Source: Deltaproteobacteria bacterium (GTDB taxonomy: Bacteria; Myxococcota; Kuafuiibacteriia; Kuafuiibacteriales; Kuafuiibacteriaceae). From it: a stretch of DNA of 64,000 nt. The notes beneath the pieces were generated by a model. The model was not told the origin of the DNA and ran no database searches. It saw only the letters and a program-made list of their open reading frames with translations. The stretch lies in contig WYAZ01000099.1 of the NCBI GenBank assembly GCA_011526105.1, positions 2,032-66,031 of the forward strand. Direction: 5' to 3'. Shown piece by piece: positions 1 to 64,000 of this stretch. Every line of letters starts with the position of its first letter. Position 1 is the stretch's first letter. Both the position numbers and the translations under genes were made by a program.

Positions 1-180
1 GCGGGGCTCGAACCCAAAGACGTTCTCGTATCGGTGAACCGTCTCCCGCTGTCGCACGCGCAGGCTGAGAAAGTGATCGCGACGGAATGGAAGGCCAAAG
101 GTCGCCTCGCCATCGAGGTGCTGCGCGACGGGCGATCGTTCTTCCTTCGAACCATCGCCGCCGGCTCCGGCGGGCGCTGA
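1..180 (+). CDS. C-terminal part of a PDZ-domain protein (partial, runs off the window)
   Basis: Frame 1 reads AGLEPKDVLVSVNRLPL...LAIEVLRDGRSFFL*, which fits the PDZ pattern AGL..GD.I..VNG...L.V.RDG; stop TGA at 178-180. Confidence 0.6.
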   Translation, partial: AGLEPKDVLVSVNRLPLSHAQAEKVIATEWKAKGRLAIEVLRDGRSFFLRTIAAGSGGR

Positions 181-181
181 G

Positions 182-916
182 TCAAGACCGCTTGCCGGCG
201 ATCATGCCGCGCACGATGAATCCGAGCACGAGTCCTACAACGAGCACCGCAATGAAGGTGTAGGGCGCGGCCACGTTCTCGAGACCGTGGGGCACGTTCA
301 TTCCGAGCAGCGCGGCCAGGGTCGCGGTGGGAAAGAACAACGCGACCAGCGTGTTTAGGCGATGGCCGGCCAAGCTCATCTGGTGGCTCTGGTCCGCGAG
401 GAGCTCGGTCTTCTGAGCCATCAGAAAGTCGAGCCCATTCTTGGCGTCGTTCAGCAAGATGTCAGCCTCGCGCTCGAGCCGATACGCGTCATCACGCAGG
501 GAGATGAGATCCTTCGCGCCCTCCACGGAGCCCCGTGCCTCCTGGAGTGCGGCGTGCATGTTCCGCGTGGACCGCGCCAGCGGGAGTGCCTGGTTGATCA
601 CGTCAAAGTAAGCCGAAGCCGTGGCGGCCGCCTTCTCCGCCTCCTGGAGCGCGTCGATTCGCTGCTCGTACTCTCCGAGGTGTGTCCGGATCGCGCCAAG
701 CCCACCCCCCAGGGTAGAGCTCCAGGTCCCATCCGGCTTGCGCCAGAAGAACCGACCCTCCCGCTGGTCTTGATCGGCACGCGGAGCGGCGTGCAGGATC
801 ACCAGCACGTGTCCGTCGGCAAGCATCGCGCGCTGACGTCCAGCCTCGGCGCCGAGGCGATCGGAGATCTCGGAAGGGATCTCCCAATTAGCGGGAAGTG
901 GGCTGCTGCGAGACAC
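182..916 (-). CDS. CorA-family divalent cation transporter-like protein (short form)
   Basis: Coiled region followed by two C-terminal TM helices with the GMN signature (LAALLGMNVP); GTG start at 916 chosen because the longer ORF overlaps the opposite-strand gene. Confidence 0.7.
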   Translation of the reverse strand: MSRSSPLPANWEIPSEISDRLGAEAGRQRAMLADGHVLVILHAAPRADQDQREGRFFWRKPDGTWSSTLGGGLGAIRTHLGEYEQRIDALQEAEKAAATASAYFDVINQALPLARSTRNMHAALQEARGSVEGAKDLISLRDDAYRLEREADILLNDAKNGLDFLMAQKTELLADQSHQMSLAGHRLNTLVALFFPTATLAALLGMNVPHGLENVAAPYTFIAVLVVGLVLGFIVRGMIAGKRS

Positions 917-1022
917 CGCCGAAGTGTGCCAAACCCCGGAGAAACCTGCCAGTGGGTCCCCTCGCCGAGCGGCCCCTTCGACTACCCAATTCCGCGCGAG
1001 TGCCGTAAGACCTCCCGGCCCC

Positions 1023-2588
1023 ATGCAGCTCTGGACGAACGGAAAGACGCACATCCTAGTCACGGGCCGCGGCCTCGCAAGGCTCGCCGCCCAGCGAACC
1101 ATCCACCGCTTTCCGCCTCCGGCCCCGGGAAAGCGGGACGTCGAGCCACCGTTTCCGCTCTTCCTCGCGGTCTTGGATGACGATGGGACCGAGCTCGTCT
1201 TCGGTCGGCCCGACGGGTGGGCGAGTGCCAAGCTCGGCAAGCAGGGCTTCCGAGTCGAGGAGCACACCGCCGAACTTCCGCTCGCACTCGCAAGCCTCGG
1301 TGGCGAGAACGCGGTGGCCCTCGTCGCCGAGCCGCATGCTGCCGGCGGGCTACGCGCGGTGCTGAAGCGAGCGCGAGTGAGCCACAGCAAAGGCATCGAA
1401 CTCCTCGACGCGTCCAGTTTACCGAAGGCCAAGCGCATCACTTGGTGGAAGGATGCTATCTGGGAGGCGGGTGATGTTCCTTGGCCCGAAGACGACATCG
1501 ACGATCTCGACTTCTCGGAGCTCGCGATCGCGGACACCAGAGCAGAGCTCGGCAAGCTCCGCCTCCGCGTTACCCCGCACGGGGTCACCGCGACGAGCAC
1601 ACGCTCGGGCATCGTGGCGGTGTGGGACCGCGAGACGCTTGCGCCAAAGTTCGCCATCCGCATCCCGACGCAGGACGAGGCCGAGATCTTCGCGCACGCG
1701 ACCAGCGAGGGCGTCTTCGCGGTTTTGACCATCGAAGGTCGAGACTCCGCGATGCTTCACTCGAGCCCAGAGGGCAAGCTGCTCGCGAAGCGGCACAAGA
1801 TGGGCCGCGACGCGGCCTACATGCTCGGCGATCCGCTCGTCATCGGGAACGAGGCCTACCTCACGCACGCGGAGACCGCGGCTAAGACCTATCGGGTAGG
1901 TCTGCCCGACCTGAGCGCGAAGGCGAGCAAGGAGTTCGAGGGCGATAAGACCCACATCCTCTATCACGGGGTCTCGGTCGACAGCGGCGCCGCGCTCGTC
2001 GCGTATGGTGATCCGGCGGCAGCGCCCCAGAAGTGGGAGCTTGCGGTCGTTCGTCCAGGAGAGAAGAAGCTCGCGGTCGAAGAACTCATCATCCCCGACT
2101 TCCGATCCCTTTCGCTCGGCGTGGGCGAAGGTGGCCCCAAGCGCATGGAAGGACCGCCGGCGCTCGGTCTCGCCAACAAGGAGCGGGCCTGGCGTACCAA
2201 CCTCGGCGAGCCGCTCACACTCGCCTTCGACATCCCAAGCAACGGCGGTCCGAGCACCGGGCTCTTCTTCGAGCTGAGCGGAGACGTCCTGAAGAACGGG
2301 CTTCTGAAGCCCGTCGAGATCAAGCTCGGCGAGGTGACCGCGCCCTTCCAAGGCAGCGGCGCGAGCTGGAAGGTCGAGCTGCCTCAGGTCCCGATCGAGG
2401 CCGCCTTCGCCGCCGCCAACCCTCGCACGAAGCAGATCTTTCCTCAGTCGAACACCAAGCTCTCGGCCCAGGTTCGATTCGAGAGTGTGGCAAAGGGACA
2501 AGGCCTGCTCATGGTCCGCGTGGGCCCTCTGGCGGCTACGGGTCGCAGCGGCTCAGCGATGGACGGTCGAACCGTCACGATCGGCTGA
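1023..2588 (+). CDS. Hypothetical protein, possibly with a beta-propeller-like middle region
   Basis: 521-aa ORF with typical codon usage and globular composition; no recognised motif. Confidence 0.6.
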   Translation: MQLWTNGKTHILVTGRGLARLAAQRTIHRFPPPAPGKRDVEPPFPLFLAVLDDDGTELVFGRPDGWASAKLGKQGFRVEEHTAELPLALASLGGENAVALVAEPHAAGGLRAVLKRARVSHSKGIELLDASSLPKAKRITWWKDAIWEAGDVPWPEDDIDDLDFSELAIADTRAELGKLRLRVTPHGVTATSTRSGIVAVWDRETLAPKFAIRIPTQDEAEIFAHATSEGVFAVLTIEGRDSAMLHSSPEGKLLAKRHKMGRDAAYMLGDPLVIGNEAYLTHAETAAKTYRVGLPDLSAKASKEFEGDKTHILYHGVSVDSGAALVAYGDPAAAPQKWELAVVRPGEKKLAVEELIIPDFRSLSLGVGEGGPKRMEGPPALGLANKERAWRTNLGEPLTLAFDIPSNGGPSTGLFFELSGDVLKNGLLKPVEIKLGEVTAPFQGSGASWKVELPQVPIEAAFAAANPRTKQIFPQSNTKLSAQVRFESVAKGQGLLMVRVGPLAATGRSGSAMDGRTVTIG

Positions 2589-4904
2589 GCGCGGTCTCCG
2601 GTGCAGACGCGAGGGGTACAGCAGCAGCCCCAGGATCAAGAGGCTCAGACCGGGCGCGTCTTCATCGAGGCTCACGGACCGGCAGCTCGACTCCGACGTA
2701 TCTTTGGTGACGACCGCTGAAGCGCTGAGATCTTGGGGCACAGGCTCCGACGCGGGCTTCGCCGAGACCCCAAGCTCCGCCAGCAGCTCGGTGGCCTCTT
2801 CGACCTCTTCGAGCAGAAACAGCAGGTACCTCACGTCAACCGACACGTTTCGCGATCGATCCGCGCTGTACGCGAAATCACCCGCGATGTTCTCCCACAC
2901 GCGATCGAAGTTGAGGCCAACGAGCTCTCCCTTCCCGTTCAGGACCGGACTCCCCGAGTTCCCGCCCGTGGTGTCCGCGTCGCTGAGAAAGCAGGTGGGC
3001 ACGTCCTCGAGTTGGGCGTCCGCGAATCGGCTCTCCTGCGCCTTCGGGTACGCGGTGCGAACGGACTCCGGGAGCTCGAAGGGCTCCTTGCCGGTGTGTT
3101 TTGCGATCGCGCCACTCAGCGTGGTTTGCGGCACCGCGAACAACCCGTCTTTAGGGCTGTATCCTGTGACCTTTGCGTGGCTGAAGCGAAGTGTTCCGTT
3201 GGCGTCCGGATACACCGGGCCGCTTCGCGAAGCCTTCAACATCGAGACATACTTAGGGCCGAGCTGAAGCATGCGGCCGGCCCGTGCACCTTCCTCCGCT
3301 TCTTTGCCTTCGAGCTCGAGTACAAACCGCTGGGCAAGCTCGAGCATGGGATCCGAAGACCGAGCCAAAGCCTCCTCGTCCGCTGCCTCGAAATGAGCTC
3401 GCACGACCTCTGGGCGATGGAGCGCGGTGTCTTTCAAGACGCTCGCCACGAAAGCTCGAGTGGTCGCCTGAGCGGCGCGTGATCTGGTCGCCGCCGAAGC
3501 GCCTTCCCCGAGTAACACGTCGCCGTGCCCAAGAATGGACTCGAGCATGGCCTGCTCGACCTTTCTGTCGAAATCCCGGAGCCGTCGGTCATTCGCGAGC
3601 TCGAGGTCTCGGACGTTTCGGTCGCGATACATCTCCACGCGATCGAGGTCGTCCTTCTTTCGCTCCCTGGCGCGCCGGATGAGATCGACGGCGACCCCGA
3701 GCAGGTTGGACGCACGGGGCGCGTTCTCGAGCAAAAAGTCCCGGTCGAAGGTCCGATGCCGCTCCTCGGAGAGCTGCGTCAGCTCGGAGAGGACCGAGGT
3801 GTACTGCTCGCCCGCCTTCTGGGCCCAAGCGGAGAGCGCAGCCTCCTCACTTTGCCGGCGCTCGAGCAGCCCCAGCTTGCTGAGGCCGGACATCATGCCT
3901 TCGGCGTTCTTTCGGCGGTTGGCGAGGCTCTTCTTCAGCGCCGCGACCTTGATCTCGATCGCCCTCGCCTTGGCGCCTTGGGACTCGAAGATCTCGATCC
4001 ACTCTCCGTAGAGCGTTCGAACGGCCGGCAGCACCTGCTCGAGCTGCCTCGAGACCTCGGACGCGGGAAGATAGCGGTGGGTTCGACCCGGGTACCCCAC
4101 GACCATGACGAAGGAACTCGGGCGCACGCCCTGGGTCGAGACGGGGAAGTGGGCGCGCGGTCGGTAGGGGATGTTCTTCGGGTCATGGTCGGCGCTCGCG
4201 CCTTCAGGGGAGACGTACGCACGGAGGACGGCGAAGTCGCCGGTGTGACGAGGCCACATCCAGTTGTCGATCTCTCCTCCATATTCGCCGATGGATGACG
4301 GCGGCGCGTACACGAGGCGAAGATCCCGCAGCTCGAGGTAACGGAAGAGCCGATACTCGGAGCCCAAGAAGAACTCCTCGACCTGACAACGCGCGCCGGT
4401 CCTGCCGGCCTCGCAGTCGCGAGCGAGCTGCTTCCTCTTGCGCTCGACCGCCTGGTGTTTGAGCCCGGGCTCGTCCGCCTCCGACGCCGCGCCGCGAACC
4501 TGCTCGGTGACGTCCTCGATTTGCTCGAGCACCCAGAGCTTGCTCCGGCCCACAGCCGGCAGCTCCTCGGCTTTGGAGCGCGCGAGAAAGCCGTTCTTCA
4601 GAAGGTCACGCTCCGGTGAGCTCTGCGCTTGAATCGCCCCATAGGCGCAGTGGTGGTTGGTCAGCATGAGGCCGTCCGCGGATACGAACCCCCCGGAGCA
4701 GCCGGAGTAGTTCACCGCCGCGCTCAAGAGACCGGGGCCATCCTTGCTCCACAAGGCCGAGGGCGAGATCTGGAGTCCTGCGGCACGAAGGGTCTCTTCC
4801 TTCAACTCGAGGATCTGCTTGGGGGTCCATTGGCCCTCGTCGGCCCGGACGGTCGCGGCAGACAGGGCGAGGACCGCGAGGACCAGAAGACCACACACAC
4901 GCAT
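2553..4904 (-). CDS. S46 family dipeptidyl peptidase (DPP11-like) with C-terminal MYXO-CTERM-like anchor
   Basis: Signal peptide then DEGQW; TNHHC (catalytic His); NWMWPRHTGDF; TTGGNSGSP (catalytic Ser); GLNFDRVWE; C-terminal SSC..hydrophobic helix..RLHRR. Confidence 0.9.
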   Translation of the reverse strand: MRVCGLLVLAVLALSAATVRADEGQWTPKQILELKEETLRAAGLQISPSALWSKDGPGLLSAAVNYSGCSGGFVSADGLMLTNHHCAYGAIQAQSSPERDLLKNGFLARSKAEELPAVGRSKLWVLEQIEDVTEQVRGAASEADEPGLKHQAVERKRKQLARDCEAGRTGARCQVEEFFLGSEYRLFRYLELRDLRLVYAPPSSIGEYGGEIDNWMWPRHTGDFAVLRAYVSPEGASADHDPKNIPYRPRAHFPVSTQGVRPSSFVMVVGYPGRTHRYLPASEVSRQLEQVLPAVRTLYGEWIEIFESQGAKARAIEIKVAALKKSLANRRKNAEGMMSGLSKLGLLERRQSEEAALSAWAQKAGEQYTSVLSELTQLSEERHRTFDRDFLLENAPRASNLLGVAVDLIRRARERKKDDLDRVEMYRDRNVRDLELANDRRLRDFDRKVEQAMLESILGHGDVLLGEGASAATRSRAAQATTRAFVASVLKDTALHRPEVVRAHFEAADEEALARSSDPMLELAQRFVLELEGKEAEEGARAGRMLQLGPKYVSMLKASRSGPVYPDANGTLRFSHAKVTGYSPKDGLFAVPQTTLSGAIAKHTGKEPFELPESVRTAYPKAQESRFADAQLEDVPTCFLSDADTTGGNSGSPVLNGKGELVGLNFDRVWENIAGDFAYSADRSRNVSVDVRYLLFLLEEVEEATELLAELGVSAKPASEPVPQDLSASAVVTKDTSESSCRSVSLDEDAPGLSLLILGLLLYPSRLHRRPRSADRDGSTVHR

Positions 4905-5002
4905 GGGCTGGGCCTACCGCCCGGATCGCCTGTGAGCAAGCCGCAGCACCGCTGTTGACCCTGGAACCCGGGGACTTCCTTGGACGATCGAACGGCCGGC
5001 GC

Positions 5003-5797
5003 TCAGAACGCGCCACCCACCTGCAGCAGTCCGTGCTCGACACCAGCGCTCGCCGAGAACCGAACCGGCGCGTCGTGGAGCGCCGGCACCAGGAGCCCGA
5101 GGCTCGTACCCACCGCCGCCCCCACGAGCACGTCGGTAGGGAAGTGATCACCGGCCAGGACGCGACTGACCCCTACGAACGACGCGACCCCAAGCCCGAT
5201 CCCGAGCGCGACATAGGGCATGGGTGAGCTTGGATGGAGACGCTTCAGCGTGGAATACATCGCGACGGCGGCGGCGAAGGTGCCCGCGGTGTGTCCGCTG
5301 AAGAACGAGAGCGAGGTGTTGCCGCGAGTGCGTTCCTCGAGCGAAGCCTCGGTCCCGTAGGCCAGTGGTCTCGGACGCCGAGCGCCCAGGTTGGCGAGCA
5401 CCCCGAGTGCGTTGGACCAAAGGATGGCCTGCGCGACCACCACTGCATCGTTCACGCCGTTCTCGAGCCCCTCATCGAGCACGAGGGTGAGCGCGGCGAG
5501 TCCGTAGGTCGCCGCCACGGTCGCATCACTCACCGTGCGAAAGCCGGCGTCGAAGCGTCCGGCCGCGAAGCGATCGAGGATGAAGACGGAGTCTTTGCGA
5601 CAAGCGTCCGGCCCGCAGAACGGAGGGGCGAGCTCATCCCTCAAGACCCAGCCAAAGGAGATCATGCCCGCCACGACCAGAACCGGAGCATCGACCTCGA
5701 GCCGCAGCTCGTAGGCCGGAAGAGAGGCCGCCGGAGACGGCGCGGCCTCCGGGCTGACGGTGCTGCTCATCGCCACGAGAAGCAGGAGTGGGTTCAT
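5003..5797 (-). CDS. PAP2 family phosphatase
   Basis: RPRP, SFFSGHT and SRVLAGDHFPTDV motifs; ATGA overlap with the upstream gene. Confidence 0.85.
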   Translation of the reverse strand: MNPLLLLVAMSSTVSPEAAPSPAASLPAYELRLEVDAPVLVVAGMISFGWVLRDELAPPFCGPDACRKDSVFILDRFAAGRFDAGFRTVSDATVAATYGLAALTLVLDEGLENGVNDAVVVAQAILWSNALGVLANLGARRPRPLAYGTEASLEERTRGNTSLSFFSGHTAGTFAAAVAMYSTLKRLHPSSPMPYVALGIGLGVASFVGVSRVLAGDHFPTDVLVGAAVGTSLGLLVPALHDAPVRFSASAGVEHGLLQVGGAF

Positions 5798-7356
5798 GGG
5801 TTCCATTCCAAACCGAAGGTCAGACGATACTGACGGTAGTAGAAAGGTACACCCCAAAGGTGGGGGATCGGGAAGGAGAGATCGGCCGGCTCGAGCACGA
5901 GCTGGAAATGATCGCTGACTCGGATGGCCACACCGAGCAGGTTCAGACCGAAGTAGAGGCCGGTGGAGCCTGCTTCGGCCCCCACCAAGTCGAAGAGCAG
6001 CACGCTCGTGCCGATGTGGGCCGTAGTCCGCAGCTCGACTCGGCCCAGCGAGAACCAGTGATAGATCCCGGTGAAGTAGATGTTCAGGGCGCCCGGCGCG
6101 AGCCGGGCCGCGTCGAGCGAGAACCAAGGGTTGATCTCCGCGTCTAGACCCAGGGTGAGATCCTGAAAGACCGGCACGCGCACCCCGCCGGCAAGCGCGA
6201 AGGCCCCGCGATCCAGCGAGGCCGAGCCGCCCACGTACAGACCCAACTGATCGATGGTGCGGCTCGAAGTCCTCACCTCCGAGGCAAGCGCCGGGCTCGC
6301 GAGCAGCAGGAGGCACAGCGCGACGCCCAAGCGGCGACGCCCGAGCACCAGAGCGCCGGCGAAAAGAAGAGCCAGAAGCGCGAGCCCGTGACGACCCCTC
6401 GAAGTGAGCGGCCTCGCCTCTTGGCATGCGCAGTCCGGCATAAGAGCGAGCTCTGCGGCATCACACCAGCGGTTGGTGGCGGTGCAGCCCTCCTCGAGCG
6501 ACAGCCTTCGGTCCAGCACCCCTTGAAGGCGTTCGATGCGACCGCTCCGACCGCCCGCACCGTCGGCGAGCGCACGCAACAGATCGATCGAGGCCGCGAC
6601 GGCGGCGCGTGTGCGCCATCCCGCTGGACCGTCAGAGTCATCGCAGACGTCGAGCGCAGTCACGTGCGCGTGCCCATCCTTTGACTCCGAGTAGTCACTC
6701 GACCTCGTCGAGTCGACGAAGTTCAAGACGTGGCGAATCCGCTCGTCCGCCGGCGCACGGAAGGTGTGTGAATAGCTGTCCTGCAGCGCGTGCAGAGCGC
6801 GGCCCGCGTGAAAGCCGAAGCGACGTACCGGGATCTCTATCTCCCCTCGGAAAGCCAAGTTGACCTCGGTCAAGACGGTCGCCTCTAGATCGATCCGATC
6901 GCTGGTCCCAAGAGCGGCCGAGAGCTCCTTCGAAATGAGGCTTCGGCACGAGGCGATCGCGGATCGATCTCCAGGGTCTCCATCGTCGATCGGAGACCGA
7001 AGACAGTGCTCGGACTGGAGCTTCGGATCGCCATGGACCGCGCTGAGCCCGGGGAGATCACTCGGCGCGACGCCCTTGAGGTCGTTGTGCCGCACGCCGA
7101 CGAGAAGCGCGATCGCCCAGGGGTTGCGCGCGGATTCTGGGATCTCGAAAGGCAGGTCCTCGAGGATGCGCCGCTCCATCTCGTTCAATGCGGGTGGGAT
7201 CGAGCCCTCCGGCCACCCAGCCAACTCGAGCGCGGCGAGGGTCATGCGCTCGTGGCAGCCGTCGGAGAGGGGGGTGTCGATCGTAAACGCGAACGCCGGC
7301 CCGGCACGAAAGGCTGCCACCACCCCCGCCAGGGCCAGAAAGAGCCGAGCACGCAC
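5794..7356 (-). CDS. Secreted Zn-dependent phospholipase C/P1-nuclease-like protein fused through a MYXO-CTERM-like segment to an outer-membrane beta-barrel-like domain
   Basis: Signal peptide; CHERMT, GVRHND, QSEHC and GRALHALQDSYSH metal-ligand pattern; internal CAC-TM-RRR followed by a second h-region ending ALA; alternating beta-strand C-terminal domain ending YRLTFGLEW. Confidence 0.6.
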   Translation of the reverse strand: MRARLFLALAGVVAAFRAGPAFAFTIDTPLSDGCHERMTLAALELAGWPEGSIPPALNEMERRILEDLPFEIPESARNPWAIALLVGVRHNDLKGVAPSDLPGLSAVHGDPKLQSEHCLRSPIDDGDPGDRSAIASCRSLISKELSAALGTSDRIDLEATVLTEVNLAFRGEIEIPVRRFGFHAGRALHALQDSYSHTFRAPADERIRHVLNFVDSTRSSDYSESKDGHAHVTALDVCDDSDGPAGWRTRAAVAASIDLLRALADGAGGRSGRIERLQGVLDRRLSLEEGCTATNRWCDAAELALMPDCACQEARPLTSRGRHGLALLALLFAGALVLGRRRLGVALCLLLLASPALASEVRTSSRTIDQLGLYVGGSASLDRGAFALAGGVRVPVFQDLTLGLDAEINPWFSLDAARLAPGALNIYFTGIYHWFSLGRVELRTTAHIGTSVLLFDLVGAEAGSTGLYFGLNLLGVAIRVSDHFQLVLEPADLSFPIPHLWGVPFYYRQYRLTFGLEWNP

Positions 7357-7486
7357 GTGGGGGGGACTGTAGCAGCCTTGGCCGGAACTCTCTCCTCCGA
7401 ACGGGCGGCGAATCGAGCGGGATTTCTCGGATTGACCGGCTTGGAACTTGGCGGCGGGCCCGAGATCACCCCATCATGAGGGTTCG

Positions 7487-7993
7487 GTGTCCAAGCAAGC
7501 AGACAGCAGTTCGCCCCTGGTGGGGGTCATCATGGGCTCCAAGAGCGACTGGGATTCGACGATGCGCTTTGCGCACGAGACCCTGACACAGCTCGCGATC
7601 CCGCACGAGTGCAAGGTCGTTTCGGCGCACCGCACACCAGAGCTCATGATCGAGTACGCACGCTCCGCCGAGTCGCGTGGTCTCGAGCTCATCATCGCCG
7701 GGGCCGGCGGAGCCGCCCACCTCCCCGGCATGACCGCCTCCGAGACCCTGCTCCCGGTCATCGGCGTGCCGGTGCAGAGCCGGGCGCTCGACGGCATGGA
7801 CTCATTGCTCTCGATCGTTCAGATGCCGGCGGGCATCCCGGTCGCCACCATGGCCATCGGCAAGCCCGGCGCCATCAACGCCGCGCTCTACGCGGCCGCA
7901 ATGCTCGCTCGAACTCGGCCCGAGCTCCGTACGCGGCTCGCCGCACACCGCGAGGCCCAAGCCAAACTCGTCGAGGCGGAGACCCTCGAGTGA
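7487..7993 (+). CDS. purE: N5-carboxyaminoimidazole ribonucleotide mutase
   Basis: [41 protein letters not shown]. Confidence 0.97.
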
Positions 7994-9141
7994 CACTCAT
8001 CGCGCCCGGGCGCTCGGTGGGCGTACTCGGCAACGGTCAGCTCGGTCGAATGTTCGGACTCGCCGCGAGGACGATGGGCTACCGCTTTGTCGTCTATGGG
8101 CCCGATGCGAAGGGACCCGCATCTCAGATCGCGGACCAGACCATCATCGGGGCCTATGAGGACCTCGATCGCGTACGCGAGTTCGCCGGATGCGTCGATG
8201 TGCTCAGCTTCGAGTTCGAGAACGTGCCGGCCGCGACCGCCGCCGCTGCGGAGGCCCTCACGCGCGTTCGTCCTGGGCCGAGGGTCCTTCACACCTGTCA
8301 ACACCGGTTGCGCGAGAAGACGCATCTGTTGTCTGCCAGTCTGCCGGTGGCGGCGTTCGGCGCGGTGCAGAGCGCCGTCGAGGCTGAGTCGGTGGCCGAG
8401 CGAGTGGGAATGCCGGGCGTGCTCAAGACCGCGGCCTCCGGTTACGACGGAAAGGGCCAAGCGAAGGTCCTGCAGCTCGAGGATGCGGCGCCGGCGTTCG
8501 AGTCGCTGGGCGGCGTAGAATGCATCTACGAGCGCTTTATCGAGTTCGAACGCGAGGTCTCGGTCGTGGCCGCTCGGGGCGAAGACGGTCGCTTCGCTCA
8601 CTACGGCCTGTTCGAGAACAGTCACCAGAATCACATCCTCGATCTCACACGGAGCCCGGCCCGGGTGTCCAGCGCTACCGCGCGCAGAGCGGAAGAGATC
8701 ACCCGCGTGGTCCTCGAGTCCCTCGAGGTCGTCGGGGTCTTGTGCGTCGAGATGTTCCTCACCGGCGATGGTGAGTTGCTGGTCAACGAACTCGCGCCGC
8801 GCCCTCACAACTCGGGGCACCTGAGCATCGAGGCGCACGAGACGAGTCAGTTCGAACAGCAGCTCCGCGCGGTGGCCGGACTGCCGCTCGGTTCGACGGC
8901 CCCCCGCGCGGCGGCCGCGATGGCGAACCTGCTCGGCGACCTTTGGGCGAACGGGAGCCCGCGCTTCGCGGACGCGCTTCGCGAGCCGGCCGTGCACCTC
9001 CACCTCTACGGCAAGACGGGCCCCAAACCCGGACGCAAGATGGGGCACCTCACCGCCCTCGCCTCCACCCCCGACGAAGCCGCAGAGAAAGTCCTCAAAG
9101 CTCGGGAAAGCCTTGTTTTGCCGCTCTCCGAAATCGAGTAG
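7990..9141 (+). CDS. purK: N5-carboxyaminoimidazole ribonucleotide synthase
   Basis: [33 protein letters not shown]; GTGA overlap with purE. Confidence 0.96.
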
Positions 9142-9151
9142 GGTGCCGCCC

Positions 9152-9472
9152 ATGGCAAACAGCGTTCGTGCATCGCACATCCTCCTCATGTACAGCGGCT
9201 CCTCTCGATCGAGCGCCACGCGCTCCAAAGAAGAGGCGGCTCAGCAGATCCAGGGGCTCAAGAAAGAACTCGACGGCGGGGCCGACTTCGCCACGCTTGC
9301 GAAGCAGCACTCCGACTGTCCTTCAAAGGCCAAGGGCGGCGACCTTGGCACGTTTGGGCCGGGTCAGATGGTGAAGCCCTTCGAGACCGCCGCATTCTCG
9401 ATGCCGGTCGGCGGCGTCAGTGACGTCGTCGAGACCGACTTCGGCTATCACCTGATCACTCGAACCGGGTGA
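9152..9472 (+). CDS. ppiC: Parvulin-type peptidyl-prolyl cis-trans isomerase
   Basis: VRASHIL, SDCPSKAKGGDLG, MVKPFE, TDFGYHLI. Confidence 0.9.
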   Translation: MANSVRASHILLMYSGSSRSSATRSKEEAAQQIQGLKKELDGGADFATLAKQHSDCPSKAKGGDLGTFGPGQMVKPFETAAFSMPVGGVSDVVETDFGYHLITRTG

Positions 9473-9494
9473 GTTCTAGACGTGCGGGGCTCGA

Positions 9495-9734
9495 TCAGCC
9501 CTTGCACTCGCTCACGCACTTCTCGCGCGCAGCGTCAGCCGCGATGGTGCACGCGTTCTGATCGGCCTCTTCGGCACACTTCTCAACAGCCTCGTCCTTG
9601 GCCTTGTCGCAAGCGGCATTGCAGGCCGCCGCCTCGGGGTCGGGTGCTGCCATGCTGGCGCCTCCGCCTTTGCAGCCCGCGAGGGCCCCCACCGCAAAGA
9701 ACATCGCCAAAGAAATCGTCGGTAGAATCTTCAT
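9495..9734 (-). CDS. Small Cys-rich lipoprotein
   Basis: Lipobox LAGC; six further Cys; AGAAAGGT Shine-Dalgarno-like sequence upstream. Confidence 0.7.
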   Translation of the reverse strand: MKILPTISLAMFFAVGALAGCKGGGASMAAPDPEAAACNAACDKAKDEAVEKCAEEADQNACTIAADAAREKCVSECKG

Positions 9735-9784
9735 TTATGACCTTTCTGGTCGAGCTTCGCGACCGGTGCAATCGCGTACACCAT

Positions 9785-12718
9785 TCAGGATTCGGTGTCA
9801 CGAGGCTGGGAGGAGGTCTGCAGGTGGAACATGAACCGATCGGCCACAGTCTGGCGCACGTCGTTCGCCATGTCGCGAAATGCCCCGGCCGCCTGCCGCG
9901 TGTACTCGACCCACGGATCTCGCTCGCCGTAGGCTGACAAATGGGCAGCCTCCTTCTGCTGCTCTTGGTGCAGCAGGTGGGCGATCCAGGCCTGGTCGAG
10001 GTTGTAGAGGGTCATGTCCCGCAGGTCCTGGTTGAAGCCGGCATCGTCGCGGCCCAATAGAGCCTTGGCCGCCGCGGTGTACTCCAGAACGAGCTCATCG
10101 GCGTGCTTTAGAAGCTCTCCGAATGACACCGCCTCCTCAGGGGCGCGACTGCCGTCCGGGGTGAGCGTAAAGAGTACGGTCTTGGCCTCGTCGGGGGTCA
10201 GCTTCCTCGAGCGTGGGTCGACCTTCATGAGGTCCCGAGCGAGGCCTTCGAGCCGATCATGGACCCACTCCGTCAAATGAACGGCGAGCTCGGGCGACCT
10301 CAGCACCTGCTGCCGCGTCAGGAGAATGCTGCGCCGCTGACTGCGCAGCACCGCCTCGAGCTTCGTGGACCGACGTCGCTCGACCTCGTTGTTGAGCTCC
10401 GCGCGCTTCTGAGCGTGCGTGACGGCTCCCTCCCACGCGCGCCGGAGCGAGCCGCTCGGCTCCACGATGGCGTCCGTCCCGAGTCGCGACGCGAGCGAGC
10501 GCAGCTTGTGGGCGGGCAGGTACGAGAAGACCTCGTCCGAAAGAGAGACATAGAACCGACTCGAACCCGGGGTGCCTTGGCGCCCCGCACGACCCCGAGC
10601 TTGGTCGTCCTTGCGCGGGTTGGTCTTGTGCTCGACCCCAACCACGCGAAGGCCGCCGAGCTCCTTCACGCCCTCTCCCAACGGAATGTCCACGCCGCGT
10701 CCGGCCATCTGCGTGGCCACGGTGACCGCATCCTTTTGTCCCGCCGCGCCGATGATCGCGGCTTCTTCTTTGTGGGTCTCGGCGTTCAGGGTTCGATGCG
10801 GGATGCCGCTCTGGTGCGCGAGAATGATCTCGGCCGGGAGGCCTTTGGACTCGAGGAAGGCGGCCAGTGCCTTCAGGCCCGCCGGGTCGCCCAACATCAG
10901 GGCTAAGACCTTGGGCACGAGCTCAGCTCTCGCTTCGTCCGTCGATCCGGCCGCCAGCGAATCCGAGAGCGCGCATCCGCCCTCGAGCATCGGCAGCGTC
11001 TTTCGGAGCAGCGGCTCCGAAGACACCACGACCTCCGCGATGGTGTAGAGCGGGTTCGAGAGGCGCTCGGAGACGCGCTTGGAGGCGTTGACATGGATGG
11101 TCGAGACCAGCACCGGCTGGCCGGTCGCGTGTGTCTTCAGTACGTCCGCCACCATCGCCAGATCGCGAATCGCAGGATGCGGGAAGAACGCGTCGGGCTC
11201 ATCCACGCGAGCGATGGGCTTGTTGGTCGGCACCTCGACGATCTGTAGGCCGTAGAGATCTCGAAGTTCCTCTTTTCCGCCGCGTGCGGTGCCCGTGGTC
11301 CCGCCCAGGTGCGGATACGACGTGAAGTAGCCTTGATAGGAGATAATGCCGATGGTGGAGAGCGAGGCTTCGGGCTCTCGCCCTTCCTTGATCAGCACCG
11401 CGTCCTGCAGACCGTGCCTCAGACGTCCGCCCGGGTTGGGGTGGCCTGTGGCGTCATCTACGAGGACGAGTTCACCTTCATCGCGGATGTACTCGCGCCC
11501 CCTGCTGACAGAGTAGCTCGCCTCGAGCGCCTTCTTGACGTGAAACAAGAGCGGCGCGTTTTCGACCTGCCAGACCTCGCTCTGCTCGTCTTTGATCCCG
11601 GTCTTGTTCGCGACGAGGGTCTGCAGACGAGTCATGCCTTCATCGGTCAACTTGGGGAGGCGCTTCTCCCCTTCGAAGTACATCACTACGTTCTCGGGGC
11701 GATCGAGTTCCGCCGCGATCTCGCTCGCCATGCGCAGGACGCCTTGGCGGTCCTCCAGCTTGTCGTTGGGATCGGGCGCACCGCAGAGCACGAGCGGCTG
11801 CTGCGCCGTGTCGAGCAGGACATCGTCGGCCTCATCGACGATCGCGGCGTGGAGCGGGCGCTGCACTCGGTACTCTTCGCGCCACCAGACCTGATCTTCG
11901 AGCCAATCGAAGGCAAAGGTGTTGCAGTGACCGTAGGTGAGGTCCGCCGCGTAGGCCTCCCGCTTCTGTTCGTAGGTTTGAGTGCCGCTCTGCACAACCC
12001 CCACGCGAAGTCCGAGCGCCTCATAGAGCGGCCGAAGGTCCTCCGCATCACGCGCCGCGAGATAGCTGTTGGTGGTCACGACGTGGCAGCCTTTGCCCTC
12101 GAGGGCGAGCAAGGCAGCGGCCAATCCGGCCGACAGCGTCTTGCCTTCGCCGGTCTTGAGCTGCGCGACGTGACCGTCCACGAGGGTCATCGCGGCGAGG
12201 AGCTGAACCTCGTAGTGCTCCTTGCCGAGCGCGCGGCGACTGAACTCACGCATGAGGGCGAACGCCTCCGGCAGGACAGACTTCACCGAGGCGCCGCCCT
12301 GAACCTGAGCCCGAACCGAGTCGAAGCGTGCGCGCAGCGCGACATCGGAGAGAGGGAGCAACGTCGACCGAAGTTCTCGGACGCTCGAGAGCCAGGTGAG
12401 GTAGCGCAGGGGTATCCGGGACTGAAAGCCGGTGTCGAGGCCGAGTGTGAGCGCCAGCGCCCGCACGGCCGAGATCTCGGCCTGGGCCGGCGCGGCCTGG
12501 GACGACCGCGTCTCCACGAGGCTCTGAGCTTTGCCCTCGATCGGGATGGCACTCGAGTTCCCCGCGAGTGTCGGCTCGATGATGGATCGATAGGCCACGC
12601 GCAACTCGTCCGACCGGGCGGCGTCCGTCGTCATCGGGACGGCCGACTCGACCCGAGCGGGCTGACCGACGCTCAGCAGGCCGAGGCCGGGTCTCGTCTT
12701 CGGGCCCTCGGTCTTCAT
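9785..12718 (-). CDS. secA: Divergent SecA-family translocase ATPase (paralogue)
   Basis: Walker A QLKTGEGKT, IVDEADD, PTNKP.R.D, TQMAGRGVDI, RGRAGRQG, YGERDP; no C-terminal SEC-C cysteines; start position uncertain. Confidence 0.85.
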   Translation of the reverse strand: MKTEGPKTRPGLGLLSVGQPARVESAVPMTTDAARSDELRVAYRSIIEPTLAGNSSAIPIEGKAQSLVETRSSQAAPAQAEISAVRALALTLGLDTGFQSRIPLRYLTWLSSVRELRSTLLPLSDVALRARFDSVRAQVQGGASVKSVLPEAFALMREFSRRALGKEHYEVQLLAAMTLVDGHVAQLKTGEGKTLSAGLAAALLALEGKGCHVVTTNSYLAARDAEDLRPLYEALGLRVGVVQSGTQTYEQKREAYAADLTYGHCNTFAFDWLEDQVWWREEYRVQRPLHAAIVDEADDVLLDTAQQPLVLCGAPDPNDKLEDRQGVLRMASEIAAELDRPENVVMYFEGEKRLPKLTDEGMTRLQTLVANKTGIKDEQSEVWQVENAPLLFHVKKALEASYSVSRGREYIRDEGELVLVDDATGHPNPGGRLRHGLQDAVLIKEGREPEASLSTIGIISYQGYFTSYPHLGGTTGTARGGKEELRDLYGLQIVEVPTNKPIARVDEPDAFFPHPAIRDLAMVADVLKTHATGQPVLVSTIHVNASKRVSERLSNPLYTIAEVVVSSEPLLRKTLPMLEGGCALSDSLAAGSTDEARAELVPKVLALMLGDPAGLKALAAFLESKGLPAEIILAHQSGIPHRTLNAETHKEEAAIIGAAGQKDAVTVATQMAGRGVDIPLGEGVKELGGLRVVGVEHKTNPRKDDQARGRAGRQGTPGSSRFYVSLSDEVFSYLPAHKLRSLASRLGTDAIVEPSGSLRRAWEGAVTHAQKRAELNNEVERRRSTKLEAVLRSQRRSILLTRQQVLRSPELAVHLTEWVHDRLEGLARDLMKVDPRSRKLTPDEAKTVLFTLTPDGSRAPEEAVSFGELLKHADELVLEYTAAAKALLGRDDAGFNQDLRDMTLYNLDQAWIAHLLHQEQQKEAAHLSAYGERDPWVEYTRQAAGAFRDMANDVRQTVADRFMFHLQTSSQPRDTES

Positions 12719-12726
12719 GAGAGTCT

Positions 12727-13014
12727 TCAGTTGGCGGCGTCGGACTTCGGCGCCTGCCGGTTCCCAGAGTACACGTCCTGCTGGCCCCACACCTGGCGAA
12801 CCTCGACAACATTGTTGCCCGCGAGCGAGCTGGCGCTGACACAAGCCGTGGCCCCGACAAAGAGGAGGCGCTTGCCGAGCGAGAGGCGCTCCCGGTCGCC
12901 GGCGATCAGGTCATCGATGGTGTCTCGGCGCGACTGCACCTCGGCCGACGGTTGAAAGAGCGCTTCGGGGTTGGCGCGGGCCGAAAGCAGCCGCGATCTG
13001 GCCCAAGCGAGCAT
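12727..13014 (-). CDS. Small hypothetical protein immediately upstream of the secA paralogue
   Basis: 95-aa ORF ending 8 nt before the secA ATG; promoter-like motif just upstream. Confidence 0.4.
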   Translation of the reverse strand: MLAWARSRLLSARANPEALFQPSAEVQSRRDTIDDLIAGDRERLSLGKRLLFVGATACVSASSLAGNNVVEVRQVWGQQDVYSGNRQAPKSDAAN

Positions 13015-13129
13015 GTCTACATGTTCGGCCGAGCGTGGGGATTGTTTCGTCCAACCCCCTAAGGCCGCAAAGAAAACGCGAGCCGCCGGGGCCTTTCCCG
13101 ACCCCGTGGCGAGCGCCGCGTGAAGCGCC

Positions 13130-14047
13130 TCACGTGCGCTCGCGGCCGGGGCTCAGATAGCCGCTGCGCTCGGCGACCCACCGCAGCACGTCCAAAGAGG
13201 AGACAATCCCCGCGACCATACCCTCCGACGAGAGCACCGGGAGCCGGTGAACCCCTTCATACACCATCAGAGCGGCGGCCTGGGCGATGGGGCTGTCTTC
13301 CTGCACCGAGAAGGTCACGGGCGTCATGACGTCGTCGACGGTGGCCGACATCATGCGTTCCACATGGAAGCCGGCGCCGAGCTCGAGCTCGAGCCCCCGC
13401 TTCTCGGAGCGAAGCACCCAGGGGTCCTCGGCCTGGGCCCCGCGCTCGTGCACGTGCCGAACGAGGTCCGACTTCGAGACCACGCCGATACATCCTCCCG
13501 CATCGTTGACCACCGGCACGCCCGAGAGCCCTCGCTCCAGGAGCAAGAGCGTGAGCCCTTCGAGGCTCATCTCGGGGGAGACGGTGATCGGGTTCTTGGT
13601 CATGACCTCCGAGACCGGCGTTCGTGCCGACGGCTCAGGGATGGAGACCTCTGGCAGAGTCTGAGAAGGGGTGGCGAGGCTCCAGCGCCCCGAGCCGATG
13701 GAGTCGAGCCGAACCGGTTCACCAGCCTTGCAGGTCAGGAACGAGCTGCGATCGCGCGGGTCCAGGGCGAGCGTCTCGAAGCTCCCGCAACGCGCGCACT
13801 CATCGATGGTCCGGGTCTCGCCGGAGTCGGGGCAGAAGACCACGAGCCTCTGCTCGAGACGACCGTCAGCGCGAGCAGAGCCGCGGATCTTGACCTGAAG
13901 CGTTCGATGCTCGGGCTCGTCCTCGTTCACATAGTCGGGAACCGGGGCCGCGCCAGGCCGCTCCGGATCCGGCTCAACCGGGAGCAACGTCTGCCGCGGC
14001 GCTGCACCGGGCTGGCTTGGATAACTCGGTGTTCTGTACGTCGTCAT
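13130..14047 (-). CDS. CBS-domain protein with N-terminal Cys-rich domain
   Basis: Two CBS repeats (VMTKNPITV..SGVPVV..GVVSKSDL; VMTPVTFSV..HRLPVL..GIVSSLDVL); N-terminal C-x11-CxxC...C. Confidence 0.85.
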   Translation of the reverse strand: MTTYRTPSYPSQPGAAPRQTLLPVEPDPERPGAAPVPDYVNEDEPEHRTLQVKIRGSARADGRLEQRLVVFCPDSGETRTIDECARCGSFETLALDPRDRSSFLTCKAGEPVRLDSIGSGRWSLATPSQTLPEVSIPEPSARTPVSEVMTKNPITVSPEMSLEGLTLLLLERGLSGVPVVNDAGGCIGVVSKSDLVRHVHERGAQAEDPWVLRSEKRGLELELGAGFHVERMMSATVDDVMTPVTFSVQEDSPIAQAAALMVYEGVHRLPVLSSEGMVAGIVSSLDVLRWVAERSGYLSPGRERT

Positions 14048-14075
14048 GGTTCGCTCCCCTGGGCTGAAACCGGTC

Positions 14076-14091
14076 GCGAAACACATGCCAG
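14076..14091 (-). promoter_or_regulatory. Putative sigma-54 (-24/-12) promoter of the CBS gene
   Basis: Minus strand reads CTGGCATGTGTTTCGC, i.e. GG-N10-GC, about 30 nt upstream of the ATG. Confidence 0.55.
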
Positions 14092-14194
14092 GCCCCTGGG
14101 TTTATTCGGAACCAGGCCCACGCGCAGGATTGGCCGGGTGGCCCTTCTGCTCGAGCTCAAACCGGCAAAGGTTTCGTGTGATATGACGCCTCGC

Positions 14195-14821
14195 TCAGTG
14201 CTCGGCGCCTACGAGGTAGGCCACCGCCAGGTCGGTGAGCTCCTCCACCAGGCTCCCGTCCTCGAGGTTCTCGGGACGTTCGACCAGCACCGCGTGGGTC
14301 ACCGCCAGCACGGTGTTCACCAGGACGTAGCTCGCGAGGTCCAGGTTCTTTGGCCTGAGCTTCTCGGGTCGACTCTCGAGGACGGCGGTTATCGCGACCG
14401 CGAGCTGCTGATTCACGTCGAAGATCGCGGGCAGCTCGCCGATGCGAGGTACCTGCTCCACAAAGACTCGATGGAGCTTGGGATCCAGACGCTTGACCTC
14501 CACCACCACCTCGAGAAGCGCACGCACGTTCTCACGAATGGAGTGACCTTGGTGCTGCCCAAGGCGCGCGGCGATGACTCGGTGCATCTCCGTGCGGTGC
14601 CGCTCGACGAGTGCGGCGACGATCGACTCCTTGCTCGGGAAGTACTGATACAGCGACCCGATGGAGACGCCGGCCTTGGTCGCGATCTTGTTCGTCGTGG
14701 TGGCGTCGTAGCCGTCCTTCACGAGAATCCGAGCCGCCGCGGTCAGGATCGCCTCCACCGTCTCGACGGAACGCGCCTGAAGCGGTCGCTTGCGTGGTTT
14801 TGTGCGGATCTTCGGCGCCAC
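14195..14821 (-). CDS. TetR/AcrR family transcriptional regulator
   Basis: RKRPLQARS..TVEAIL, helix-turn-helix TTNKIATKAGVSIGSLYQYFPSKE. Confidence 0.95.
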   Translation of the reverse strand: MAPKIRTKPRKRPLQARSVETVEAILTAAARILVKDGYDATTTNKIATKAGVSIGSLYQYFPSKESIVAALVERHRTEMHRVIAARLGQHQGHSIRENVRALLEVVVEVKRLDPKLHRVFVEQVPRIGELPAIFDVNQQLAVAITAVLESRPEKLRPKNLDLASYVLVNTVLAVTHAVLVERPENLEDGSLVEELTDLAVAYLVGAEH

Positions 14822-14835
14822 TGTCGTTCCTCCCG

Positions 14836-14872
14836 AATGCGAGCTGAAAATGTGAGCCCAAGCTCATATATT
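14836..14872. promoter_or_regulatory. Putative TetR operator overlapping the P450 -10 element
   Basis: Direct repeat AATGCGAGC/AATGTGAGC; inverted repeat ATGTGAGC-CCAA-GCTCATAT; TATATT 6 nt before the P450 ATG. Confidence 0.55.
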
Positions 14873-14878
14873 ACACCC

Positions 14879-16264
14879 ATGACCTCCGTGACCCGCAGCG
14901 AGACGCCCCGGGTCGGCGACCTGCCCACCCCTCCGACCATGCCCGGCTTGCCGGTGGTCGGTTCGCTCCTGGCCTTTAGGAGGAGCCCGATGGCGAGCTT
15001 TGATGCCGCCAAGAAGCTCGGCGACCTCGTTCGCCTTCGGTTCTTTCATCGACGCGGTTTTCTCGTGAGTCATCCCGATCTCGTAAAGCGTGTGCTCGTC
15101 GACGAGCACCGCCGTTTCGGCAAGCAGACACGCGGCTACCAGAACCTCAGGCTCATCGTGGGCAACGGGCTCCTCACCAGCGAGGGCGAGTTCTGGAAGC
15201 GCCAAAGACGCATCGTGCAGCCGGCCTTTCACCATCGGAGCATCGCCAGCTTCGCGGACACGATGACCGCGTCGACCGAGCGCATGCTCGCATCCTGGCG
15301 AAGTCGAGAGCTTGGACGTGTGGAGATGGAACACGAGATGAGCCGACTCACCCTCGAGATCGTGGGCCGGTGTCTCTTCTCCACCGACCTCTCGGACGCT
15401 TCGGACGCGGTCGGCCCCGCCCTCACCACGGTGCTCGGCATGGCGATGGACCGCATCACTCACGTCCTTCAGATCCCGATGAGCATTCCCACCCCCTTCA
15501 ACCGAAAGCTGATGCACGCGGTGGCCGAGCTCGATCGCGTCGTCCTCGGCATCATCGAGGCGCGACGGCGCAGCACAGAGCGGCCGACGGATCTTCTGTC
15601 GATGTTGCTCGAAGCCAAAGACGAGGACACGAACGAGACGATGTCCGATACGCAGCTTCGGGATGAGCTCATGACCCTCGTGCTCGCCGGGCACGAGACC
15701 ACCGCCAACGCGATGGTCTGGACCTTTCATCTGTTGTCGCAGAATCCAGACGTGCGCGATCGATTGCACGAGGAGCTGAAGAACGAACTCGCTGGCCGAA
15801 GCCCCGAGCTCTCCGATCTAAAACGACTCCCGTACACCGACGCCGTCGTGAAGGAGTCGATGCGCCTGTATCCTCCCGCGTGGATGCTCGGTCGCTCGAC
15901 GAGCGAGGACCTCGAGCTGGGTGGGTTCCACGTCCCGAAGAACTCGATGGTCTTCATCTCGATCTATCATCTCCACCGCGACCCGAGGTTCTGGGCCGAG
16001 CCGGAGAGGTTCAGACCAGAGCGTTTTCTGAACGGGGAGTTTGAGTCGGTGCCGAAGCACGCGTACATCCCGTTCAGCGCGGGGCCGCGGGTCTGCATCG
16101 GAAACGCGTTTGCGGAGATGGAAGCGAAGCTGCTCCTCGCCTCGATCTGTCAGCGAGTGAAGCTCGAGGGCGCAGAGGGACACGTGGTCACCCCCGAGCC
16201 CATGATCACGCTTCGGCCCAAGTATGGCCTACCGATGCAGCTCTCTTGGCGAGTCCGCGACTAG
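14879..16264 (+). CDS. Cytochrome P450
   Basis: AGHETTA I-helix, ESMR (ExxR), FRPERF, PFSAGPRVCIG heme ligand; start at ATG 14879. Confidence 0.95.
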   Translation: MTSVTRSETPRVGDLPTPPTMPGLPVVGSLLAFRRSPMASFDAAKKLGDLVRLRFFHRRGFLVSHPDLVKRVLVDEHRRFGKQTRGYQNLRLIVGNGLLTSEGEFWKRQRRIVQPAFHHRSIASFADTMTASTERMLASWRSRELGRVEMEHEMSRLTLEIVGRCLFSTDLSDASDAVGPALTTVLGMAMDRITHVLQIPMSIPTPFNRKLMHAVAELDRVVLGIIEARRRSTERPTDLLSMLLEAKDEDTNETMSDTQLRDELMTLVLAGHETTANAMVWTFHLLSQNPDVRDRLHEELKNELAGRSPELSDLKRLPYTDAVVKESMRLYPPAWMLGRSTSEDLELGGFHVPKNSMVFISIYHLHRDPRFWAEPERFRPERFLNGEFESVPKHAYIPFSAGPRVCIGNAFAEMEAKLLLASICQRVKLEGAEGHVVTPEPMITLRPKYGLPMQLSWRVRD

Positions 16265-16656
16265 GCGTACCAGCCGTTGGCCGCCATGATGCGTGCCTGG
16301 TTGTACGCCATCATGTACGCCACGTTCTGGCGCGCGCACGGGTGCTCGTAAGCCTGGCTGTGACAGCACTGCTGCGAAGCGTCCGCGAGCTGACGATGGC
16401 TCGTCGCGCAGCCGAAGAGCGCACCGAGCGCGCCGAGCGTGGCCCCGGCCGTGAAAGCGAAGGGGTTACAGAGGAACTGCCCCGCGAAACCTTTCAGCAG
16501 GTTGCCGAAAGGCATGCCGCAGAGGCAGCCCTGCATGAGCGAATTGAAGCCTTGAGTGACGGTGCTGAGCGCCTTGCTCGCGAATCCGACGACGGCGTTG
16601 ATGGCTCCACCCACGACACGACGGACGGTGCGAACGATTCTACGGATGAGTCCCAT
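16261..16656 (-). CDS. Hypothetical small protein with cationic amphipathic N-terminus and many Cys
   Basis: GAGGAGG Shine-Dalgarno before the ATG; 131 aa. Confidence 0.7.
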   Translation of the reverse strand: MGLIRRIVRTVRRVVGGAINAVVGFASKALSTVTQGFNSLMQGCLCGMPFGNLLKGFAGQFLCNPFAFTAGATLGALGALFGCATSHRQLADASQQCCHSQAYEHPCARQNVAYMMAYNQARIMAANGWYA

Positions 16657-16758
16657 GGTTCTTCCTCCTCGAAGCTAAGGCGTTCTCTGGACGCCTGGTC
16701 TCCTGACCTAGGGCCTCCCTGACTGGAGGGGTCTCCAGGCAAGGCACGCCTTAAGTCC

Positions 16759-17301
16759 TTATCGGCCGCTCTTGGGCTTGGGTTGCGTGCTTTGTGCTTT
16801 GGCCGCGACTTTTTGGTGTTCGGTGCTGCGTTGCGCCAAAAGCTGCTGCTTGAGCACGCCGCCCGCGGCCGAATCCCCCTTTGCGCCCGGGGGCTTGACC
16901 GGTGGCGCGACATTCGGACCGGCCCGGGTGGTGGCGCCTCCGATGGCCGCGCTCAGCTTCTTCTTGCGGGCTTCGTCTTGGCTCTTCAGCTCGACGGCAT
17001 CGGAAACGACGTCCGCCTGGACCGTGAGATCGATCTCTCCGCTCTCGACCGCCTCGAGCCACGCCTTGACCTCGGCTTCGCTGGGCACCTGGTCACCGAG
17101 GCTCGCGACGCTCTCGTCGTCGAGCACCTGGAGCATGGGCTCCTTTTCGGGGTGCTGAGCAAAGTCGATGATCATCTCCACGTACTCGGCCAGCTCCATG
17201 CCGAGGTTCTTGGCGATCTCTTTGGTCTCCGCGTGGTCCAGGAGTCGCTGCCGTACGACATCCGCCTGGATTCCTAGTGCTTTTCTGGGGCCCTCAGCCA
17301 T
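16759..17301 (-). CDS. Hypothetical protein
   Basis: GGAGG Shine-Dalgarno before ATG 17301; helical acidic N-terminal domain with low-complexity basic tail. Confidence 0.75.
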   Translation of the reverse strand: MAEGPRKALGIQADVVRQRLLDHAETKEIAKNLGMELAEYVEMIIDFAQHPEKEPMLQVLDDESVASLGDQVPSEAEVKAWLEAVESGEIDLTVQADVVSDAVELKSQDEARKKKLSAAIGGATTRAGPNVAPPVKPPGAKGDSAAGGVLKQQLLAQRSTEHQKVAAKAQSTQPKPKSGR

Positions 17302-17516
17302 GCACGCCTCCGTCCGCCCAAAGGCCGGACCAGGCCCGAAGATAGCACAACCTCTGGACACCCGCCTTTTTGCGAGCGGGCGTTCCAGGTGTCTGAGTTT
17401 GCGGGGGAAAAGCTCTGTCATGATGGGGCCGAAGGCGCACGAGTGGGGAGCGCTCGCCTCGGCACCCGACCAGATCGCCGCTGGGTCGGGACCAACGGGC
17501 TCCGTGGGGCTGCTCC

Positions 17517-18947
17517 TCACTCCGAGCAGGCGAGCTGGGTCTCGATGAACATCACCGAACGTCCGGACGGATCATCGTCCTCGAAGTCCGCCACGAGCAG
17601 CGTGCTGGTCCCGGAGAACGGGGCGATGAGGCGAGTGCTCCGCCGATTGCGGGTGGCCACCGAGTCGCAGATACCACGAAGCGGCTGGTAGGCTTCGACC
17701 TGAGCGCGCATCCCGAGGATGAGATTTCCCTCGAACTCGAGCAGCTTGATCATGCGCTCCTTCCCGTAGGCAAGGAAGGTCGTCCACGGACCCTCGATGC
17801 TTGGCGCCCCGAGGATACCGGTCGACTCCATGGAAAGTAGTATCCCGTGCTCCTGGCTGCGCAGACCGCCCAATATGCGCAACGATCCGAGCAACGGAGG
17901 TGCCTCCAAGCTCTCGACCCGAGTCCCGTCGAAGTAGAGAAGCTCGTTCGTGTGCTGAAACGCGGCGGCTCGACCAGGATCGAGCCACAGAACACCTCCG
18001 CTCGAGCGCCGATCGAGCGGATTCGAAGGTCCATCCCCGGCGAGACGACCGAGCTCAGTCCAGCTCTCGCCGTCGAAGCGCAGGAAAGCTCGCTGAGCGG
18101 TGAGCGCAAAGAGTTCGAACGGGACGCCGGGCTCCGAAGGCCCGGTGAGGTGAAAGATGGGGTCCGCGACCGTAGCGACGTCGTCGCGGGAGATGAGACA
18201 CGGGCCAGGGAGATCGAGCGCGCTCTCCTCGATCATGACCACCGACCCATCGCCGAGCGCCACCCAGTGACGACCCGTCGAGTCCGGCCAGCTCGTATTG
18301 GGCGGACGCTCGACCGGGAGCGAACAACCCAAAGCCTGTGTGCCGTCGCTACGAAATAGAACGACGACTCCGCCGGCGGTAAAGCCCGCCAAGCGACCGT
18401 CGGTGAGCGGGTCGACCGAACGGATGAAGGTGGAGGTCTCGAGGTCGGTGAGGCGCGCGGTCAGATCGAGGCACCTCTGATCGCAGCGAAGCATTCGATC
18501 CGGCAGCAGCCCATCGAGCACGGCGAGAAGCCTTGGGTCATCCTCGGTGAGCAGCTCGGGAGCACCATCCTCCTCGAGCCCGACGCGCCAGGCAGAGAGC
18601 GGGACCCCGAGCGCGCAGCTCCGCGTGCAGTCGACACGCACTTCAACCCCTCCAGGGTTGAGGCCGAGCTCGCTGAGGGGTTCGCGATAATAGACTACGA
18701 CGAGCTCGCGAGCGTTCGAGCGCGCGAGTGCCCGAAGTGGAGCCCGAGGGTCGTCGTGGGCGGAGACCTGAAGACCCTCGGGTTCCATGATCGCAACCAC
18801 CGCGCTCTGAGCCTCTTCTGGGGGGGTGAGTGCCTTGACGATCGGGTCCGGGCTCGTGCACGCCACCGCGGTCAGGACGGCGAACACGAGGCCCACGCGG
18901 CTCGAGCGGAGACAACACGGTCGCCATCGGTGCAGACTCGCGCTCAT
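17517..18947 (-). CDS. Hypothetical lipoprotein with beta-propeller-like C-terminal domain
   Basis: VLTAVAC lipobox; RFDGESW and YFDG blade-like motifs; start uncertain. Confidence 0.6.
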   Translation of the reverse strand: MSASLHRWRPCCLRSSRVGLVFAVLTAVACTSPDPIVKALTPPEEAQSAVVAIMEPEGLQVSAHDDPRAPLRALARSNARELVVVYYREPLSELGLNPGGVEVRVDCTRSCALGVPLSAWRVGLEEDGAPELLTEDDPRLLAVLDGLLPDRMLRCDQRCLDLTARLTDLETSTFIRSVDPLTDGRLAGFTAGGVVVLFRSDGTQALGCSLPVERPPNTSWPDSTGRHWVALGDGSVVMIEESALDLPGPCLISRDDVATVADPIFHLTGPSEPGVPFELFALTAQRAFLRFDGESWTELGRLAGDGPSNPLDRRSSGGVLWLDPGRAAAFQHTNELLYFDGTRVESLEAPPLLGSLRILGGLRSQEHGILLSMESTGILGAPSIEGPWTTFLAYGKERMIKLLEFEGNLILGMRAQVEAYQPLRGICDSVATRNRRSTRLIAPFSGTSTLLVADFEDDDPSGRSVMFIETQLACSE

Positions 18948-19021
18948 GGAGCATCCGGCCGACACGCGATCCGAGCATCGCAGGCCGAGGACCCGAACAC
19001 CAGCCCAGCTCCACCGAGTCG

Positions 19022-19267
19022 TCAGCGGTTCGAGACGTGCCGAGTCCAGTCCGCGTGCGCTCGGCCGCCGTTGCCAGCGGCGTAGGCGTCCGTCGCCTGA
19101 CGGATCTGCCTCTCGGCTCGCTGCTGAAAGGCGGCGTCCGACTCCCCCTGCAGCCGATACACGGCGTTGCTCTGGCCCCCGATCGAGCCCTCGTAGGGCT
19201 TGACGGAGTAGCTGATGGAATCCGAGGTGTCGTAGCGGGGACGGTTGTCGACTGAATAGCTTCCCAT
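19022..19267 (-). CDS. Small hypothetical protein (81 aa)
   Basis: AAGGAG Shine-Dalgarno before the ATG; fills an intergenic gap. Confidence 0.6.
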   Translation of the reverse strand: MGSYSVDNRPRYDTSDSISYSVKPYEGSIGGQSNAVYRLQGESDAAFQQRAERQIRQATDAYAAGNGGRAHADWTRHVSNR

Positions 19268-19339
19268 GTGGGCTCCTTCTGATGCGCGAAGTGGGTTCAC
19301 CCAAACGAGCGGGTTGTGGGGGCAGAGAGCGCCCCGTGT

Positions 19340-19912
19340 TCAAAAACGAAATACCAGCGGTGCCGATGCGGCGGCACACGGCCTCGAGTCCGCGAAGGCG
19401 GCCATCGCAAGGGGCGTCACGAACAGCGCAGAGAGGGCCCAGAGCCCCACCGAGATGGGCAAAAACGCCGGCTCATCCGTCGCCTCGCGCAAGCCCATGC
19501 CGCCCGCGAAGAGCAGCCCGCCGGCCAGGACGCCCATGCCCGCGGCGGCACCCCACGCGTCGCTCGGCGGGTCGAGAGCGAGCGTGGAGCCCAGCGCGGA
19601 GCCAAACAGCAAGCCGCCAAGACCGACCGCCGCCGTGCCGTACCAGGCAGCCTCGCAACCACCCGGACCAACGCCTGCGTTACAGAAGACCAAAGGCAGG
19701 AGCAGACCGAGGAGCACACCGCCAGCCGCGCCGATGGGCGCTCCTATGAGCGCGCCCCCCAAGGTCTGACGATACGTGTCACCGAAGCTCTGCGACTCGG
19801 GCTCGCCGCACTGCGCGGACGCGAGCGAAGGTGTCGCGAGGGCTGCGATGAGAACGAGTGAGGTAGAACGACGCAAGGCTACGGGACCGAGTCGATTGGC
19901 TTCGCTGCGCAT
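19340..19912 (-). CDS. Hypothetical exported, Gly-rich membrane protein
   Basis: Signal peptide ending ASA; several glycine-zipper-like hydrophobic helices; C-terminal FRF. Confidence 0.6.
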   Translation of the reverse strand: MRSEANRLGPVALRRSTSLVLIAALATPSLASAQCGEPESQSFGDTYRQTLGGALIGAPIGAAGGVLLGLLLPLVFCNAGVGPGGCEAAWYGTAAVGLGGLLFGSALGSTLALDPPSDAWGAAAGMGVLAGGLLFAGGMGLREATDEPAFLPISVGLWALSALFVTPLAMAAFADSRPCAAASAPLVFRF

Positions 19913-19954
19913 CGTCGTTCCTCTCTTCCGTGTGTCGTCCAACGCGGTCCGAGC

Positions 19955-20176
19955 TCAGCCTTTCGCCGCCGTGCGGCGCGTGGTCTCGTACACGCTCTCG
20001 TAGGTCTTCGAGAGGTTTCCTCGAACGCCACTGGTCTGAACTGGGTTGCTCTCCTTCTCCAGAGCCTTGCGTGTTTGAAGCTTCACGAGCTCGTCGTGCG
20101 TCTTTTTGTTCGCGCTCGGGTTCACCGTTGGATCCGTCCAGAAGGGTTTGTGGTTGATGAAGTTTCTCACGGTCAT
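19955..20176 (-). CDS. Small basic hypothetical protein (73 aa)
   Basis: AAGGAG Shine-Dalgarno before ATG 20176. Confidence 0.6.
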   Translation of the reverse strand: MTVRNFINHKPFWTDPTVNPSANKKTHDELVKLQTRKALEKESNPVQTSGVRGNLSKTYESVYETTRRTAAKG

Positions 20177-20312
20177 GTTCTTCTCCTTGTGAAAGCTGAT
20201 CCGATTATCGCGATCCATTTGTCTTCGTTGCGCAGCAGGCTTCAGCGTGTTCTGCGTTACCCGCTCGTGATGCTCGCAAGAGCCACGATCGCCGCCGCGT
20301 GCCGACGCGGAA

Positions 20313-21194
20313 TTAAGTCGCACCGCTATCGGGCAGCGCTTGAAACCAGGTGCGCTTGCCGGCCGCCGCATCGGTACGCATCAGCTCGAGTGCTTCTCGC
20401 GCTGCCGCTGCATCGGGCCCCTTTAGAGAGTCCCAGTTGGCTTTGTACCAAGCCTCCACGTGGTCGGTCCAAAGCCCCGTCGGATCATCTCTGAGACGCG
20501 CGGACATTTTGTTGTTGAGAGGGAGGACCATCATCGTCAGCTGAGAGGGGTCGCTTGGGTGGGGTTGGGCGAAGTCTTTGAAGCCAGCCTTTTCATAGTG
20601 CGCACGCATGTCTGGGTCGACCTCGACCCAGAGCGCCCCCGCGTGATGCCGCGTCGCCATCTGCTTCATGAGACAGAGGCCCGCGGTGATGTCCTTGGAC
20701 TCCTGTCCCTTGCGCGGCATCTCGATCGCACTCAGGTAGTCGATCTGGAAGCCGGTCGGTCCGAGGTGCCATCCGGACGCGACGCCGAAGGGCTCGCTGG
20801 CGCCCCTATCTGATGCGGTCCTTATCTCGTATCGAGAGCTGCTGGCATACGCGACCTCCGCGCCGAGCGTCTCGGTGTGCACGCCCTTGTAGAGCTTCTG
20901 CAGTAGACCGTGAGCCACGGCGATCTCCGCCTCCGTCTTCAACGCGGGCGAGATCTGCACACCCACTTGGGCAATCAGCTTGTTGGCGGCGGCGACGGTG
21001 GACGGGACGCGACCGGCCGCGCTGGCTAGGCCCAGATCGGGAATGTGCCCCGCCGGCCCGCCGGCTCGGTCTAGAGCCACGCTCGAACGGTTCTGCAGGG
21101 TTGTCTGTTCAGACCCGACCGCCCTGGCTCGAACCGTCTCGAGAGCAACGGGAGGGAGGTGCCTATTTTCAGGTGCCTGGGCGACTCGACTCAT
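20313..21194 (-). CDS. GNAT-fold protein with disordered N-terminus
   Basis: GAGGAG Shine-Dalgarno; FQIDYLSA..RKGQ..AGLCLMKQ..LWVEVD..AHYEKAGF follows GNAT strand 4/motif A/motif B order. Confidence 0.55.
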   Translation of the reverse strand: MSRVAQAPENRHLPPVALETVRARAVGSEQTTLQNRSSVALDRAGGPAGHIPDLGLASAAGRVPSTVAAANKLIAQVGVQISPALKTEAEIAVAHGLLQKLYKGVHTETLGAEVAYASSSRYEIRTASDRGASEPFGVASGWHLGPTGFQIDYLSAIEMPRKGQESKDITAGLCLMKQMATRHHAGALWVEVDPDMRAHYEKAGFKDFAQPHPSDPSQLTMMVLPLNNKMSARLRDDPTGLWTDHVEAWYKANWDSLKGPDAAAAREALELMRTDAAAGKRTWFQALPDSGAT

Positions 21195-21421
21195 CTTGAA
21201 CTCCTCGGTGGGTTCCCACGGAGCAGTGAGAACTCATTCGGCCGAGCAACCAGCAAGCGCCATGCCGGCCTCAAAACGCGCTCGAGCACCCTCTTTTCGA
21301 CGCGGTGTGCCGCGCCGATCGGGTCCTGCGAGCGCCACTTCCGGATGTCGGAGGCTCCCGACCCAACTGAAACCGCGTGGCGCGGCGGCAGCTCATTTTG
21401 GGACCTCGGTCCGCTCTTGCA

Positions 21422-21844
21422 TCAGAAGTCGAGGAACGTCGTGTCCACCCCGAGCGCGTGATAGAGCGGACAATAGCCAGAGGCCGCGGTGGCCGCAGGC
21501 AGGACCGAAACGCCCATCAGGACCGCGTTTGCGGCATCACTGAAGTTGTTCGAGGCAAGACCATACACGGCGAGCCCAACGAGGGTGGCCGCGGCCACCC
21601 CCCGAAACACCCGCTCACCATCGCCGATGTTACGGGGTAGGCCGAAGACCGTGGTCTCGAGCTGAGTGACGGAGGTCTCGCTCGAACTCCCGAACACCAA
21701 TGCCGGCACGCGCGGCGCCAGGAATCCGGAAGAGAGCTGAAGGTTCAAGCCGTCCCCATCGGCTCGCGCAGCGAGTGGAGTCGCGGTGAGCATTCCTCCG
21801 AGCAGGAGCGCGGCAGCGAGGCGGACCGTGTTGTGCGTGTTCAT
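21422..21844 (-). CDS. DUF2892/YgaP-like membrane protein with N-terminal signal peptide
   Basis: RNIGDGERVFR...SGYCPLYHALGVDT; GAAAGG Shine-Dalgarno. Confidence 0.75.
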   Translation of the reverse strand: MNTHNTVRLAAALLLGGMLTATPLAARADGDGLNLQLSSGFLAPRVPALVFGSSSETSVTQLETTVFGLPRNIGDGERVFRGVAAATLVGLAVYGLASNNFSDAANAVLMGVSVLPAATAASGYCPLYHALGVDTTFLDF

Positions 21845-21965
21845 GATTCGTGTCCCTTTCCTGCGAAGGAGATGCGACAGAGAGGAGAAAGGATTCACCG
21901 CGAGGATGAGCACGCGCAACGGGGCTCGGACGCCGAGCGAGAGCCATGGTATGCAGGCGATCTCG

Positions 21966-22454
21966 ATGGCGCCGAGGATTCCCGATCCCAAACACTGGGG
22001 CCTGACCTTCGCGCTCGGCCTCCTCGCGGCGTGTGGCGCCGACTCGCGCCCCCTGACGGCCGACGCGAATGCCGTTGAATCCGACGGGGGTCTGACGGAG
22101 GACGCTGAGCTGATCGCGCCTGACGAAACGCCCGACCTAGGCGCGGCGGAGGTGTCGGACAACGATGCGGGTGCGAGTCGCGAGGAAGATGGTGGGGGTG
22201 ATACCGACGTCGAACGGGACGCTGGTTCGAGCGAGGACCTCGACCCCGTGCTGTTCGTCCACGGAATCAACGGTTCCAGCGCCGACTTCGCGGTGATGCT
22301 CCAACGTCTCGTCGATGATGGCTGGCCGGCCGACCACCTCTGGGCCATCACGTTTCCCGATCTGAACACCCCGCGGCGTACCAGGAGCTCCTTCGAGTCC
22401 TGTCCTATCCCAACCCCTGAGGAGAGGTGTTCGCTCCCATGCGGCGGAGGGTGA
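21966..22454 (+). pseudogene. Truncated lipase/alpha-beta hydrolase lipoprotein
   Basis: LLAAC lipobox, DA-rich linker, DPVLFVHGING lipase N-terminus; the ORF then degenerates and stops with no GxSxG nucleophile. Confidence 0.6.
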
Positions 22455-22521
22455 GCCGCGCTCTGGGATGATCGGCCTCGCGTTCCGCCGATAGAACAGG
22501 AAGCTCTGGATCTCGACTCAT
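22405..22521 (-). CDS. 38-aa Arg-rich peptide, candidate RiPP precursor
   Basis: MSRDPELPVLSAEREADHPRARLTLRRMGANTSPQGLG; purine-rich GAAAGGG upstream; shared 25-nt upstream motif; co-oriented downstream of the arginase. Confidence 0.35.
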   Translation of the reverse strand: MSRDPELPVLSAEREADHPRARLTLRRMGANTSPQGLG

Positions 22522-22665
22522 CGGAAGCTCGCCCTTTCGATGAGCTGGTGGTTTAGGCGTTTGAGTTTGCGGGGGAAAAGGCCCGAATTCGCGGGGAAGA
22601 AGGCCGCGGCGCACCGGGGTCGGGATCTGGGGCTGAAGACGGACGAACGTGGGCCTCGCACCGAC

Positions 22666-23871
22666 TCAGGCCTTCGCTTCGAGCCGTTCGGCGAGACCAC
22701 GCACGATGCCGTCCATCACCGACAGCACCACCTCGACCGCTACGCTCGAGGTCCCATCCGCGGGACCGAGCTCGGGACCGACCTCGACCACATCACACCC
22801 GATGATGTCGCGCTTCCTCGCGAGCTCGTGCGCCAGATCCTTGAGCTCGTGCGGAAAGAGCCCCCCGACCACCGGAGTGCCGGTGGAGGGCGCAAACGCG
22901 GGATCAACCACGTCGATGTCGATGCTCACGTAGTATGGGAGGTCTTCGGGGAGCGTCTCGAGGATCGCGCCGAGCCCATCCCGGCGGACTTGGTCCATGC
23001 CAAAGGCGTGGACGCGTTCGTCCTGGGTGTGGGCGCTGCCTTCGACGATTCCACGTAAACCGATCTGGACCAGTCGCTCCACGTACTCGAGCTTGTCGAG
23101 CACCACGCTGAAGACGTTGCCGTGATGGAGCTTGTCGACCCTGCTGTCGCCCAGATCTGTGTGGGCGTCGAAGTGGATGATGCCAAAACGCTCTGCGGGA
23201 AGCGCCCTCACCACCGCGTAGGTCACGGAGTGATCCCCGCCGATGACGATGGGAATGGAGCCACAGTCGACGAGCTCACCCACGACCTCGGACACCCGCG
23301 CGAAGGCGAGCTCCGGCGCCTCGCCCATCGGGAGACTGACATCTCCGGCGTCGGCCAGGGTCACGCCTTCGAGCACCGTCCGGCCGCGCGCGTGGTCATG
23401 GATGCCCATCGGCGTCAGCTTCTTGGGATCGAGCTGATAGTGCGCCGCCTCACCGCTGTTGCGAACCGCCACCGGCCCGAAGCGAGCACCGGCCCGGCCA
23501 GAGGTGTTGCGATCGAAGGGCACCCCGAGGAAGACAAAGGCGGGTGGAGCGGCGGGGTCGAAGCAAGGCGCACCGAACATCGTGGGACGGACCGGGACCC
23601 GGTTCGGGCGCAGGCCCTCGCCGTTCGGTCCGGCCGGAAGCAGCGCGAATGCGGCGACCGCGGCCTCGAGGAACTGCGAGGTGGCGGAGCGATCATACGG
23701 GAAGCGCTCGAGCATCGCGCTCGGGCTGGTCGGCGTCACGAACTGCTGCAGCAGGTTGAGTTGATACCGCGTCACACGAAGGCTCGAGGCCAGGCCGCTC
23801 ATGCGGAGCTCGAAGCCCTCGCCGTGCTCGACGATCTCGAGGCTCTCGTTCAGGACGTAGCGCTCCGCCAC
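22666..23871 (-). CDS. Arginase/agmatinase-family ureohydrolase with N-terminal wHTH (RRE-like) extension
   Basis: GVPFD, GARFGP, GGDHS, HFDAHTD, SIDIDVVDP, TGTPVVGG; ~85-aa N-terminal extension of three strands then three helices. Confidence 0.85.
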   Translation of the reverse strand: MAERYVLNESLEIVEHGEGFELRMSGLASSLRVTRYQLNLLQQFVTPTSPSAMLERFPYDRSATSQFLEAAVAAFALLPAGPNGEGLRPNRVPVRPTMFGAPCFDPAAPPAFVFLGVPFDRNTSGRAGARFGPVAVRNSGEAAHYQLDPKKLTPMGIHDHARGRTVLEGVTLADAGDVSLPMGEAPELAFARVSEVVGELVDCGSIPIVIGGDHSVTYAVVRALPAERFGIIHFDAHTDLGDSRVDKLHHGNVFSVVLDKLEYVERLVQIGLRGIVEGSAHTQDERVHAFGMDQVRRDGLGAILETLPEDLPYYVSIDIDVVDPAFAPSTGTPVVGGLFPHELKDLAHELARKRDIIGCDVVEVGPELGPADGTSSVAVEVVLSVMDGIVRGLAERLEAKA

Positions 23872-23902
23872 GCAGGCAGCCTAGCGCGCCTCGAAGTCGA
23901 GG

Positions 23903-24895
23903 TCACGACGGAGCACCGGCGAAAAGCTTGGCCAGCGCCTCATCCAGCGTGAACTGAGGTGCATAGCCCAGGTCGCGACGGGCGGCGTCGATGCGAAACC
24001 AGTGCGAGGTGGCGAGCTGGGCGGCGACGAAGCGGGTCATCTTCGGCTCGGCTTCGAGCCCCAAAGTCCGGTGCACGCCTTCGAGCACCGCGCCCGCAAA
24101 GGAGGCCACCCGATGCGACACCTGTCGCTGCACCTTCGGCGCCCCAGCACCTTCGAGCAGACGATCGATGAACGCCCAGAGCAACACCGGCTCCGGCTCA
24201 TTGATGAAGTACGCACGACCACCAGCGGGCGATTCTGCATCGGCGAGCGCGTCGAGCGCGCAAAGATGTGCGTGCGCGGCGTTCTCCACATAGGTGACAC
24301 TCACTTGGTTCGTGCCATCACCCACGCGCGCGAGTTGGCCGCGCTTGGCTCGCTCGACCAGCCGCGGCAACAAGTGCGGATCGCCGGGGCCAAAGACCAG
24401 ATGCGGGCGCAGCGCCACGGTGTGCAGCCGCCCGGGCTCGTGCGCGCCGAGGACCAGCCGTTCGGCCGCAGCCTTCGTCTCGGGGTACGCGGTCAAGTAG
24501 CGCTCGGGATAAGCGAGGCTCTCGTCGCCGGCTTCGATGGGCTCGTCGCCATACACGACGCTCGGTGTGCTCGTGTAGACCAGCCGGCGAACTGAGTGCG
24601 TCTTGCAGGCCGCGAGGATGTTCTCGGTCGCGACGAGGTTCGCGCGCCGATAGTCTTCGTGCGGCCCCCAGACCCCGGCCTTTGCCGCCACGTGAATGAC
24701 CGCCTCCATGCCAAGGACCGCTCGCGCCGCGATCTCGGGCTCGGCGAGATCACCCTGCACCGAAGTGGCGCCGAGCGCCTCGACCTCCGGATAGTGGCCG
24801 CGCGCCGCGATGCGGACTTGGTCCCCGCGGAGAAGAAGCCGCTCTGCGATGTGACGGCCGAGAAAACCGCCGCCGCCGGTGACGAGGACCTGCAT
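23903..24895 (-). CDS. oleD: 2-alkyl-3-oxoalkanoate reductase-like extended SDR (3-beta-HSD family)
   Basis: TGGGGFLG, HVAAKAGVWG, TSTPSVV, YPETK, LRPHLVFGPGD; oleABC lie 6.5 kb away. Confidence 0.85.
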   Translation of the reverse strand: MQVLVTGGGGFLGRHIAERLLLRGDQVRIAARGHYPEVEALGATSVQGDLAEPEIAARAVLGMEAVIHVAAKAGVWGPHEDYRRANLVATENILAACKTHSVRRLVYTSTPSVVYGDEPIEAGDESLAYPERYLTAYPETKAAAERLVLGAHEPGRLHTVALRPHLVFGPGDPHLLPRLVERAKRGQLARVGDGTNQVSVTYVENAAHAHLCALDALADAESPAGGRAYFINEPEPVLLWAFIDRLLEGAGAPKVQRQVSHRVASFAGAVLEGVHRTLGLEAEPKMTRFVAAQLATSHWFRIDAARRDLGYAPQFTLDEALAKLFAGAPS

Positions 24896-24953
24896 GCCGG
24901 GCGGAACGCTGCCAGGATTCCGAGCCTCAGCGCAAGCTCAGCCCGGCCTTTCG

Positions 24954-26714
24954 CTATTCCGCCGAGATCGGACGGGCTCCGCCCCCAACCCCGAGCTCTC
25001 CGTCGATGGGCGCAGCCTTGTAGCGAGGCACCTTCTGGATCAGCGAGAACCAGTTTCCGGTCATCGCGGCGTAGGTGATGCGCGCGGAGAACATGGAACC
25101 CGCGAAGCCGGCCGAGAACGGATCCTGACCCGTCAGATACAGACCCTTGATCTTGGTCTTGGGCCTCAGCCAGTGGGTGTGCTTCACGAATCGATCGCCG
25201 CTCGGTTCGAGCCCCAAAGAGCACGACTCCCACGCGCGTGGGTTGCAGCCCATCGGAACACCCGCGCGCCTGACCACCGGCGTCTTCCCCTCGAGCTGCG
25301 GCATGTGACGAAGCGCGATGCGCTCGAGGTTCTTGGCGATGTCCGCTTCGAGCTTCGCCTTGAACTCCGGGTCGGCCCAAGACTTCTGTGCCCAGGCATA
25401 AGGCGCCTCCGCCAACACAATCACCGTAGACTTTCCTGGGTAGCGTTCGCGATACACCGGATCGCGGGCGGAGGGGCTGAGCAGGTAGCCCCCCATCCCC
25501 TCGAGCCGCATGTTCCGCTTGTACTCGAGATCCGCGTTGTCGAGATCATAGGGTGCCACATCCGGATACTCGGGCATCTGCCAGAAGATCTGCTTCGGCA
25601 GCTCGATCTCCTCGTCGTAGCCGAGGAAGAGATACAGATGCGCCGGGCTCGGACGGATGTCATCGAACTTCTGGGCGTAGCCGTGTCGAACCGCGATCTC
25701 CCGATCGATGAGCTCCATGAAGGTCGTGTGCGCCGAGGCGTCGCTGATCACGAGCGGGCAACGGATCTCTTCTCCGCTCTCGAGCCTCACCCCTTGTACC
25801 CGGTTCCTCTCGATGAGGATCTGCTCCACCGCGCAGTTGACGGCGAGCTGGCCGCCCGCACGCTCGACGATCGGAACGACACACTCGGCGATCTGACCGG
25901 GCCCACCGACCGGGTAGTACGCACCGTCTCGATAGTGCATGAGGTTCGCCGCGTGAAACGAGAACGGAGCGTTCACCGGCGTTCGACCGTGATTGCCGTA
26001 CATGTAAGAGAAGACCGAAGCGAGCTTGGGCGAGAACCCGAGCTCGTTTTGAAAGACCTCGAGCACGGTACGGCCCATGTACTTGCGCCAGTCGCCGCCG
26101 AGCACGCGATAGAAGAGCTCGCGCAGCGCTTCCGGGACCCAGCCGGGGATCAGCTTGGTCACCGCCCAGGCCCACGCCCACCACTGGATGCTCTCCTCGA
26201 GGCGATAGTACTCGCGGATGTTGCCTTGACCCGGGAACCGACGCTCGACCCACTCGATGTTCTTCTCGGGCGAAGAGAACCACTCGTACACGTCCTCCCC
26301 GAAGGTGCAGACCTCGTGCACGTCCGGCATCTTCGCCCACTCGAGCGTGCCCTGCGTGATGAAGTCGATCGTCGGCCTAAACACGCCTCGGCCCACCCGT
26401 GGGTCCATGTCACCGATCGAGTCGATGCCGCTGTTCCACTCGAAGCCGTCGAGCTCGTGACAGTGTGTACACCCGCCGGGAATGGTGTTGGCCTCGAGCA
26501 GCAGCACGCGCATCTTCTTCTTCTGAGCGAGGATCGAAGCGATGCTCAGCCCGCCGATACCCGAACCGATGACAATGGCGTCCGGGTTCTGGAGCAGCTT
26601 GTGCGGCTTCTTGTACTTCTTGGTGGAGAGGTTGCGCTCACCGAGAAAGCGCGGACCCAGGTGCGGTCGCCCGGGGCTCCAGAATAGTTGGTTCGTCTCG
26701 TTCGGGTTGTTCAT
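24954..26714 (-). CDS. CrtI/retinol-saturase-like FAD oxidoreductase
   Basis: IGSGIGG dinucleotide-binding motif, YPVGG, C-terminal GLYLTGQD. Confidence 0.85.
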   Translation of the reverse strand: MNNPNETNQLFWSPGRPHLGPRFLGERNLSTKKYKKPHKLLQNPDAIVIGSGIGGLSIASILAQKKKMRVLLLEANTIPGGCTHCHELDGFEWNSGIDSIGDMDPRVGRGVFRPTIDFITQGTLEWAKMPDVHEVCTFGEDVYEWFSSPEKNIEWVERRFPGQGNIREYYRLEESIQWWAWAWAVTKLIPGWVPEALRELFYRVLGGDWRKYMGRTVLEVFQNELGFSPKLASVFSYMYGNHGRTPVNAPFSFHAANLMHYRDGAYYPVGGPGQIAECVVPIVERAGGQLAVNCAVEQILIERNRVQGVRLESGEEIRCPLVISDASAHTTFMELIDREIAVRHGYAQKFDDIRPSPAHLYLFLGYDEEIELPKQIFWQMPEYPDVAPYDLDNADLEYKRNMRLEGMGGYLLSPSARDPVYRERYPGKSTVIVLAEAPYAWAQKSWADPEFKAKLEADIAKNLERIALRHMPQLEGKTPVVRRAGVPMGCNPRAWESCSLGLEPSGDRFVKHTHWLRPKTKIKGLYLTGQDPFSAGFAGSMFSARITYAAMTGNWFSLIQKVPRYKAAPIDGELGVGGGARPISAE

Positions 26715-26731
26715 GGGGTCGCGTACCGTGC

Positions 26732-27997
26732 TCAGCCCGCGCGGGGCTGCGAAAGGATGGGGAGGGCCTCGGAACCGAGCGCGGGCCGAGGGCACGCGGT
26801 CAGGAAGCAGCCGTAGCGGAGCTTCTCGTCCAGCCGACAAGACCAGACAAGCTCGCCCTTGTGGATGGTCATGTCCGGGCAGCCATCACACATGTTCGTC
26901 TCTCCGCCCTTTCCGAAGTCGATGGGCTGGATGATGAGCAGCGTCTGATAGTGCACGCGCTCGAACAGGTCCTTGGGTGAACTCAGGGTCCGCTTCAGGA
27001 ACGACCGGGCGGCTCTGCGCGTGCCCGAGTCGACGAGAGAGAAGCCGGCCATGATCGAGCGGCCCCGCTCGAGCAGCTCGGGCGCGACATAGGCCAGGTA
27101 GCGCCGCGCGAAGATGTGGTGTGCAGTCTGAACCAGCTCCATGTACCGAGGGCCGATGTAGCCAAAGGTCTTGCGCTTGCTCGCGAGACGACCGCTGAGC
27201 AACCACTTGAGGCTATCCGGGTCTTTTGTCCCGCCAAGGTAGGCCGCCGGCTGAAACTCCGGCTCCACCTTGCGGATCTCGTTGATGACGTCCGCCGCCC
27301 GAAGGGGCTCCGGGTTGCGCTCCTGGTCGTAGTAGACCAGCTCCTTGCCATCGATCTTCTTGCCGTGGGCGAAGTAGTCGAACTCCGCGCTCCGCATGGT
27401 GCGAAAGAGGATGAAGACCATGTTGTGAACGATGTCGATGTGCTCCCTGGCCCACTCCACGAGCGCCGGAACGTACTTCAGGGTGTGTGGAAAGACCGTG
27501 GAATTGAAGGCCACCGTCAGCCCTCCAACCTCCTCGACCATTTCTGCATAGTGGAGACGGAGCTCGTTGAGCTCGATCTCGTTCTTGTCCTTCCATCCCG
27601 GGCGGCCCTGACTCGAATCGATGTGAAAGGTAAAGCCGTGGACCCCCGCAGCCTTGAGCCGACGGAGCAGTTCTGGGGTGAGCGCGAGCCCGTTGGTGTT
27701 GAGGACCGGCTTGAGGTTGAACTCGTGCCGGATCATCCGAACGATCGCCTCGATCTCCGGATGCACCAGCGGGTCACCACCGGCCACGGAGATGCTGTCG
27801 ACCGTGCGCTGCCTGACGAAGTCCTCGAGGTCTTCGCGGACCTGCTCCAGCGTCTTGTCGCTCTTTGGGTCGTTCGTGGAGTAGCAGCCCTCGCAGTACA
27901 GATTGCAGCGTTTTGTGGGCTCGAGCCAGCTCAGCACATTGTCGTTGAGCGACCACGGCAGACGATAAAGGTCGGTGGGGCGGACCTCGGTGTTCAT
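26732..27997 (-). CDS. Radical SAM protein with C-terminal auxiliary Cys motif
   Basis: CNLYCEGC (CxxxCxxC), GGDP, NTNG; C-terminal CDGC...SC...GC...AC. Confidence 0.9.
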   Translation of the reverse strand: MNTEVRPTDLYRLPWSLNDNVLSWLEPTKRCNLYCEGCYSTNDPKSDKTLEQVREDLEDFVRQRTVDSISVAGGDPLVHPEIEAIVRMIRHEFNLKPVLNTNGLALTPELLRRLKAAGVHGFTFHIDSSQGRPGWKDKNEIELNELRLHYAEMVEEVGGLTVAFNSTVFPHTLKYVPALVEWAREHIDIVHNMVFILFRTMRSAEFDYFAHGKKIDGKELVYYDQERNPEPLRAADVINEIRKVEPEFQPAAYLGGTKDPDSLKWLLSGRLASKRKTFGYIGPRYMELVQTAHHIFARRYLAYVAPELLERGRSIMAGFSLVDSGTRRAARSFLKRTLSSPKDLFERVHYQTLLIIQPIDFGKGGETNMCDGCPDMTIHKGELVWSCRLDEKLRYGCFLTACPRPALGSEALPILSQPRAG

Positions 27998-28227
27998 GCG
28001 CGGCAGAAATCTTCGCGAGCACACTTGCAGTCAACAAGAAGGTGAGCTTGAGACATTGACGCTCGTGTCTCGGATGCGGAGCTTGCGGTGCGGCAAGAAA
28101 AAGCTTGCGCTGCAGCAAGGCGGGCATTGTCGCGATCGCGGGCCTCGCTTTTTGTTGATCGATCACGTGCCGCGCTCTATGACGCCGACCATTCCACGTT
28201 TCCAGAATCGCGAGGTACGCAGTGGGC

Positions 28228-29823
28228 ATGAAGAACGAACAGTACGAAGCAATCGTCGTCGGCGGCGGAGTCGGCGGTCTATCGACTGCGCTCTCCCTGT
28301 CACGCAACGGACACAAGGTCCTTCTGCTGGAGAAGAATGAAAGCCCAGGCGGCAACTGCTCCTCGCGCAAGATGGACGAGTACACCTTCGATCTCGCGGT
28401 GCATCAGCTCACTGGAGTGGAAGGCGACGGCCAGTGCGGCGTCGTCCTCAAGGACCTCGGAATCCGCCACAAGTTGGACTTCGCGCGAGTCGACCCTTTC
28501 CTCGTGCTCGACATGCCCGACCGCAGCTACACACTCCCCGGCTCCTGGGATGGAGTGCGCAGCTCGCTCGTGAAGGCCTTCCCCAAGGAAGAGGCGTCGA
28601 TCGACCGCTTCCTCGCGAAGATGAGGGCCATCAAGCAGGACGCCATGATGGCGCAGCGGATTCTGTACGGCGCCAACAGCGTCGTCGACGAGCTCCTCAA
28701 CAAGGACGTCCCGCTCTCCCGGTGGCTCAGCTTCCCGCAGGGCATGCTCTCCATGCTCGCGGAGGGCGAGCTGACCGCCGAGAAGTTCTTCCGACGCTAC
28801 ATCAAGGACGACAAGCTGATGTCGGTGGTCTGTGGCGCCTGGCCTTATCTGGGTGTCCCTCCCAGTCAGCTGTCGGGGATGATGATGGCCTTTCTCTTTG
28901 GTGGGCAGCACATGGAGAAGACCTTCTATCCCATCGGTAGCTCGCAACGGATCGCGGACGTCTTCGTCGAGTCCATCGAGGAACACGGCGGAACGGTGCG
29001 GCTTGGCGCCGAGGTAAAGCGAATCCTCGTGAAGGATGGGCGCGCCTACGGGGTCGAGCTCGCCAACGGGGAGCAGATCCACTGCCGCTTCGTGGTGTGC
29101 AACGCCCCCGCAGCCTACGCGTATCGGGAGCTCATCGACCCCAAGGAGGTGCCGAAGCGTCTTCTGCGCAAGCTGGGCAAGATGGAGAAGAGCGTTGGCC
29201 CCTTCAAGGTCTACTTGGGACTCGACTATGACGTCTCGAAGCACGGCCTCGACCACCACGAGTACCTCATCTACGACAGCTACGATCACGAGGAGAACTA
29301 CCGGCGGATGCAAGAAGGCTATCCGTCCTCTCTGAGCGCGTACTCCCCCACCAAGGCCGACCCAAGCTTGGCGCCCGAGGGACACAGCACGCTGATCTTG
29401 ACCACCATGTTCCCGTGGCAGACCAAGCGGGACTGGCGGAATCACGTAGACGAGATCGCGGAGGAGATGATCACCAAGATGGAGAAGCGGCTCCCGGACA
29501 TCCGGCAGCACATCAAGACCAAGCGCACTCTGACCCCCGAGAAGCTCAAGGCCTACACAAACACGACCGACGGCTCGATGTACGGCTGGGCGAACTCGGT
29601 GAGTCAGGTCCTGATCAAGCGCCTCTCCAACCGGTCGCCGATTCGAGACCTGTATCTGGTGGGTCACTGGACGCAGCCAGGCACCGGGGTCACGACCTGC
29701 ATCATCTCCGGATGGATGATCGGCAATCTCCTGCAGAAGACCTACGGGAACGTTCCCTCCATGCACAGCATCCTCCGCACCGCGCAGGATGCGTTGCACA
29801 GCGGGTTCCGAGGGCTGCAGTGA
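28228..29823 (+). CDS. CrtI/phytoene-desaturase-like FAD oxidoreductase
   Basis: VGGGVGG, YPIGS, GSMYGW, LYLVGHWTQPGTGV. Confidence 0.85.
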   Translation: MKNEQYEAIVVGGGVGGLSTALSLSRNGHKVLLLEKNESPGGNCSSRKMDEYTFDLAVHQLTGVEGDGQCGVVLKDLGIRHKLDFARVDPFLVLDMPDRSYTLPGSWDGVRSSLVKAFPKEEASIDRFLAKMRAIKQDAMMAQRILYGANSVVDELLNKDVPLSRWLSFPQGMLSMLAEGELTAEKFFRRYIKDDKLMSVVCGAWPYLGVPPSQLSGMMMAFLFGGQHMEKTFYPIGSSQRIADVFVESIEEHGGTVRLGAEVKRILVKDGRAYGVELANGEQIHCRFVVCNAPAAYAYRELIDPKEVPKRLLRKLGKMEKSVGPFKVYLGLDYDVSKHGLDHHEYLIYDSYDHEENYRRMQEGYPSSLSAYSPTKADPSLAPEGHSTLILTTMFPWQTKRDWRNHVDEIAEEMITKMEKRLPDIRQHIKTKRTLTPEKLKAYTNTTDGSMYGWANSVSQVLIKRLSNRSPIRDLYLVGHWTQPGTGVTTCIISGWMIGNLLQKTYGNVPSMHSILRTAQDALHSGFRGLQ

Positions 29824-31412
29824 GCGAGTCGCTCGCTCGCTCTGGACTCTACGCATCGATCAAGCAAAGCACGCCCGGCGCGGACTGGGACTGCATCGTC
29901 ATCGGCTCAGGCATCGGCGGCATGGCCTGCGGGGCCGCGCTCGCCAAACACGGCCAGAGGGTCCTTCTCCTCGAGCAACACTACGTCCCTGGGGGCATGA
30001 CCCACACCTTCACGCGCCACGGCTTCCGCTGGGACGTGGGGGTGCATTGTCTGGGCGAACAGGGGCCAAAGGACGTCTCGGGTAAGCTGCTCCACTGGCT
30101 CACCGACGGACAGATCCGGATGAACCGGCTCCCAGAGGTCTACGAACGCTTCTGGTTCCCGGGGCGGCAGTACACGTACTCGAGCAACATCGAGAACCAC
30201 CAGGCGACCCTCATCCGCGCCTTCCCAAAGGAGGAGGCCGCCATCCGAAAGTACTTCCGATTGGTCCGATGGGTCTTCAACATGGCACGCCCGTTCTACG
30301 TGTTGAAGGCGGCGCCGCTGCCCGTGAATCGCGTCGCGAACGCCGCGATGGGCGGGCTCTGGAAGAGGTACTGGCAACGAACAACGAAGGAAGTGCTCGA
30401 CGAGCTATTCTCGGACGACAAGCTCAAGGCCGTGCTCGTGGCGCAGTGGGGCTACTACGGGAGCCCGCCGAGCCGATCGAGCTTTGGCATGCACGCGATG
30501 GTGGCCCGGCACTTCTTCGATGGGGCCTTCTATCCGGTGGGCGGGTCCGAGGCCTTTGCCAAGTATCTGCTCGCGACCATCAACGAGGCCGGCGGTCGGA
30601 CTTATGTCCGTGCGTCCGTGGACGAAATCCTCGTGGAGCACGGCAGCGCGGTCGGGGTGCGGCTCTCCGGCGGAGAGTGCATCCGGGCCAAGCGGGTGGT
30701 CTCGGCGGTGGGGGCCAAGAACACCATCAACCGCCTGCTGCCAGAGGCCCATCGCTCGAGCTCTTGGGCGCGGAGCCTCAACGGCCTGAGCTCATCACCC
30801 GCCTACCTGTGTTTGAACCTGGGCTTCGAGGGTGACATCCGAAAGGCGGGGGCCAGCGAGACGAACAACTGGCTGATGCAGTCGTGGGACGTCGAGGACT
30901 CGCACTGGAACTTCTCGGACCCGAAGGCCGTGCCTCCCATCGCCTATCTGTCCTTTCCCTCACTCAAGGATCCCGAGCTCAAAGAGCAGTGTCACGAGCG
31001 GAGCACCGGCGAGGCCCTGGCGTTTGTGCACTGGGAAGAGTTCGCGGCGTGGGCCGATACCCGGCGCGGGCACCGCGGCGCGGACTATGAAGCCCTCAAG
31101 CAAGAGCTCGCGGACCGCTTCGTTGCGCATCTCCGAGATCAGCTCCCAGACATCATGAAGCACCTCGTCTACTACGAGATGTCGACCCCGGTGTCCACGC
31201 ACTTCTTCACGCGCTCATGGGAGGGTGGGATCTATAGCTTCGAGACCACCCCCGAGCGATTTGCGAATACGGACCTCAGTGCCCACACGCCGATCAAGAA
31301 CCTCTACCTCACGGGTTCGGATGTCATCTCACCCGGGGTCGCAGGCGCGTTGGTCGCGGGTGTTCTCACCGCGGCGGCGATCGATCCACGCGTCGCGCTC
31401 AAGCTCGCCTGA
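29820..31412 (+). CDS. CrtI/retinol-saturase-like FAD oxidoreductase
   Basis: IGSGIGG, EQHYVPGG.THTF..WDVGVH, YPVGG, STPVS, LYLTGSD; GTGA overlap with the previous gene. Confidence 0.85.
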   Translation: MSESLARSGLYASIKQSTPGADWDCIVIGSGIGGMACGAALAKHGQRVLLLEQHYVPGGMTHTFTRHGFRWDVGVHCLGEQGPKDVSGKLLHWLTDGQIRMNRLPEVYERFWFPGRQYTYSSNIENHQATLIRAFPKEEAAIRKYFRLVRWVFNMARPFYVLKAAPLPVNRVANAAMGGLWKRYWQRTTKEVLDELFSDDKLKAVLVAQWGYYGSPPSRSSFGMHAMVARHFFDGAFYPVGGSEAFAKYLLATINEAGGRTYVRASVDEILVEHGSAVGVRLSGGECIRAKRVVSAVGAKNTINRLLPEAHRSSSWARSLNGLSSSPAYLCLNLGFEGDIRKAGASETNNWLMQSWDVEDSHWNFSDPKAVPPIAYLSFPSLKDPELKEQCHERSTGEALAFVHWEEFAAWADTRRGHRGADYEALKQELADRFVAHLRDQLPDIMKHLVYYEMSTPVSTHFFTRSWEGGIYSFETTPERFANTDLSAHTPIKNLYLTGSDVISPGVAGALVAGVLTAAAIDPRVALKLA

Positions 31413-31420
31413 CGCGAGAT

Positions 31421-33160
31421 CTAGGCTCGGGCCGATGGCCCCAACTTGCCCGCCGCCCAGACCGCCAGCGTCTCGCGACGGATCTTCGCGTTGTGACGCA
31501 CGTCGACCGGGAACGCGGGGTGAAAGAGGACCTCGCGAATCGATTCGGTGAGCGGAGAGCTCGCGCCGAGCTCGAGCAACTCAGCGCGGAGCGAAGCTTC
31601 GTCCGAGGCGTTCTTCGGCGCTTCGTTCGGCTCACACTCGACGCAGATCACCGGTCGCTGCGAGCCTCGCGGCCCCACCCCGACGAGCGCGCTTCGGTAC
31701 ACCCGCTCGTGTCGGTTGAAGATGCCCTCGCAGGGGATGGTGAACATGCGCCCCGATGAGGTCTCCACGCAGTGTGATTTGCGGCCGCAGAACCACAGGC
31801 GCCCCTCCGCATCGAGGTAGCCCACGTCGCCCATGCGGTGCCAGATCGAGACTCCGTCCGCGATCTTGCTGCGCCGCGTATCCTCGGGCCGCCCATAGTA
31901 CGCCTGCGTGGTGGTCGGCCCGCGCACGATGATCTCGCCAACCTCACCGGTGGGGACCGGCTCGGCCTGCTCGATGGAGCCGATGGGCTCGTCGCTCAGC
32001 CGGATGATGCGGACGTCGTTCACAGCGAGCGGCGTGCCCACGCAGGAGCCCTCACCGCGGCTCATCGCCTCGGCCGGACCCGCGAGCAACTCACGTCCGC
32101 GGGTCTTGGAGACCGGCAGCGCCTCCGTAGCTCCATACGGGATGAAGACGTCGCCGTTCGGGAGCAGCGACTCGAAGTCGTAGAGAAGCTTGGGAGGCAC
32201 CGGCGCCCCCGCCATGATGATGCGCCGAAGACCCGGCAGGGTCTGCTTCGTCTCGATGAGATGACGGCCGATGGTCTTCCAGAACGCGGGTGATCCGAAG
32301 GAGTAGGTCACCCCGTAGTCCTCGATGGCGGCCAGAATCTTCACCGGGTCGGCCTTCGCCGGTCGTGTGAAGTCCATCTCGGGAATCACGCAGGTGACCC
32401 CGAGCGCGCAGGAGAACAAGGCGAACAGCGGGAACGCGGGGAGATCGACCTCGCCCGCCTCGATGCCCCACTCCGAGCCGATGAGCCGCGTCTGCGCGTC
32501 AAAGATGCCGTGGGTGTACTCGACGCCCTTGGCAGGACCGGTGCTGCCGCTGGTGAACAGGATGGCCGCGAGTTCTCCGGCGCGCGTGGGTGCGAGCTCG
32601 AGCGGCGAAGCGTCCTGGTGTTTGAGTGCGTCCGAGGAGAGCCCGCCCCAAAAGAGGCGCGGACCGACCGTGACCTTGATCTTCACGCTGTCGAAGGCGC
32701 GCGGATAGAGCAGGCGAGCGACGTGCGCGATCGGGATGCCAATGAAGGCCTCCGGCTTTGCCTCCTGGACCGCGGAGAGAAAGCCCGCCTTGCCGAGGCC
32801 GGGGTCGATCATCACCGGCACCGCCCCCACCTTGAACAAGGCGAAGGTCAGCGCAAAAAAGTCGGGCGATGGCTTCACCATCAAGAGGACCTTGGTCCCG
32901 CGAACAATCCCGTTCTCGATGAGCCCGCGAGCGTAGCGGTTACACAGCTCGTCGAGTTGTCTGAAGTTGAGCGCCGCCTTGGGTTCTGGTTTGACGCCGG
33001 CGGTGCGCCGAGCGCCGGGCATGATGATCGCGGCCTGCTCCGGGACCTTCTTCGCCAGCTCCGGGATGTACCAGGCGATGTTGACCTCGCGCTCGGGTGA
33101 CCAGAGGTCCACGGAAGGCACTGCGGGCTCCGTGACGACCGCGTCCACCGACAAGCTCAC
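31421..33160 (-). CDS. oleC: Olefin beta-lactone synthetase (AMP-dependent ligase)
   Basis: FTSGSTGPAKG, PYGATEALP, WHRMGDVG, FPVDVRHNAKI; translationally coupled to oleB. Confidence 0.9.
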   Translation of the reverse strand: MSLSVDAVVTEPAVPSVDLWSPEREVNIAWYIPELAKKVPEQAAIIMPGARRTAGVKPEPKAALNFRQLDELCNRYARGLIENGIVRGTKVLLMVKPSPDFFALTFALFKVGAVPVMIDPGLGKAGFLSAVQEAKPEAFIGIPIAHVARLLYPRAFDSVKIKVTVGPRLFWGGLSSDALKHQDASPLELAPTRAGELAAILFTSGSTGPAKGVEYTHGIFDAQTRLIGSEWGIEAGEVDLPAFPLFALFSCALGVTCVIPEMDFTRPAKADPVKILAAIEDYGVTYSFGSPAFWKTIGRHLIETKQTLPGLRRIIMAGAPVPPKLLYDFESLLPNGDVFIPYGATEALPVSKTRGRELLAGPAEAMSRGEGSCVGTPLAVNDVRIIRLSDEPIGSIEQAEPVPTGEVGEIIVRGPTTTQAYYGRPEDTRRSKIADGVSIWHRMGDVGYLDAEGRLWFCGRKSHCVETSSGRMFTIPCEGIFNRHERVYRSALVGVGPRGSQRPVICVECEPNEAPKNASDEASLRAELLELGASSPLTESIREVLFHPAFPVDVRHNAKIRRETLAVWAAGKLGPSARA

Positions 33161-34077
33161 AGCACCCCCAAGAACTTGCGCATCCAAGGGACGATGCGCT
33201 CGTGAGCATCCTCGACCACGTAGTGCCCCGCGTCCGCGACCTCGTGCACCTCCGCATTCGGGAATCGGCGCTGCCACTCCTCGAGAAACTCGTGATTGAA
33301 GCAGAAGTCGCGAGCGCCCCACACGATGAGCATGGGTTTGTCTTTGAGGACCTCGAGCTTGACGGCGATCTCTTCCAAGGTCTGCCGTGAGCGATGACCG
33401 CGGCTCATCGGGATGTCCTGCACGAAGCGAAGGGTCGCGATGCGATGGTCCCAGCTGTCGTAGGGCGCGAGATAGCCCGCCTTCACCTCTTTGGTGAGTC
33501 GATCACGATGAAACACCGCCCGCACCAGAGCCGCCCGGGCAAAGGCGTTGAGTCCCTGGATCATCAGCGCGCCGAGCCCCGGGATTCGGCAGAGGTCGAT
33601 CGAAAACGGGATGCGGTCCGACGGGAATGCGGCGCTGTTGAACACCACCAGGCGCTCGATGCGCTTTGGGTGGCGGGTCGCGTAGCCCATACCGATGGCG
33701 CCGCCCCAGTCGTGAACCACCAGGTTGATCTCGCTGAGACCAAGATGACGCACCAGGGTCTCGACGTTCTCTACGTGGTGCTCGAGCGTGTACTCGAAGT
33801 CGGCCGGCTTGTCGGAGAGGCCGCAGCCGAGGTGGTCGGGCACAACCACCCGAAAGCGGTTCGAGAGCCCGTGGACGAGCTCGCGAAAGTAGAACGACCA
33901 AGTGGGGTTGCCGTGCAGCATGAGGAGGACCGGCGCATTGCGGTCGCCCTCATCGAGGTAGTGCATCACCCCGCCCTTCACCCGCACGAAGTGCGATGCG
34001 AAAGGGTACTGCGCGCGGAAGGGCTCTACGTCCACACGAACGTTCGGGAAGAAGCCCGAAGTTGTTGCGCTCACCAT
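33157..34077 (-). CDS. oleB: Beta-lactone decarboxylase (haloalkane dehalogenase-like alpha/beta hydrolase)
   Basis: HGNPTWSF, HDWGG (Asp nucleophile), RFVQDIP, AGHYVVED; lies between oleA and oleC. Confidence 0.9.
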   Translation of the reverse strand: MVSATTSGFFPNVRVDVEPFRAQYPFASHFVRVKGGVMHYLDEGDRNAPVLLMLHGNPTWSFYFRELVHGLSNRFRVVVPDHLGCGLSDKPADFEYTLEHHVENVETLVRHLGLSEINLVVHDWGGAIGMGYATRHPKRIERLVVFNSAAFPSDRIPFSIDLCRIPGLGALMIQGLNAFARAALVRAVFHRDRLTKEVKAGYLAPYDSWDHRIATLRFVQDIPMSRGHRSRQTLEEIAVKLEVLKDKPMLIVWGARDFCFNHEFLEEWQRRFPNAEVHEVADAGHYVVEDAHERIVPWMRKFLGVL

Positions 34078-35132
34078 TTCACCCTCATCATCGCGGCCGA
34101 AAGACCGCTGCCGATCCCGAGCAGCGCCACGCTCTGCCCCTTCTCGAGGAAACCGGTCTCCCCGGCCTTGGCGAGTGTGATCGGGAGCGAGACCGAGCCC
34201 ACGTTGCCGAGCTCCGGATACGTATAGAAGCCGCTCGCCTCGTCGAGGCCGAGCGCCTCGTAAAGCGCGCGCGTGTGAGCGCGGCCCACCTGATGCGTGA
34301 TCGTTCGGTCGGGCATCTGGGCCTGAAATCGAAAACGCGGCGCGAACTCACTCCACAGCGACTTCGCGAGGCTGATGCCCGCGTGCAGCAGCGCCTCGGC
34401 GTCGGTCTCCATGAAGAGCTCGCTGGCCGAACCCACCCCGGTGTCCTTGAGGCCCAAGGAGCCTCCGCGACAGAGTTCGTTGTGCTCGGTGGCGCTCCGC
34501 ATGACCCCGCCCATGAAGCGCGGAGCCTCGGGGGCCAGGGAGCGATGCGCGAGCAACACCGCGGCCCCGCCCGAGCCGATGGTGAGCGAAGCGAAGTCGG
34601 CCTTGATGCTTTTTCGCGTGAGCTCCGGCGAAGCGAGCAGGCGCTCGATGGTGGCATCGACCAAGCCTTGGCCGTTCTCTCCCGCCACGATGAGCGCGGA
34701 CTCGATGGCCCCGGTCTCGATGAGGGGCGCCGCCATCATCATCGCAGATGCCACGCCCAGGCACGCGTTGGACAGATCGAAGAAGGCCGCGTCTTCGGGC
34801 AATTCGAGCGCGCGGTGAACGACCGAAGCGGTGGCCGGCTCGAGGAAGTCTCGGCAGACGCTGGCGTGAATGAGCAGCCCGACCTTCGAGCGATCGAAAC
34901 CCGCCAGCGCCTTGGTCCCCGCGCGCGTGGCGGCGAGCGAAGGCGGCGTGGGCTCGGGCCAGAACCGGCGCGCCTTGATGCCGCTCATGAGCTCGAGGCG
35001 CCCGGGCTGGAGTCCGAGCTTCTGATAGACGGGCGCCAAGCGGTCTTCGATCGCGGCGGAGCTGAGCACGCCCGGCGGCAGATCGTAGCCAAGGCCCGCG
35101 ATGCTCACGTTCTGAAAGGCCTGCGGCTTCAC
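34071..35132 (-). CDS. oleA: OleA thiolase-fold acyl-CoA condensing enzyme
   Basis: [14 protein letters not shown] (catalytic Cys), [25 protein letters not shown]; GTGA overlap with fabI. Confidence 0.9.
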
Positions 35133-35947
35133 GCGTTCACCTTCTTCACGAGCTCGCGGTCGAAGTAGTTCACACCCATGCCGGCGTCGATCACGAGGTT
35201 CTGGGCGTTGATGCCAGACGACCGCGGGGAGAGCAGGAACGCGGCGGCGTTCGCGACCTCGCGGGTCTCGAGGCCACGTTTGCGCAAGGTGGCCTTCTCG
35301 GCGTAAAGCCAGGAGTCCACGTAGCCCGGAATGCCGGCAGACGCGCTGGTCTTGAGAAGACCGGGAGCGACGGAGTTCACACGCACCCCGCGTTCGGCGA
35401 GCGCCTTGGCCAAGAAGACCACACTCGACTCGAGCGCCGCTTTGACCGGCGCCATGAAGCCGTAGTTTTCGGCCGCCATCCTGGTGGTGGAGATGGAGAT
35501 GGTCACGAGCGAGGCCCCGTCCGCCAAGATCGGCTTCATCACCCCCGTGATCTCGATGAACGAGTGGCAAGAGACCTGCATCGCCTGCAGGAAGGCCTTT
35601 CGGCTCACCTGGTCGAAGGTCGTAAAGCCCTCGAAGTCGGCAAAGGCGATGGAGTGGAGGATGCCGTGCACCACATCGTGGCGAGCGCGCAGCGCCTCGA
35701 ACAGCTTCGCGACCGCACCCTCGTGCTCCACGTCGCAGACATGGATCTCGGCCTCGGGCCGAAGCTTCCGCAAGCTCTCCGCGCGGGCCTCGGAGCGCAC
35801 CGAGTAGATGAGCTTCGCCCCCTGCTCTTCGAGCACGCTCGCGACGTGAAAAGCCACGCTCTTCTTGTTGGCCACCCCAAAGACCAAGATGGTGCGCCCC
35901 TCGAGACCGAGGAAGAACGAACCTGCGAGGTCGGAGGCACCGCTCAC
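35129..35947 (-). CDS. fabI: Enoyl-ACP reductase
   Basis: [16 protein letters not shown]-x6-K (YGFMAPVK), SASAGI. Confidence 0.88.
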
Positions 35948-35950
35948 CGT

Positions 35951-36385
35951 CTACGACTCCTTGGCCACGGTGACCGCGAAGCTCAAGCTCACTGCGATCT
36001 TCCCGTTCTTACGGACCTGACCGCTCATGAAGTGAACCCCCATGGCGGACTTGTCGTAGTCGGCGATGATCTCGATGACGTCACCCGGCACGATCATCTG
36101 CTTGAACTTGATGTCGTTCATGCGCGCGACCACGGGCACGCCGTCCATGGGGGCGCCGTTCTGGCGGCGCACCATCAGGTAGCAGCCGGCCTGCATGATG
36201 GCCTCGCAGAGCAGGACGCCCGGCATCACGGGCTTCTTCGGATAGTGCCCAAGGAACTGCGGTTCATCGGCGCGGATGGTCCGACGAGCGATGACCCGAG
36301 TGTCGGTGGCATCCACGATCTCGTCGAGAAACAGGAAGGGGGCGCGATGGGGAATCGCGTCCTCGATGGAGAGCATGTTCATCAC
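35951..36385 (-). CDS. fabZ: 3-hydroxyacyl-ACP dehydratase
   Basis: IPHRAPFLFLD, GHYPKKPVMPGVLLCEA. Confidence 0.9.
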   Translation of the reverse strand: MMNMLSIEDAIPHRAPFLFLDEIVDATDTRVIARRTIRADEPQFLGHYPKKPVMPGVLLCEAIMQAGCYLMVRRQNGAPMDGVPVVARMNDIKFKQMIVPGDVIEIIADYDKSAMGVHFMSGQVRKNGKIAVSLSFAVTVAKES

Positions 36386-37110
36386 AATCCTCCTGCCACG
36401 CGCAGCACAGAGCCGGTGACGTAGCTAGCCTCCTTGGAGGCGAGGTAGAGCACCGCGCTGGCGATCTCCGCCGTGGTGCCGAAGCGGCCGAGTGGAACCG
36501 AATCCATATAGGCCTTCTTGGTCTCTTCCGAAAGGTCCGAGAGCAAATCGGTGTCCACGAAGCCGGGCTGCACGCAGTTGACGGTGATGCGCCGCTTTGC
36601 GACTTCGCGCGCGAGCGATTTGGCAAACGCGATCTGTCCGGCCTTCGAGGCCGCGTAGTTGGCCTGCCCGGGCAAGCCCAGATCGGCGCTGGGCGAGGTG
36701 ACGTTCACGATCCGCCCATACTTCGGACGCGACATGGCCTGCACCGCGTACTTGGACATGTAGAAGGTGCCGTCGAGGTTCACCTCGAGGACGCGCTTCC
36801 AGTCTTCGACCTTCATCATGCCCACGATGGCGTCCTTGCGGATGCCGGCGTTGTTCACGAGCACGTGCACGGGGTGCGAGAGGTCTTCGAAGAAGCGCTT
36901 CACCGCGTCGTGGTCGGAGACATCGAAGGCCACGAGCGTGAGCCGGTCCCCGGCCGAAAGCTCGCCCCGCATGCGCTCGGCGGCCTCGTGACTCGAGGTG
37001 TAGGTCGCGGTGACGTGGGCGCCGCGCGCGAGGAAGGCCTCCGTCAGCGCCCGGCCGATCCCGCGTGTTCCCCCGGTCACGATGACGTGTTGGTCGGTGA
37101 AGTCGAGCAT
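36382..37110 (-). CDS. fabG: 3-oxoacyl-ACP reductase
   Basis: TGGTRGIG, NNAGIRKD, GQANYAASK, PGFVDTD. Confidence 0.9.
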   Translation of the reverse strand: MLDFTDQHVIVTGGTRGIGRALTEAFLARGAHVTATYTSSHEAAERMRGELSAGDRLTLVAFDVSDHDAVKRFFEDLSHPVHVLVNNAGIRKDAIVGMMKVEDWKRVLEVNLDGTFYMSKYAVQAMSRPKYGRIVNVTSPSADLGLPGQANYAASKAGQIAFAKSLAREVAKRRITVNCVQPGFVDTDLLSDLSEETKKAYMDSVPLGRFGTTAEIASAVLYLASKEASYVTGSVLRVAGGL

Positions 37111-37233
37111 GGGGCGGGACCGCGGAAGGCGCGGTCGCTGGGGCGTAACATGGGGGAGCCAGCTTTTCGAGTTGGATCCAGCTCAGGGTGAACCCGAGCG
37201 CTGGGCTGCCGGGCTGGCTGATACACTTGTCGA

Positions 37234-38583
37234 GTGAAACCAGCCGCTGCGTGGGCCGTGGCATGGGCAAGCTGCGTCGGCTGCAGTGGCGGCGAGCGCT
37301 ATTTGTTCCTCGAGGCCGCCTGGGCCGAGGACAGCACCGTGGTGGTCGTGGCCTTGGGCTCGGACGGCCGACCGGACCAAGCGAGGTCGCCCAGCGTCAT
37401 CTCGGGTGAGGCCCGCTTCGTATTCGATCAGGACGGCTCCGCCTCCGTGGATCGAGTGGTGTTCCTCGAGTTCTTGGCCGGCTCGAGAGCCGCACTCGGC
37501 ATCGCACGGTGCGGGGTCGCAATGCTTGGTGCGGAGTCGCGTCTGCCCTCGCCCATCCATAGCTTCCATCTCCAGACCGGCGACGACGCACCGAAGCTGG
37601 TCGAGACGCCCCTCGCGTGGGGCGACCACGGCCCGCGCTTCGCCGATTGCACGCCCACCGCGTGCGATTCGGTCACGGTGAGTTCGGGCTCTCTGGTCGA
37701 GCACGCGACCTGGCGCATCCAAGGGATCACTCGCGTCCACGAGACTCGAGTTCTCGTGCGACTGTCCCACTCGAGCACAATCGGTCCGGGTCTGCTCCTC
37801 TTGGTGGAACGTCCCGACGAGGTCGTTCGCGCGATCGAAGGCCCAGTTCAGATGAGCGGGGCCGTTCGGATCGGCGATGCACTCCTGCTCACCGCGCAGG
37901 ACGGCGCGCTCTATCGCAGCGATCTCGAGCTCAGCGAGCTCATCCCGACCGGGACGGTGTCACCCAATCTCGGTCTCAGCCTCGAGCTCGACGGCCGCTC
38001 GGCCATCGGCTTCACCTACCACCACTCGGCCACGTATCGAGTCCATGGCGACGGCCGTGCGGGTCCGGCTCCCCTCGAGTTCCGGCACGCTCTCCATGAG
38101 CTGGTGTTCGGCCCGGATGGACGAGCGGCGGGGATCAGAACGGGTGAGAAGGCCGAGGTTCGCGACAACGCAGTAGCCGTCTTCGATGGTTCCAACTGGA
38201 CGCGGATTCCGCTTCCCCGGGAAGCGGACGGCGCGGAGGACGTGGTCTTCGAAGGCTCCGAACTCATCGTGGCGGGGCAAAAGGCGGTGTTCGAGCTGGG
38301 GAGCTCCGGGAGCCTGCAGCAGCTCGAACAGGTGCCCGGTCCCATTGGCCGAAACTTCTCGAGCCTCGCGAGGCTGGGACAGGGCTATGTGCTCGGCGGA
38401 CACACCGGCCTGCTTCAGCGCTTCGACCGAACCTCGTTCTGCACGCTGCCTTCGGGCAACAACGAGTCCATCGATTCGCTGATCGCGATGTCTCCGAGTA
38501 CGATCGTAGGGGGCTGGAAGTTTAGCCGAACCGAGACCCCGCAACTCATCTGGGTCGACGACGCCCTGCCGAACGACCCGTAG
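37234..38583 (+). CDS. Hypothetical lipoprotein with beta-propeller-like domain
   Basis: N-terminal CVGC lipobox-like; FDGSNW blade motif; architecture matches 17517-18947. Confidence 0.6.
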   Translation: MKPAAAWAVAWASCVGCSGGERYLFLEAAWAEDSTVVVVALGSDGRPDQARSPSVISGEARFVFDQDGSASVDRVVFLEFLAGSRAALGIARCGVAMLGAESRLPSPIHSFHLQTGDDAPKLVETPLAWGDHGPRFADCTPTACDSVTVSSGSLVEHATWRIQGITRVHETRVLVRLSHSSTIGPGLLLLVERPDEVVRAIEGPVQMSGAVRIGDALLLTAQDGALYRSDLELSELIPTGTVSPNLGLSLELDGRSAIGFTYHHSATYRVHGDGRAGPAPLEFRHALHELVFGPDGRAAGIRTGEKAEVRDNAVAVFDGSNWTRIPLPREADGAEDVVFEGSELIVAGQKAVFELGSSGSLQQLEQVPGPIGRNFSSLARLGQGYVLGGHTGLLQRFDRTSFCTLPSGNNESIDSLIAMSPSTIVGGWKFSRTETPQLIWVDDALPNDP

Positions 38584-38689
38584 CGGCCCACCGGGCACAA
38601 AAGACGCACTTCAGTCAAAATTTCAGGAGCTTCGCCCTCCCCCCACCAGCGCTTGAGAACGGGACCGCATGCGTAGTAGCTTGCGCGCG

Positions 38690-39427
38690 ATGCGAACTCT
38701 CAATCCCGCTCTCCTCGCTCTCCCCCTCGTACTCACCACCGCCTGCGGAACCGGCGCCAAGATCACCGGCGACGTCGCCGGCTTTGGCTTCGAGCTCAGG
38801 ACGGTCTTCGCCTGGCTCGACGCCACCGAGAGTGACCAAGAGGATGGACGCATCATCTTCACGACTCGCGATCGAAAGACCATGCGGGTGGTGCTCTCCG
38901 GCGCGAGCTTCGACCCCGAGAGCGACGTGCGGTTCTTGTCTGCAGGTGAGGTGTTCGACCTCGAGCGCGAGAACAGCATCAACGGGAGCATCACGTTCAA
39001 CATCACCAACTTCGACGCCGTGACCGAAGGCTCGGTGCTGCACTCCCCGCGCGACGAGGAGATGGGCGAGGACCCGCGGCTCACCTCCGTGGGTCACCAA
39101 TTCGCGTTCAAACGAGTCGAGGCTGACGCGGTGCTCCCGCCGGAGATCATCGGCTTTGGCTCAAAGGTCAGCTATCAGCTCACGATCACCAAGCTGGGCA
39201 AAGTACGCGGCGAGACTCTGTCGGGCACCCTCATCATCCGCGTCGAACGGGAAGAGAACGACCGCCAGGACGCCAAGACCGGCGAGATCACCGTCGAGTT
39301 CGACGCCTCCGTCATCGGCGAGGCCATCGCGGAGTGCAACAGCTCCGAGGGCCGCTCGTCGAGCTGCGAGCTGCTTCGACTCGGAACGCCGGCGCAGGGT
39401 TCGTCGGGCCTACTGAGCGCTTCGTAG
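38690..39427 (+). CDS. Hypothetical lipoprotein
   Basis: [19 protein letters not shown] lipobox; beta-rich body. Confidence 0.7.
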
Positions 39428-40930
39428 GTGCCGGTCCACATCGTTGGACACGATGACCCCGTAGTTCGCCGCTCCGAGCCATCCGCTCATGATGATACCC
39501 ACGCTCCCGGCATGAAAGAGGCCGGTGACCTCCTTGGGCATGTTCTTGCTCACCGCGAGCCCTTCGAACTTGGTGCCAAAGGAAGTGCCCGCCTTGTGCT
39601 GCGTGAAGAACTCGAAGGTCCGCGGCGTGGCCACCTCCACATGGTCGAGCTTGTCGCCGATGCCCGGTAGATAGCCTTCGAGCACCTCGATGCTCTCCCT
39701 CGCCATCTTCTCCTTCTCGAGCAGGTACTGCGCCTCGCTCAGGTTCGCCCAATCTTCCCAGCGGGAGTTGATGGACGCGACCACGCTGAACATCTCGGAG
39801 CCCGGCCGAACATCGGGGTAGTAGAACGAGAACGTTCGGCTCGTACACTCGAGCGCCACGAGCGCGTCCGAATCGAACTCTGGATGAGTGCTGGTGAAGA
39901 AGAGCTCACCGATGTTCGGGATGCTCTCCCCGCGCCGCAGCCCGAGATAGACCTGCGAGCTCGAGCTGTTCATCCGCACCTGCTTGGCCTCGCGGACGAA
40001 CTCCGGGCGGCAGACCCCCGGCTCGAGCAGCTTCTCGACGGTGGTCACGAGGTTGGCGTTGGAGATGACCGCTTTCGCGCGCACCTCGCGGCCATTGACC
40101 AGCACGCCGGTGGCCCTGGGACCCTCCGGCCCGCGTTCGGCAAGGATCTGCTCCACCTGCGCGTGATTTCGCAGCTCCACCCCGTTCTTCTGAAGCTCCA
40201 GCTTCATCTTCTTGATCAGCTGGTCGGTTCCCCCCTGAAAGGTGAACACCCCCTTGGACATGAAGTTGGAGAACACGATCCCGTAGGTGATGGCGGGATC
40301 GTCCAAGGTGGAGCCGTTGGCGTACGCGATGGGCTCCATCAAGAGCCGCCAGACGTCCTTACGACCGGGGAAGAAGCGCTCGAAGAGCCCTCGGGTGGTG
40401 AGCGACTGGTCGTCGTAGAAGTTCATGCCGCGGGTGAAGTCGAAGAAGGCCTCCACCGTCGCCCGCTCGATGCCGAACTTCTCCACCAGGATACGTGTGA
40501 AGTCCGCGCGGTCGAACGTGGTCGAGAGACTAAACTCGGGGTTGTCGAAGCGAATCTCGCGGAGCTGGACGATCGAGTCGGCGATCTCCTGGGTCCAGTA
40601 TTTGCGGCAGGTCTTCACCATGCCCTGCGGAAAGCCGTGAAGCGAGATGTCGAAGACGTGGCCGTGTTTGCGCTTGAACCACGTGGCTAGGCCGCCAAAG
40701 TTGTAGTGCTGCTCGAGGAGCAAGACCGAGTGTCCGGCCTTGGCGAGCACGTTCGCCGAGGTGAGCCCGGCGAGACCCGACCCGATGACGATGACATCGT
40801 AGGCTGATTTGATCCCCTTGAGGTGGTCCACGCCCCGGCGCTGGTCTTCGGCCTTGCGAGCCCGCAAACCGGCCGGCGTCGTCGGTGCCGGCGGTGACAG
40901 GATGGAGTCTTTGCCCGACATGCCCTTCAC
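39410..40930 (-). CDS. CrtI/phytoene-desaturase-like FAD oxidoreductase
   Basis: [42 protein letters not shown]. Confidence 0.85.
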
Positions 40931-41406
40931 TCGACGGCGATCAGCTCGAGCTCCCGCACCTTGTCGCGCACTCGCAGCTCGACGATGTCGCCCACGTTCT
41001 TGCCGATGAGGCTCTGGCCGAGCGGAGAGGCCGGGGTGATGACGCGGATGATCTGTCCTTCGTGCTTCACCTTGACCCCACCGCCTTCGACGCCCACGAA
41101 GTAGATCTCGCGTTCCTCTCCGTCGTCCACGGTGACGAGGGCGCCGACATCCACCGGTCGCTTCGGACCAAAACGCACCACCGGCTGCGCGAGGAAGTTC
41201 GCGATGCTCGTCACGAGGGCCTCGGCGCGAGCGGTCTGCGCCCCGGCGAGATAGGACTGCTCGAGGCCGCGCGTGTCGTACTCGTTCTCGGGCTTGGCCT
41301 CCTCGTGGGTGGCGCCCTCGCGCGCGGCCGCCGCCGAGGCCTCGACCGTCTCGAGTTCGTCTTTGAGTACCTTCGTTATGCGCTCGATGATCTCGACCTT
41401 GTTCAT
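40927..41406 (-). CDS. GreA/GreB-family transcription factor-like protein
   Basis: N-terminal coiled coil [18 protein letters not shown]; C-terminal [18 protein letters not shown]. Confidence 0.8.
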
Positions 41407-41410
41407 GGCC

Positions 41411-42811
41411 TCACCCCGACCCCACCGTATTGGCGACCGCAACTCCAGAAAGCATGGCCCCTACGATGCCGAGCATGCCCTGGTCCGTACCTATCACGAA
41501 CAGGTTCCCAAGGTCCGTTCGTCCGGTCTTTTGCTTGTGCGGGGACCCATAAATCGCGCCGTTGATGTGTCCGGTGTACTTGGTTACGGTCCGGGGGGTG
41601 AAGGCATCGGTATAGGTGACGTGAGGCCTGAAGTCACCGGCGACCCCCGCGGTCACCGACATCGACGCGCCCACCATGCGGGCCTTTTCGGCCTCGTATT
41701 CCTCCGCCCCCAGGCTGAACCAGCGCTGATTGTGCGCCAGGTGCGTCACCCGCAGGCGATGCTCCGCCAGAGGTGACTCATGAGCGAAGTTGTCCGGCAC
41801 ACAAATCACCGAGCTGTCGAGGTCGACGAGTCGGTCCTCGGGTGAGCGCCAAGTGAAGCGAGGGCCTCGGTTGTAGAAGGTGATGGCGGCGTCGAAGCCG
41901 AGTTCGCGCATCGGTCGTTTCAACACATGAATGGCCTCGGTGAAGGCGAGCTGGCCCTCGTGCTCACGAACTGCGTCCTTGGGTTGGTCGGAGCGAAGCC
42001 GCATCGTCTCGACCAAGCCGGCGCTCGAGAGCACCTGGCTTGCGGTGACCACCGCGCCATCATCGAGCTCGATCGCGGTGACCACACCGTCTCTGACGAG
42101 GAGTCGCGAGACGCCAGTGTTCCGCCGAAGCTCGCCCCCGGTCTCCGCGTAGCGGCGTACGAGGGCAAAGATGATGGTCTTCACCCCTTCGCGCGGCCGA
42201 CAGAAGCCCTCTCGATAGATGCTGTTGAAGAGGATCTGAAACTGCTCGAAGTCGACGTCGTCTTCGTGAGCGCTGCCGTACCAAAGAAGCGGCGCGAGCA
42301 GCATCTCGCGGAGCAGGGGCTCTTTGATGTAGCCTTCGAGGCGATCGCGTGTGGACTCAAAGGGCACGTCTTGGTTCGCCTCCGGATAACCTTCGAGGTC
42401 ACCCGCCAAGCGAAGAAAGCCATCCACCTCCGCCGGGAACTCGCGAGCGATCTCGCTGGCCAGGCGTTCGAGCCCGTTCTCGAACCGAAGCCGCACATCG
42501 CCAAAGATCACCTGTGAGTGACCCTGTTTTTCGAGCTGAAACAGCTCGGGCGAGAGCCTCAGCTGCCGATAGATGCGCTGCAGCGGCACACGAGGGCCCC
42601 GATAGCCGGGCTCGAGCCAATTGGTCATGGCGTGAAGGCCGGTGTCGAAGTGATGACCACCCTTCTTGTAGAACGAGTTGAGCCCACCCCAAACTGAGTG
42701 GCGCTCGAGGATGCAGACCTTCTTGCCAAAATGCGCGAGTCGGATGCCCGCCGCCAGCCCCGACATACCGGCGCCGATGATCGCGACGTCGAAGTGCGAG
42801 GATGAGCCCAC
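41411..42811 (-). CDS. CrtI/phytoene-desaturase-like FAD oxidoreductase
   Basis: IGAGMSG, FDTGLHA, FTPRTV, GAIYGSP, GTDQGMLGIVGA. Confidence 0.85.
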   Translation of the reverse strand: MGSSSHFDVAIIGAGMSGLAAGIRLAHFGKKVCILERHSVWGGLNSFYKKGGHHFDTGLHAMTNWLEPGYRGPRVPLQRIYRQLRLSPELFQLEKQGHSQVIFGDVRLRFENGLERLASEIAREFPAEVDGFLRLAGDLEGYPEANQDVPFESTRDRLEGYIKEPLLREMLLAPLLWYGSAHEDDVDFEQFQILFNSIYREGFCRPREGVKTIIFALVRRYAETGGELRRNTGVSRLLVRDGVVTAIELDDGAVVTASQVLSSAGLVETMRLRSDQPKDAVREHEGQLAFTEAIHVLKRPMRELGFDAAITFYNRGPRFTWRSPEDRLVDLDSSVICVPDNFAHESPLAEHRLRVTHLAHNQRWFSLGAEEYEAEKARMVGASMSVTAGVAGDFRPHVTYTDAFTPRTVTKYTGHINGAIYGSPHKQKTGRTDLGNLFVIGTDQGMLGIVGAMLSGVAVANTVGSG

Positions 42812-42825
42812 GATTCCGAGCGAGC

Positions 42826-43083
<258 letters not shown>

Positions 43084-43100
43084 GGATGCTAATCCTCGCT

Positions 43101-44333
43101 TCACTCGAAGCGTTTTGCGATGACGGTCGAGTTGATGCCGAGCATCCCGAACGAGTTGTTCAGGATGGTCTTCACATCTCGCTTGGCCGGTCGGTTCAGG
43201 ACCAGGCCGTCGATGGCGCACTCGGGGTCGAGCGCATCCACGTTGATGGATGCGTGCACCTGACCGTCCCAAAACGAGGGCAGGTTCCCGGCGAGCTCGA
43301 GGGCTCCGGCCGCGCCCATGGTGTGGCCGATGAAGCTCTTGGTGTTGTTGACAGAGACGCCCGGAGCGCCTTCGAACACGCTGCGGATCGCTCGACACTC
43401 CTGGATGTCGCCCATGGGGGTGGCGGTCGCGTGGGCGCTCACGAGGTCGATGTCGGTGGGCTGCAGCTTCGCGCGTTCGAGCGCGAGGCGCATGCAGGCC
43501 TTTTGACCCTCGGTGTCGGGGAGCACGAAGTCGGTGGCGTCGGAGGTCACGGCATAGCCGACGATCTCAGCCATGATGGTGGCGCCGCGCGCTGCCGCGT
43601 CTTCGAGGCGTTCGAGCGTGTAGAGGCAGCCGCCCTCGGAGACCACGATGCCGTTTCGCGCGGTGTCGAAGGGGCGCGAGGCCTTGCTCGGGTCGTCGTG
43701 CTCCGCGAGTGCCCCTTGGGCCTTGAAGCTCGCGAAGATGCCAAAGGTATGAATGGACTCGGACACCCCGCCGGCGATCGCGAGATCAACCTCGCCGAGG
43801 CGAAGCATCTGGGCCGCCTGGATGATGCCGAGGTTTCCGGCCGCACAAGCGGCGCCAATGCAGTAGTGGGGTCCGCGAATGCCCATGTTGAGGGTGATTT
43901 CGCCAGCTGGGTTGTTAGCGACGGTGCGCGGATTGTGGTGGTGCGACCAGTACTTGGTGTCGTTGCCAAACTCGGCGAGCTGCGCGATCTCGTTCTCGGT
44001 CTCGACGTTGCCGTGTTCGGTGGTGCCGACGTACACGCCCACTCTTCGTCCATCCACCTTGCTCCAGTCGAGCCCCGAACTCTTCACCGCTTCCTGGGCG
44101 CAGTAGATCGCGATGGAGCCGGCTCTGGTGCCTCGGCGTAGCTCCTTGCGCTTCTGATAGCGAAGCTCGTCGAAGTCGCAGACGCCGGCGAGGACCTGGC
44201 CCATGTGGCGAGTCTCGAATCGTCGGATCCCCGAGACCCCAGCCAGCAGGTTCTTCCGGAAGGTCTCGAGGTCGTTTCCGTTCGGCGAGGTGAGGCCGAC
44301 GCCGGTGATGACCACTCGGGAGAGCGAAGGCAT
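43101..44333 (-). CDS. fabF: Beta-ketoacyl-ACP synthase II-like
   Basis: RVVITG, AACAAG (Cys), SAHATAT (His), KSFIGHTMGAAG (His), NSFGMLG. Confidence 0.92.
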   Translation of the reverse strand: MPSLSRVVITGVGLTSPNGNDLETFRKNLLAGVSGIRRFETRHMGQVLAGVCDFDELRYQKRKELRRGTRAGSIAIYCAQEAVKSSGLDWSKVDGRRVGVYVGTTEHGNVETENEIAQLAEFGNDTKYWSHHHNPRTVANNPAGEITLNMGIRGPHYCIGAACAAGNLGIIQAAQMLRLGEVDLAIAGGVSESIHTFGIFASFKAQGALAEHDDPSKASRPFDTARNGIVVSEGGCLYTLERLEDAAARGATIMAEIVGYAVTSDATDFVLPDTEGQKACMRLALERAKLQPTDIDLVSAHATATPMGDIQECRAIRSVFEGAPGVSVNNTKSFIGHTMGAAGALELAGNLPSFWDGQVHASINVDALDPECAIDGLVLNRPAKRDVKTILNNSFGMLGINSTVIAKRFE

Positions 44334-44494
44334 TCGCGGGCAGGTAGCACGTCTTTTCCCCGTCGGGGAACAGAGAAGCCAAGCCCGAGACAAAACCATG
44401 TATTTACAGTGTCTTAGACTGTACACCTCGGTGTTCTGGACCACGAAGCAGCGCCCTGCACGAGGAGGGCTGGCCGCGCGCCGATTCTCTGCCT

Positions 44495-45205
44495 ATGCAG
44501 GACGCGGTGAGTTCGAAGCTGCCCCGAGCGGTCCGTAGAGCGTTGCGGACGGTCGCCGACGAAACGCGAGCCCCCGAGATGGCGCGCTACATGAAGTCGA
44601 ACATGCCGTTCCTCGGGGTCATGAAGAACGACCGCGTTCGAGCCCTGAGGCCGGTCTTTGAGCAGCATCCCCTCGAGGACTTCGAGTCGTGGACACGTGC
44701 AGTGCTCGAGCTCTGGGACGGCGCGAAGTACCGGGAAGAGCGCTACGCGGCCCTCGATCTGTCGGGGCAGCCTCGCTACCGCAAGTTCCACTCAATCGAT
44801 GCGCTAGCCATGTACGAGCACATCATCCTGACCGGCGCGTGGTGGGACTACGTCGATACCGCAGCGTCGGGCCGCTTCATCCACATCTTCGAGCGAGACG
44901 CCAAAGCGATGACCAAGCTCATGCGGAAGTGGTCGACCCGCCAAGACAGCTTCTGGATCCGGCGAGCCGCGATCCTCTCCCAGCTCAAGCGCAAGGAGGA
45001 CACCGATCGCGACCTTCTGCGCGCATGCATCGAGAGCAACCTCGGCGACAAGGAGTTTTTCATCCGCAAGGCCATCGGCTGGGCGCTTCGCCAGCTCTCC
45101 TATGTCGACCCGAAGTGGGTTCGAGAGTTCATCCGAGCTCACGACGCGCAGATGAGCGGGCTCAGCAAGCGGGAGGCGCTGCGCGTGCTCCATCGCCGTC
45201 GCTGA
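44495..45205 (+). CDS. DNA alkylation repair protein (AlkD-like)
   Basis: MARYMK..PFLG, REERY, WWDYVD, EFFIRKAIGWALR. Confidence 0.88.
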   Translation: MQDAVSSKLPRAVRRALRTVADETRAPEMARYMKSNMPFLGVMKNDRVRALRPVFEQHPLEDFESWTRAVLELWDGAKYREERYAALDLSGQPRYRKFHSIDALAMYEHIILTGAWWDYVDTAASGRFIHIFERDAKAMTKLMRKWSTRQDSFWIRRAAILSQLKRKEDTDRDLLRACIESNLGDKEFFIRKAIGWALRQLSYVDPKWVREFIRAHDAQMSGLSKREALRVLHRRR

Positions 45206-45218
45206 GGCCCTCGGCGCT

Positions 45219-46706
45219 CTACGGACAGAGCTGGGTCACCGCCGCATTCGCTCGCAGCAGTTGGTTGTCACGCGTCATGTACAGCATCGACTCCGCATAG
45301 CCGCCGGTGTTGTACGTGGTCTGAAGCGCCACGTTATCGAGTGCGTTTCCGCCCACCACCGCCTGAATTGCCCAGTCGGTCCTTTGAACTGCGGTGATGT
45401 TGCCCCAACACCAGAGCGAGTGATCGGCCAACCGTGCGCAGGAGTTCAGGTACCCCATGTTGTACTCAACCACCCCCGTCAGCGGCACGTCGTTTGCCTG
45501 CACCACCTGCCGCGGCGTGAGCTTGCAATAGTTGATGCAGCCATCGTGATTGGCGGGGAGGGTGTGACCCCCGATGCCCACCTGCCCGCTGTTGTTGGAG
45601 CCCCAGCAGTAGACCGCGTCTGCGATGCGAACGCAGGTCGCGTCCGCCCCCGCCCCCAGCTGATCGACCGGTCCGGGCAGCGTGACCTGAACCGGATAGA
45701 GGCGCCCGACCTGGTCACCCTGCCCCAGCGGTCCGCCGATGTTGGCGGCCCAGCACCACAGCTCTCGATTCGTGGTGCCGTTTCGGATGACACACGCATG
45801 GCGAAGCCCAACACTCACCTCGAGCACGCCAGTGAGCGGGTTCGTGGCATCCGCCATGATCTGCGTCGCGGATGGTCGATGGCCGGCGACGCCATCGTTA
45901 AACAGCGTGCCGCCGCCGCCGCCGCTGGCGTCGGGCGAGCCCCAGCACCAGAGCGTACCGTCCAGCCGCACCGCGCAGGTGTTGGATGCGGCGTAGCCTC
46001 GCGAAGCGCCCCGGTTGATCTGGACGACGTCTGTGATGGGGAAGCCGGTCGAGTCCATCACCTGAGTCGCGATGAAGAGATCGGCGTTAGTGAGATTGGC
46101 GATGATCGAACCGTTGCCGAGCTGACCGCTGGCGTTCCCCCCGGCGGACGTCGGCCAGCACCAGACGGTGTTGTCGGTTTTGCGCGCGCAGCCATGCGCG
46201 TTGCCAGAGTAGATCTGCCTGACGTCCGCGAGTTCCGCCCCGCCGGCCACGGTGATGACGCGCCCCGGGCCGTTCCAATGCACCACCGTGCCGTTGGTGC
46301 GCAGGTAGTGGCTGCCCTCCAGACGCTCGATGCAGCTGCAGGACTCTCCCAGACAAACCTCTCCGTTGGCGCACGAGTTCGGCGCCACGGTACAGACGGC
46401 GGGTCCGGCATCGGGTACCTCGGCGTCGGACTCCGCCGCATCGGGCTCCGCCGCATCAGGCTCCGCCGCATCAGGCTCGGCCGCGTCGGGCTCCGCCGCA
46501 TCAAGCTCCGCCGCGTCCGCGAATCCGGCATCCAACCGGCCAGCATCCCTCGAGGCAGCATCGAGAACTCGAGCGTCGGCCGCTCCGGCGTCCGACGTCC
46601 GCGCGTCGACCCGGATCGACCCATCTTGGACCTCGTTGTTCGAGCGATCGCAGCCGAGGAGCGCGACCATGGCGACCACCGCAGCGCGGCTCATCCATCC
46701 ATGCAT
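45219..46706 (-). CDS. RCC1-repeat lipoprotein
   Basis: LLGC lipobox; DA-rich linker; repeated HxC...WCWG..N..GQLG units. Confidence 0.85.
   Translation of the reverse strand: MHGWMSRAAVVAMVALLGCDRSNNEVQDGSIRVDARTSDAGAADARVLDAASRDAGRLDAGFADAAELDAAEPDAAEPDAAEPDAAEPDAAESDAEVPDAGPAVCTVAPNSCANGEVCLGESCSCIERLEGSHYLRTNGTVVHWNGPGRVITVAGGAELADVRQIYSGNAHGCARKTDNTVWCWPTSAGGNASGQLGNGSIIANLTNADLFIATQVMDSTGFPITDVVQINRGASRGYAASNTCAVRLDGTLWCWGSPDASGGGGGTLFNDGVAGHRPSATQIMADATNPLTGVLEVSVGLRHACVIRNGTTNRELWCWAANIGGPLGQGDQVGRLYPVQVTLPGPVDQLGAGADATCVRIADAVYCWGSNNSGQVGIGGHTLPANHDGCINYCKLTPRQVVQANDVPLTGVVEYNMGYLNSCARLADHSLWCWGNITAVQRTDWAIQAVVGGNALDNVALQTTYNTGGYAESMLYMTRDNQLLRANAAVTQLCP
46431..46520 (-). repeat. 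15-bp coding tandem repeat, six copies (DAAEP)
   Basis: CTCCGCCGCATCRGG-like units on the + strand at a 15-nt period. Confidence 0.9.
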
Positions 46707-46894
46707 CGGCGGAGACTACCGCGATCGTGCTGGATGACAAAGGCGGATCGAGCGCATGGGCAACGCGAGCTCTCGGCCCCCTACGGAGGCACGACGTGGG
46801 TCACTGGGGTCCAGGGTATGTCGGATCTCGACACAGATCGGAACCGCCCCTCGAGATGATGGCGATGACACGCCGCTTCCGGTAGCACTGAGGA

Positions 46895-47908
46895 GTGCAC
46901 GACGCGCGCTCCTCCTCGGCCGCAGCTCACCTGCGAGACATCCTGACGCTCATCTTCGAGCATCCACTCGAGGCGCCGGCGCTGGTCGTCTACGACGCTC
47001 GCTGCGAGCTGGCCCGTTTGCTCGAGCAAGCCTATCGGGCCGCGCTCCCGAACGGCCGGTTTGTGCCGTTCGACGAGAGCACCCCCGAGGCCGTGATGCT
47101 GGCCTTCGAACAACTCGAGCGGGGTGCACTCGTGGTCCTCGTCGAATCGTCGAGTTTTCGACTCGATGCGTTCCGGATTCGGGTCGAGCTCTTCAACCGA
47201 GGCATGAAGGTCATCGAACACCCGCACCTCGACGCAATGACCGGCCCCGAGATCGATCTCTACGTCGAATCCTTGGCCTACGACCCTGCGTACTACCGGA
47301 CCCTCGGTGAAGCGCTGCGCGCCCGAATCGACGCCGCGCGAAGCGGCGAGGTCGACAGCGACGGAGTCACGCTGCGGTACGAATCAGCCTTCGAGCCGGC
47401 CAAGCTCAACACCGGCGACTACTCGAGTCTTCAGCACAAGGGCGGGCAGTTCCCTATCGGAGAGGTCTTCACCGAGGCGGTCGATCTGGAGCGCGTCAAC
47501 GGCCGCGCGCGGATCTACGCTTTTGCGGACATCGACTTTCACCTCGATGTCCCAGCGGCTCCCATCGAGCTGGTCATCGAGCGAGGGCGTGTCACCGATG
47601 TCATCGGCTCGACCCCTGCATTCGACGAGGTCATCCATCAGATCACGAGCACAGAGGGCGAGGTCTGGGTGCGCGAGCTCGGCCTCGGCATGAACCGGGC
47701 GTTCTCGAGAGAGCGCCTCGTGAGCGACGTGGGCACCTACGAACGTGTGTGCGGGGTACATCTATCCATCGGCGGCAAGCACAACGTCTACAAGAAGGCC
47801 GGCTTCAGCCGCAAGGATCTACGAGCTCACGTGGATGTCTTCGTCGTGACGGACGAGGTGCGGCTGGACGATCGGGTGATCTACCGAGATGGGGCTTGGT
47901 GCCCTTGA
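46895..47908 (+). CDS. M29/aminopeptidase T-like metallopeptidase fold protein
   Basis: QFPIGEVFTE, RELGLGMN, YER..GVHLSIG, HVDVF. Confidence 0.65.
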   Translation: MHDARSSSAAAHLRDILTLIFEHPLEAPALVVYDARCELARLLEQAYRAALPNGRFVPFDESTPEAVMLAFEQLERGALVVLVESSSFRLDAFRIRVELFNRGMKVIEHPHLDAMTGPEIDLYVESLAYDPAYYRTLGEALRARIDAARSGEVDSDGVTLRYESAFEPAKLNTGDYSSLQHKGGQFPIGEVFTEAVDLERVNGRARIYAFADIDFHLDVPAAPIELVIERGRVTDVIGSTPAFDEVIHQITSTEGEVWVRELGLGMNRAFSRERLVSDVGTYERVCGVHLSIGGKHNVYKKAGFSRKDLRAHVDVFVVTDEVRLDDRVIYRDGAWCP

Positions 47909-47911
47909 AGC

Positions 47912-50005
47912 TCAGCCTTTGCGCACCATGGTCTGTTCGACCAGCTCCGCGATGTCGAGCACGCGCACGGTCTCTGCCTTGCCCTTCTCTTTCACGCCGT
48001 CGTCGATCATGGTCATGCAGAACGGACAGGCCACCGCAATGGTGTCCGCGCCGGTGGCGAGCGCCTGCTCGGTGCGAAGCACGTTGACGCGGCCGGTCCC
48101 GGGCTCCTCTTCCTTCCACATCTGACCACCACCAGCGCCGCAGCACAGAGCTGTACGCTTGCTGCGCTCCATCTCGACGACCTTGAGGTGCTTCTGCGCG
48201 GCGAGGGTCGCGCGGGGCGCGTCATACTCGTCGTTCCAGCGACCCAGATAACAGGGGTCATGGAAGGTGACGGTCTTCATCGCGTCTTCCTTCAGCGTCA
48301 CCTTACCGCTCGCGAGGAGATCGCTGATGAGCTGCGAGTGATGAAGGACCTCGTAGTTGCCGCCAAACGCCGGGTACTCGTTCTTCAGGGTGTTGAGGCA
48401 GTGCGGGCACGCGGTGACGATCTTCTTCACGCCAAAGTCGTTGAGGGTGGTCACATTGGTCTGCGCCTGGGCGTCAAAGGCGTACTCGTTGCCGGTGCGC
48501 CTGAGCGGATCTCCGGTGCAGGACTCGTTGGTCCCGAGGATCGCGTAGCTGAGACCAGCCTCGTCCATGATCTTGGTGAAGCTCTTGACCGTCTTCTGCG
48601 CTCGGTTGTCGTAGCTGCCCGCGCAACCCACCCAGAATAGGTACTCGAACTTGCCCGCGTCTTCTTTGCTCTCCCAGAGCTCGAGCCCCATGCCCTCGGC
48701 CCAGTCGGCGCGCTTGTCGGCGCCGATGCCCCACGGGTTGTAGTTGTTCTCGATGTTCTTGAACATGCCGGTGAGCTCGTTCGAGACCGCACCCTCCATC
48801 ATCGTGAGGTGACGACGCATGTCTATGATGGTGTCGACGTGGCCGATGAGCACCGGGCACGCGTCTACGCAAGCGCCGCAAGTGGTGCAGCCCCAGAGGA
48901 CCTCGTGAGAGATCTGCCCCTCCTTGGCCTCAGCCTGCGTGGTGACGAAGAGCGGGAGCTTCTCGGCCGGGGCCTCCTCACCCTCGGCGAGGGCCTTCGA
49001 CCTCACGAAGGAGAAGAGCCCGTGCTGGCTGATGAGCTCGCCGGCGTTGGCGTACATGTTGATCTTGAGGTCGTGAATGACCTTCTGTGGATGAAGCGCC
49101 TTCCCGGTGTTTCGCGCCGGACAGAAGAGATCGCAACGACCGCATTCGGTGCAGGCGTAGCTGTCGAGGAGCGCCTTCCAGGTGAAGTCGGTGACCTTGC
49201 CCACACCAAACTGCTCGGTGTTCTCGAAGTCGAGTCGGGTGAGCTCAGCCTTGTGCTTGTCCTTCACGGACAAGAAGATGTTCGGGATGGCGCCGAGCAG
49301 ATGCTGGTGCTTCGACCACGGGATGTAGTTCAAGAAGAACAAGAGCACGAAGGCGTGTGACCACCAGAAGCCCTCGTACAGCCAAGAGCCGGCGAGGCCG
49401 GGGTCGACGCCGAGCGCCGCATACGCGCCGCGAGCGAGGCTGTTCGAGATCGGGAGCCAGGCCGCGTGACCACTCACATGCGGCTCGTGGCCGTGCAGGC
49501 CGCCACCGATGGCGCCGAAGTAGGTGAGCATCACGAGCGCGATCATGCTCAGCACGGCGAAGCCGTCTTTGGACTTGTAGGCGATGTGGCTTGGCTTGAT
49601 GACGATGCGCCTAAAGAGCGCCGCGCCCACCGCGAAGAGCACGAGGAACGCCATGGTGTCCTCCCCCCGCAGGATGGTGGAGTAGAGCGTGTCGCCGAGG
49701 AAGCTCATCGAGAAGCGCGGAAACACCCCACGGAGCAGAAACTCGATGTGCCCCACGGTGATGATCATGAAGCCCCAGAAGAACAGCACGTGGTTCCAGC
49801 CGAACTTCTGGTCGACCACACGTTTCTGGAAGAAGACGAAGAAGATGACGTCGCCGATACGCTCGCCGAGGTTCGTGGTGAGACCTTCCTTGTGCTTGGC
49901 GAAGCTGAGCAGTCGAACGAGGCGCCATACCGAGAACACGAACCCGCCCATCGCCCCCAGAAAGAAGACGGCAAACAAGAACGGTTTGAGGGTTGCGTAG
50001 TCCAT
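47912..50005 (-). CDS. Membrane Fe-S oxidoreductase (FadF/HdrD-like, NarI-type membrane domain)
   Basis: N-terminal TM helices; CTECGRC..CP and CTTCGAC..CP ferredoxin motifs; CCG domains (HDPCYLGR, CCGAGGG, ACPFC). Confidence 0.9.
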   Translation of the reverse strand: MDYATLKPFLFAVFFLGAMGGFVFSVWRLVRLLSFAKHKEGLTTNLGERIGDVIFFVFFQKRVVDQKFGWNHVLFFWGFMIITVGHIEFLLRGVFPRFSMSFLGDTLYSTILRGEDTMAFLVLFAVGAALFRRIVIKPSHIAYKSKDGFAVLSMIALVMLTYFGAIGGGLHGHEPHVSGHAAWLPISNSLARGAYAALGVDPGLAGSWLYEGFWWSHAFVLLFFLNYIPWSKHQHLLGAIPNIFLSVKDKHKAELTRLDFENTEQFGVGKVTDFTWKALLDSYACTECGRCDLFCPARNTGKALHPQKVIHDLKINMYANAGELISQHGLFSFVRSKALAEGEEAPAEKLPLFVTTQAEAKEGQISHEVLWGCTTCGACVDACPVLIGHVDTIIDMRRHLTMMEGAVSNELTGMFKNIENNYNPWGIGADKRADWAEGMGLELWESKEDAGKFEYLFWVGCAGSYDNRAQKTVKSFTKIMDEAGLSYAILGTNESCTGDPLRRTGNEYAFDAQAQTNVTTLNDFGVKKIVTACPHCLNTLKNEYPAFGGNYEVLHHSQLISDLLASGKVTLKEDAMKTVTFHDPCYLGRWNDEYDAPRATLAAQKHLKVVEMERSKRTALCCGAGGGQMWKEEEPGTGRVNVLRTEQALATGADTIAVACPFCMTMIDDGVKEKGKAETVRVLDIAELVEQTMVRKG

Positions 50006-50066
50006 CGGCCCCCTGAATAGCGATGACCGAGGGCGCTGGCAACTGCGAGAAGCAGTTCAGTAGGTG

Positions 50067-51152
50067 TTATCGCTCTCGCACGAGGCGAAGCAGGAGCCGC
50101 TTCTGGGTCTCGAAGCCGAAGGCTTCCTCCCAGGCGTGTCCGGCCTCGACGAGGGCCTTCCGCCGGCCCTTGTCCCCGGCGAGCCTGAGCAGGGCACTCG
50201 CCATCGATTCCGCATCGCCAGGAGGCACCAGCTCGAGCTGGTTGTCGTCGAAGTAGACCCCGATCGCTGGGGTCCGCGCCGCGACCACCGGGATGCCGAT
50301 CGAAAGGTACTCGAGGAGCTTGCTCGGCAGCTCACTGCGCTCGTTGTCCGCGCGATGAGGAACCACCGCCACGTGGGCATCGCGGATCCGCGTCGCGACT
50401 TCCTCGAGCGGTCTCCAGGTCCCATCCATGCGCAGGACTTCGTCCGAGAGGTCGAGAGACGAAGCGAGCTCACGAAGCTCGGGGACCGCCTCCCCGTCTC
50501 CGATGACGGTGAGCTGGAGTCGTGGATCCTCGCGCCGGGCCTTGGCGAAGGCTCGAATGGCCAAGTCGAGACCGTGCCGAGCGATCACCGCACCGTGATA
50601 GACGATGCGCAGGTGGTCCTGAATGCGGGGCTCCTTCTTGCGGAGCGGAAAGAGCTTCGGGTCCGCGGCGTCCATGAGGATGTGGAGCCGCCGGGGCGGG
50701 ACCCCGCTGGCGAGGAGCTGATCGTACTGCAGACGATCCGCGGCGACGACGTCATCGACCGCGGAGAGAAGAGCCACTGACACCGGTTCGCGGGATGCGC
50801 AGGCGAGATCGAGGATGACTCGGGCCCCGGAGATCCGCGGCAGGAGCCCGCCCAGCGCGGTCAGCCCGTCGGACGCATGCAGGTACACGACATCGAAGGG
50901 GCTACGCGCATGCTCCAGGAAGAATCGAACGAACGCGGTGGGGAAGAAGCCGGCCGGCTTCTGGAGCGGGGCGGGGAGCTGGAGACCGTGGAGCCGCACG
51001 CCATCGAGCATCGGTCCGGGATCGAGCTCGCCCTCCTCGAGCGAGTACACATGCACACGGTCGCCGCGCGTAGCGAGGCACTCGGCGTGGCGGCGCACCC
51101 GAGCGTCAGAGCTGTACCGGGTGCAGGCGAGGATCGCGACCGAGAGAGCCAC
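50067..51152 (-). CDS. Glycosyltransferase family 4
   Basis: DARVRRHA, VYHG...HGLDL, LPSKLLEYLSIGIPVV. Confidence 0.85.
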   Translation of the reverse strand: MALSVAILACTRYSSDARVRRHAECLATRGDRVHVYSLEEGELDPGPMLDGVRLHGLQLPAPLQKPAGFFPTAFVRFFLEHARSPFDVVYLHASDGLTALGGLLPRISGARVILDLACASREPVSVALLSAVDDVVAADRLQYDQLLASGVPPRRLHILMDAADPKLFPLRKKEPRIQDHLRIVYHGAVIARHGLDLAIRAFAKARREDPRLQLTVIGDGEAVPELRELASSLDLSDEVLRMDGTWRPLEEVATRIRDAHVAVVPHRADNERSELPSKLLEYLSIGIPVVAARTPAIGVYFDDNQLELVPPGDAESMASALLRLAGDKGRRKALVEAGHAWEEAFGFETQKRLLLRLVRER

Positions 51153-51199
51153 ACACGCCCCATAACCGATGGGGCGCGCGGCGGCCAGCCTTCGCGGCC

Positions 51200-54100
51200 C
51201 TACAACGTGCGGATCGTCGGACGCCAGTAGAGACGGCGCAGCCGCAGCCGCTGTCCGCCCTCGGTCTGCACAATGGACGCGGTGGTCCGAGCGGCCGCGC
51301 CGGTGCGCGCAGACGTCTGGGTGAAGACCGCCTGCGAGCCCCGCAGGATGGTCGGCGAGGTCGGAATACCGGTGCCGATGTCTTTCGCGGCGGGGGCCCC
51401 GGTACCCGCGAAGGCATCGACGCAGGTCTGGTAGTTGAACGCCCGAAGGTAGGCATTGCCAGCGTTACAGGCGCTCGCGCCCACCCGATAGGTCGTAAAC
51501 GCAACGACCCCCTTCGCCACGACCGCGGGGCTCACGACGTGCTCGTCGAGGTCCAGAGCGATGACGCCCGAGATACTTCCGCTGGTCGGACTGCACGAGT
51601 TGCTGGTCGTGGCGTCGTTGACGCCGCTGGCCTTTCGGAAGGTGCGGTCCACGACTTTGTAGAAGTAATTCTGACTGCTGTTCGGAGTCGTGAGGTTCTT
51701 GATGTTACCCGAACCGTAGGCGATCACGACGTTGTTGTTGGCGTCGAAGTAGGCCACCGGAGCCGCCCAGTACCGACGCGACGTGGCGGTGCTTGTGAGA
51801 TCGAGCGAGCCCGCGCCCGAGGACAGATCGACCGCGGGTCCGAAGGTGGGGAAGCCGGCGGTCGACTGCACCGACACGCGAACCAAACGACCCCAGCGAC
51901 TCACCGCATAGCAGTGTGAGATCCCGCCCTTGCCGGTGGCGTCCAGACACACCGGCGAGGTGGGGTAGTCTTCGCCGGCGTTCGCGGGAAGCGCCCGCGT
52001 CGCGAGTCCAAACCCCGGGCCGCCGTTGATGCCCGCCATGACGAGGCCCGCTGTGCCGTCTTCGCCGCCGGTCATCACCACTGCCACCTTGGGCTGTGTC
52101 CCCGTCGTGGGGAGCTGATAGATGGTCGGTTCGGACGAGGCGAAGTAGCCGGCGGGGAGTGTCCAGTCACGAAGCACGGTAGGGGCTTGCGGGTTGGTCA
52201 CGTTCATCGCGATCAGGCCGCGATAGCCTTTGCCCTGCGCGCCCACGAGCACCGTCGCGTAGTCGCTCGCCGAGGGAGTCGCAGACGCTGCGAGCTGCAC
52301 TTCACGCACCGCGATCTGACCGGTGGTCAGCGGAACCTTGACCAGGTTCGAATACGTGTAGTCGGGCGTGCTGGGCACCCAGGTGGGCCGGTAGCGCCAG
52401 TACTCTCGGCACGAGTCTGCGTCCGGAACGTACTGATACTGCAAGTTCACCCCAAAGCGGGGAGCGCCCGCGCTCTGCCTGCCGCCGTAGAAGGCATGCA
52501 GATAGCCGTTCGACCAGGTGTAGACGATGCGCTCTCGCGTCCGGTTGTTGGCGAGATAGGTGTTGAAGGCGGTGCTCGCGGCGCCCCCCGAGGGCAGCTC
52601 TCGAGGCGCATCGACGATCACCGGTCTCGTGCTGGTTCCGCCGTTCATGAAACCCAGGGTCAGCGGCGGATGGGTGTCGTAGACGTCATCGCCGTCGCGG
52701 TCGAGCGCGCCACCGGCCACTTCGTGCGCGCGGTAACGTACGTCTCCCGCGTAGTTGAGGAAGGCGCGACCCGTCGGGTCGAGCCCCCAGGGCAGGCCGA
52801 GCTTGTCCCGATGCGTAGCGACGTTGAGACCGAAGCCCGCGGCCACGGCCGATGAGGGCTGGTGCATGAGCCCGGTCTTGGCGATGCTCGCCCAGTCGGT
52901 TTCGCAGAAGGGCGCGCTCTCGAGCACCCCGTTGGCGTCCATGCGATGCAGCGAGATGCGCGACGGATGCGGAAGGTACTTGTCATCGGGCACACTCGCG
53001 TGATCGGCCGCCTTCTTGCGACCGAAGACGCTGAAGTTGTGAAACGCGACCCACGACTCGTAACGGTCCAGCCCCGGAGTGGCGCCGGTGTACGTGCCGT
53101 GCATGACTCGGTTCGTCACCTCCGCGAAGGCGATGCGCATCTCGGTCTGGCTGTTGGCGCGAAAGCGGTTCGGGATCGCGCCGTTGGAGAGGAAGCTCTG
53201 CATCGTGTTCGCAGCCCCAGCCGCCTCCGACGAAATATGAAACACGTACATGTTCGGCTGCGGGACCTCATCCGCGGACATATAGGTGCCAACCGCGGGA
53301 ACGGTGATCCCGCTGACGGTGCCGCCGGTCAGGGCCTTCATCGCATGGGCTTGAACGGCGGTGTGGTTACCGTAGGTGCCGTCGGTGAAGAACATCGCGA
53401 CGTTCTCGCGGCACCCTCCCGCGTTCAAGCGATTGTCGGGCTGAGCTCGGAGCGCGGCTCCGGTTCTACCGGACGTCTCATCGATGGACTCGCAGACACC
53501 CACGACCTGTCGGGCCTGCCAGGTGGCGGGCGGCAGCGTCAGCGGGAGGCCACACTCGGACATGATCGTGCCGCTCGAGAAACACGCCGGCGAGGTCGCG
53601 TCGCACGCGCAGGTGCCAAAGAACGGGCTTCCTGGCTGGCAGATGGAGTTTAGGAGTTGTCCGCCATTACACCAGCTCCCTCGGCCGCCGCTGAGGAAGC
53701 TGAGATCCCAGTACGCATCGGGGTCGACGAGGCACTGAGCGAGTGCGTTTCGCACCGCGGTGAGCTGTGTCTCCATGGGACCGCAGAATTCCTCGTCGAT
53801 CATGTGGGCCGAGATGCCGCCGGGAGAAGAACTCCAGCGCGGCCACTGGTAGCCGCCGGTCGCGAGATTGGCTCCAAGAAGTGCTCCCGGATTGATCGAA
53901 GGCATGGGCGGGGCCGGCACCATCGTCATCGTGCAGGTCGTGGAGGTGGCGGAGGGTTGACCGGGGAGAGATAGACCGGTCGGGGGATTGGTATAGATGT
54001 TCTGAAGCGCGGCCGCGTCACCCGCACAGAGAGCGGTGGGCGTGAGGCAGTTCACCACCGCCGACCCGCCCGGATAGAGGTACTCCTTGGTCGGGCGGCC

Positions 54101-54532
54101 GATGCAGATGTGACTGGACAACCGGTCCGCGAGACCGGTGCCGGGCGCGAACACGTTGTCGTACGACTGTTCCTTGTCCGAGGCGATGGGTGCGCTTCGA
54201 TCGACGACCCTCGCCGAACCGCAGCCTTTGTACGTGAAGCCACCCCAGACAAAGAGGTCCTTAAAGAGCGGAGCCACCTGCTTGAGGGATTCCTTCGCCA
54301 CGTACCACCGTTCGCCGGCCGAGATACCAGCGCCTTCGTGACAGCCCGAACAACTCTCGTTGATGCGCATCGTGATCGACATATCGAAGCCGACGATCGC
54401 GTTTGGGTTCGCCTTCGTGTCGAGGGGGTTCCAGAGGTTCTGGGCCTGGGCGCTGGACGCGAGCAGGAGCGCGCCGAGGGTGACCGCCGACCCTGCGAGC
54501 AGCTGTAGATGATGATGACTTCTGCGTTTCAT
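51200..54532 (-). CDS. pilY1: PilY1-like type IV pilus adhesin/assembly protein
   Basis: Signal peptide; Cys-rich N-terminal half; NGYLHAF and C-terminal beta-propeller; last gene of a minor pilin cluster. Confidence 0.8.
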   Translation of the reverse strand: MKRRSHHHLQLLAGSAVTLGALLLASSAQAQNLWNPLDTKANPNAIVGFDMSITMRINESCSGCHEGAGISAGERWYVAKESLKQVAPLFKDLFVWGGFTYKGCGSARVVDRSAPIASDKEQSYDNVFAPGTGLADRLSSHICIGRPTKEYLYPGGSAVVNCLTPTALCAGDAAALQNIYTNPPTGLSLPGQPSATSTTCTMTMVPAPPMPSINPGALLGANLATGGYQWPRWSSSPGGISAHMIDEEFCGPMETQLTAVRNALAQCLVDPDAYWDLSFLSGGRGSWCNGGQLLNSICQPGSPFFGTCACDATSPACFSSGTIMSECGLPLTLPPATWQARQVVGVCESIDETSGRTGAALRAQPDNRLNAGGCRENVAMFFTDGTYGNHTAVQAHAMKALTGGTVSGITVPAVGTYMSADEVPQPNMYVFHISSEAAGAANTMQSFLSNGAIPNRFRANSQTEMRIAFAEVTNRVMHGTYTGATPGLDRYESWVAFHNFSVFGRKKAADHASVPDDKYLPHPSRISLHRMDANGVLESAPFCETDWASIAKTGLMHQPSSAVAAGFGLNVATHRDKLGLPWGLDPTGRAFLNYAGDVRYRAHEVAGGALDRDGDDVYDTHPPLTLGFMNGGTSTRPVIVDAPRELPSGGAASTAFNTYLANNRTRERIVYTWSNGYLHAFYGGRQSAGAPRFGVNLQYQYVPDADSCREYWRYRPTWVPSTPDYTYSNLVKVPLTTGQIAVREVQLAASATPSASDYATVLVGAQGKGYRGLIAMNVTNPQAPTVLRDWTLPAGYFASSEPTIYQLPTTGTQPKVAVVMTGGEDGTAGLVMAGINGGPGFGLATRALPANAGEDYPTSPVCLDATGKGGISHCYAVSRWGRLVRVSVQSTAGFPTFGPAVDLSSGAGSLDLTSTATSRRYWAAPVAYFDANNNVVIAYGSGNIKNLTTPNSSQNYFYKVVDRTFRKASGVNDATTSNSCSPTSGSISGVIALDLDEHVVSPAVVAKGVVAFTTYRVGASACNAGNAYLRAFNYQTCVDAFAGTGAPAAKDIGTGIPTSPTILRGSQAVFTQTSARTGAAARTTASIVQTEGGQRLRLRRLYWRPTIRTL

Positions 54533-54543
54533 GTTCGTCTCCC

Positions 54544-55071
54544 CTAGTTCCCCGAGTGCGAGGCGGTGTGGGGCACCTGCAACCCCACCGCAACGCGCTC
54601 CTCCGAGCCGCTGCCGATGATTCCCGGCTGCGTCCGCACGCTCAGTAAGACCTCGGCCACGTATCCCAAGTTGGATTTGACGTCTTCGCCCGGTGGAGGT
54701 CGCGTTCGGCCCACGATGCGCAGGCCTACTCGCACGTCCACCTGGTCCTGTCCCGGGATCGGCACGTCGGGATAGAGCAACGGCCCGACGAAGTTCGGGT
54801 TCGCGGGATTGCTGAAGATGTCCCAGTTCTGCTCGCTGAGCGTCACCGGGTCGCGGGACCGAAGCTCGTTGATGGCTTGATCGAGCCCGTGCATCAGCGC
54901 TGAACTCACGGAAGCTTGGGCCCGCGCGGAGGCTCCCTGCTTGATGCGCTCACCCGTCTCACGAAGCACCACCATGCCCAGCGAGAGCATGGCGATGAGC
55001 AGCACCATCACCATCAGAAGCACGAAGCCCTTCTGCCCCTCTCGGGGTCTGTGGTTCCGCAGCGTGTTCAT
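54544..55071 (-). CDS. pilX: PilX-like minor pilin
   Basis: QKG|FVLLMVMVLL prepilin signal lacking Glu5, as is typical of PilX. Confidence 0.75.
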   Translation of the reverse strand: MNTLRNHRPREGQKGFVLLMVMVLLIAMLSLGMVVLRETGERIKQGASARAQASVSSALMHGLDQAINELRSRDPVTLSEQNWDIFSNPANPNFVGPLLYPDVPIPGQDQVDVRVGLRIVGRTRPPPGEDVKSNLGYVAEVLLSVRTQPGIIGSGSEERVAVGLQVPHTASHSGN

Positions 55072-55072
55072 C

Positions 55073-56221
55073 TCACCATGGCTCCGCGGGCGTATCAGCC
55101 AGCATGTTCTGGTCGAAGAAGCGAAGGCTGAGGAGGACCTCACCGGTCGTGACTTGATGAAAGCGGTAGGCGCGGGAGATGCCGGGCAGCGGGGTTGCAC
55201 GGTTCTCGAGCACCGGCAGATCCACGTCACTCGCGTCATCGACGCGACGACCCGAGCGGAGCTGCATGCTGAGTCGGATTTGGCGGACCTCGAACCAGTT
55301 CGCGTCATCGGCGCCCAGGGCGGTCTCGGCCTCGGCATCGACCGCCGGGTCGAAGGCCCAAGCCACCTCCATACCCCCGCCCCGGGTGAGGCCGGCCTCC
55401 GAGGAGAGCCGATAGGCGACCTGAAGGTCCATGACCCCGGGCGCGAGCCGCCGAAGATGGTTGGGGTCGGTGTTGATATAGACCGGCCCACCGAGCGCCT
55501 CCGGGAATTCGCCCCCGACACCGTCGAAGTCGCTGCGCCAAAGCGAGCCGTCGTCCGATACGAAGTAGGTGCTGACTCGCGCACACATGATCACGGCCCC
55601 CGGAGGGACGTCGAAGACGAGCGTCTCTCCGGCCAACGTCACCGGATCGCTGTTGGCGTTGATATGCATGAGCTGAGTGCGCCCAGCTCCATTCGAGGCG
55701 CTGCTGTCACTCAGATACGCCATCGAACAGGGCAAGCCGCCCACCGCACCATCGAGCAGGGCCCCAGGGAGGGCTGCGCTTCCTTGGGCGGCGAAGATGT
55801 CGGTGCGGAACGAGCGGTCGGGCGCGCTGTCGACCGCCACGATCTGCAGCACGTCGGACCCCGCCACGATGTTCTGGGAGCCGCCGCCCGGGTGATTGTC
55901 CACCCCCGAGACGGCGGGGATCGCGGGGAAGCCGCCGCCCGGAGTGATTCGCCGCAGCGTGCCCCAGACCGCGTGGCTCGCATCGACGCCGATGGCCCCG
56001 GTCGAGCCCTGACCCGCGGCCTTCAGCTCGGTCCGGATCTGATGACCGAGCACCCGGGCCTTGCCGACCATGTCACTCTCTTCCGCGCCTTGACCCGACT
56101 TCCTCACCGCGACGCGAGCCATCGCCGCGGCGACGGCGACCGCGAAGCTGCCCACCGCCATCGCGATCATGAGCTCGACCAGCGTGAAGCCGAGAAGGCG
56201 TTTGTGACTGCGCCGCGCCAT
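55073..56221 (-). CDS. pilW: PilW-like minor pilin
   Basis: G|FTLVELMIAM; LAPGVMDLQVAY; VRQIRLSM. Confidence 0.8.
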   Translation of the reverse strand: MARRSHKRLLGFTLVELMIAMAVGSFAVAVAAAMARVAVRKSGQGAEESDMVGKARVLGHQIRTELKAAGQGSTGAIGVDASHAVWGTLRRITPGGGFPAIPAVSGVDNHPGGGSQNIVAGSDVLQIVAVDSAPDRSFRTDIFAAQGSAALPGALLDGAVGGLPCSMAYLSDSSASNGAGRTQLMHINANSDPVTLAGETLVFDVPPGAVIMCARVSTYFVSDDGSLWRSDFDGVGGEFPEALGGPVYINTDPNHLRRLAPGVMDLQVAYRLSSEAGLTRGGGMEVAWAFDPAVDAEAETALGADDANWFEVRQIRLSMQLRSGRRVDDASDVDLPVLENRATPLPGISRAYRFHQVTTGEVLLSLRFFDQNMLADTPAEPW

Positions 56222-56799
56222 CAGTAGAACTCTCCTCTGCTCGTCGCGCCTTCGCGCTCGGCGCAGACCTTCTTGACGACGAACTCCCTCACGTAGAGCC
56301 CAGCGATCCACTCGTTGCTCGGTACGCACTGGGCGCCCGGCGTGGCCCCGCCGAGCGCGGACGGATGGTTCCATTCACAGATCTGCACTCGAACATCGAC
56401 CGATCGGGGTCCCAGCACCGCGGGCGCTGCGGGCGGCATCACCATGTACTGAACCCGCATGGGGAAGTTCGTCTGGAACTGCGAGGCTGCGGCGTCGAGC
56501 TGTCCGACGACGGTGATGGATCCGGCTGGCGCCACCGTCCAGGTGTTGAGGTTCGCGAGCCCCGGGTCGTCCTGGACACCGAGTGGAGTGTCATCGCAGG
56601 CCGCGTCGCGGATCTGGGCGCTGATGGCCGCGAGCACATCGAGCGAAGTGGACTGAAACTTCGCCCGCCGATTTGTCGTGCTGATGCCCGAGAGCAGAGA
56701 GAACAAGGAGGCGCTGCCTATCCCGAGGACCGCGACCGCCACCATCGTCTCGATCAAAGTCATGCCGAGCCGGCGCCGGCGAGCCTTTCGTGCACTCAT
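56221..56799 (-). CDS. pilV: PilV-like minor pilin
   Basis: G|MTLIETMVAVAVL; position in the cluster. Confidence 0.75.
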   Translation of the reverse strand: MSARKARRRRLGMTLIETMVAVAVLGIGSASLFSLLSGISTTNRRAKFQSTSLDVLAAISAQIRDAACDDTPLGVQDDPGLANLNTWTVAPAGSITVVGQLDAAASQFQTNFPMRVQYMVMPPAAPAVLGPRSVDVRVQICEWNHPSALGGATPGAQCVPSNEWIAGLYVREFVVKKVCAEREGATSRGEFY

Positions 56800-57392
56800 A
56801 GGCCGTCCTCGGCGTCACAGGCCCCTTGGGCTGGATCGAAGGAGCGACAGAGCACACCGCTCGAGAGAACGCGGACTCCGTACTGCTCGTTGGCATCGTT
56901 CGGGTTCTGAAGCAGAGCGAACAACTCCGCAGGCTGCCCGGCGATGTCGACCAGCCGACCCGAAGGGGTGAAGGTCACGACCGGCGTGACCGAGGTGGGC
57001 GCCCCTTGCGCACGATGATGGGAGTCGTCGTCGAGGTTGAAAGTGTTGCAGGAGACCACAGACACCCCTGCCGCATCCTCGACCACCTGAGTGGGCATAT
57101 TATAGGTGCCGGCGGCGAGGTCGAAGGTCATGAAGAGACCGTTGCCGCCGGTGTCACAGCTCGCGTCCACGGCCATGGCCGCAGTGCCAAAGCGGCCGGC
57201 GAGCGCGACGGCCAAGGCCCGGCTCATCTCGAGCCGGCTCTTCAGCAGGCTCCCCGCCGAATTCAAGTTGGCACGCTCCGCTGAGCGACTCATCGAACCC
57301 GCGGCGAGGGCCCCGAAGACGCCGATGATCGCCACGACGATCATGACCTCGATCAGCGTGAAACCAGAGCGTGAGGACCGAGCACGAACCAC
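56796..57392 (-). CDS. fimU: FimU/FimT-like minor pilin
   Basis: G|FTLIEVMIVVAII; VTFTPSG; first gene of the cluster. Confidence 0.75.
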   Translation of the reverse strand: MVRARSSRSGFTLIEVMIVVAIIGVFGALAAGSMSRSAERANLNSAGSLLKSRLEMSRALAVALAGRFGTAAMAVDASCDTGGNGLFMTFDLAAGTYNMPTQVVEDAAGVSVVSCNTFNLDDDSHHRAQGAPTSVTPVVTFTPSGRLVDIAGQPAELFALLQNPNDANEQYGVRVLSSGVLCRSFDPAQGACDAEDGL

Positions 57393-57403
57393 AGGCGCGG
57401 TGT

Positions 57404-57420
57404 TGCATCCGGTGTGCCCA
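57404..57420 (-). promoter_or_regulatory. Putative sigma-54 promoter of the minor pilin operon
   Basis: Minus strand reads TGGGCACACCGGATGCA, i.e. GGCAC-N5-ATGC (GG-N10-GC). Confidence 0.5.
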
Positions 57421-57523
57421 GCGCCGATACTGGAGACTACTTGGATTCGCGAAGGAGATTGCGCGGCCTATGAAGATCGTTTCCATGGCGGCTACACCTC
57501 TGTCGGACAACGCGCAGGTGCTG

Positions 57524-58624
57524 ATGTCGGCTATCAGACTCGTCTTGCCGACACTCATCGCAGCCCTCGCGCTCTCCGTGGTTGGATGCAAGCGCGCCCC
57601 GCCGCAGGCGAGCGAGAAGTCCTGCGGGAGCTCAGCCGCAGCCTTCACCGCCTGCGTCGAAGATACGATGCGCGCGGCACAGAACTACGAGCTCGAGCTC
57701 GAGTACCAGGTGCAGCATAGCTTCCCGGCGGGCGCCCACGGAGCTTCGGGAAGCGGACCGACCACCGTGGTCCTCTCGAGGAGTGAGACGACGGTTCGAC
57801 ACCGCACGCCACTCGAGCTCGAGGTCCGTGCCGTCGTCACGGAGGAGCCGCTGTACGAAGGCAGTCCGAGCCAATCGCGCCAGCATGTGCTCGCAACTCA
57901 GAAGCTCATGCAGGGCTCCGTCACCCTCCTCGGGGCGGACGGTTCGGTGGCCTCGGAGGATCACGTCGTCGTGGACCGAGAGCGGCTCGCGCCAAAAGAC
58001 CGCCCTTTCGATGCCGGTCTCGCTCTTCCCGGCACCGGCTTCATCCCCGGGTTCGAGTTCTTGGGCAGCACGAGGTACATCGTCGAGCGCTACACACCCC
58101 TGGGTACGCCTCGGGCCGTCGACCTCGACGGGGAGCGTTTGCTCGTTCTCGCGTTCCAACGAGAACCGCTCGAGTTCTTGAATGAGCTCTTTGAGAGGCA
58201 GCACGAAATGGTCGCTCAGCTCGTCGTGGCCCAGACACTCGTCGACGCCGACGGGGAGCAGATGCGGCCCGAGTTCGAGTCGATGCTGCGCCGGACGACC
58301 AGCGCGATGCGCTCGCTGCGTTCGGTGCAGATTTGGATCTCGGCGCAGGACTTTGCACCTCGCCGCATCGAGCTCGGGGCGGAACCGGAACACCCCACCC
58401 ACATCCTCCGCGTCAAGCGCTGGGAGACGCGCCCGGTCTTCGGCCCCGGAACGTTTACCAAGACGAGCAGCGAAGCACGCGACCTGACGGAAGACCTCCT
58501 CGGCGCGCGCAAGGCCTACCAGCAAGCGTTTGCGGAGCATCCGGAGGTGGTCGGGCGAGTGCGAGCGCAACTCCTCGCGGCACTCAAAGAGGCGCCCCCG
58601 ACCAAGCCGCCACCCGTGCGCTAG
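57524..58624 (+). CDS. Hypothetical lipoprotein, possibly LolA-like fold
   Basis: LSVVGC lipobox; IWISAQDFAPRRIEL and FGPGTF resemble LolA-like C-termini; start uncertain. Confidence 0.55.
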   Translation: MSAIRLVLPTLIAALALSVVGCKRAPPQASEKSCGSSAAAFTACVEDTMRAAQNYELELEYQVQHSFPAGAHGASGSGPTTVVLSRSETTVRHRTPLELEVRAVVTEEPLYEGSPSQSRQHVLATQKLMQGSVTLLGADGSVASEDHVVVDRERLAPKDRPFDAGLALPGTGFIPGFEFLGSTRYIVERYTPLGTPRAVDLDGERLLVLAFQREPLEFLNELFERQHEMVAQLVVAQTLVDADGEQMRPEFESMLRRTTSAMRSLRSVQIWISAQDFAPRRIELGAEPEHPTHILRVKRWETRPVFGPGTFTKTSSEARDLTEDLLGARKAYQQAFAEHPEVVGRVRAQLLAALKEAPPTKPPPVR

Positions 58625-58762
58625 TGTCCCGTCCGAGAAGTTCGATCACGTTCCCGCGAAGTATCTTTCGTCGCTGGTCGGCGCGCTACGAAGGGAGTTG
58701 GGTCGCCCCCAATGACCGAGGAGCCCGAAAGGGCGGCCGTAGGCCGCGCGTCGGCCAGGGGA

Positions 58763-59377
58763 CTAGAGCCGCTCGAACCCGGGTGGAACGGTCGCGTCGA
58801 ACGAGGCCCGCTCGCGGAAGCCGTGAAACCAAGTCGCGAGCTCCGGCCGAGCATCACGCCACTCGTGTGGGTATCGGAAGTCGACGTACTCGATCGCGGT
58901 GGCGAGACAGAGCTCGGCCATACTCAGTGCTCCGCTCGCTCCGAACCGCCCTGCCCTCAGCTCATCCTCGATGAAGAGCAGCGCTCGAGAAATCCGTCGT
59001 TCCTCCTGCTCGATGGTCGCGCGTGAACGAAGACCCTCTTCGCGACGTGTCTCGAGGAGGCGCGTCACCGTCGCGTCGAGAATGCCATCCGCGAGCGCTT
59101 CGAAGCGCAAGACCTCGAACAGCGCCTCCGTCTCCCGCGGATACAGTCGAGGCTCGGCGAGCGTGTCGAGGTACCGGGTGATGACCGGCGAGTCGAACAG
59201 GGTCGATGCGTCCTCCCTGAGCAGCACCGGCACCTTCCCGAGCGGATTGTGTGCACGAACCGCGCTGTCTTTGGCGTGGGGGTCGACGACTTCAAACGGA
59301 AGATCGAGGCTCTTTTCGTGCGCGCAGATCCGTACTTTTCGAACATAAGGCGACGTCAGAGAGCCGAGGAGCTTCAT
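58763..59377 (-). CDS. Glutathione S-transferase
   Basis: SPYVRKVRI, NPLGKVPVL, LFDSPVITRYLD. Confidence 0.92.
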   Translation of the reverse strand: MKLLGSLTSPYVRKVRICAHEKSLDLPFEVVDPHAKDSAVRAHNPLGKVPVLLREDASTLFDSPVITRYLDTLAEPRLYPRETEALFEVLRFEALADGILDATVTRLLETRREEGLRSRATIEQEERRISRALLFIEDELRAGRFGASGALSMAELCLATAIEYVDFRYPHEWRDARPELATWFHGFRERASFDATVPPGFERL

Positions 59378-59470
59378 GGCGTGAAAATCGAGCCGAGGTG
59401 GATGGGAGTCAAGGGAGGAACGTTCCCCCATTGCCGCCAATCCTCGCTTCCGCCATTCTCCCCCCCGTCG

Positions 59471-60583
59471 GTGTCCCGCCTCGACCGCTACGCCCTCTCC
59501 GAGGTGCTCGTCCCGTTCGGCTTCTCACTCCTCGCCACCACGCTCGTCGTCCTCCTCATCCAACTTCAAAGGCTCGCCAACGCCGCGCTCGGCCGCGGTC
59601 TCGAGTTCACAGACATCCTCGTTCTCTTCGGCGCCGCTCTCCCGCCCTTCTTTGTGCTCGTCATTCCGATCGCCTTCCTCCTCTCCGTGGTCATGGGACT
59701 GGGCCGGCTCTCATCGGACCGCGAGATGGACGCGCTCGCCGCCTCGGGCGCGGGCCCCTTTCGCATCGCCAGGGCGCCGCTCTTGGCGGGTGCATGCGTG
59801 AGCTTGCTCTCGCTCCCGATTGCCCACTTCGCGGAGCCCTACGGACTGTCGATGCTCTACGACCGACTCGTCGACGTCGCGATGCGCAACATCTCGGCCG
59901 CCCTTCGCCCCGGCGTCTTCAACGAAGACTTCCCCGGTGTTGCGCTCTTCGCGCACGACCGACGCCCGTCGGGCGAACTGCAGGACGTGCTCGTCTACGA
60001 TCAGCGAGATGCCGATCGACCGGTTTTGCTCATCGCTGAGGCCGGCCTCCTGGCGCCGGTCGAGCGGCCAGGGAAGCCTCCATCGCTCGAGCTTCGACTC
60101 GAGCGAGGTGAGCTCCACCTGGGCGCCACGCGAACCAAAGATGCCTACGAGGTGTTGCGATTCGACTCCGCTCAGATCGGAATCGACCCCGGACGCGAGC
60201 TCAGAGAACGCACCCGCTTCGTCAACCTCGTGAGCCGCATGAGCTCCGGTGCCATGCACAAAGAGGCCGAGCGCCGCGGCCCGAACGATCTCCACGGGCG
60301 CCGGATCGAGAAAGCCTATTTTCGTCGCTTCGCGTTTCCGCTCATGGCGCTCGTCTTCGGCTTCATCGGCGCGGCGATCGTGCTGACGGGGCGCCCCGAC
60401 TCGCGCGCGCGCAACGTCGTGCTCGCGCTCCTCGCGGTGGTGTTCTATTACGTTCTGGTCCGAGTGGGTGACTACTGGGTGGTCAAAGGGCCGAACTCGG
60501 CCGGTCTGGCGGCCTTTGGTCCAAACCTGGCGCTGCTGGTGTTGGGCGTCGTGTGGCTATCTCGTGCCGGACGGGCCCGATGA
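59471..60583 (+). CDS. lptF: LPS export permease LptF
   Basis: LDRY, GRLSSDREM.AL.ASG, PGVFNE; 3 TM, periplasmic domain, 3 TM. Confidence 0.85.
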   Translation: MSRLDRYALSEVLVPFGFSLLATTLVVLLIQLQRLANAALGRGLEFTDILVLFGAALPPFFVLVIPIAFLLSVVMGLGRLSSDREMDALAASGAGPFRIARAPLLAGACVSLLSLPIAHFAEPYGLSMLYDRLVDVAMRNISAALRPGVFNEDFPGVALFAHDRRPSGELQDVLVYDQRDADRPVLLIAEAGLLAPVERPGKPPSLELRLERGELHLGATRTKDAYEVLRFDSAQIGIDPGRELRERTRFVNLVSRMSSGAMHKEAERRGPNDLHGRRIEKAYFRRFAFPLMALVFGFIGAAIVLTGRPDSRARNVVLALLAVVFYYVLVRVGDYWVVKGPNSAGLAAFGPNLALLVLGVVWLSRAGRAR

Positions 60584-61719
60584 GAGCACCGTGGCTCGGC
60601 CGCTACGCGCGCGTCATCCTCATCACCACTTTCGTGCACATCTCTTTGGCCTGTCTGGTGGGCCTGCTCTTGTTCGCGGTGGTGGACTTCGTGGAGATCG
60701 GAAACCTCGCGAGGGCGAACGCGAGCACCGCCTCCATGCTCGAGCTCATCCTCTCGAACATGCCGGCCACCCTTCGCACCGTGCTGCCGGTGGCCACGCC
60801 CGTCGGGGGGGCGACCGCTCTGGGTGCGCTGCTTCGTCGAAGAGAGCTGGTGGCCTTCTTCGCCGCAGGCGCCTCGCCGTGGGCGTGCTGGAACCCTCTC
60901 ATCGTTCTCGGGCTCTTGCTCGGCCTGGTCCACACACTGAACGTCGAGTTCCTCGTCTCATCGACGCGCGCCCGCGTCGTGGAGCTGAGGCACGAGCTCG
61001 GCCTCGGACGCTCCACGCAGGACGGGATGTCCGAACAGCGCACTTGGTTCAAGGGACGAGACCACCTCTTTAGAGTGGAGTCGGTGCTCGATGAGAACGG
61101 AACCCGACTCGCGCGCGTGCTGATCCTCTCCGTCAAGGACGGCGCGCTCGAACGACGTGTGGACGCCGCCTCCATCTTTCACGAGCCCGCGGGGTGGCGA
61201 GGCCAGGACGTCGTCATTCGACGATTCCGAGAAGGCCAGCTGTCGACGGTCCGCAGGGACGGGGCGCCGCTCGGAATCGAGGAGACCCCAGAAGACTTCG
61301 TCCGAGCCATCGCGGCCCCCAGCCGCCTTCGATACAACACGCTGAGAGCCACCACCGCAGCGCGCGCGCGCCTCGGACAGCCCGACGAGGTCCATCGGGT
61401 CGAGTTGCACCGCCGACACGGGGCTCCGTTCTTCCTGTTGGCTCTGCTCTTGGCCGCTGCCTCCGCCGCCCTCAGGCTGGGAAGGAACCAGAGCTTCGCC
61501 AAGACCCTGCTCGTCGGAGCGGCCATGGGTTTTGGCGGTTGGGTCGTCTGGGAAATCTCGGGGCTATTCGGGGTCACCCGCGCCCTCCCCCCTTCCTTTG
61601 CTCCGTACCTCCCCGTGCTCCTCGCGCTTGTTCTGGCATGTGGGCTGATCGCGGCGGTCCTCGGGCGCGGGATCACGGATCGCGCCCCAGGAATCCGCTT
61701 GACCCCCTTTTCCGGCTGA
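60580..61719 (+). CDS. lptG: LPS export permease LptG
   Basis: LGRY, RRELVAFFAAGAS; same topology; ATGA overlap with lptF. Confidence 0.8.
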   Translation: MRAPWLGRYARVILITTFVHISLACLVGLLLFAVVDFVEIGNLARANASTASMLELILSNMPATLRTVLPVATPVGGATALGALLRRRELVAFFAAGASPWACWNPLIVLGLLLGLVHTLNVEFLVSSTRARVVELRHELGLGRSTQDGMSEQRTWFKGRDHLFRVESVLDENGTRLARVLILSVKDGALERRVDAASIFHEPAGWRGQDVVIRRFREGQLSTVRRDGAPLGIEETPEDFVRAIAAPSRLRYNTLRATTAARARLGQPDEVHRVELHRRHGAPFFLLALLLAAASAALRLGRNQSFAKTLLVGAAMGFGGWVVWEISGLFGVTRALPPSFAPYLPVLLALVLACGLIAAVLGRGITDRAPGIRLTPFSG

Positions 61720-61736
61720 CCTACGCCCGGCGCGAG

Positions 61737-62747
61737 ATGGCGACCCTCCGCGACCTACGTAAGCGCCTGAAAGCGGTCAAGAATACGCAGAAGATCACGA
61801 AGGCCATGAAGATGGTCGCGGCCTCCAAGCTGAAGAAAGCTCAGGAGGCGATCCTCGCCGCCCGTCCTTACGCGATCCAGATGCAGGAGGTCCTGCAGCA
61901 CATCATGGCCCACGCCGAAGACCTCGGCGCGCACCCGCTCATGGCAGCGCGCGAGCCGAAACGAATCGAGGTCGTGGTGCTCACCTCCGACCGCGGCCTC
62001 TGCGGTTCTTTCAACAGCAGCATCACTCGGTTCGGCGAGACTTACATCCGGGAGCACAAGGGGCACTACGAGTCGATCCGCCTGTCCTCCATCGGCCGAA
62101 AGGGTCGAGATCACTTCCGGCGAAAGGGCTTCGAGGTGTTCGCCGACTATCAAGGCATCTCCTCCAATCCCAGGTTCGAGGAGGCCGACGAGATCGCACA
62201 CGACCTCGCCGAGCGCTTCGAGGCCGGAGAGGTCGATGCGATCTACCTGCTCTACAACGAGTTCAAGAGCGCCATCTCCCAGAAGGTCGTGCTGCATCAG
62301 CTCCTGCCCATCGTCAACCTCGAGGGCTGGGAAGACAACCCGCGCGTGCGAGTCGGCGAGCTCGCCACGTACTCCTCCAGCACCCGCGCCAAGACCGAGC
62401 ATCAATCCGAGCTCGAGGTAGAGCTTCCGCCCGAGGAATCTGGATCGCGGCCGGAGAGCAAGGCGCTCGAGCTCCAGCCGGAGGGCTTCGAACACCTCTA
62501 CGAGCCGAGCCGCAGCGAGGTCCTGGACACCCTCCTGCCCCAGCATCTCGCGGTGCAGCTCTACCGCGCCGTCCTCGAGTCCACCGCCGCCGAACACGGC
62601 GCTCGCATGAGCGCGATGGACGCCGCCTCGCGCAACGCCAAGCAAATGATCGAGACCCTCACACTGCGCATGAACCGCGCGCGTCAGGCCGCCATCACCA
62701 CCGAGCTCATGGAGATCATCGGCGGCGCCGAGGCCCTCAAGGCCTAG
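61737..62747 (+). CDS. atpG: ATP synthase F1 gamma subunit
   Basis: KNTQKITKAMKMVAASKL, SDRGLCG, EHGARMSAM, NRARQAAITTELMEIIGGAEAL. Confidence 0.97.
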   Translation: MATLRDLRKRLKAVKNTQKITKAMKMVAASKLKKAQEAILAARPYAIQMQEVLQHIMAHAEDLGAHPLMAAREPKRIEVVVLTSDRGLCGSFNSSITRFGETYIREHKGHYESIRLSSIGRKGRDHFRRKGFEVFADYQGISSNPRFEEADEIAHDLAERFEAGEVDAIYLLYNEFKSAISQKVVLHQLLPIVNLEGWEDNPRVRVGELATYSSSTRAKTEHQSELEVELPPEESGSRPESKALELQPEGFEHLYEPSRSEVLDTLLPQHLAVQLYRAVLESTAAEHGARMSAMDAASRNAKQMIETLTLRMNRARQAAITTELMEIIGGAEALKA

Positions 62748-62763
62748 GCCGCCCTCGCGGTTC

Positions 62764-64000
62764 ATGCAAACGCCGCGGTCGATCCATCTGCTCGGCATCT
62801 GCGGCACCGGCATGGGGAGCTTCGCCGGACTCTTGAAGGCCGCCGGCCACCACGTCCGCGGCAGCGACGACAACGTCTACCCGCCCATGTCCGAGAAGCT
62901 CGAGGCGTGGGGCATCGAGGTCAAGAAGGGCTATCGCGCCGAGAACCTCGATCCCGCGCCGGACCTCGTCATCATTGGCAACGTCATCCGGCGCACCAAT
63001 CCGGAGGCGCAAGCGGTCGTCGAGCGGGGCCTCGAGTACACGTCGTTTCCGAAGGCGCTCGGCGAGCTCTTTCTTCAGCACACACACAGCGTCGTGGTCG
63101 CCGGCACCCACGGAAAGACCACCACCACCAGCCTGCTCGCCTGGATGTTGAGCTCGGCGGGGCGTGATCCGGGCCTCCTCGTGGGCGGGGTACCAGGCAA
63201 CTTCGGTGAAGGCTTCCGCGTCGGCGGCGGCGAGCACTTCGTCGTCGAAGGCGACGAGTACGACACCGCGTACTTCGACAAGGTGCCGAAGTTCATCCAC
63301 TACCACCCGCGAACCGCCATCATCACCTCCATCGAGTTCGACCACGCTGACATCTACGAGAGCGTGGAGCGCATCGAGTCGGAGTTCGATCGGCTCGTAG
63401 CCTTGTTGCCAGGAAATGGCTTGCTCATCGCCTGCGCGAGCGACGAGCGCGTCTTGCGGTGCGCAGGAAAGGCGCGTTGCCAGGTCGTCACGTACACCGC
63501 ACGGCCGGAGATCGATGCTGATCTCCGCGCCGAGGGCATCCGCGTCTCAGAACGGGGCACCGAGTTCGAGGTCGTGACGAAAGACGGCGCGAGACGGACC
63601 TTTGCTCTACCCCTCGCCGGGCTCCACAACGTCGAGAACGCCCTGGCGGCGATCGCGTTCGCGGATCACGCCGGACTCTCACGGGAAGAGATCACACGCG
63701 GGCTCGAGAGTTTCCTGGGTGTCGCACGCAGACAGACGGTGCGCGCCGAGGTCTCCGGGGTGCGCATCATCGACGACTTCGCCCACCATCCGACCGCGGT
63801 GAAGGAGACGGTCACGGCGGTCCGGCTTCGATACCCCACGGGCCGGCTCTTTTCGGTCTTCGAACCTCGAAGCGCCACGAGCTCGCGCGCCTACTTCCAG
63901 GCGCAGTACACTCAGTCCTTCGAGGGTGCGAGCTCCGTGATCATCGCCGAAGTGGGACGGCCCGAGATCGCGGCCGAGGAGCGCCTCGACATCGATCGCT
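62764..64000 (+). CDS. mpl: Murein peptide ligase Mpl (MurC-like), partial
   Basis: IHLLGICGTGMG, NVYPPMS, AGTHGKTTT, EGDEYDTAYFDK, DDFAHHPTA; runs off the window end. Confidence 0.9.
   Translation, partial: MQTPRSIHLLGICGTGMGSFAGLLKAAGHHVRGSDDNVYPPMSEKLEAWGIEVKKGYRAENLDPAPDLVIIGNVIRRTNPEAQAVVERGLEYTSFPKALGELFLQHTHSVVVAGTHGKTTTTSLLAWMLSSAGRDPGLLVGGVPGNFGEGFRVGGGEHFVVEGDEYDTAYFDKVPKFIHYHPRTAIITSIEFDHADIYESVERIESEFDRLVALLPGNGLLIACASDERVLRCAGKARCQVVTYTARPEIDADLRAEGIRVSERGTEFEVVTKDGARRTFALPLAGLHNVENALAAIAFADHAGLSREEITRGLESFLGVARRQTVRAEVSGVRIIDDFAHHPTAVKETVTAVRLRYPTGRLFSVFEPRSATSSRAYFQAQYTQSFEGASSVIIAEVGRPEIAAEERLDIDR

Follow-up and report, generated by a model that had tools for sequence, protein, structure and literature searches.

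How many proteins does one open reading frame encode when a sorting tag and a second signal peptide lie in its middle? The question is raised by a 520-residue open reading frame in the window, by which we mean the whole stretch of DNA that was analysed (64,000 nucleotides of contig WYAZ01000099.1 from a Deltaproteobacteria bacterium). Read from its start, the frame passes through an N-terminal signal peptide, a 285-residue domain, a MYXO-CTERM-like segment, a second signal peptide and a 162-residue C-terminal domain (Table 1). An earlier note on this DNA had quoted two segments of the junction, DCAC...GRRR and RRR-LGVALCLLLLASPALA, and had placed them at about 6280-6435. Both are present, filling the tag and internal signal peptide intervals of Table 1, and the position was accurate: SEVRT comes next, with no stop in between. 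The note had also suggested that a single RRR could serve both as the end of the tag and as the n-region of the signal peptide, and residues 340-342 do belong to both segments.

Table 1 Features of the precursor gene and its downstream neighbour in the window
Feature	Residues	Window positions	Strand	Basis or detail
Precursor gene, enzyme plus barrel		5794..7356	minus	One open frame, 520 codons and stop, GTG start
N-terminal signal peptide	1-23 (MRARLFLALAGVVAAFRAGPAFA)	7288..7356	minus	Predicted cut between AFA and F, read from sequence
Putative enzyme domain	24-308	6433..7287	minus	Zinc phospholipase C / S1-P1 nuclease fold, from model and fold match
Internal MYXO-CTERM-like tripartite tag	308-342	6331..6435	minus	D-C309-A-C311, spacer, helix 324-339, R340-R342
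Internal signal peptide	340-358	6283..6339	minus	RRR n-region, LGVALCLLLLASP h-region, ALA c-region; predicted cut between A358 and S359
Predicted eight-stranded outer-membrane beta-barrel	359-520	5797..6282	minus	AlphaFold2 model and Foldseek
PAP2 phosphatase gene, downstream		5003..5806	minus	Pfam PAP2 PF01569, 4.2e-19

A real gene with fused, split and reordered relatives

The reading frame was supported by contigs from three studies, which together showed no indels across the ORF, and the ORF is present in a single copy in the genome. A DNA contig from an independent study (X13) spanned the whole ORF with one substitution and no gaps over positions 5765-7400, and two long contigs from RNA libraries (X5 and X7) matched positions 5700-7400 without a difference. 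A short RNA-library contig (X17) matched the junction at 6288-6438, also without a difference, the other parts of the gene lying outside it. The RNA-library contigs are used here as sequence support, as contigs cannot show transcription. The missed stop or frameshift that the earlier note had warned of was looked for in these independent assemblies and none was seen. The ORF is a real gene, fused as it was read, and not an accident of assembly. An internal translation start was also considered: a TTG codon at L343 could serve here, but relatives do not conserve it, and such a start would leave ribosomes arriving from upstream free to read through.

At E≤0.001 the family comprises 728 protein representatives. 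The earlier note had proposed looking among homologues for the same fusion, with the concern that they might always be two genes; the fused architecture, in one frame, proved common to 229 of 247 family proteins, 21 reference genomes among them. Across Myxococcota, the one-frame fusion was found in at least 21 of at least 48 genomes with a match, spread over six families, both tallies (48 with a match, 21 fused) being lower bounds from a strict first-pass search. Frameshifted copies do occur in two related genomes (L030 and L033) and small frame changes separate the split relatives from the fused ones, but a sequencing or assembly error that joined two genes in the window is a negligible prospect beside the gapless contigs of three studies and the same fusion in so many genomes and family proteins. 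A crude, rule-based count of the junctions gave 177 of 229 proteins passing all four rules; for 31 the strict [AV]-x-A rule was the sole miss, and 18 failed the first. For the junction we therefore use the alignment columns described below.

The split relatives occur in two gene orders. In seven loci the enzyme gene precedes the barrel gene: the terminal ...RRR of the enzyme lies only a few residues from its stop codon, the barrel protein begins with M followed by a signal peptide of its own, and in four of these seven loci the barrel gene overlaps the enzyme stop by 4 nt. The order is reversed in a further 16 loci, where the barrel gene lies ahead of an enzyme gene whose product carries a terminal tag. 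Whatever the order, every split enzyme ends in a terminal MYXO-CTERM and every split barrel has its own signal peptide. In a tree of 45 enzyme domains, the enzyme-then-barrel split forms fall twice, on starred branches, within the fused clade. With the midpoint root accepted, this would mean two separate break-ups of the gene into working genes.

A putative zinc-dependent enzyme and a small barrel

The AlphaFold2 model of the N-terminal domain (pLDDT 96.4, pTM 0.94) was compared with 48,161 chains using VIA-align. The top six matches were 1olp (Z 9.9), 1ah7 (8.9), 8cqm (8.3), 8qjl (7.1), 5fb9 (6.9) and 3w52 (6.6), all from the zinc phospholipase C / S1-P1 nuclease superfamily, and the seventh dropped to Z 4.5. 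The superfamily alignments start at mature residue 1 and reach about residue 250, with 149-165 residues aligned. Among the enzyme homologues H12, D69, H94, H166, D170, H174, H208 and D213 (mature numbering) are each kept in 97-100%, and the first mature residue is F, Y or W in all 97 aligned rows. We take these eight His/Asp residues, together with the aromatic first mature residue, to resemble the Trp1/His/Asp zinc ligands of phospholipase C and S1-P1 enzymes. The cut site that would expose this residue has A at position -3 in 83 of 96 rows and at -1 in 88 of 96.

Searches by other routes returned little. Foldseek gave no matches for the enzyme model at E≤0.001, a family profile searched against PDB sequences gave no meaningful match for the enzyme family, and the Pfam families PF00882 and PF02265 did not match the window protein. 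PF00882 matches of 13-18 bits, short of the 26.8-bit cut-off, were seen in 10 of 72 relatives and fell on the HALQDSxxH stretch each time; no Pfam family exceeded its threshold in any of the 72, and NCBIfam returned no family for the whole protein or its parts. Leads from the ESM Atlas lay in VWA7_N/Het-C and Zn_dep_PLPC clusters at 0.89-0.92.

Judged from the model, the domain has the zinc phospholipase C / S1-P1 nuclease fold, a call that draws on the VIA-align scores (Z 6.6-9.9), the sub-threshold Pfam matches in 10 of 72 relatives and a ligand mapping made from general knowledge of these enzymes. This agrees with the Zn hydrolase that the earlier note had named for the N-terminal part, here as a putative enzyme; the data leave its substrate class, phospholipid or nucleotide, undecided. 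Although the fold is common to the zinc phospholipases C (1ah7, the N-domain of 1olp, 8cqm) and S1/P1 nucleases (5fb9, 3w52, 8qjl), the window enzyme is only 9-14% identical to them, with no Pfam or PDB sequence match at threshold, and its family adds three conserved Cys pairs and a C-terminal helical part.

The model of the C-terminal part (pLDDT 95.2) has eight strands joined by short loops. Of the 14 Foldseek matches at E≤0.001, the ones whose fold is known were small barrels: the OprF barrel (4rlc, TMq 0.68) and OmpA (1bxw, 0.64), as well as NspA, OmpW and PagL. The Pfam family PF13505 (OMP_b-brl) scored 14.7 bits on the barrel against a cut-off of 28.7 (0.034), and among 72 relatives it was found below threshold in seven and above it in none. 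On this modelling, the C-terminal part is an outer-membrane barrel of the OmpA/OprF N-domain, NspA or OmpW type. The beta-strand region that the earlier note had described is borne out, with eight strands in 162 residues; the aromatic terminus that it had expected is found in part, as an aromatic W at position -3 of an end that reads ...YRLTFGLEWNP. In split relatives the last barrel residue is W, L or F. Catalysis of the PagL/PagP type was considered for the barrel and dropped, as its conserved residues include no invariant His.

Downstream, the stop codon of the enzyme-barrel gene (TGA, 5794-5796) overlaps the ATG of the PAP2 gene (5795-5797) as ATGA, with another ATG at 5806. A PAP2 gene is adjacent in six of 50 related loci, which leaves the earlier idea of a phospholipid or nucleotide scavenging module weak, with only the gene order of this lineage behind it.

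A conserved junction

At the junction, the window protein has a tag helix followed by a short Arg cluster, as MYXO-CTERM segments do; 178 residues follow the RRR, so the tag is not C-terminal here, and in the split relatives it is. In an alignment of 99 homologues, a Cys of the tag is kept in all 98 rows that have the region, with Cys311 sitting in the family's invariant Cys column, and the three basic columns hold R in 96, 90 and 80 of the 99 rows. The columns of the internal cut site hold A at -3 in 88 of 97 rows and at -1 in 91 of 97, conservation on a par with that of the N-terminal cut site in these proteins (83 and 88 of 96), and position +1 after the predicted internal cut is Q, D or E in 72 of 97. 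These junction residues are constrained although the region around them is variable, and the arrangement goes well past what chance would give.

The TIGR03901 check that the earlier note had in mind came back negative: TIGR03901.2 gave no match, even at E≤10, with the window protein or with its 56-residue junction alone, and a model built from the genome's own 19 tags gave -3.2 bits for the window tag after a 13-bit bias correction. Among fused homologues, TIGR03901.2 matched the tag segment in 22 of 61 at E≤1, and six of the 61 internal tags exceeded its 20-bit cut-off, against none of ten terminal tags in split relatives. We assign the window tag to the MYXO-CTERM sorting domains (TIGR03901 / TIGR03382) as a MYXO-CTERM-like member, an assignment that rests on its architecture and on its aligned position in relatives. 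The window tag has DCAC and a charged spacer where GCGC or GCS is usual.

Proposed processing and competing explanations

We put at roughly 0.7 the probability that the gene is an old, conserved envelope fusion of Myxococcota from whose precursor signal peptidase I and myxosortase produce two proteins, an enzyme at the surface and a barrel. Cleavage is favoured because the junction Cys, the RR and the A-x-A are conserved within a variable region, because split relatives encode just the predicted products, and because the genome has the machinery that would be needed: a myxosortase core (NF040914, 123 bits, over a cut-off of 100 bits), signal peptidase I (148 bits), a GspD secretin (504 bits), BamA (632 bits) and at least 19 MYXO-CTERM matches (TIGR03901) over cut-off. 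The same genome also holds at least seven further ORFs of the tag-plus-signal-peptide kind.

The ancestral parts would have been a gene for a secreted zinc hydrolase with a MYXO-CTERM end and a gene for a small barrel with its own signal peptide. In the fused precursor, the N-terminal signal peptide would carry the enzyme across the inner membrane, and the cut between AFA and F would expose the invariant aromatic residue. The tag helix at 324-339 may then halt transfer with RRR remaining in the cytoplasm, after which the hydrophobic stretch 343-355 would resume export as an internal signal peptide, and a signal peptidase I cut after ALA358 would release the barrel for insertion by BAM. The enzyme would at this stage sit on a two-helix hairpin, on which Cys311 would be modified and myxosortase would cut as it does for other MYXO-CTERM proteins. 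Each precursor would in this way yield one enzyme and one barrel. By analogy with TraB for TraA (see below), the barrel most likely serves the enzyme as its partner in the outer membrane, the least certain step of the proposal.

The best-placed competitor, which we nevertheless consider unlikely, is that the barrel is released by signal peptidase I while the tag is a relic on which myxosortase has ceased to act, with the enzyme staying periplasmic on the inner-membrane two-helix hairpin. Such a relic would account for a window tag that falls below both MYXO-CTERM models and carries its DCAC and charged spacer in place of GCGC/GCS, and processing at internal MYXO-CTERM tags is so far a proposal only, to judge from the available text of PMC11980579. 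It fits poorly, however, with a tag Cys kept in 98 of 98 homologues, with internal tags of fused relatives that score at least as high as the terminal tags of split ones, and with the ordinary terminal tags on split forms derived from the fused clade.

Less probable again is a precursor that is never cut, the helices acting as a lasting inner-membrane anchor and the two domains either both remaining periplasmic or tethering the inner and outer membranes. Hairpin topology would suit a stable anchor, and by a rough measure the linker reaches about 130 residues in some relatives. In the window protein, however, the modelled first strand of the barrel starts just 13 residues past the predicted cut between A358 and S359, too few to span from an inner-membrane helix to the outer membrane, so cutting would be needed for a working barrel. 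An uncut protein would also have no need to keep A-x-A at about 90%, and relatives have separate genes for enzyme and barrel, whichever of them comes first.

Export of the N-terminal passenger through the C-terminal barrel itself, as in an autotransporter, is very improbable: the passenger-then-barrel order does resemble type V secretion, but the barrel has eight strands with short loops rather than 12 or 16 strands, its best Foldseek matches are barrels of the OprF/OmpA/NspA type with autotransporter barrels ranking far lower, two membrane helices and a cytoplasmic RRR loop rather than a periplasmic linker separate it from the passenger, and in 16 loci its gene is separate from and ahead of the enzyme gene.

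Relation to known systems

Cleavage by signal peptidase I and myxosortase, the reading that we prefer, has parallels in part. A literature search for a bacterial polyprotein cut by signal peptidase at an internal signal peptide found no related precedent. The cytochrome b/c1 precursor FbcH of Bradyrhizobium is a polyprotein that signal peptidase divides at an internal signal peptide; unlike the window gene, it lacks a sorting tag and yields proteins of the inner membrane. Sorting signals away from the C terminus were reportedly described by Navarre and Schneewind in 1994 and by Abdul Halim et al. in 2017 for sortase A and archaeosortase A, enzymes other than myxosortase.

The closest published case is MXAN_5598 of Myxococcus xanthus, a single ORF that continues past an internal MYXO-CTERM into an outer-membrane barrel and was interpreted as two genes joined together (Guo, Haft and Wall, mBio 2025, PMC11980579). 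Its N-terminal part was proposed to be processed and surface-anchored, the action of myxosortase on the internal tag being likewise a proposal, and internal MYXO-CTERM motifs were called rare; the authors cite other sortase systems for tripartite tags that work away from the C terminus (PMC11980579). As far as the available text goes, one internal MYXO-CTERM-barrel fusion is already in print, and the window gene is a further member of that kind, with which it shares the internal MYXO-CTERM and the downstream barrel in one ORF. The two differ in their parts: MXAN_5598 joins a large adhesin to a barrel with an OmpA domain, whereas the window gene joins a domain of predicted phospholipase C fold to a bare eight-stranded barrel. 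In the available text of that paper, the discussion of MXAN_5598 is silent on split relatives, on any second signal peptide and on conservation of an A-x-A site.

In the same species, the ORFs for TraA, a MYXO-CTERM surface protein, and for TraB, its barrel partner in the outer membrane, overlap (PMC11980579), a match to the family's enzyme-then-barrel split forms with their 4-nt overlap. TraB has an OmpA domain and TraA is a receptor, whereas the window pair would be an enzyme and a bare barrel, whose physical link we infer.

A wider version of the proposal is possible but doubtful. Hairpins of a tag and a signal peptide would be general in Myxococcota, giving two to three envelope proteins per ORF, with myxosortase cutting on one side of the hairpin and signal peptidase I or II on the other. 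The fusion in the present family would be ancestral and would have been kept for the 1:1 delivery of a lipid-anchored, phospholipase C-like enzyme and a barrel through one translocon, with the conserved outer face of the barrel acting as a dock or display factor for the enzyme, the principle of TraA/TraB applied to enzymes.

Implications

The family offers a test case for the myxosortase pathway, in which fused, split and reordered versions of one pair can be compared directly. It also brings to light two unnamed families, a distant enzyme of predicted phospholipase C / P1 nuclease fold and a small barrel that is always encoded with it. For annotation, ORFs of this kind should no longer count as single proteins. 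Should the barrel turn out to partner the enzyme in the outer membrane, a need for partners of this kind may extend to MYXO-CTERM surface proteins generally.

The gene and its reading frame

On the minus strand the gene forms a single open frame of 520 codons, and re-reading it bore out the sequence letters and coordinates quoted in the earlier note. That note took the ORF for a polyprotein that is cut into a surface-anchored Zn hydrolase and a separate outer-membrane barrel. Judging by sequence comparison, we put the probability that the ORF encodes such a precursor at about 0.7: the proposal is well supported by fused and split relatives and by conservation of the junction, whereas the cutting itself is what we infer.

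Features of the ORF, its surroundings and related loci
Feature	Position	Strand	Detail
ORF	window 5794..7356	(-)	GTG start
N-terminal signal peptide	residues 1-23	(-)	ends AFA
Cys- and His-rich domain	residues 24-308	(-)	
Internal tag segment	residues 308-342	(-)	DCACQEARPLTSRGRHGLALLALLFAGALVLGRRR
Segment after tag	residues 343-358	(-)	LGVALCLLLLASPALA
C part	residues 359-520	(-)	begins SEVRT
Codons absent from public gene call P0002	window 7321-7356	(-)	12 codons
L343, first residue past RRR	window 6328-6330	(-)	TTG codon
S46 peptidase	window 2553-4904	(-)	PF10459, 2.9e-200
Signal peptidase I gene, source genome (G000)	C189:146903-147583	(-)	
Myxosortase gene, G000	C189:163760-164071	(-)	
ORF with A-x-A type signal after internal tag, G000	C147:11211-13190	(+)	
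ORF with A-x-A type signal after internal tag, G000	C117:13069-19455	(+)	
A-x-A type signal after internal tag, G000	ORFs on C72, C73		
Lipobox after internal tag, G000	ORFs on C75, C166, C108		…LGGC, …AFAC, …LAGC
Tandem-barrel ORF, locus L041	G092:C369, 3515-4651	(-)	upstream of enzyme

The GTG at 7356 yields a normal signal peptide (MRARLF…AFA), and its upstream region shows no Shine-Dalgarno-like motif; the public gene call (508 aa) begins 12 codons later, which would leave the signal peptide too short. The barrel could have an internal start at L343; this residue is not kept in relatives, and a signal peptide begun there would be without a basic n-region.

The stretch was found in public DNA and RNA libraries from 9 studies, and contigs of four runs from three studies were compared with it as a check for artefacts. 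The DNA contig of an independent study (run X13) covers 5765-7400 without a gap and differs at one base (7084 G>A), long contigs from two RNA libraries (X5 and X7) cover all of 5700-7400 with zero differences, and a 151-base contig from another RNA library (X17) lies over the junction at 6288-6438, also with zero differences. The gene is single-copy in the source genome, and the absence of any gap in the ORF across the three studies argues against the missed stop or frameshift that had been considered beforehand.

Fusion frequency and junction conservation

When 1.84 billion representative proteins were scanned in full, 728 relatives were found at E<=0.001. Both domains share one chain in 229 of the 247 family proteins examined, so the homologues do carry the same fusion, a point on which the earlier note had left its reading to depend; 17 are enzyme only and 1 is barrel only. 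This last protein, P0222 (193 aa, 64% identical to residues 338-520), is called from within the tag helix (…LWRRRR-MGLAAL…) and represents either a recent split or a gene call cut short where its contig ends.

Across 99 aligned homologues the junction varies in sequence and length, and what is kept is the Cys, the Arg cluster, the second hydrophobic stretch and the A-x-A. The tag Cys is present in 98/98 rows and the four columns of the Arg cluster are conserved in 96, 90, 80 and 73 rows. Of 97 rows covering the internal A-x-A, 88 have A and 5 have V at -3, 91 have A and 6 have G at -1, and 72 have Q/D/E as the following residue. The N-terminal signal peptide of these proteins offers an internal control: its cleavage site has A at -3 in 83 and at -1 in 88 of 96 rows and is thus no better conserved than the internal site. 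Enzyme-only relatives terminate right at the Arg cluster, like ordinary MYXO-CTERM proteins.

Fused, split and reordered loci

Family matches occur in at least 48/401 genomes of the phylum, and 50 loci were examined for gene arrangement. Enzyme and barrel are fused in one frame in 21 genomes of six families, to which loci L030 and L033 add frameshifted copies. Seven loci from two genera have the enzyme gene followed by a separate barrel gene; here the enzyme stops a few residues past RRR and the barrel begins with Met and a normal signal peptide, its start overlapping the enzyme stop by 4 nt (four loci) or 37 nt (two loci) or following it after a 29-nt gap (one locus). The order is reversed in 16 loci, with the barrel gene first under its own signal peptide and the enzyme bearing a terminal tag, except in L039 (G345:C326) and L042 (G349:C113). 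In these two the tag continues into a lipoprotein signal (…LLLVAC and …LSLTAC), giving this enzyme family a second fusion, independent of the first; a Cys-rich domain of ~200 aa follows the lipoprotein signal peptide. The ORF upstream of the enzyme in L041 holds two tandem barrel domains (HMM matches at residues 81-204 and 244-378).

A maximum-likelihood tree was built from 45 enzyme domains, with an assumed midpoint root and with L030, L033 and L051-L053 omitted (enzyme domain incomplete or absent). The barrel-first group (16 rows and an enzyme-only row from the end of a contig) is set apart on a 100/99 branch, and the enzyme-then-barrel split forms are nested twice within the fused clade, on starred branches. 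With this root, the fusion appears to be old and to have been twice broken into two working genes, a step that would come easily only while both internal signals remained functional. The occurrence of the same two proteins in three gene arrangements argues that enzyme and barrel work together.

Predicted folds of the two domains

Pfam and NCBIfam hold no named family for the 520-aa protein, their sole hint being OMP_b-brl on the C part (0.034). AlphaFold2 models of both domains were built from alignments of 100 rows each. The N part is mostly helical (pLDDT 96.4) and gave no significant Foldseek match. When it was structurally aligned against all representatives, the top six chains were of phospholipase C type (clostridial alpha-toxin N-domain, Z 9.9; Bacillus cereus phospholipase C, 8.9; Listeria phospholipase C, 8.3) or S1/P1-type nucleases (three chains, Z 7.1-6.6), all aligning from N-part residue 1; the seventh chain scored Z 4.5. 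Eight residues (H12, D69, H94, H166, D170, H174, H208 and D213, numbered in the mature enzyme) are 97-100% conserved in the family alignment, and all 97 rows have F, Y or W as the first mature residue; these presumably mirror the Trp1/His/Asp zinc site of phospholipase C and S1/P1 enzymes. Sub-threshold Zn_dep_PLPC (Pfam) matches fall on the HALQDSxxH stretch in 10/72 relatives. Together these observations make 'Zn hydrolase' a fair reading of the modelled fold.

The C part is modelled with eight strands (pLDDT 95.2), and Foldseek matched it to small outer-membrane barrels (OprF N-domain at TMq 0.68, OmpA, NspA, OmpW and PagL; 14 matches at E<=0.001), in agreement with the beta-barrel originally proposed. 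Its conserved residues (E49, N51, P52, G91, S93, G101, G105, G108, P140, G144, P146 and Q151-R153) map in the model to where strands 3 and 5 end, to the two longer loops and to where strand 8 starts, positions that form the outer face in the usual topology of small barrels. By analogy with TraB and TraA, this face would suit a candidate dock for the surface enzyme.

A divergent tag and a model of processing

The source genome has at least 19 TIGR03901 matches above cut-off, a myxosortase core match of 123 bits, and genes for signal peptidase I, the GspD secretin and BamA. The signal peptidase I and myxosortase genes share a contig and a strand, with ~16 kb between them. The TIGR03901 search proposed earlier came out negative, as TIGR03901.2 did not match the window's tag even at E<=10; a model of the genome's own 19 tags gave it -3.2 bits after a 13-bit bias correction. 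TIGR03901.2 does match the homologous segment in 22/61 fused relatives at E<=1, with 6 exceeding the 20-bit cut-off, and in 4/10 enzyme-only relatives, none above it. We therefore regard the window's tag as a divergent MYXO-CTERM copy, identified by its three-part architecture, the invariant Cys and the homology of position.

In the model the linker from the predicted cut to the first barrel strand is just 13 residues long; given the dimensions of the envelope, this would leave an uncut protein unable to put its barrel in the outer membrane. We infer that Sec threads the precursor in the form of a hairpin, with cuts made on either side of that hairpin. The N-terminal signal peptide would export the enzyme domain, the tag helix would stop transfer with RRR kept inside, and the hydrophobic stretch after RRR would restart export. 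Signal peptidase I would then cleave after A358, freeing the barrel for BAM. The hairpin-held enzyme would be treated as any MYXO-CTERM protein, which in the model outlined by Guo, Haft and Wall receives a lipid on Cys, is cleaved by myxosortase and reaches the surface by type II secretion (PMC11980579).

Gene neighbourhood

The ORF stop codon shares ATGA with an ATG of the next gene, which encodes a PAP2 protein (PF01569, 4.2e-19); an S46 peptidase lies farther downstream and a divergent purE upstream. The peptidase, third gene on the same strand, has a weakly MYXO-CTERM-like tail (…SSCRSV…LSLLILGLLL…RRPR) to which the model of the genome's tags gives 11.1 bits; a further 21 residues follow the match. 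Among the 50 loci, a PAP2 gene adjoins the fusion here and in five others (6/50), plus one weak case, and adjoins no split locus; the phospholipid or nucleotide scavenging module suggested earlier is therefore at most a lineage-specific add-on.

Precedents and significance

In their account of such tags, Guo, Haft and Wall (mBio 2025, PMC11980579) describe internal MYXO-CTERM motifs as rare in ORFs. The same account presents MXAN_5598 of Myxococcus xanthus as an adhesin with an internal tag and then a barrel with an OmpA domain, the layout of tag and barrel in one ORF seen here, compares it to TraA/TraB and proposes processing, with reference to studies of internal tags from other sortase systems. 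The words 'internal' and 'fusion' are absent from Haft's preprint. The tag-plus-signal fusion thus belongs to an already known, little-studied kind.

The source genome has at least seven further ORFs in which a MYXO-CTERM-like internal tag is followed in frame by a new signal, four of signal peptidase I type and three with a lipobox. The ORFs on C117 (18.2 bits) and C72 (24.1 bits) each have another tag at the C terminus, and the second half of the C147 ORF shows, by eye, a tail resembling a tag and the HExxH motif of metalloproteases.

The present case adds to this kind an enzyme-barrel family that is large and unnamed, a junction whose conservation can be measured, and natural controls in the split and reordered forms of the same pair.

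Follow-up and report, generated by a model that had tools for sequence, protein, structure and literature searches.

A ureohydrolase with an N-terminal RRE-type winged-helix fold and two conserved companion genes as a candidate peptide or protein arginase

The gene and its protein

The window analysed here, a 64-kb stretch of DNA, carries on its minus strand a gene encoding a 401-residue ureohydrolase (P0001, the arginase) with an additional N-terminal domain. Its features are as follows.

22666..23871, minus strand: whole gene, encoding the 401-aa protein P0001 with a domain of predicted RiPP recognition element (RRE) fold and a PF00491 ureohydrolase domain (ORF list, translation, Pfam, codon-position GC)
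23632..23871, minus strand: N-terminal domain, residues 1-80, a beta-beta-beta-alpha-alpha-alpha(-beta) winged helix of predicted RRE/PqqD-type fold (AlphaFold2 models, Foldseek)
23539..23631, minus strand: linker, residues 81-111, which the model shows as ordered; P89 and P102 are conserved (AlphaFold2 model, family alignment)
22669..23538, minus strand: catalytic ureohydrolase domain, residues 112-401, agmatinase-like (Pfam, NCBIfam, PDB sequence matches, Foldseek)
23227..23241, minus strand: GGDHS motif, residues 211-215, with metal ligand H214 (translation, alignment)
23155..23169, minus strand: DAHTD motif, residues 235-239, with metal ligands D235, H237 and D239 (translation, alignment)
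22900..22926, minus strand: SIDIDVVDP motif, residues 316-324, with metal ligands D318 and D320 (translation, alignment)

The gene starts with GTG and ends with a stop codon at 22666-22668 (ORF list, translation), and its GC content by codon position (0.73/0.44/0.83) has the values typical of coding sequence in the window, while frame 1 of the plus strand contains an internal stop over the same interval. An earlier sequence-only reading had given the coordinates correctly, and every peptide stretch that it quoted is found in the minus-strand translation. An in-frame TAG 12 nt before the GTG rules out a longer N-terminus. Among the top 85 database rows, 80 cover at least 90% of the query. The N-terminal extension is real and conserved, and is not the product of an over-extended ORF. 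The full-length AlphaFold2 model has a pLDDT of 94.8 and a pTM of 0.92, with the linker (residues 81-111) at pLDDT 93-96.

Relatives of P0001 form a small and mostly metagenomic family, in which the two named relatives with the closest context are Myxococcota MAGs and P0097 is a distant Streptomyces homologue. The related loci compared here are L001, L002 and L003 (at least three genome loci), and gene context is known for four loci including the window.

An intact catalytic domain closest to agmatinases

By sequence, P0001 is a member of the PF00491 ureohydrolase superfamily (residues 112-385, E 1e-67, 229 bits against a cut-off of 22) with a complete set of metal ligands, as the sequence-only reading had recognised. 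None of the six ligands (H214, D235, H237, D239, D318 and D320) varies among the 73 aligned family members, nor do H250 and E363, and the enzyme is catalytically intact as judged by its complete active site. The sequence of this domain places it closest to agmatinases and guanidino-acid hydrolases. The best PDB sequence matches are the agmatinase 1wog (1.4e-33) and a guanidinobutyrase and guanidinopropionase at about 1e-32 (3nio, 3nip), Foldseek retrieves 1wog at 1.3e-24, and proclavaminate amidinohydrolase is also among the best sequence and structure matches. SpeB, GbuA and GpuA (PF00491; 1wog, 3nio, 3nip, 7lba) have the same catalytic fold and share with P0001 the metal motifs GGDHS, DAHxD and SxDxDxxDP, and P0001 aligns colinearly with 1wog over residues 96-383. 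Agmatinases and guanidino-acid hydrolases differ from P0001 in chain length (about 300-330 aa), with matches spanning only its residues 95-396, and in P0001 the loop at residues 142-165 is conserved and slightly longer.

Matches to agmatinase, guanidinopropionase, guanidinobutyrase and proclavaminate amidinohydrolase favour the main alternative to a peptide-directed function, namely that P0001 is an ordinary guanidino hydrolase of arginine or polyamine metabolism, whose substrate would be a small molecule such as agmatine, a guanidino acid or a related compound. The N-terminal winged helix would then serve oligomer assembly or regulation, and the companion genes X and Y described below would be unrelated neighbours or regulators. 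We regard this alternative as plausible although somewhat doubtful. It gains from the agmatinase equivalog model TIGR01230, which falls just short of its cut-off (158.5 against 174.3 bits), but every NCBIfam equivalog cut-off is missed, including that of PRK02190 (171.3 against 302), which counts against it.

A winged-helix domain of RRE type at the N-terminus

An N-terminal extension of about 85 residues with a three-strand/three-helix pattern had been noticed from the sequence, and AlphaFold2 and DSSP bear it out as a conserved domain of about 80 residues (strands 5-7, 11-16, 19-24 and 29-33; helices 35-45, 50-56 and 61-73; strand 77-80). Modelled alone, this domain has a pLDDT of 89.4, and in the full-length model it is predicted to pack rigidly on the catalytic domain. 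L40, L41, F44, P58, F67, L77 and P89 are each at least 90% conserved in the family, and mean pairwise identity is 0.33 over residues 5-80 versus 0.49 in the catalytic part.

Structure comparison, at modest E-values, supports the RRE/PqqD-type winged-helix fold that the sequence-only reading had assigned to the modelled domain. The best Foldseek PDB match of the isolated domain is TigE (8vpo; E 2.2e-4, TMq 0.75), described as a RiPP radical-SAM maturase (PMC10878394), and the matches listed also include MccB (E 6e-4, TMq 0.64-0.68), the RRE of PbtF (8t19; TMq 0.67, TMt 0.73), LynD, TruD, TbiB1 and lasso B1 (TMq 0.47-0.56), ThcOx, McbBCD, MadB and the NRPS-associated oxidase BmdC. Seven matches have E <= 0.001, and nearly all PDB matches listed are RiPP enzymes described as RRE-bearing. 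The matches listed are dominated by the RRE-type fold and not by generic DNA-binding winged helices, which argues against the small-molecule alternative. The N-domain model has the same beta3-alpha3 winged-helix fold as the RRE or PqqD-like domains of MccB, LynD/TruD, TigE, lasso B1 and PbtF, and shares with RRE-bearing RiPP enzymes its placement at the enzyme N-terminus. It differs from them in that sequence similarity to these RREs is undetectable, and in being fused to a ureohydrolase with no surrounding RiPP gene cluster.

At the sequence level the domain is without a PqqD signal, which favours the small-molecule alternative. Pfam searches of residues 1-110 at E <= 10 gave only a chance match to DUF7867 (0.4), and Pfam PqqD matched 0 of 73 family members at E <= 1. 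A profile of 20 N-domain sequences (alignment A5) retrieved no RRE from PDB sequences at E <= 10; its seven matches were all de novo beta-trefoil designs and are taken as chance. A further profile (A6, four sequences) gave 15 matches among 1.84 billion representatives, comprising nine full-length family members, three truncated family fragments and three long proteins (5418, 2229 and 1701 aa). The matches to the long proteins fall in many short stretches and were discounted as probably due to repeats or composition; with these removed, the search contained no other fusion architecture for the domain. An HMM of the N-domain matched 0 of 77 ordinary agmatinase loci, and literature searches found no fusion of an RRE domain with a ureohydrolase.

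Genomic context and companion genes

The arginase gene lies immediately downstream of genes suggestive of lipid biosynthesis. As had been noted from the sequence, a 31-nt gap on the same strand separates the end of the OleD-like ORF at 23903 from the start of the arginase at 23871. Upstream are OleA-, OleB-, OleC- and OleD-like genes, five CrtI-family genes and one radical SAM gene, the last of which is two genes upstream of the arginase and weakly Tes-like (62.8 bits). A scan of 21300-25000 returned no promoter-like and two terminator-like sites (chance alone would give 1.6), and no terminator-like site lies in the oleD-arginase gap. Judged by spacing, co-transcription with oleD is possible, and this much of the proposed tie to the lipid cluster stands; the tie itself does not extend to the three related loci, none of which has ole-type or other lipid-cluster genes in common with the window. 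The neighbouring genes, the short gap and its lack of a terminator-like site would suit a tailoring enzyme of the ole-type lipid or hydrocarbon cluster, co-transcribed with oleD, that strips a lipid-linked intermediate of its guanidino group. We consider such a role very improbable, firstly because the three related loci share with the window only the arginase, X and Y, and secondly because ole chemistry is not known to involve guanidino groups. The position of the arginase after oleD looks incidental to its function.

Two small genes accompany the arginase throughout the four loci and are the only genes besides it common to the window and L001-L003.

16759..17301, minus strand: gene X, about 180 aa, with M74 of the 253-aa ORF 16759-17520 taken as its start (BLAST, alignment A3, HMM)
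16261..16656, minus strand: gene Y, 131 aa, with an N-terminal arginine-rich amphipathic helix (MGLIRRIVRTVRR...) (BLAST, alignment A4, HMM)

X has an acidic N-terminal region of about 100 aa, a basic low-complexity tail and a conserved VLKQQLLAQR motif, and its BLAST matches (L001:11146-11676, L002:11209-11919 and L003:11181-11726) have E-values of 1e-17 to 1e-26. Y is basic, with a hydrophobic, Gly/Ala-rich middle and an N-terminal hydrophobic moment of 0.71-0.99; its BLAST E-values are 1e-19 to L003 and 1e-9 to L002. Identity of Y to its three genome-locus homologues is only 25-38%, and M1, R5, I7, R9, R13 and K28 are invariant in 13 of 13 aligned sequences (A4). Pfam at E <= 1, PADLOC, the ESM Atlas and PDB sequence profiles gave nothing usable for either protein.

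X and Y adjoin the arginase in all three related loci, the ORFs of arginase and X sharing 4 nt in L001; in the window four ORFs, spanning about 5 kb, separate the pair from the arginase. Of 81 sources searched with HMMs of X, Y and the N-domain, all four family loci gave matches and none of the 77 ordinary agmatinase loci did; only the latter result is informative, as the models were built from the same four family loci. Equal longest-contig values were also observed for the arginase, X and Y clusters (19016 and 25802) and for the arginase and X (9429), probably reflecting the same contigs. Linkage to two non-enzymatic small proteins, with none seen to speA or transport genes, argues against the small-molecule alternative. 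In L001 the arginase is near argininosuccinate lyase, dapA and dapB, as would suit a metabolic role, but this argH/dapAB context occurs in only one of the three loci.

Comparison of ORFs of at least 30 aa across loci (E <= 1e-3) revealed none conserved near the arginase besides X and Y, and the window and L001-L003 have no conserved protease, transporter or further RiPP maturase in its vicinity. The lack of RiPP-type neighbours is a further point in favour of a small-molecule hydrolase. Two short minus-strand ORFs directly downstream of the arginase were rejected as precursor candidates, 22405-22614 on account of its GC3 of 0.54 and 22518-22700 on account of its overlap with the end of the arginase gene; neither has a counterpart in L001-L003 by the same ORF comparison.

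Relationship to known peptide arginases

The sequence-only reading had compared P0001 with OspR-type peptide arginases and had treated an N-terminal RRE in these enzymes as established. OspR-type enzymes belong to pfam12640 (UPF0489), with the motifs EEH(N/H)EAF, DXHXD and LDIDLDYFSC and a first metal ligand at His12 in OspR and His15 in OhkR (PMC10028609, PMC12703449). The extra domain of OspR is an internal dimerisation insert (Ser170-Ser234; PMC10028609), and the term 'RRE' occurs zero times in the available text of the OspR structure paper (PMC10028609) and of the FlmR/OhkR paper (PMC12703449). In biphenomycin biosynthesis the RRE is found on a separate protein, PbsD, while the arginase PbsE carries TPRs (PMC12257519), and the review PMC13361665 mentions neither 'arginase' nor 'ornithine'. 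On these accounts, as far as their available text goes, the attribution of an RRE to OspR-type arginases was mistaken, as the catalytic core of OspR begins at residue 12 with no N-terminal RRE mentioned, whereas P0001 has an N-terminal domain of predicted RRE fold.

OspR (8BRP), FlmR, OhkR and PbsE have in common with P0001 an arginase-type alpha-beta-alpha fold and a binuclear metal site, and chemistry on a peptide is likewise what we propose for P0001; the OspR type is defined by turning peptidyl Arg, and not free Arg, into Orn. In contrast to the pfam12640 enzymes with their distinct motifs, P0001 belongs to PF00491 and carries GGDHS and SIDIDVVDP. PF00491 is the only Pfam match of P0001 at E <= 1, so PF12640 gave none, and weak PF12640 matches occur in only 8 of its 73 relatives (best E 0.048), the OspR motifs are absent, and P0001, colinear with 1wog over residues 96-383, has no internal dimerisation insert of about 60 residues. 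Furthermore, 8BRP is not in the 60 best of 72 PDB sequence matches of P0001, nor among the Foldseek matches listed. Because it is a PF00491 protein with conventional motifs, P0001 is, on sequence grounds, not an OspR relative. The suggestion of a candidate peptide arginase therefore retains its RRE-type N-domain fold and loses its kinship to OspR. That P0001 is a classical RiPP peptide arginase like OspR, with a short leader-core precursor from a neighbouring gene as its substrate, is hardly to be expected: the RRE-type fold would suit this reading, and the radical SAM gene two genes upstream loosely recalls the pairing of a radical SAM enzyme with KgrD in enteropeptin biosynthesis, but the proposal fails on family membership, on the absent motifs and 8BRP matches, and on a radical SAM gene that is weakly Tes-like and not conserved with the arginase. 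The absence of conserved ORFs of at least 30 aa other than X and Y across loci also speaks against it.

KgrD is a closer point of reference. This arginase of the enteropeptins acts on peptide-bound arginine (PMC12703449, PMC10028609) and, compared by description only, is of the same Pfam family (PF00491) as P0001; because such an enzyme exists, a peptide function for P0001 is possible. KgrD requires a thiomorpholine installed earlier in the enteropeptin pathway (PMC12703449), whereas P0001 has no conserved partner of the kind that would supply it, and of the KgrD-type pairing of a radical SAM step with a precursor peptide, the radical SAM gene is found in the window only and is absent from L001-L003.

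Inferred function and implications

We posit, tentatively, that P0001 is an RRE-guided ureohydrolase acting on a guanidino group borne by a peptide or protein, possibly Y or X, a reading that we hold to be quite possible. The RRE-fold domain would hold a peptide or protein partner, most likely Y or X, by an extended segment, and the captured segment would place a peptidyl arginine at the metal centre, where hydrolysis of the guanidino group would release urea and leave ornithine in the peptide. Peptide binding, the choice of substrate protein and chemistry on a peptide are what this proposal adds to the fold, the intact active site, the family-wide conserved fusion and the linkage to X and Y. 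It is consistent with the complete active site, the ordered linker, the RRE matches in Foldseek and the restriction of the N-domain to this arginase family, as well as with the X/Y linkage, the invariant arginines of Y, which make Y a candidate substrate, and the KgrD precedent (PMC12703449). Weighing against RRE guidance are a catalytic domain nearest to small-molecule hydrolases, with TIGR01230 close to its cut-off, the lack of a sequence link between the N-domain and PqqD or RRE, and a context of four loci, with X and Y about 5 kb off in the window and no RiPP-type neighbours conserved. [quoted passage not shown] A predicted complex of the arginase, two Mn and Y, in a prediction run without controls in which the fold of Y is itself uncertain, scored 0.00 against a mark of 0.32 and counts neither for nor against the proposal.

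A more specific form of the RRE-guided reading is a three-gene chromosomal system in which the PF00491 arginase would turn R5, R9 and R13 of Y into ornithines and the acidic X would be a chaperone or adaptor; in this detail we think it unlikely to be right. If true, peptide and protein arginases would gain a third class with a new architecture, and arginine would be converted to ornithine in a setting other than a classical natural-product gene cluster.

Ornithine formation in ribosomal peptides is described for two types of enzyme, the OspR type (pfam12640) and KgrD (PF00491), and in the available text of the papers concerned neither is described as carrying a recognition domain of its own (PMC10028609, PMC12703449). 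If P0001 is instead a metabolic agmatinase, an RRE-type fold would be serving a role other than peptide recognition, which would call for caution in RRE-based genome mining. If the RRE-guided reading is true, an RRE-fold domain built into a ureohydrolase would direct arginine-to-ornithine chemistry in a new manner, with the conserved, arginine-rich partner Y as a concrete candidate substrate.

An intact arginase gene with a family-specific N-terminal domain

The arginase studied here is a single ORF on the minus strand of its interval:

22666–23871, minus strand: P0001, 401 aa, GTG start

On the plus strand, frame 1 is interrupted by a stop within this interval, and P0001 cannot have an earlier start because its reading frame is closed by a TAG 12 nt upstream of the GTG. 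Codon-position GC (0.73/0.44/0.83) follows the pattern of a genuine gene in this 65% GC window, and the peptide stretches quoted in the sequence-only reading all fall within the minus-strand translation. PF00491 (Arginase family) covers residues 112–385 (Pfam, E 1e-67). A search of a 5.8-billion-protein collection scored 8000 candidates, 1732 of them at E <= 0.001, with at least 90% of P0001 covered in 80 of the 85 best rows and lengths near 400–450 aa. Full-coverage rows and four distant ones, with fragments and low-coverage rows excluded, made up alignment A1 (73 sequences), in which the six metal ligands, H250 and E363 are invariant (73/73). The metal-binding set reported earlier is complete, with GGDHS, DAHTD and SIDIDVVDP all found in the translation, and P0001 has the active site of an intact ureohydrolase.

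The N-terminal extension is also real: in A1, L40, L41, F44, P58, F67, L77 and P89 are conserved at 90% or more, and mean pairwise identity is 0.33 over residues 5–80 versus 0.49 over residues 112–386. An AlphaFold2 model built on A1 (pLDDT 94.8, pTM 0.92) places strands at 5–7, 11–16, 19–24 and 29–33, helices at 35–45, 50–56 and 61–73 and a further strand at 77–80, followed by a linker that is ordered as far as the first catalytic strand at residue 112. Residues 1–95 folded separately (alignment A2) retain this secondary structure (pLDDT 89.4). Foldseek of the N-domain folded alone against the PDB gave seven matches at E <= 0.001. Among the matches listed are TigE (8vpo; E 2.2e-4, TMq 0.75), a RiPP radical-SAM maturase as described in the available text of PMC10878394, MccB (E 6e-4 and weaker, TMq 0.63–0.68) and the isolated PbtF RiPP recognition element (RRE; 8t19; TMq 0.67, TMt 0.73). 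ThcOx, McbBCD, LynD, TruD, TbiB1, lasso-peptide B1 and MadB are also listed, as is the NRPS-associated oxidase BmdC. The PDB titles of 8t19, 5v1u and 6jx3 themselves state RRE, and in the other matched proteins the matched place is presumably likewise an RRE.

Sequence searches returned no comparable relationship. Pfam gave one chance match only for the first 110 aa of P0001 at E <= 10 and no PqqD match in any of the 73 family members at E <= 1, and a 20-sequence N-domain profile (A5) matched solely de novo trefoil designs among all PDB sequences at E <= 10. A four-sequence profile (A6) had 15 matches among 1.84 billion representatives: nine full-length P0001-family arginases, three contig-end fragments of the same family and three very long proteins with many short matched stretches each. 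Given RRE matches by structure and none by sequence, the N-domain is best described as RRE-like in its predicted fold and family-specific in sequence, and it was found only fused to P0001-family enzymes. The earlier proposal of a PqqD-type domain with three strands and three helices holds for the fold. In the model, the domain is packed rigidly against the catalytic domain.

Genomic context

P0001 is the final gene of a minus-strand run that includes OleA-, OleB-, OleC- and OleD-like genes, several CrtI-family oxidoreductases and a radical SAM enzyme. The region 23903–42811, mostly minus strand, is an unusually rich ole-type lipid cluster, with a FabI-like gene and FabG interleaved:

34071–35570: OleA-like gene
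33157–34077: OleB-like gene
31421–33322: OleC-like gene, model score below equivalog cut-off
23903–24895, minus strand: OleD-like gene, model score below equivalog cut-off
24954–26840, minus strand: CrtI-family FAD oxidoreductase (1/5)
28222–29823, plus strand: CrtI-family FAD oxidoreductase (2/5)
29415–31412, plus strand: CrtI-family FAD oxidoreductase (3/5)
39410–40930, minus strand: CrtI-family FAD oxidoreductase (4/5)
41411–42811, minus strand: CrtI-family FAD oxidoreductase (5/5)
26732–28024, minus strand: radical SAM enzyme, weak similarity to tetraether synthase Tes

The upstream OleD-like ORF ends 31 nt from P0001 on the same strand, as had been noted, and this adjacency is compatible with the suggested co-transcription with the lipid cluster. 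A scan of genome contigs gave at least 80 loci, and among the 80 retained three hold family members (E 4e-100 to 2e-118): L001 and L003 from Myxococcota MAGs, and L002 from a Pseudomonadota MAG. The remaining 77 carry genes of the ordinary agmatinase type (E 3e-37 or weaker). Genes for ole, CrtI or radical SAM proteins are missing from all three family loci, whose Pfam contents differ from one to the next. By this comparison the lipid cluster is not a conserved partner of P0001, and a role in the ole pathway, for which its adjacency to the OleD-like gene would speak, is very unlikely.

All-against-all BLAST of ORFs of at least 60 aa identified only three genes common to the window and L001–L003, namely the arginase and two small companions, X and Y; every other BLAST line is an antisense shadow of the arginase gene. 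In all three loci, X and Y lie directly downstream of the arginase; in L001, X overlaps the arginase stop over 4 nt, and Y points in the convergent direction. In the window, X and Y adjoin each other about 5 kb and four ORFs downstream of P0001:

16759–17301, minus strand: X, about 180 aa
16261–16656, minus strand: Y, 131 aa
21422–22369, 20313–21194, 19340–19942 and 17517–19379, minus strand: intervening ORFs

The intervening ORFs have no family matches beyond a YgaP-like transmembrane end on 21422–22369, and show weaker codon-position GC contrast than neighbouring genes; an insertion may have split the trio here, or some of this stretch may not be genes at all. Profile HMMs for X, Y and the N-domain matched the window and L001–L003 and had no match in the other 77 loci; the negatives alone are informative, since the HMMs had been trained on alignments that included the four matching loci. 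Database relatives number eight for X and nine for Y. Equal "longest contig" figures are shared by arginase, X and Y clusters (19016 and 25802), by arginase and X (9429) and by X and Y (11257, 4053 and 1321), from which we infer co-location. P0001 is genetically linked to two small non-enzymatic proteins.

The first 100 residues of X are acidic (net charge −7 to −18) and its tail is basic and of low complexity, with a conserved VLKQQLLAQR-like motif near the C-terminus except in L002, whose homologue (11209–11919, plus strand) carries SHOCT at its C-terminus (E 1e-7) together with a longer acidic tail. Y begins with an arginine-rich, strongly amphipathic helix (hydrophobic moment 0.71–0.99, net charge +8 to +16), which leads into a Gly/Ala-rich, moderately hydrophobic middle. 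All 13 of 13 aligned sequences share M1, R5, I7, R9, R13 and K28. SHOCT in L002 aside, neither protein has a match in Pfam, PADLOC, PDB sequences or the ESM Atlas. Y of the window clade (16261–16656, minus strand; P0130–P0138) has about eight cysteines and a GWYC or GWYA end; homologues in L001–L003 do not have these cysteines, which suggests clade-specific disulfide or metal chemistry.

Two other ORFs in the window have questionable limits. The 1005-aa ORF at 13247–16264 (plus strand) matches cytochrome P450 only over about residues 555–999, and its 5′ half has GC3 0.69, with 0.82–0.84 in opposite-strand ORFs 13130–14086 and 14195–14821; it is probably over-extended, the true P450 gene being shorter. 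The 1019-aa SecA-like ORF at 9785–12844 (minus strand) matches SecA models in two stretches, below cut-off (579.6 bits versus 862, NF006630) and beginning about 150 residues inside; it would be either a divergent SecA or an ORF with an over-extended start.

Proposed function and relation to known peptide arginases

In the mechanism we posit, part of a partner protein would be bound by the RRE-fold domain, which would deliver an arginine side chain of this partner to the metal centre, for conversion to ornithine and urea. This is the most economical mechanism, which we favour tentatively; support for a peptide or protein arginase currently consists of the predicted fold match and synteny in four loci. 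Y is the first candidate substrate because its arginines are strictly conserved, and X is a candidate adaptor or substrate because it is coupled to the arginase gene.

The main rival casts P0001 as a guanidino hydrolase of metabolism and its extra domain as structural or regulatory. In favour of this reading, RiPP machinery is absent and the catalytic domain is agmatinase-like: the nearest solved relative by sequence is Deinococcus agmatinase (1wog, E 1.4e-33), further top PDB sequence relatives are guanidinobutyrase (3nio), guanidinopropionase (3nip), E. coli SpeB and proclavaminate amidinohydrolase, and Foldseek of the whole model gave the same enzyme set. NCBIfam agmatinase models match below cut-off (TIGR01230, 158.5 versus 174.3; PRK02190, 171.3 versus 302). 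We lean against this metabolic role while regarding it as a serious possibility.

Membership of the OspR type, proposed earlier, is very unlikely. In the available text of PMC10028609 and PMC12703449, OspR-type enzymes belong to pfam12640, carry EEH(N/H)EAF, DXHXD and LDIDLDYFSC motifs with metal ligands His12, Asp39, His41, Asp43, Asp165 and Asp167, and dimerise through an inserted domain (Ser170–Ser234). P0001, in contrast, is a PF00491 protein with GGDHS, DAHTD and SIDIDVVDP motifs; it is not an OspR relative. The term "RRE" does not occur in that text, and the premise that OspR-type arginases carry an N-terminal RRE was mistaken. The OspR structure (8BRP) is likewise absent from the best 60 of 72 PDB sequence matches and from the Foldseek matches listed for the whole model. 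In the biphenomycin pathway, as described in the available part of PMC12257519, the RRE is carried by a separate protein, PbsD, and the arginase PbsE is TPR-rich with ligands from His10 onward. The enteropeptin arginase KgrD is a PF00491 member with a peptide substrate (PMC12703449, available text), and PF00491 is therefore capable of peptide-arginine chemistry. The architecture of P0001 is unlike both peptide-arginase types as these sources describe them. Full-text searches of the literature collection gave, among the papers listed, no description of a ureohydrolase with a fused RRE or PqqD domain, and none of the agmatinase, ureohydrolase or arginase papers among the matches listed mentions PqqD; the combination of an RRE-fold domain, a PF00491 ureohydrolase and a conserved X–Y pair was not found in the literature searched. 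P0001 as a peptide or protein arginase is a concrete proposal that experiments can address, and it would be of interest to the enzymology of peptide modification.
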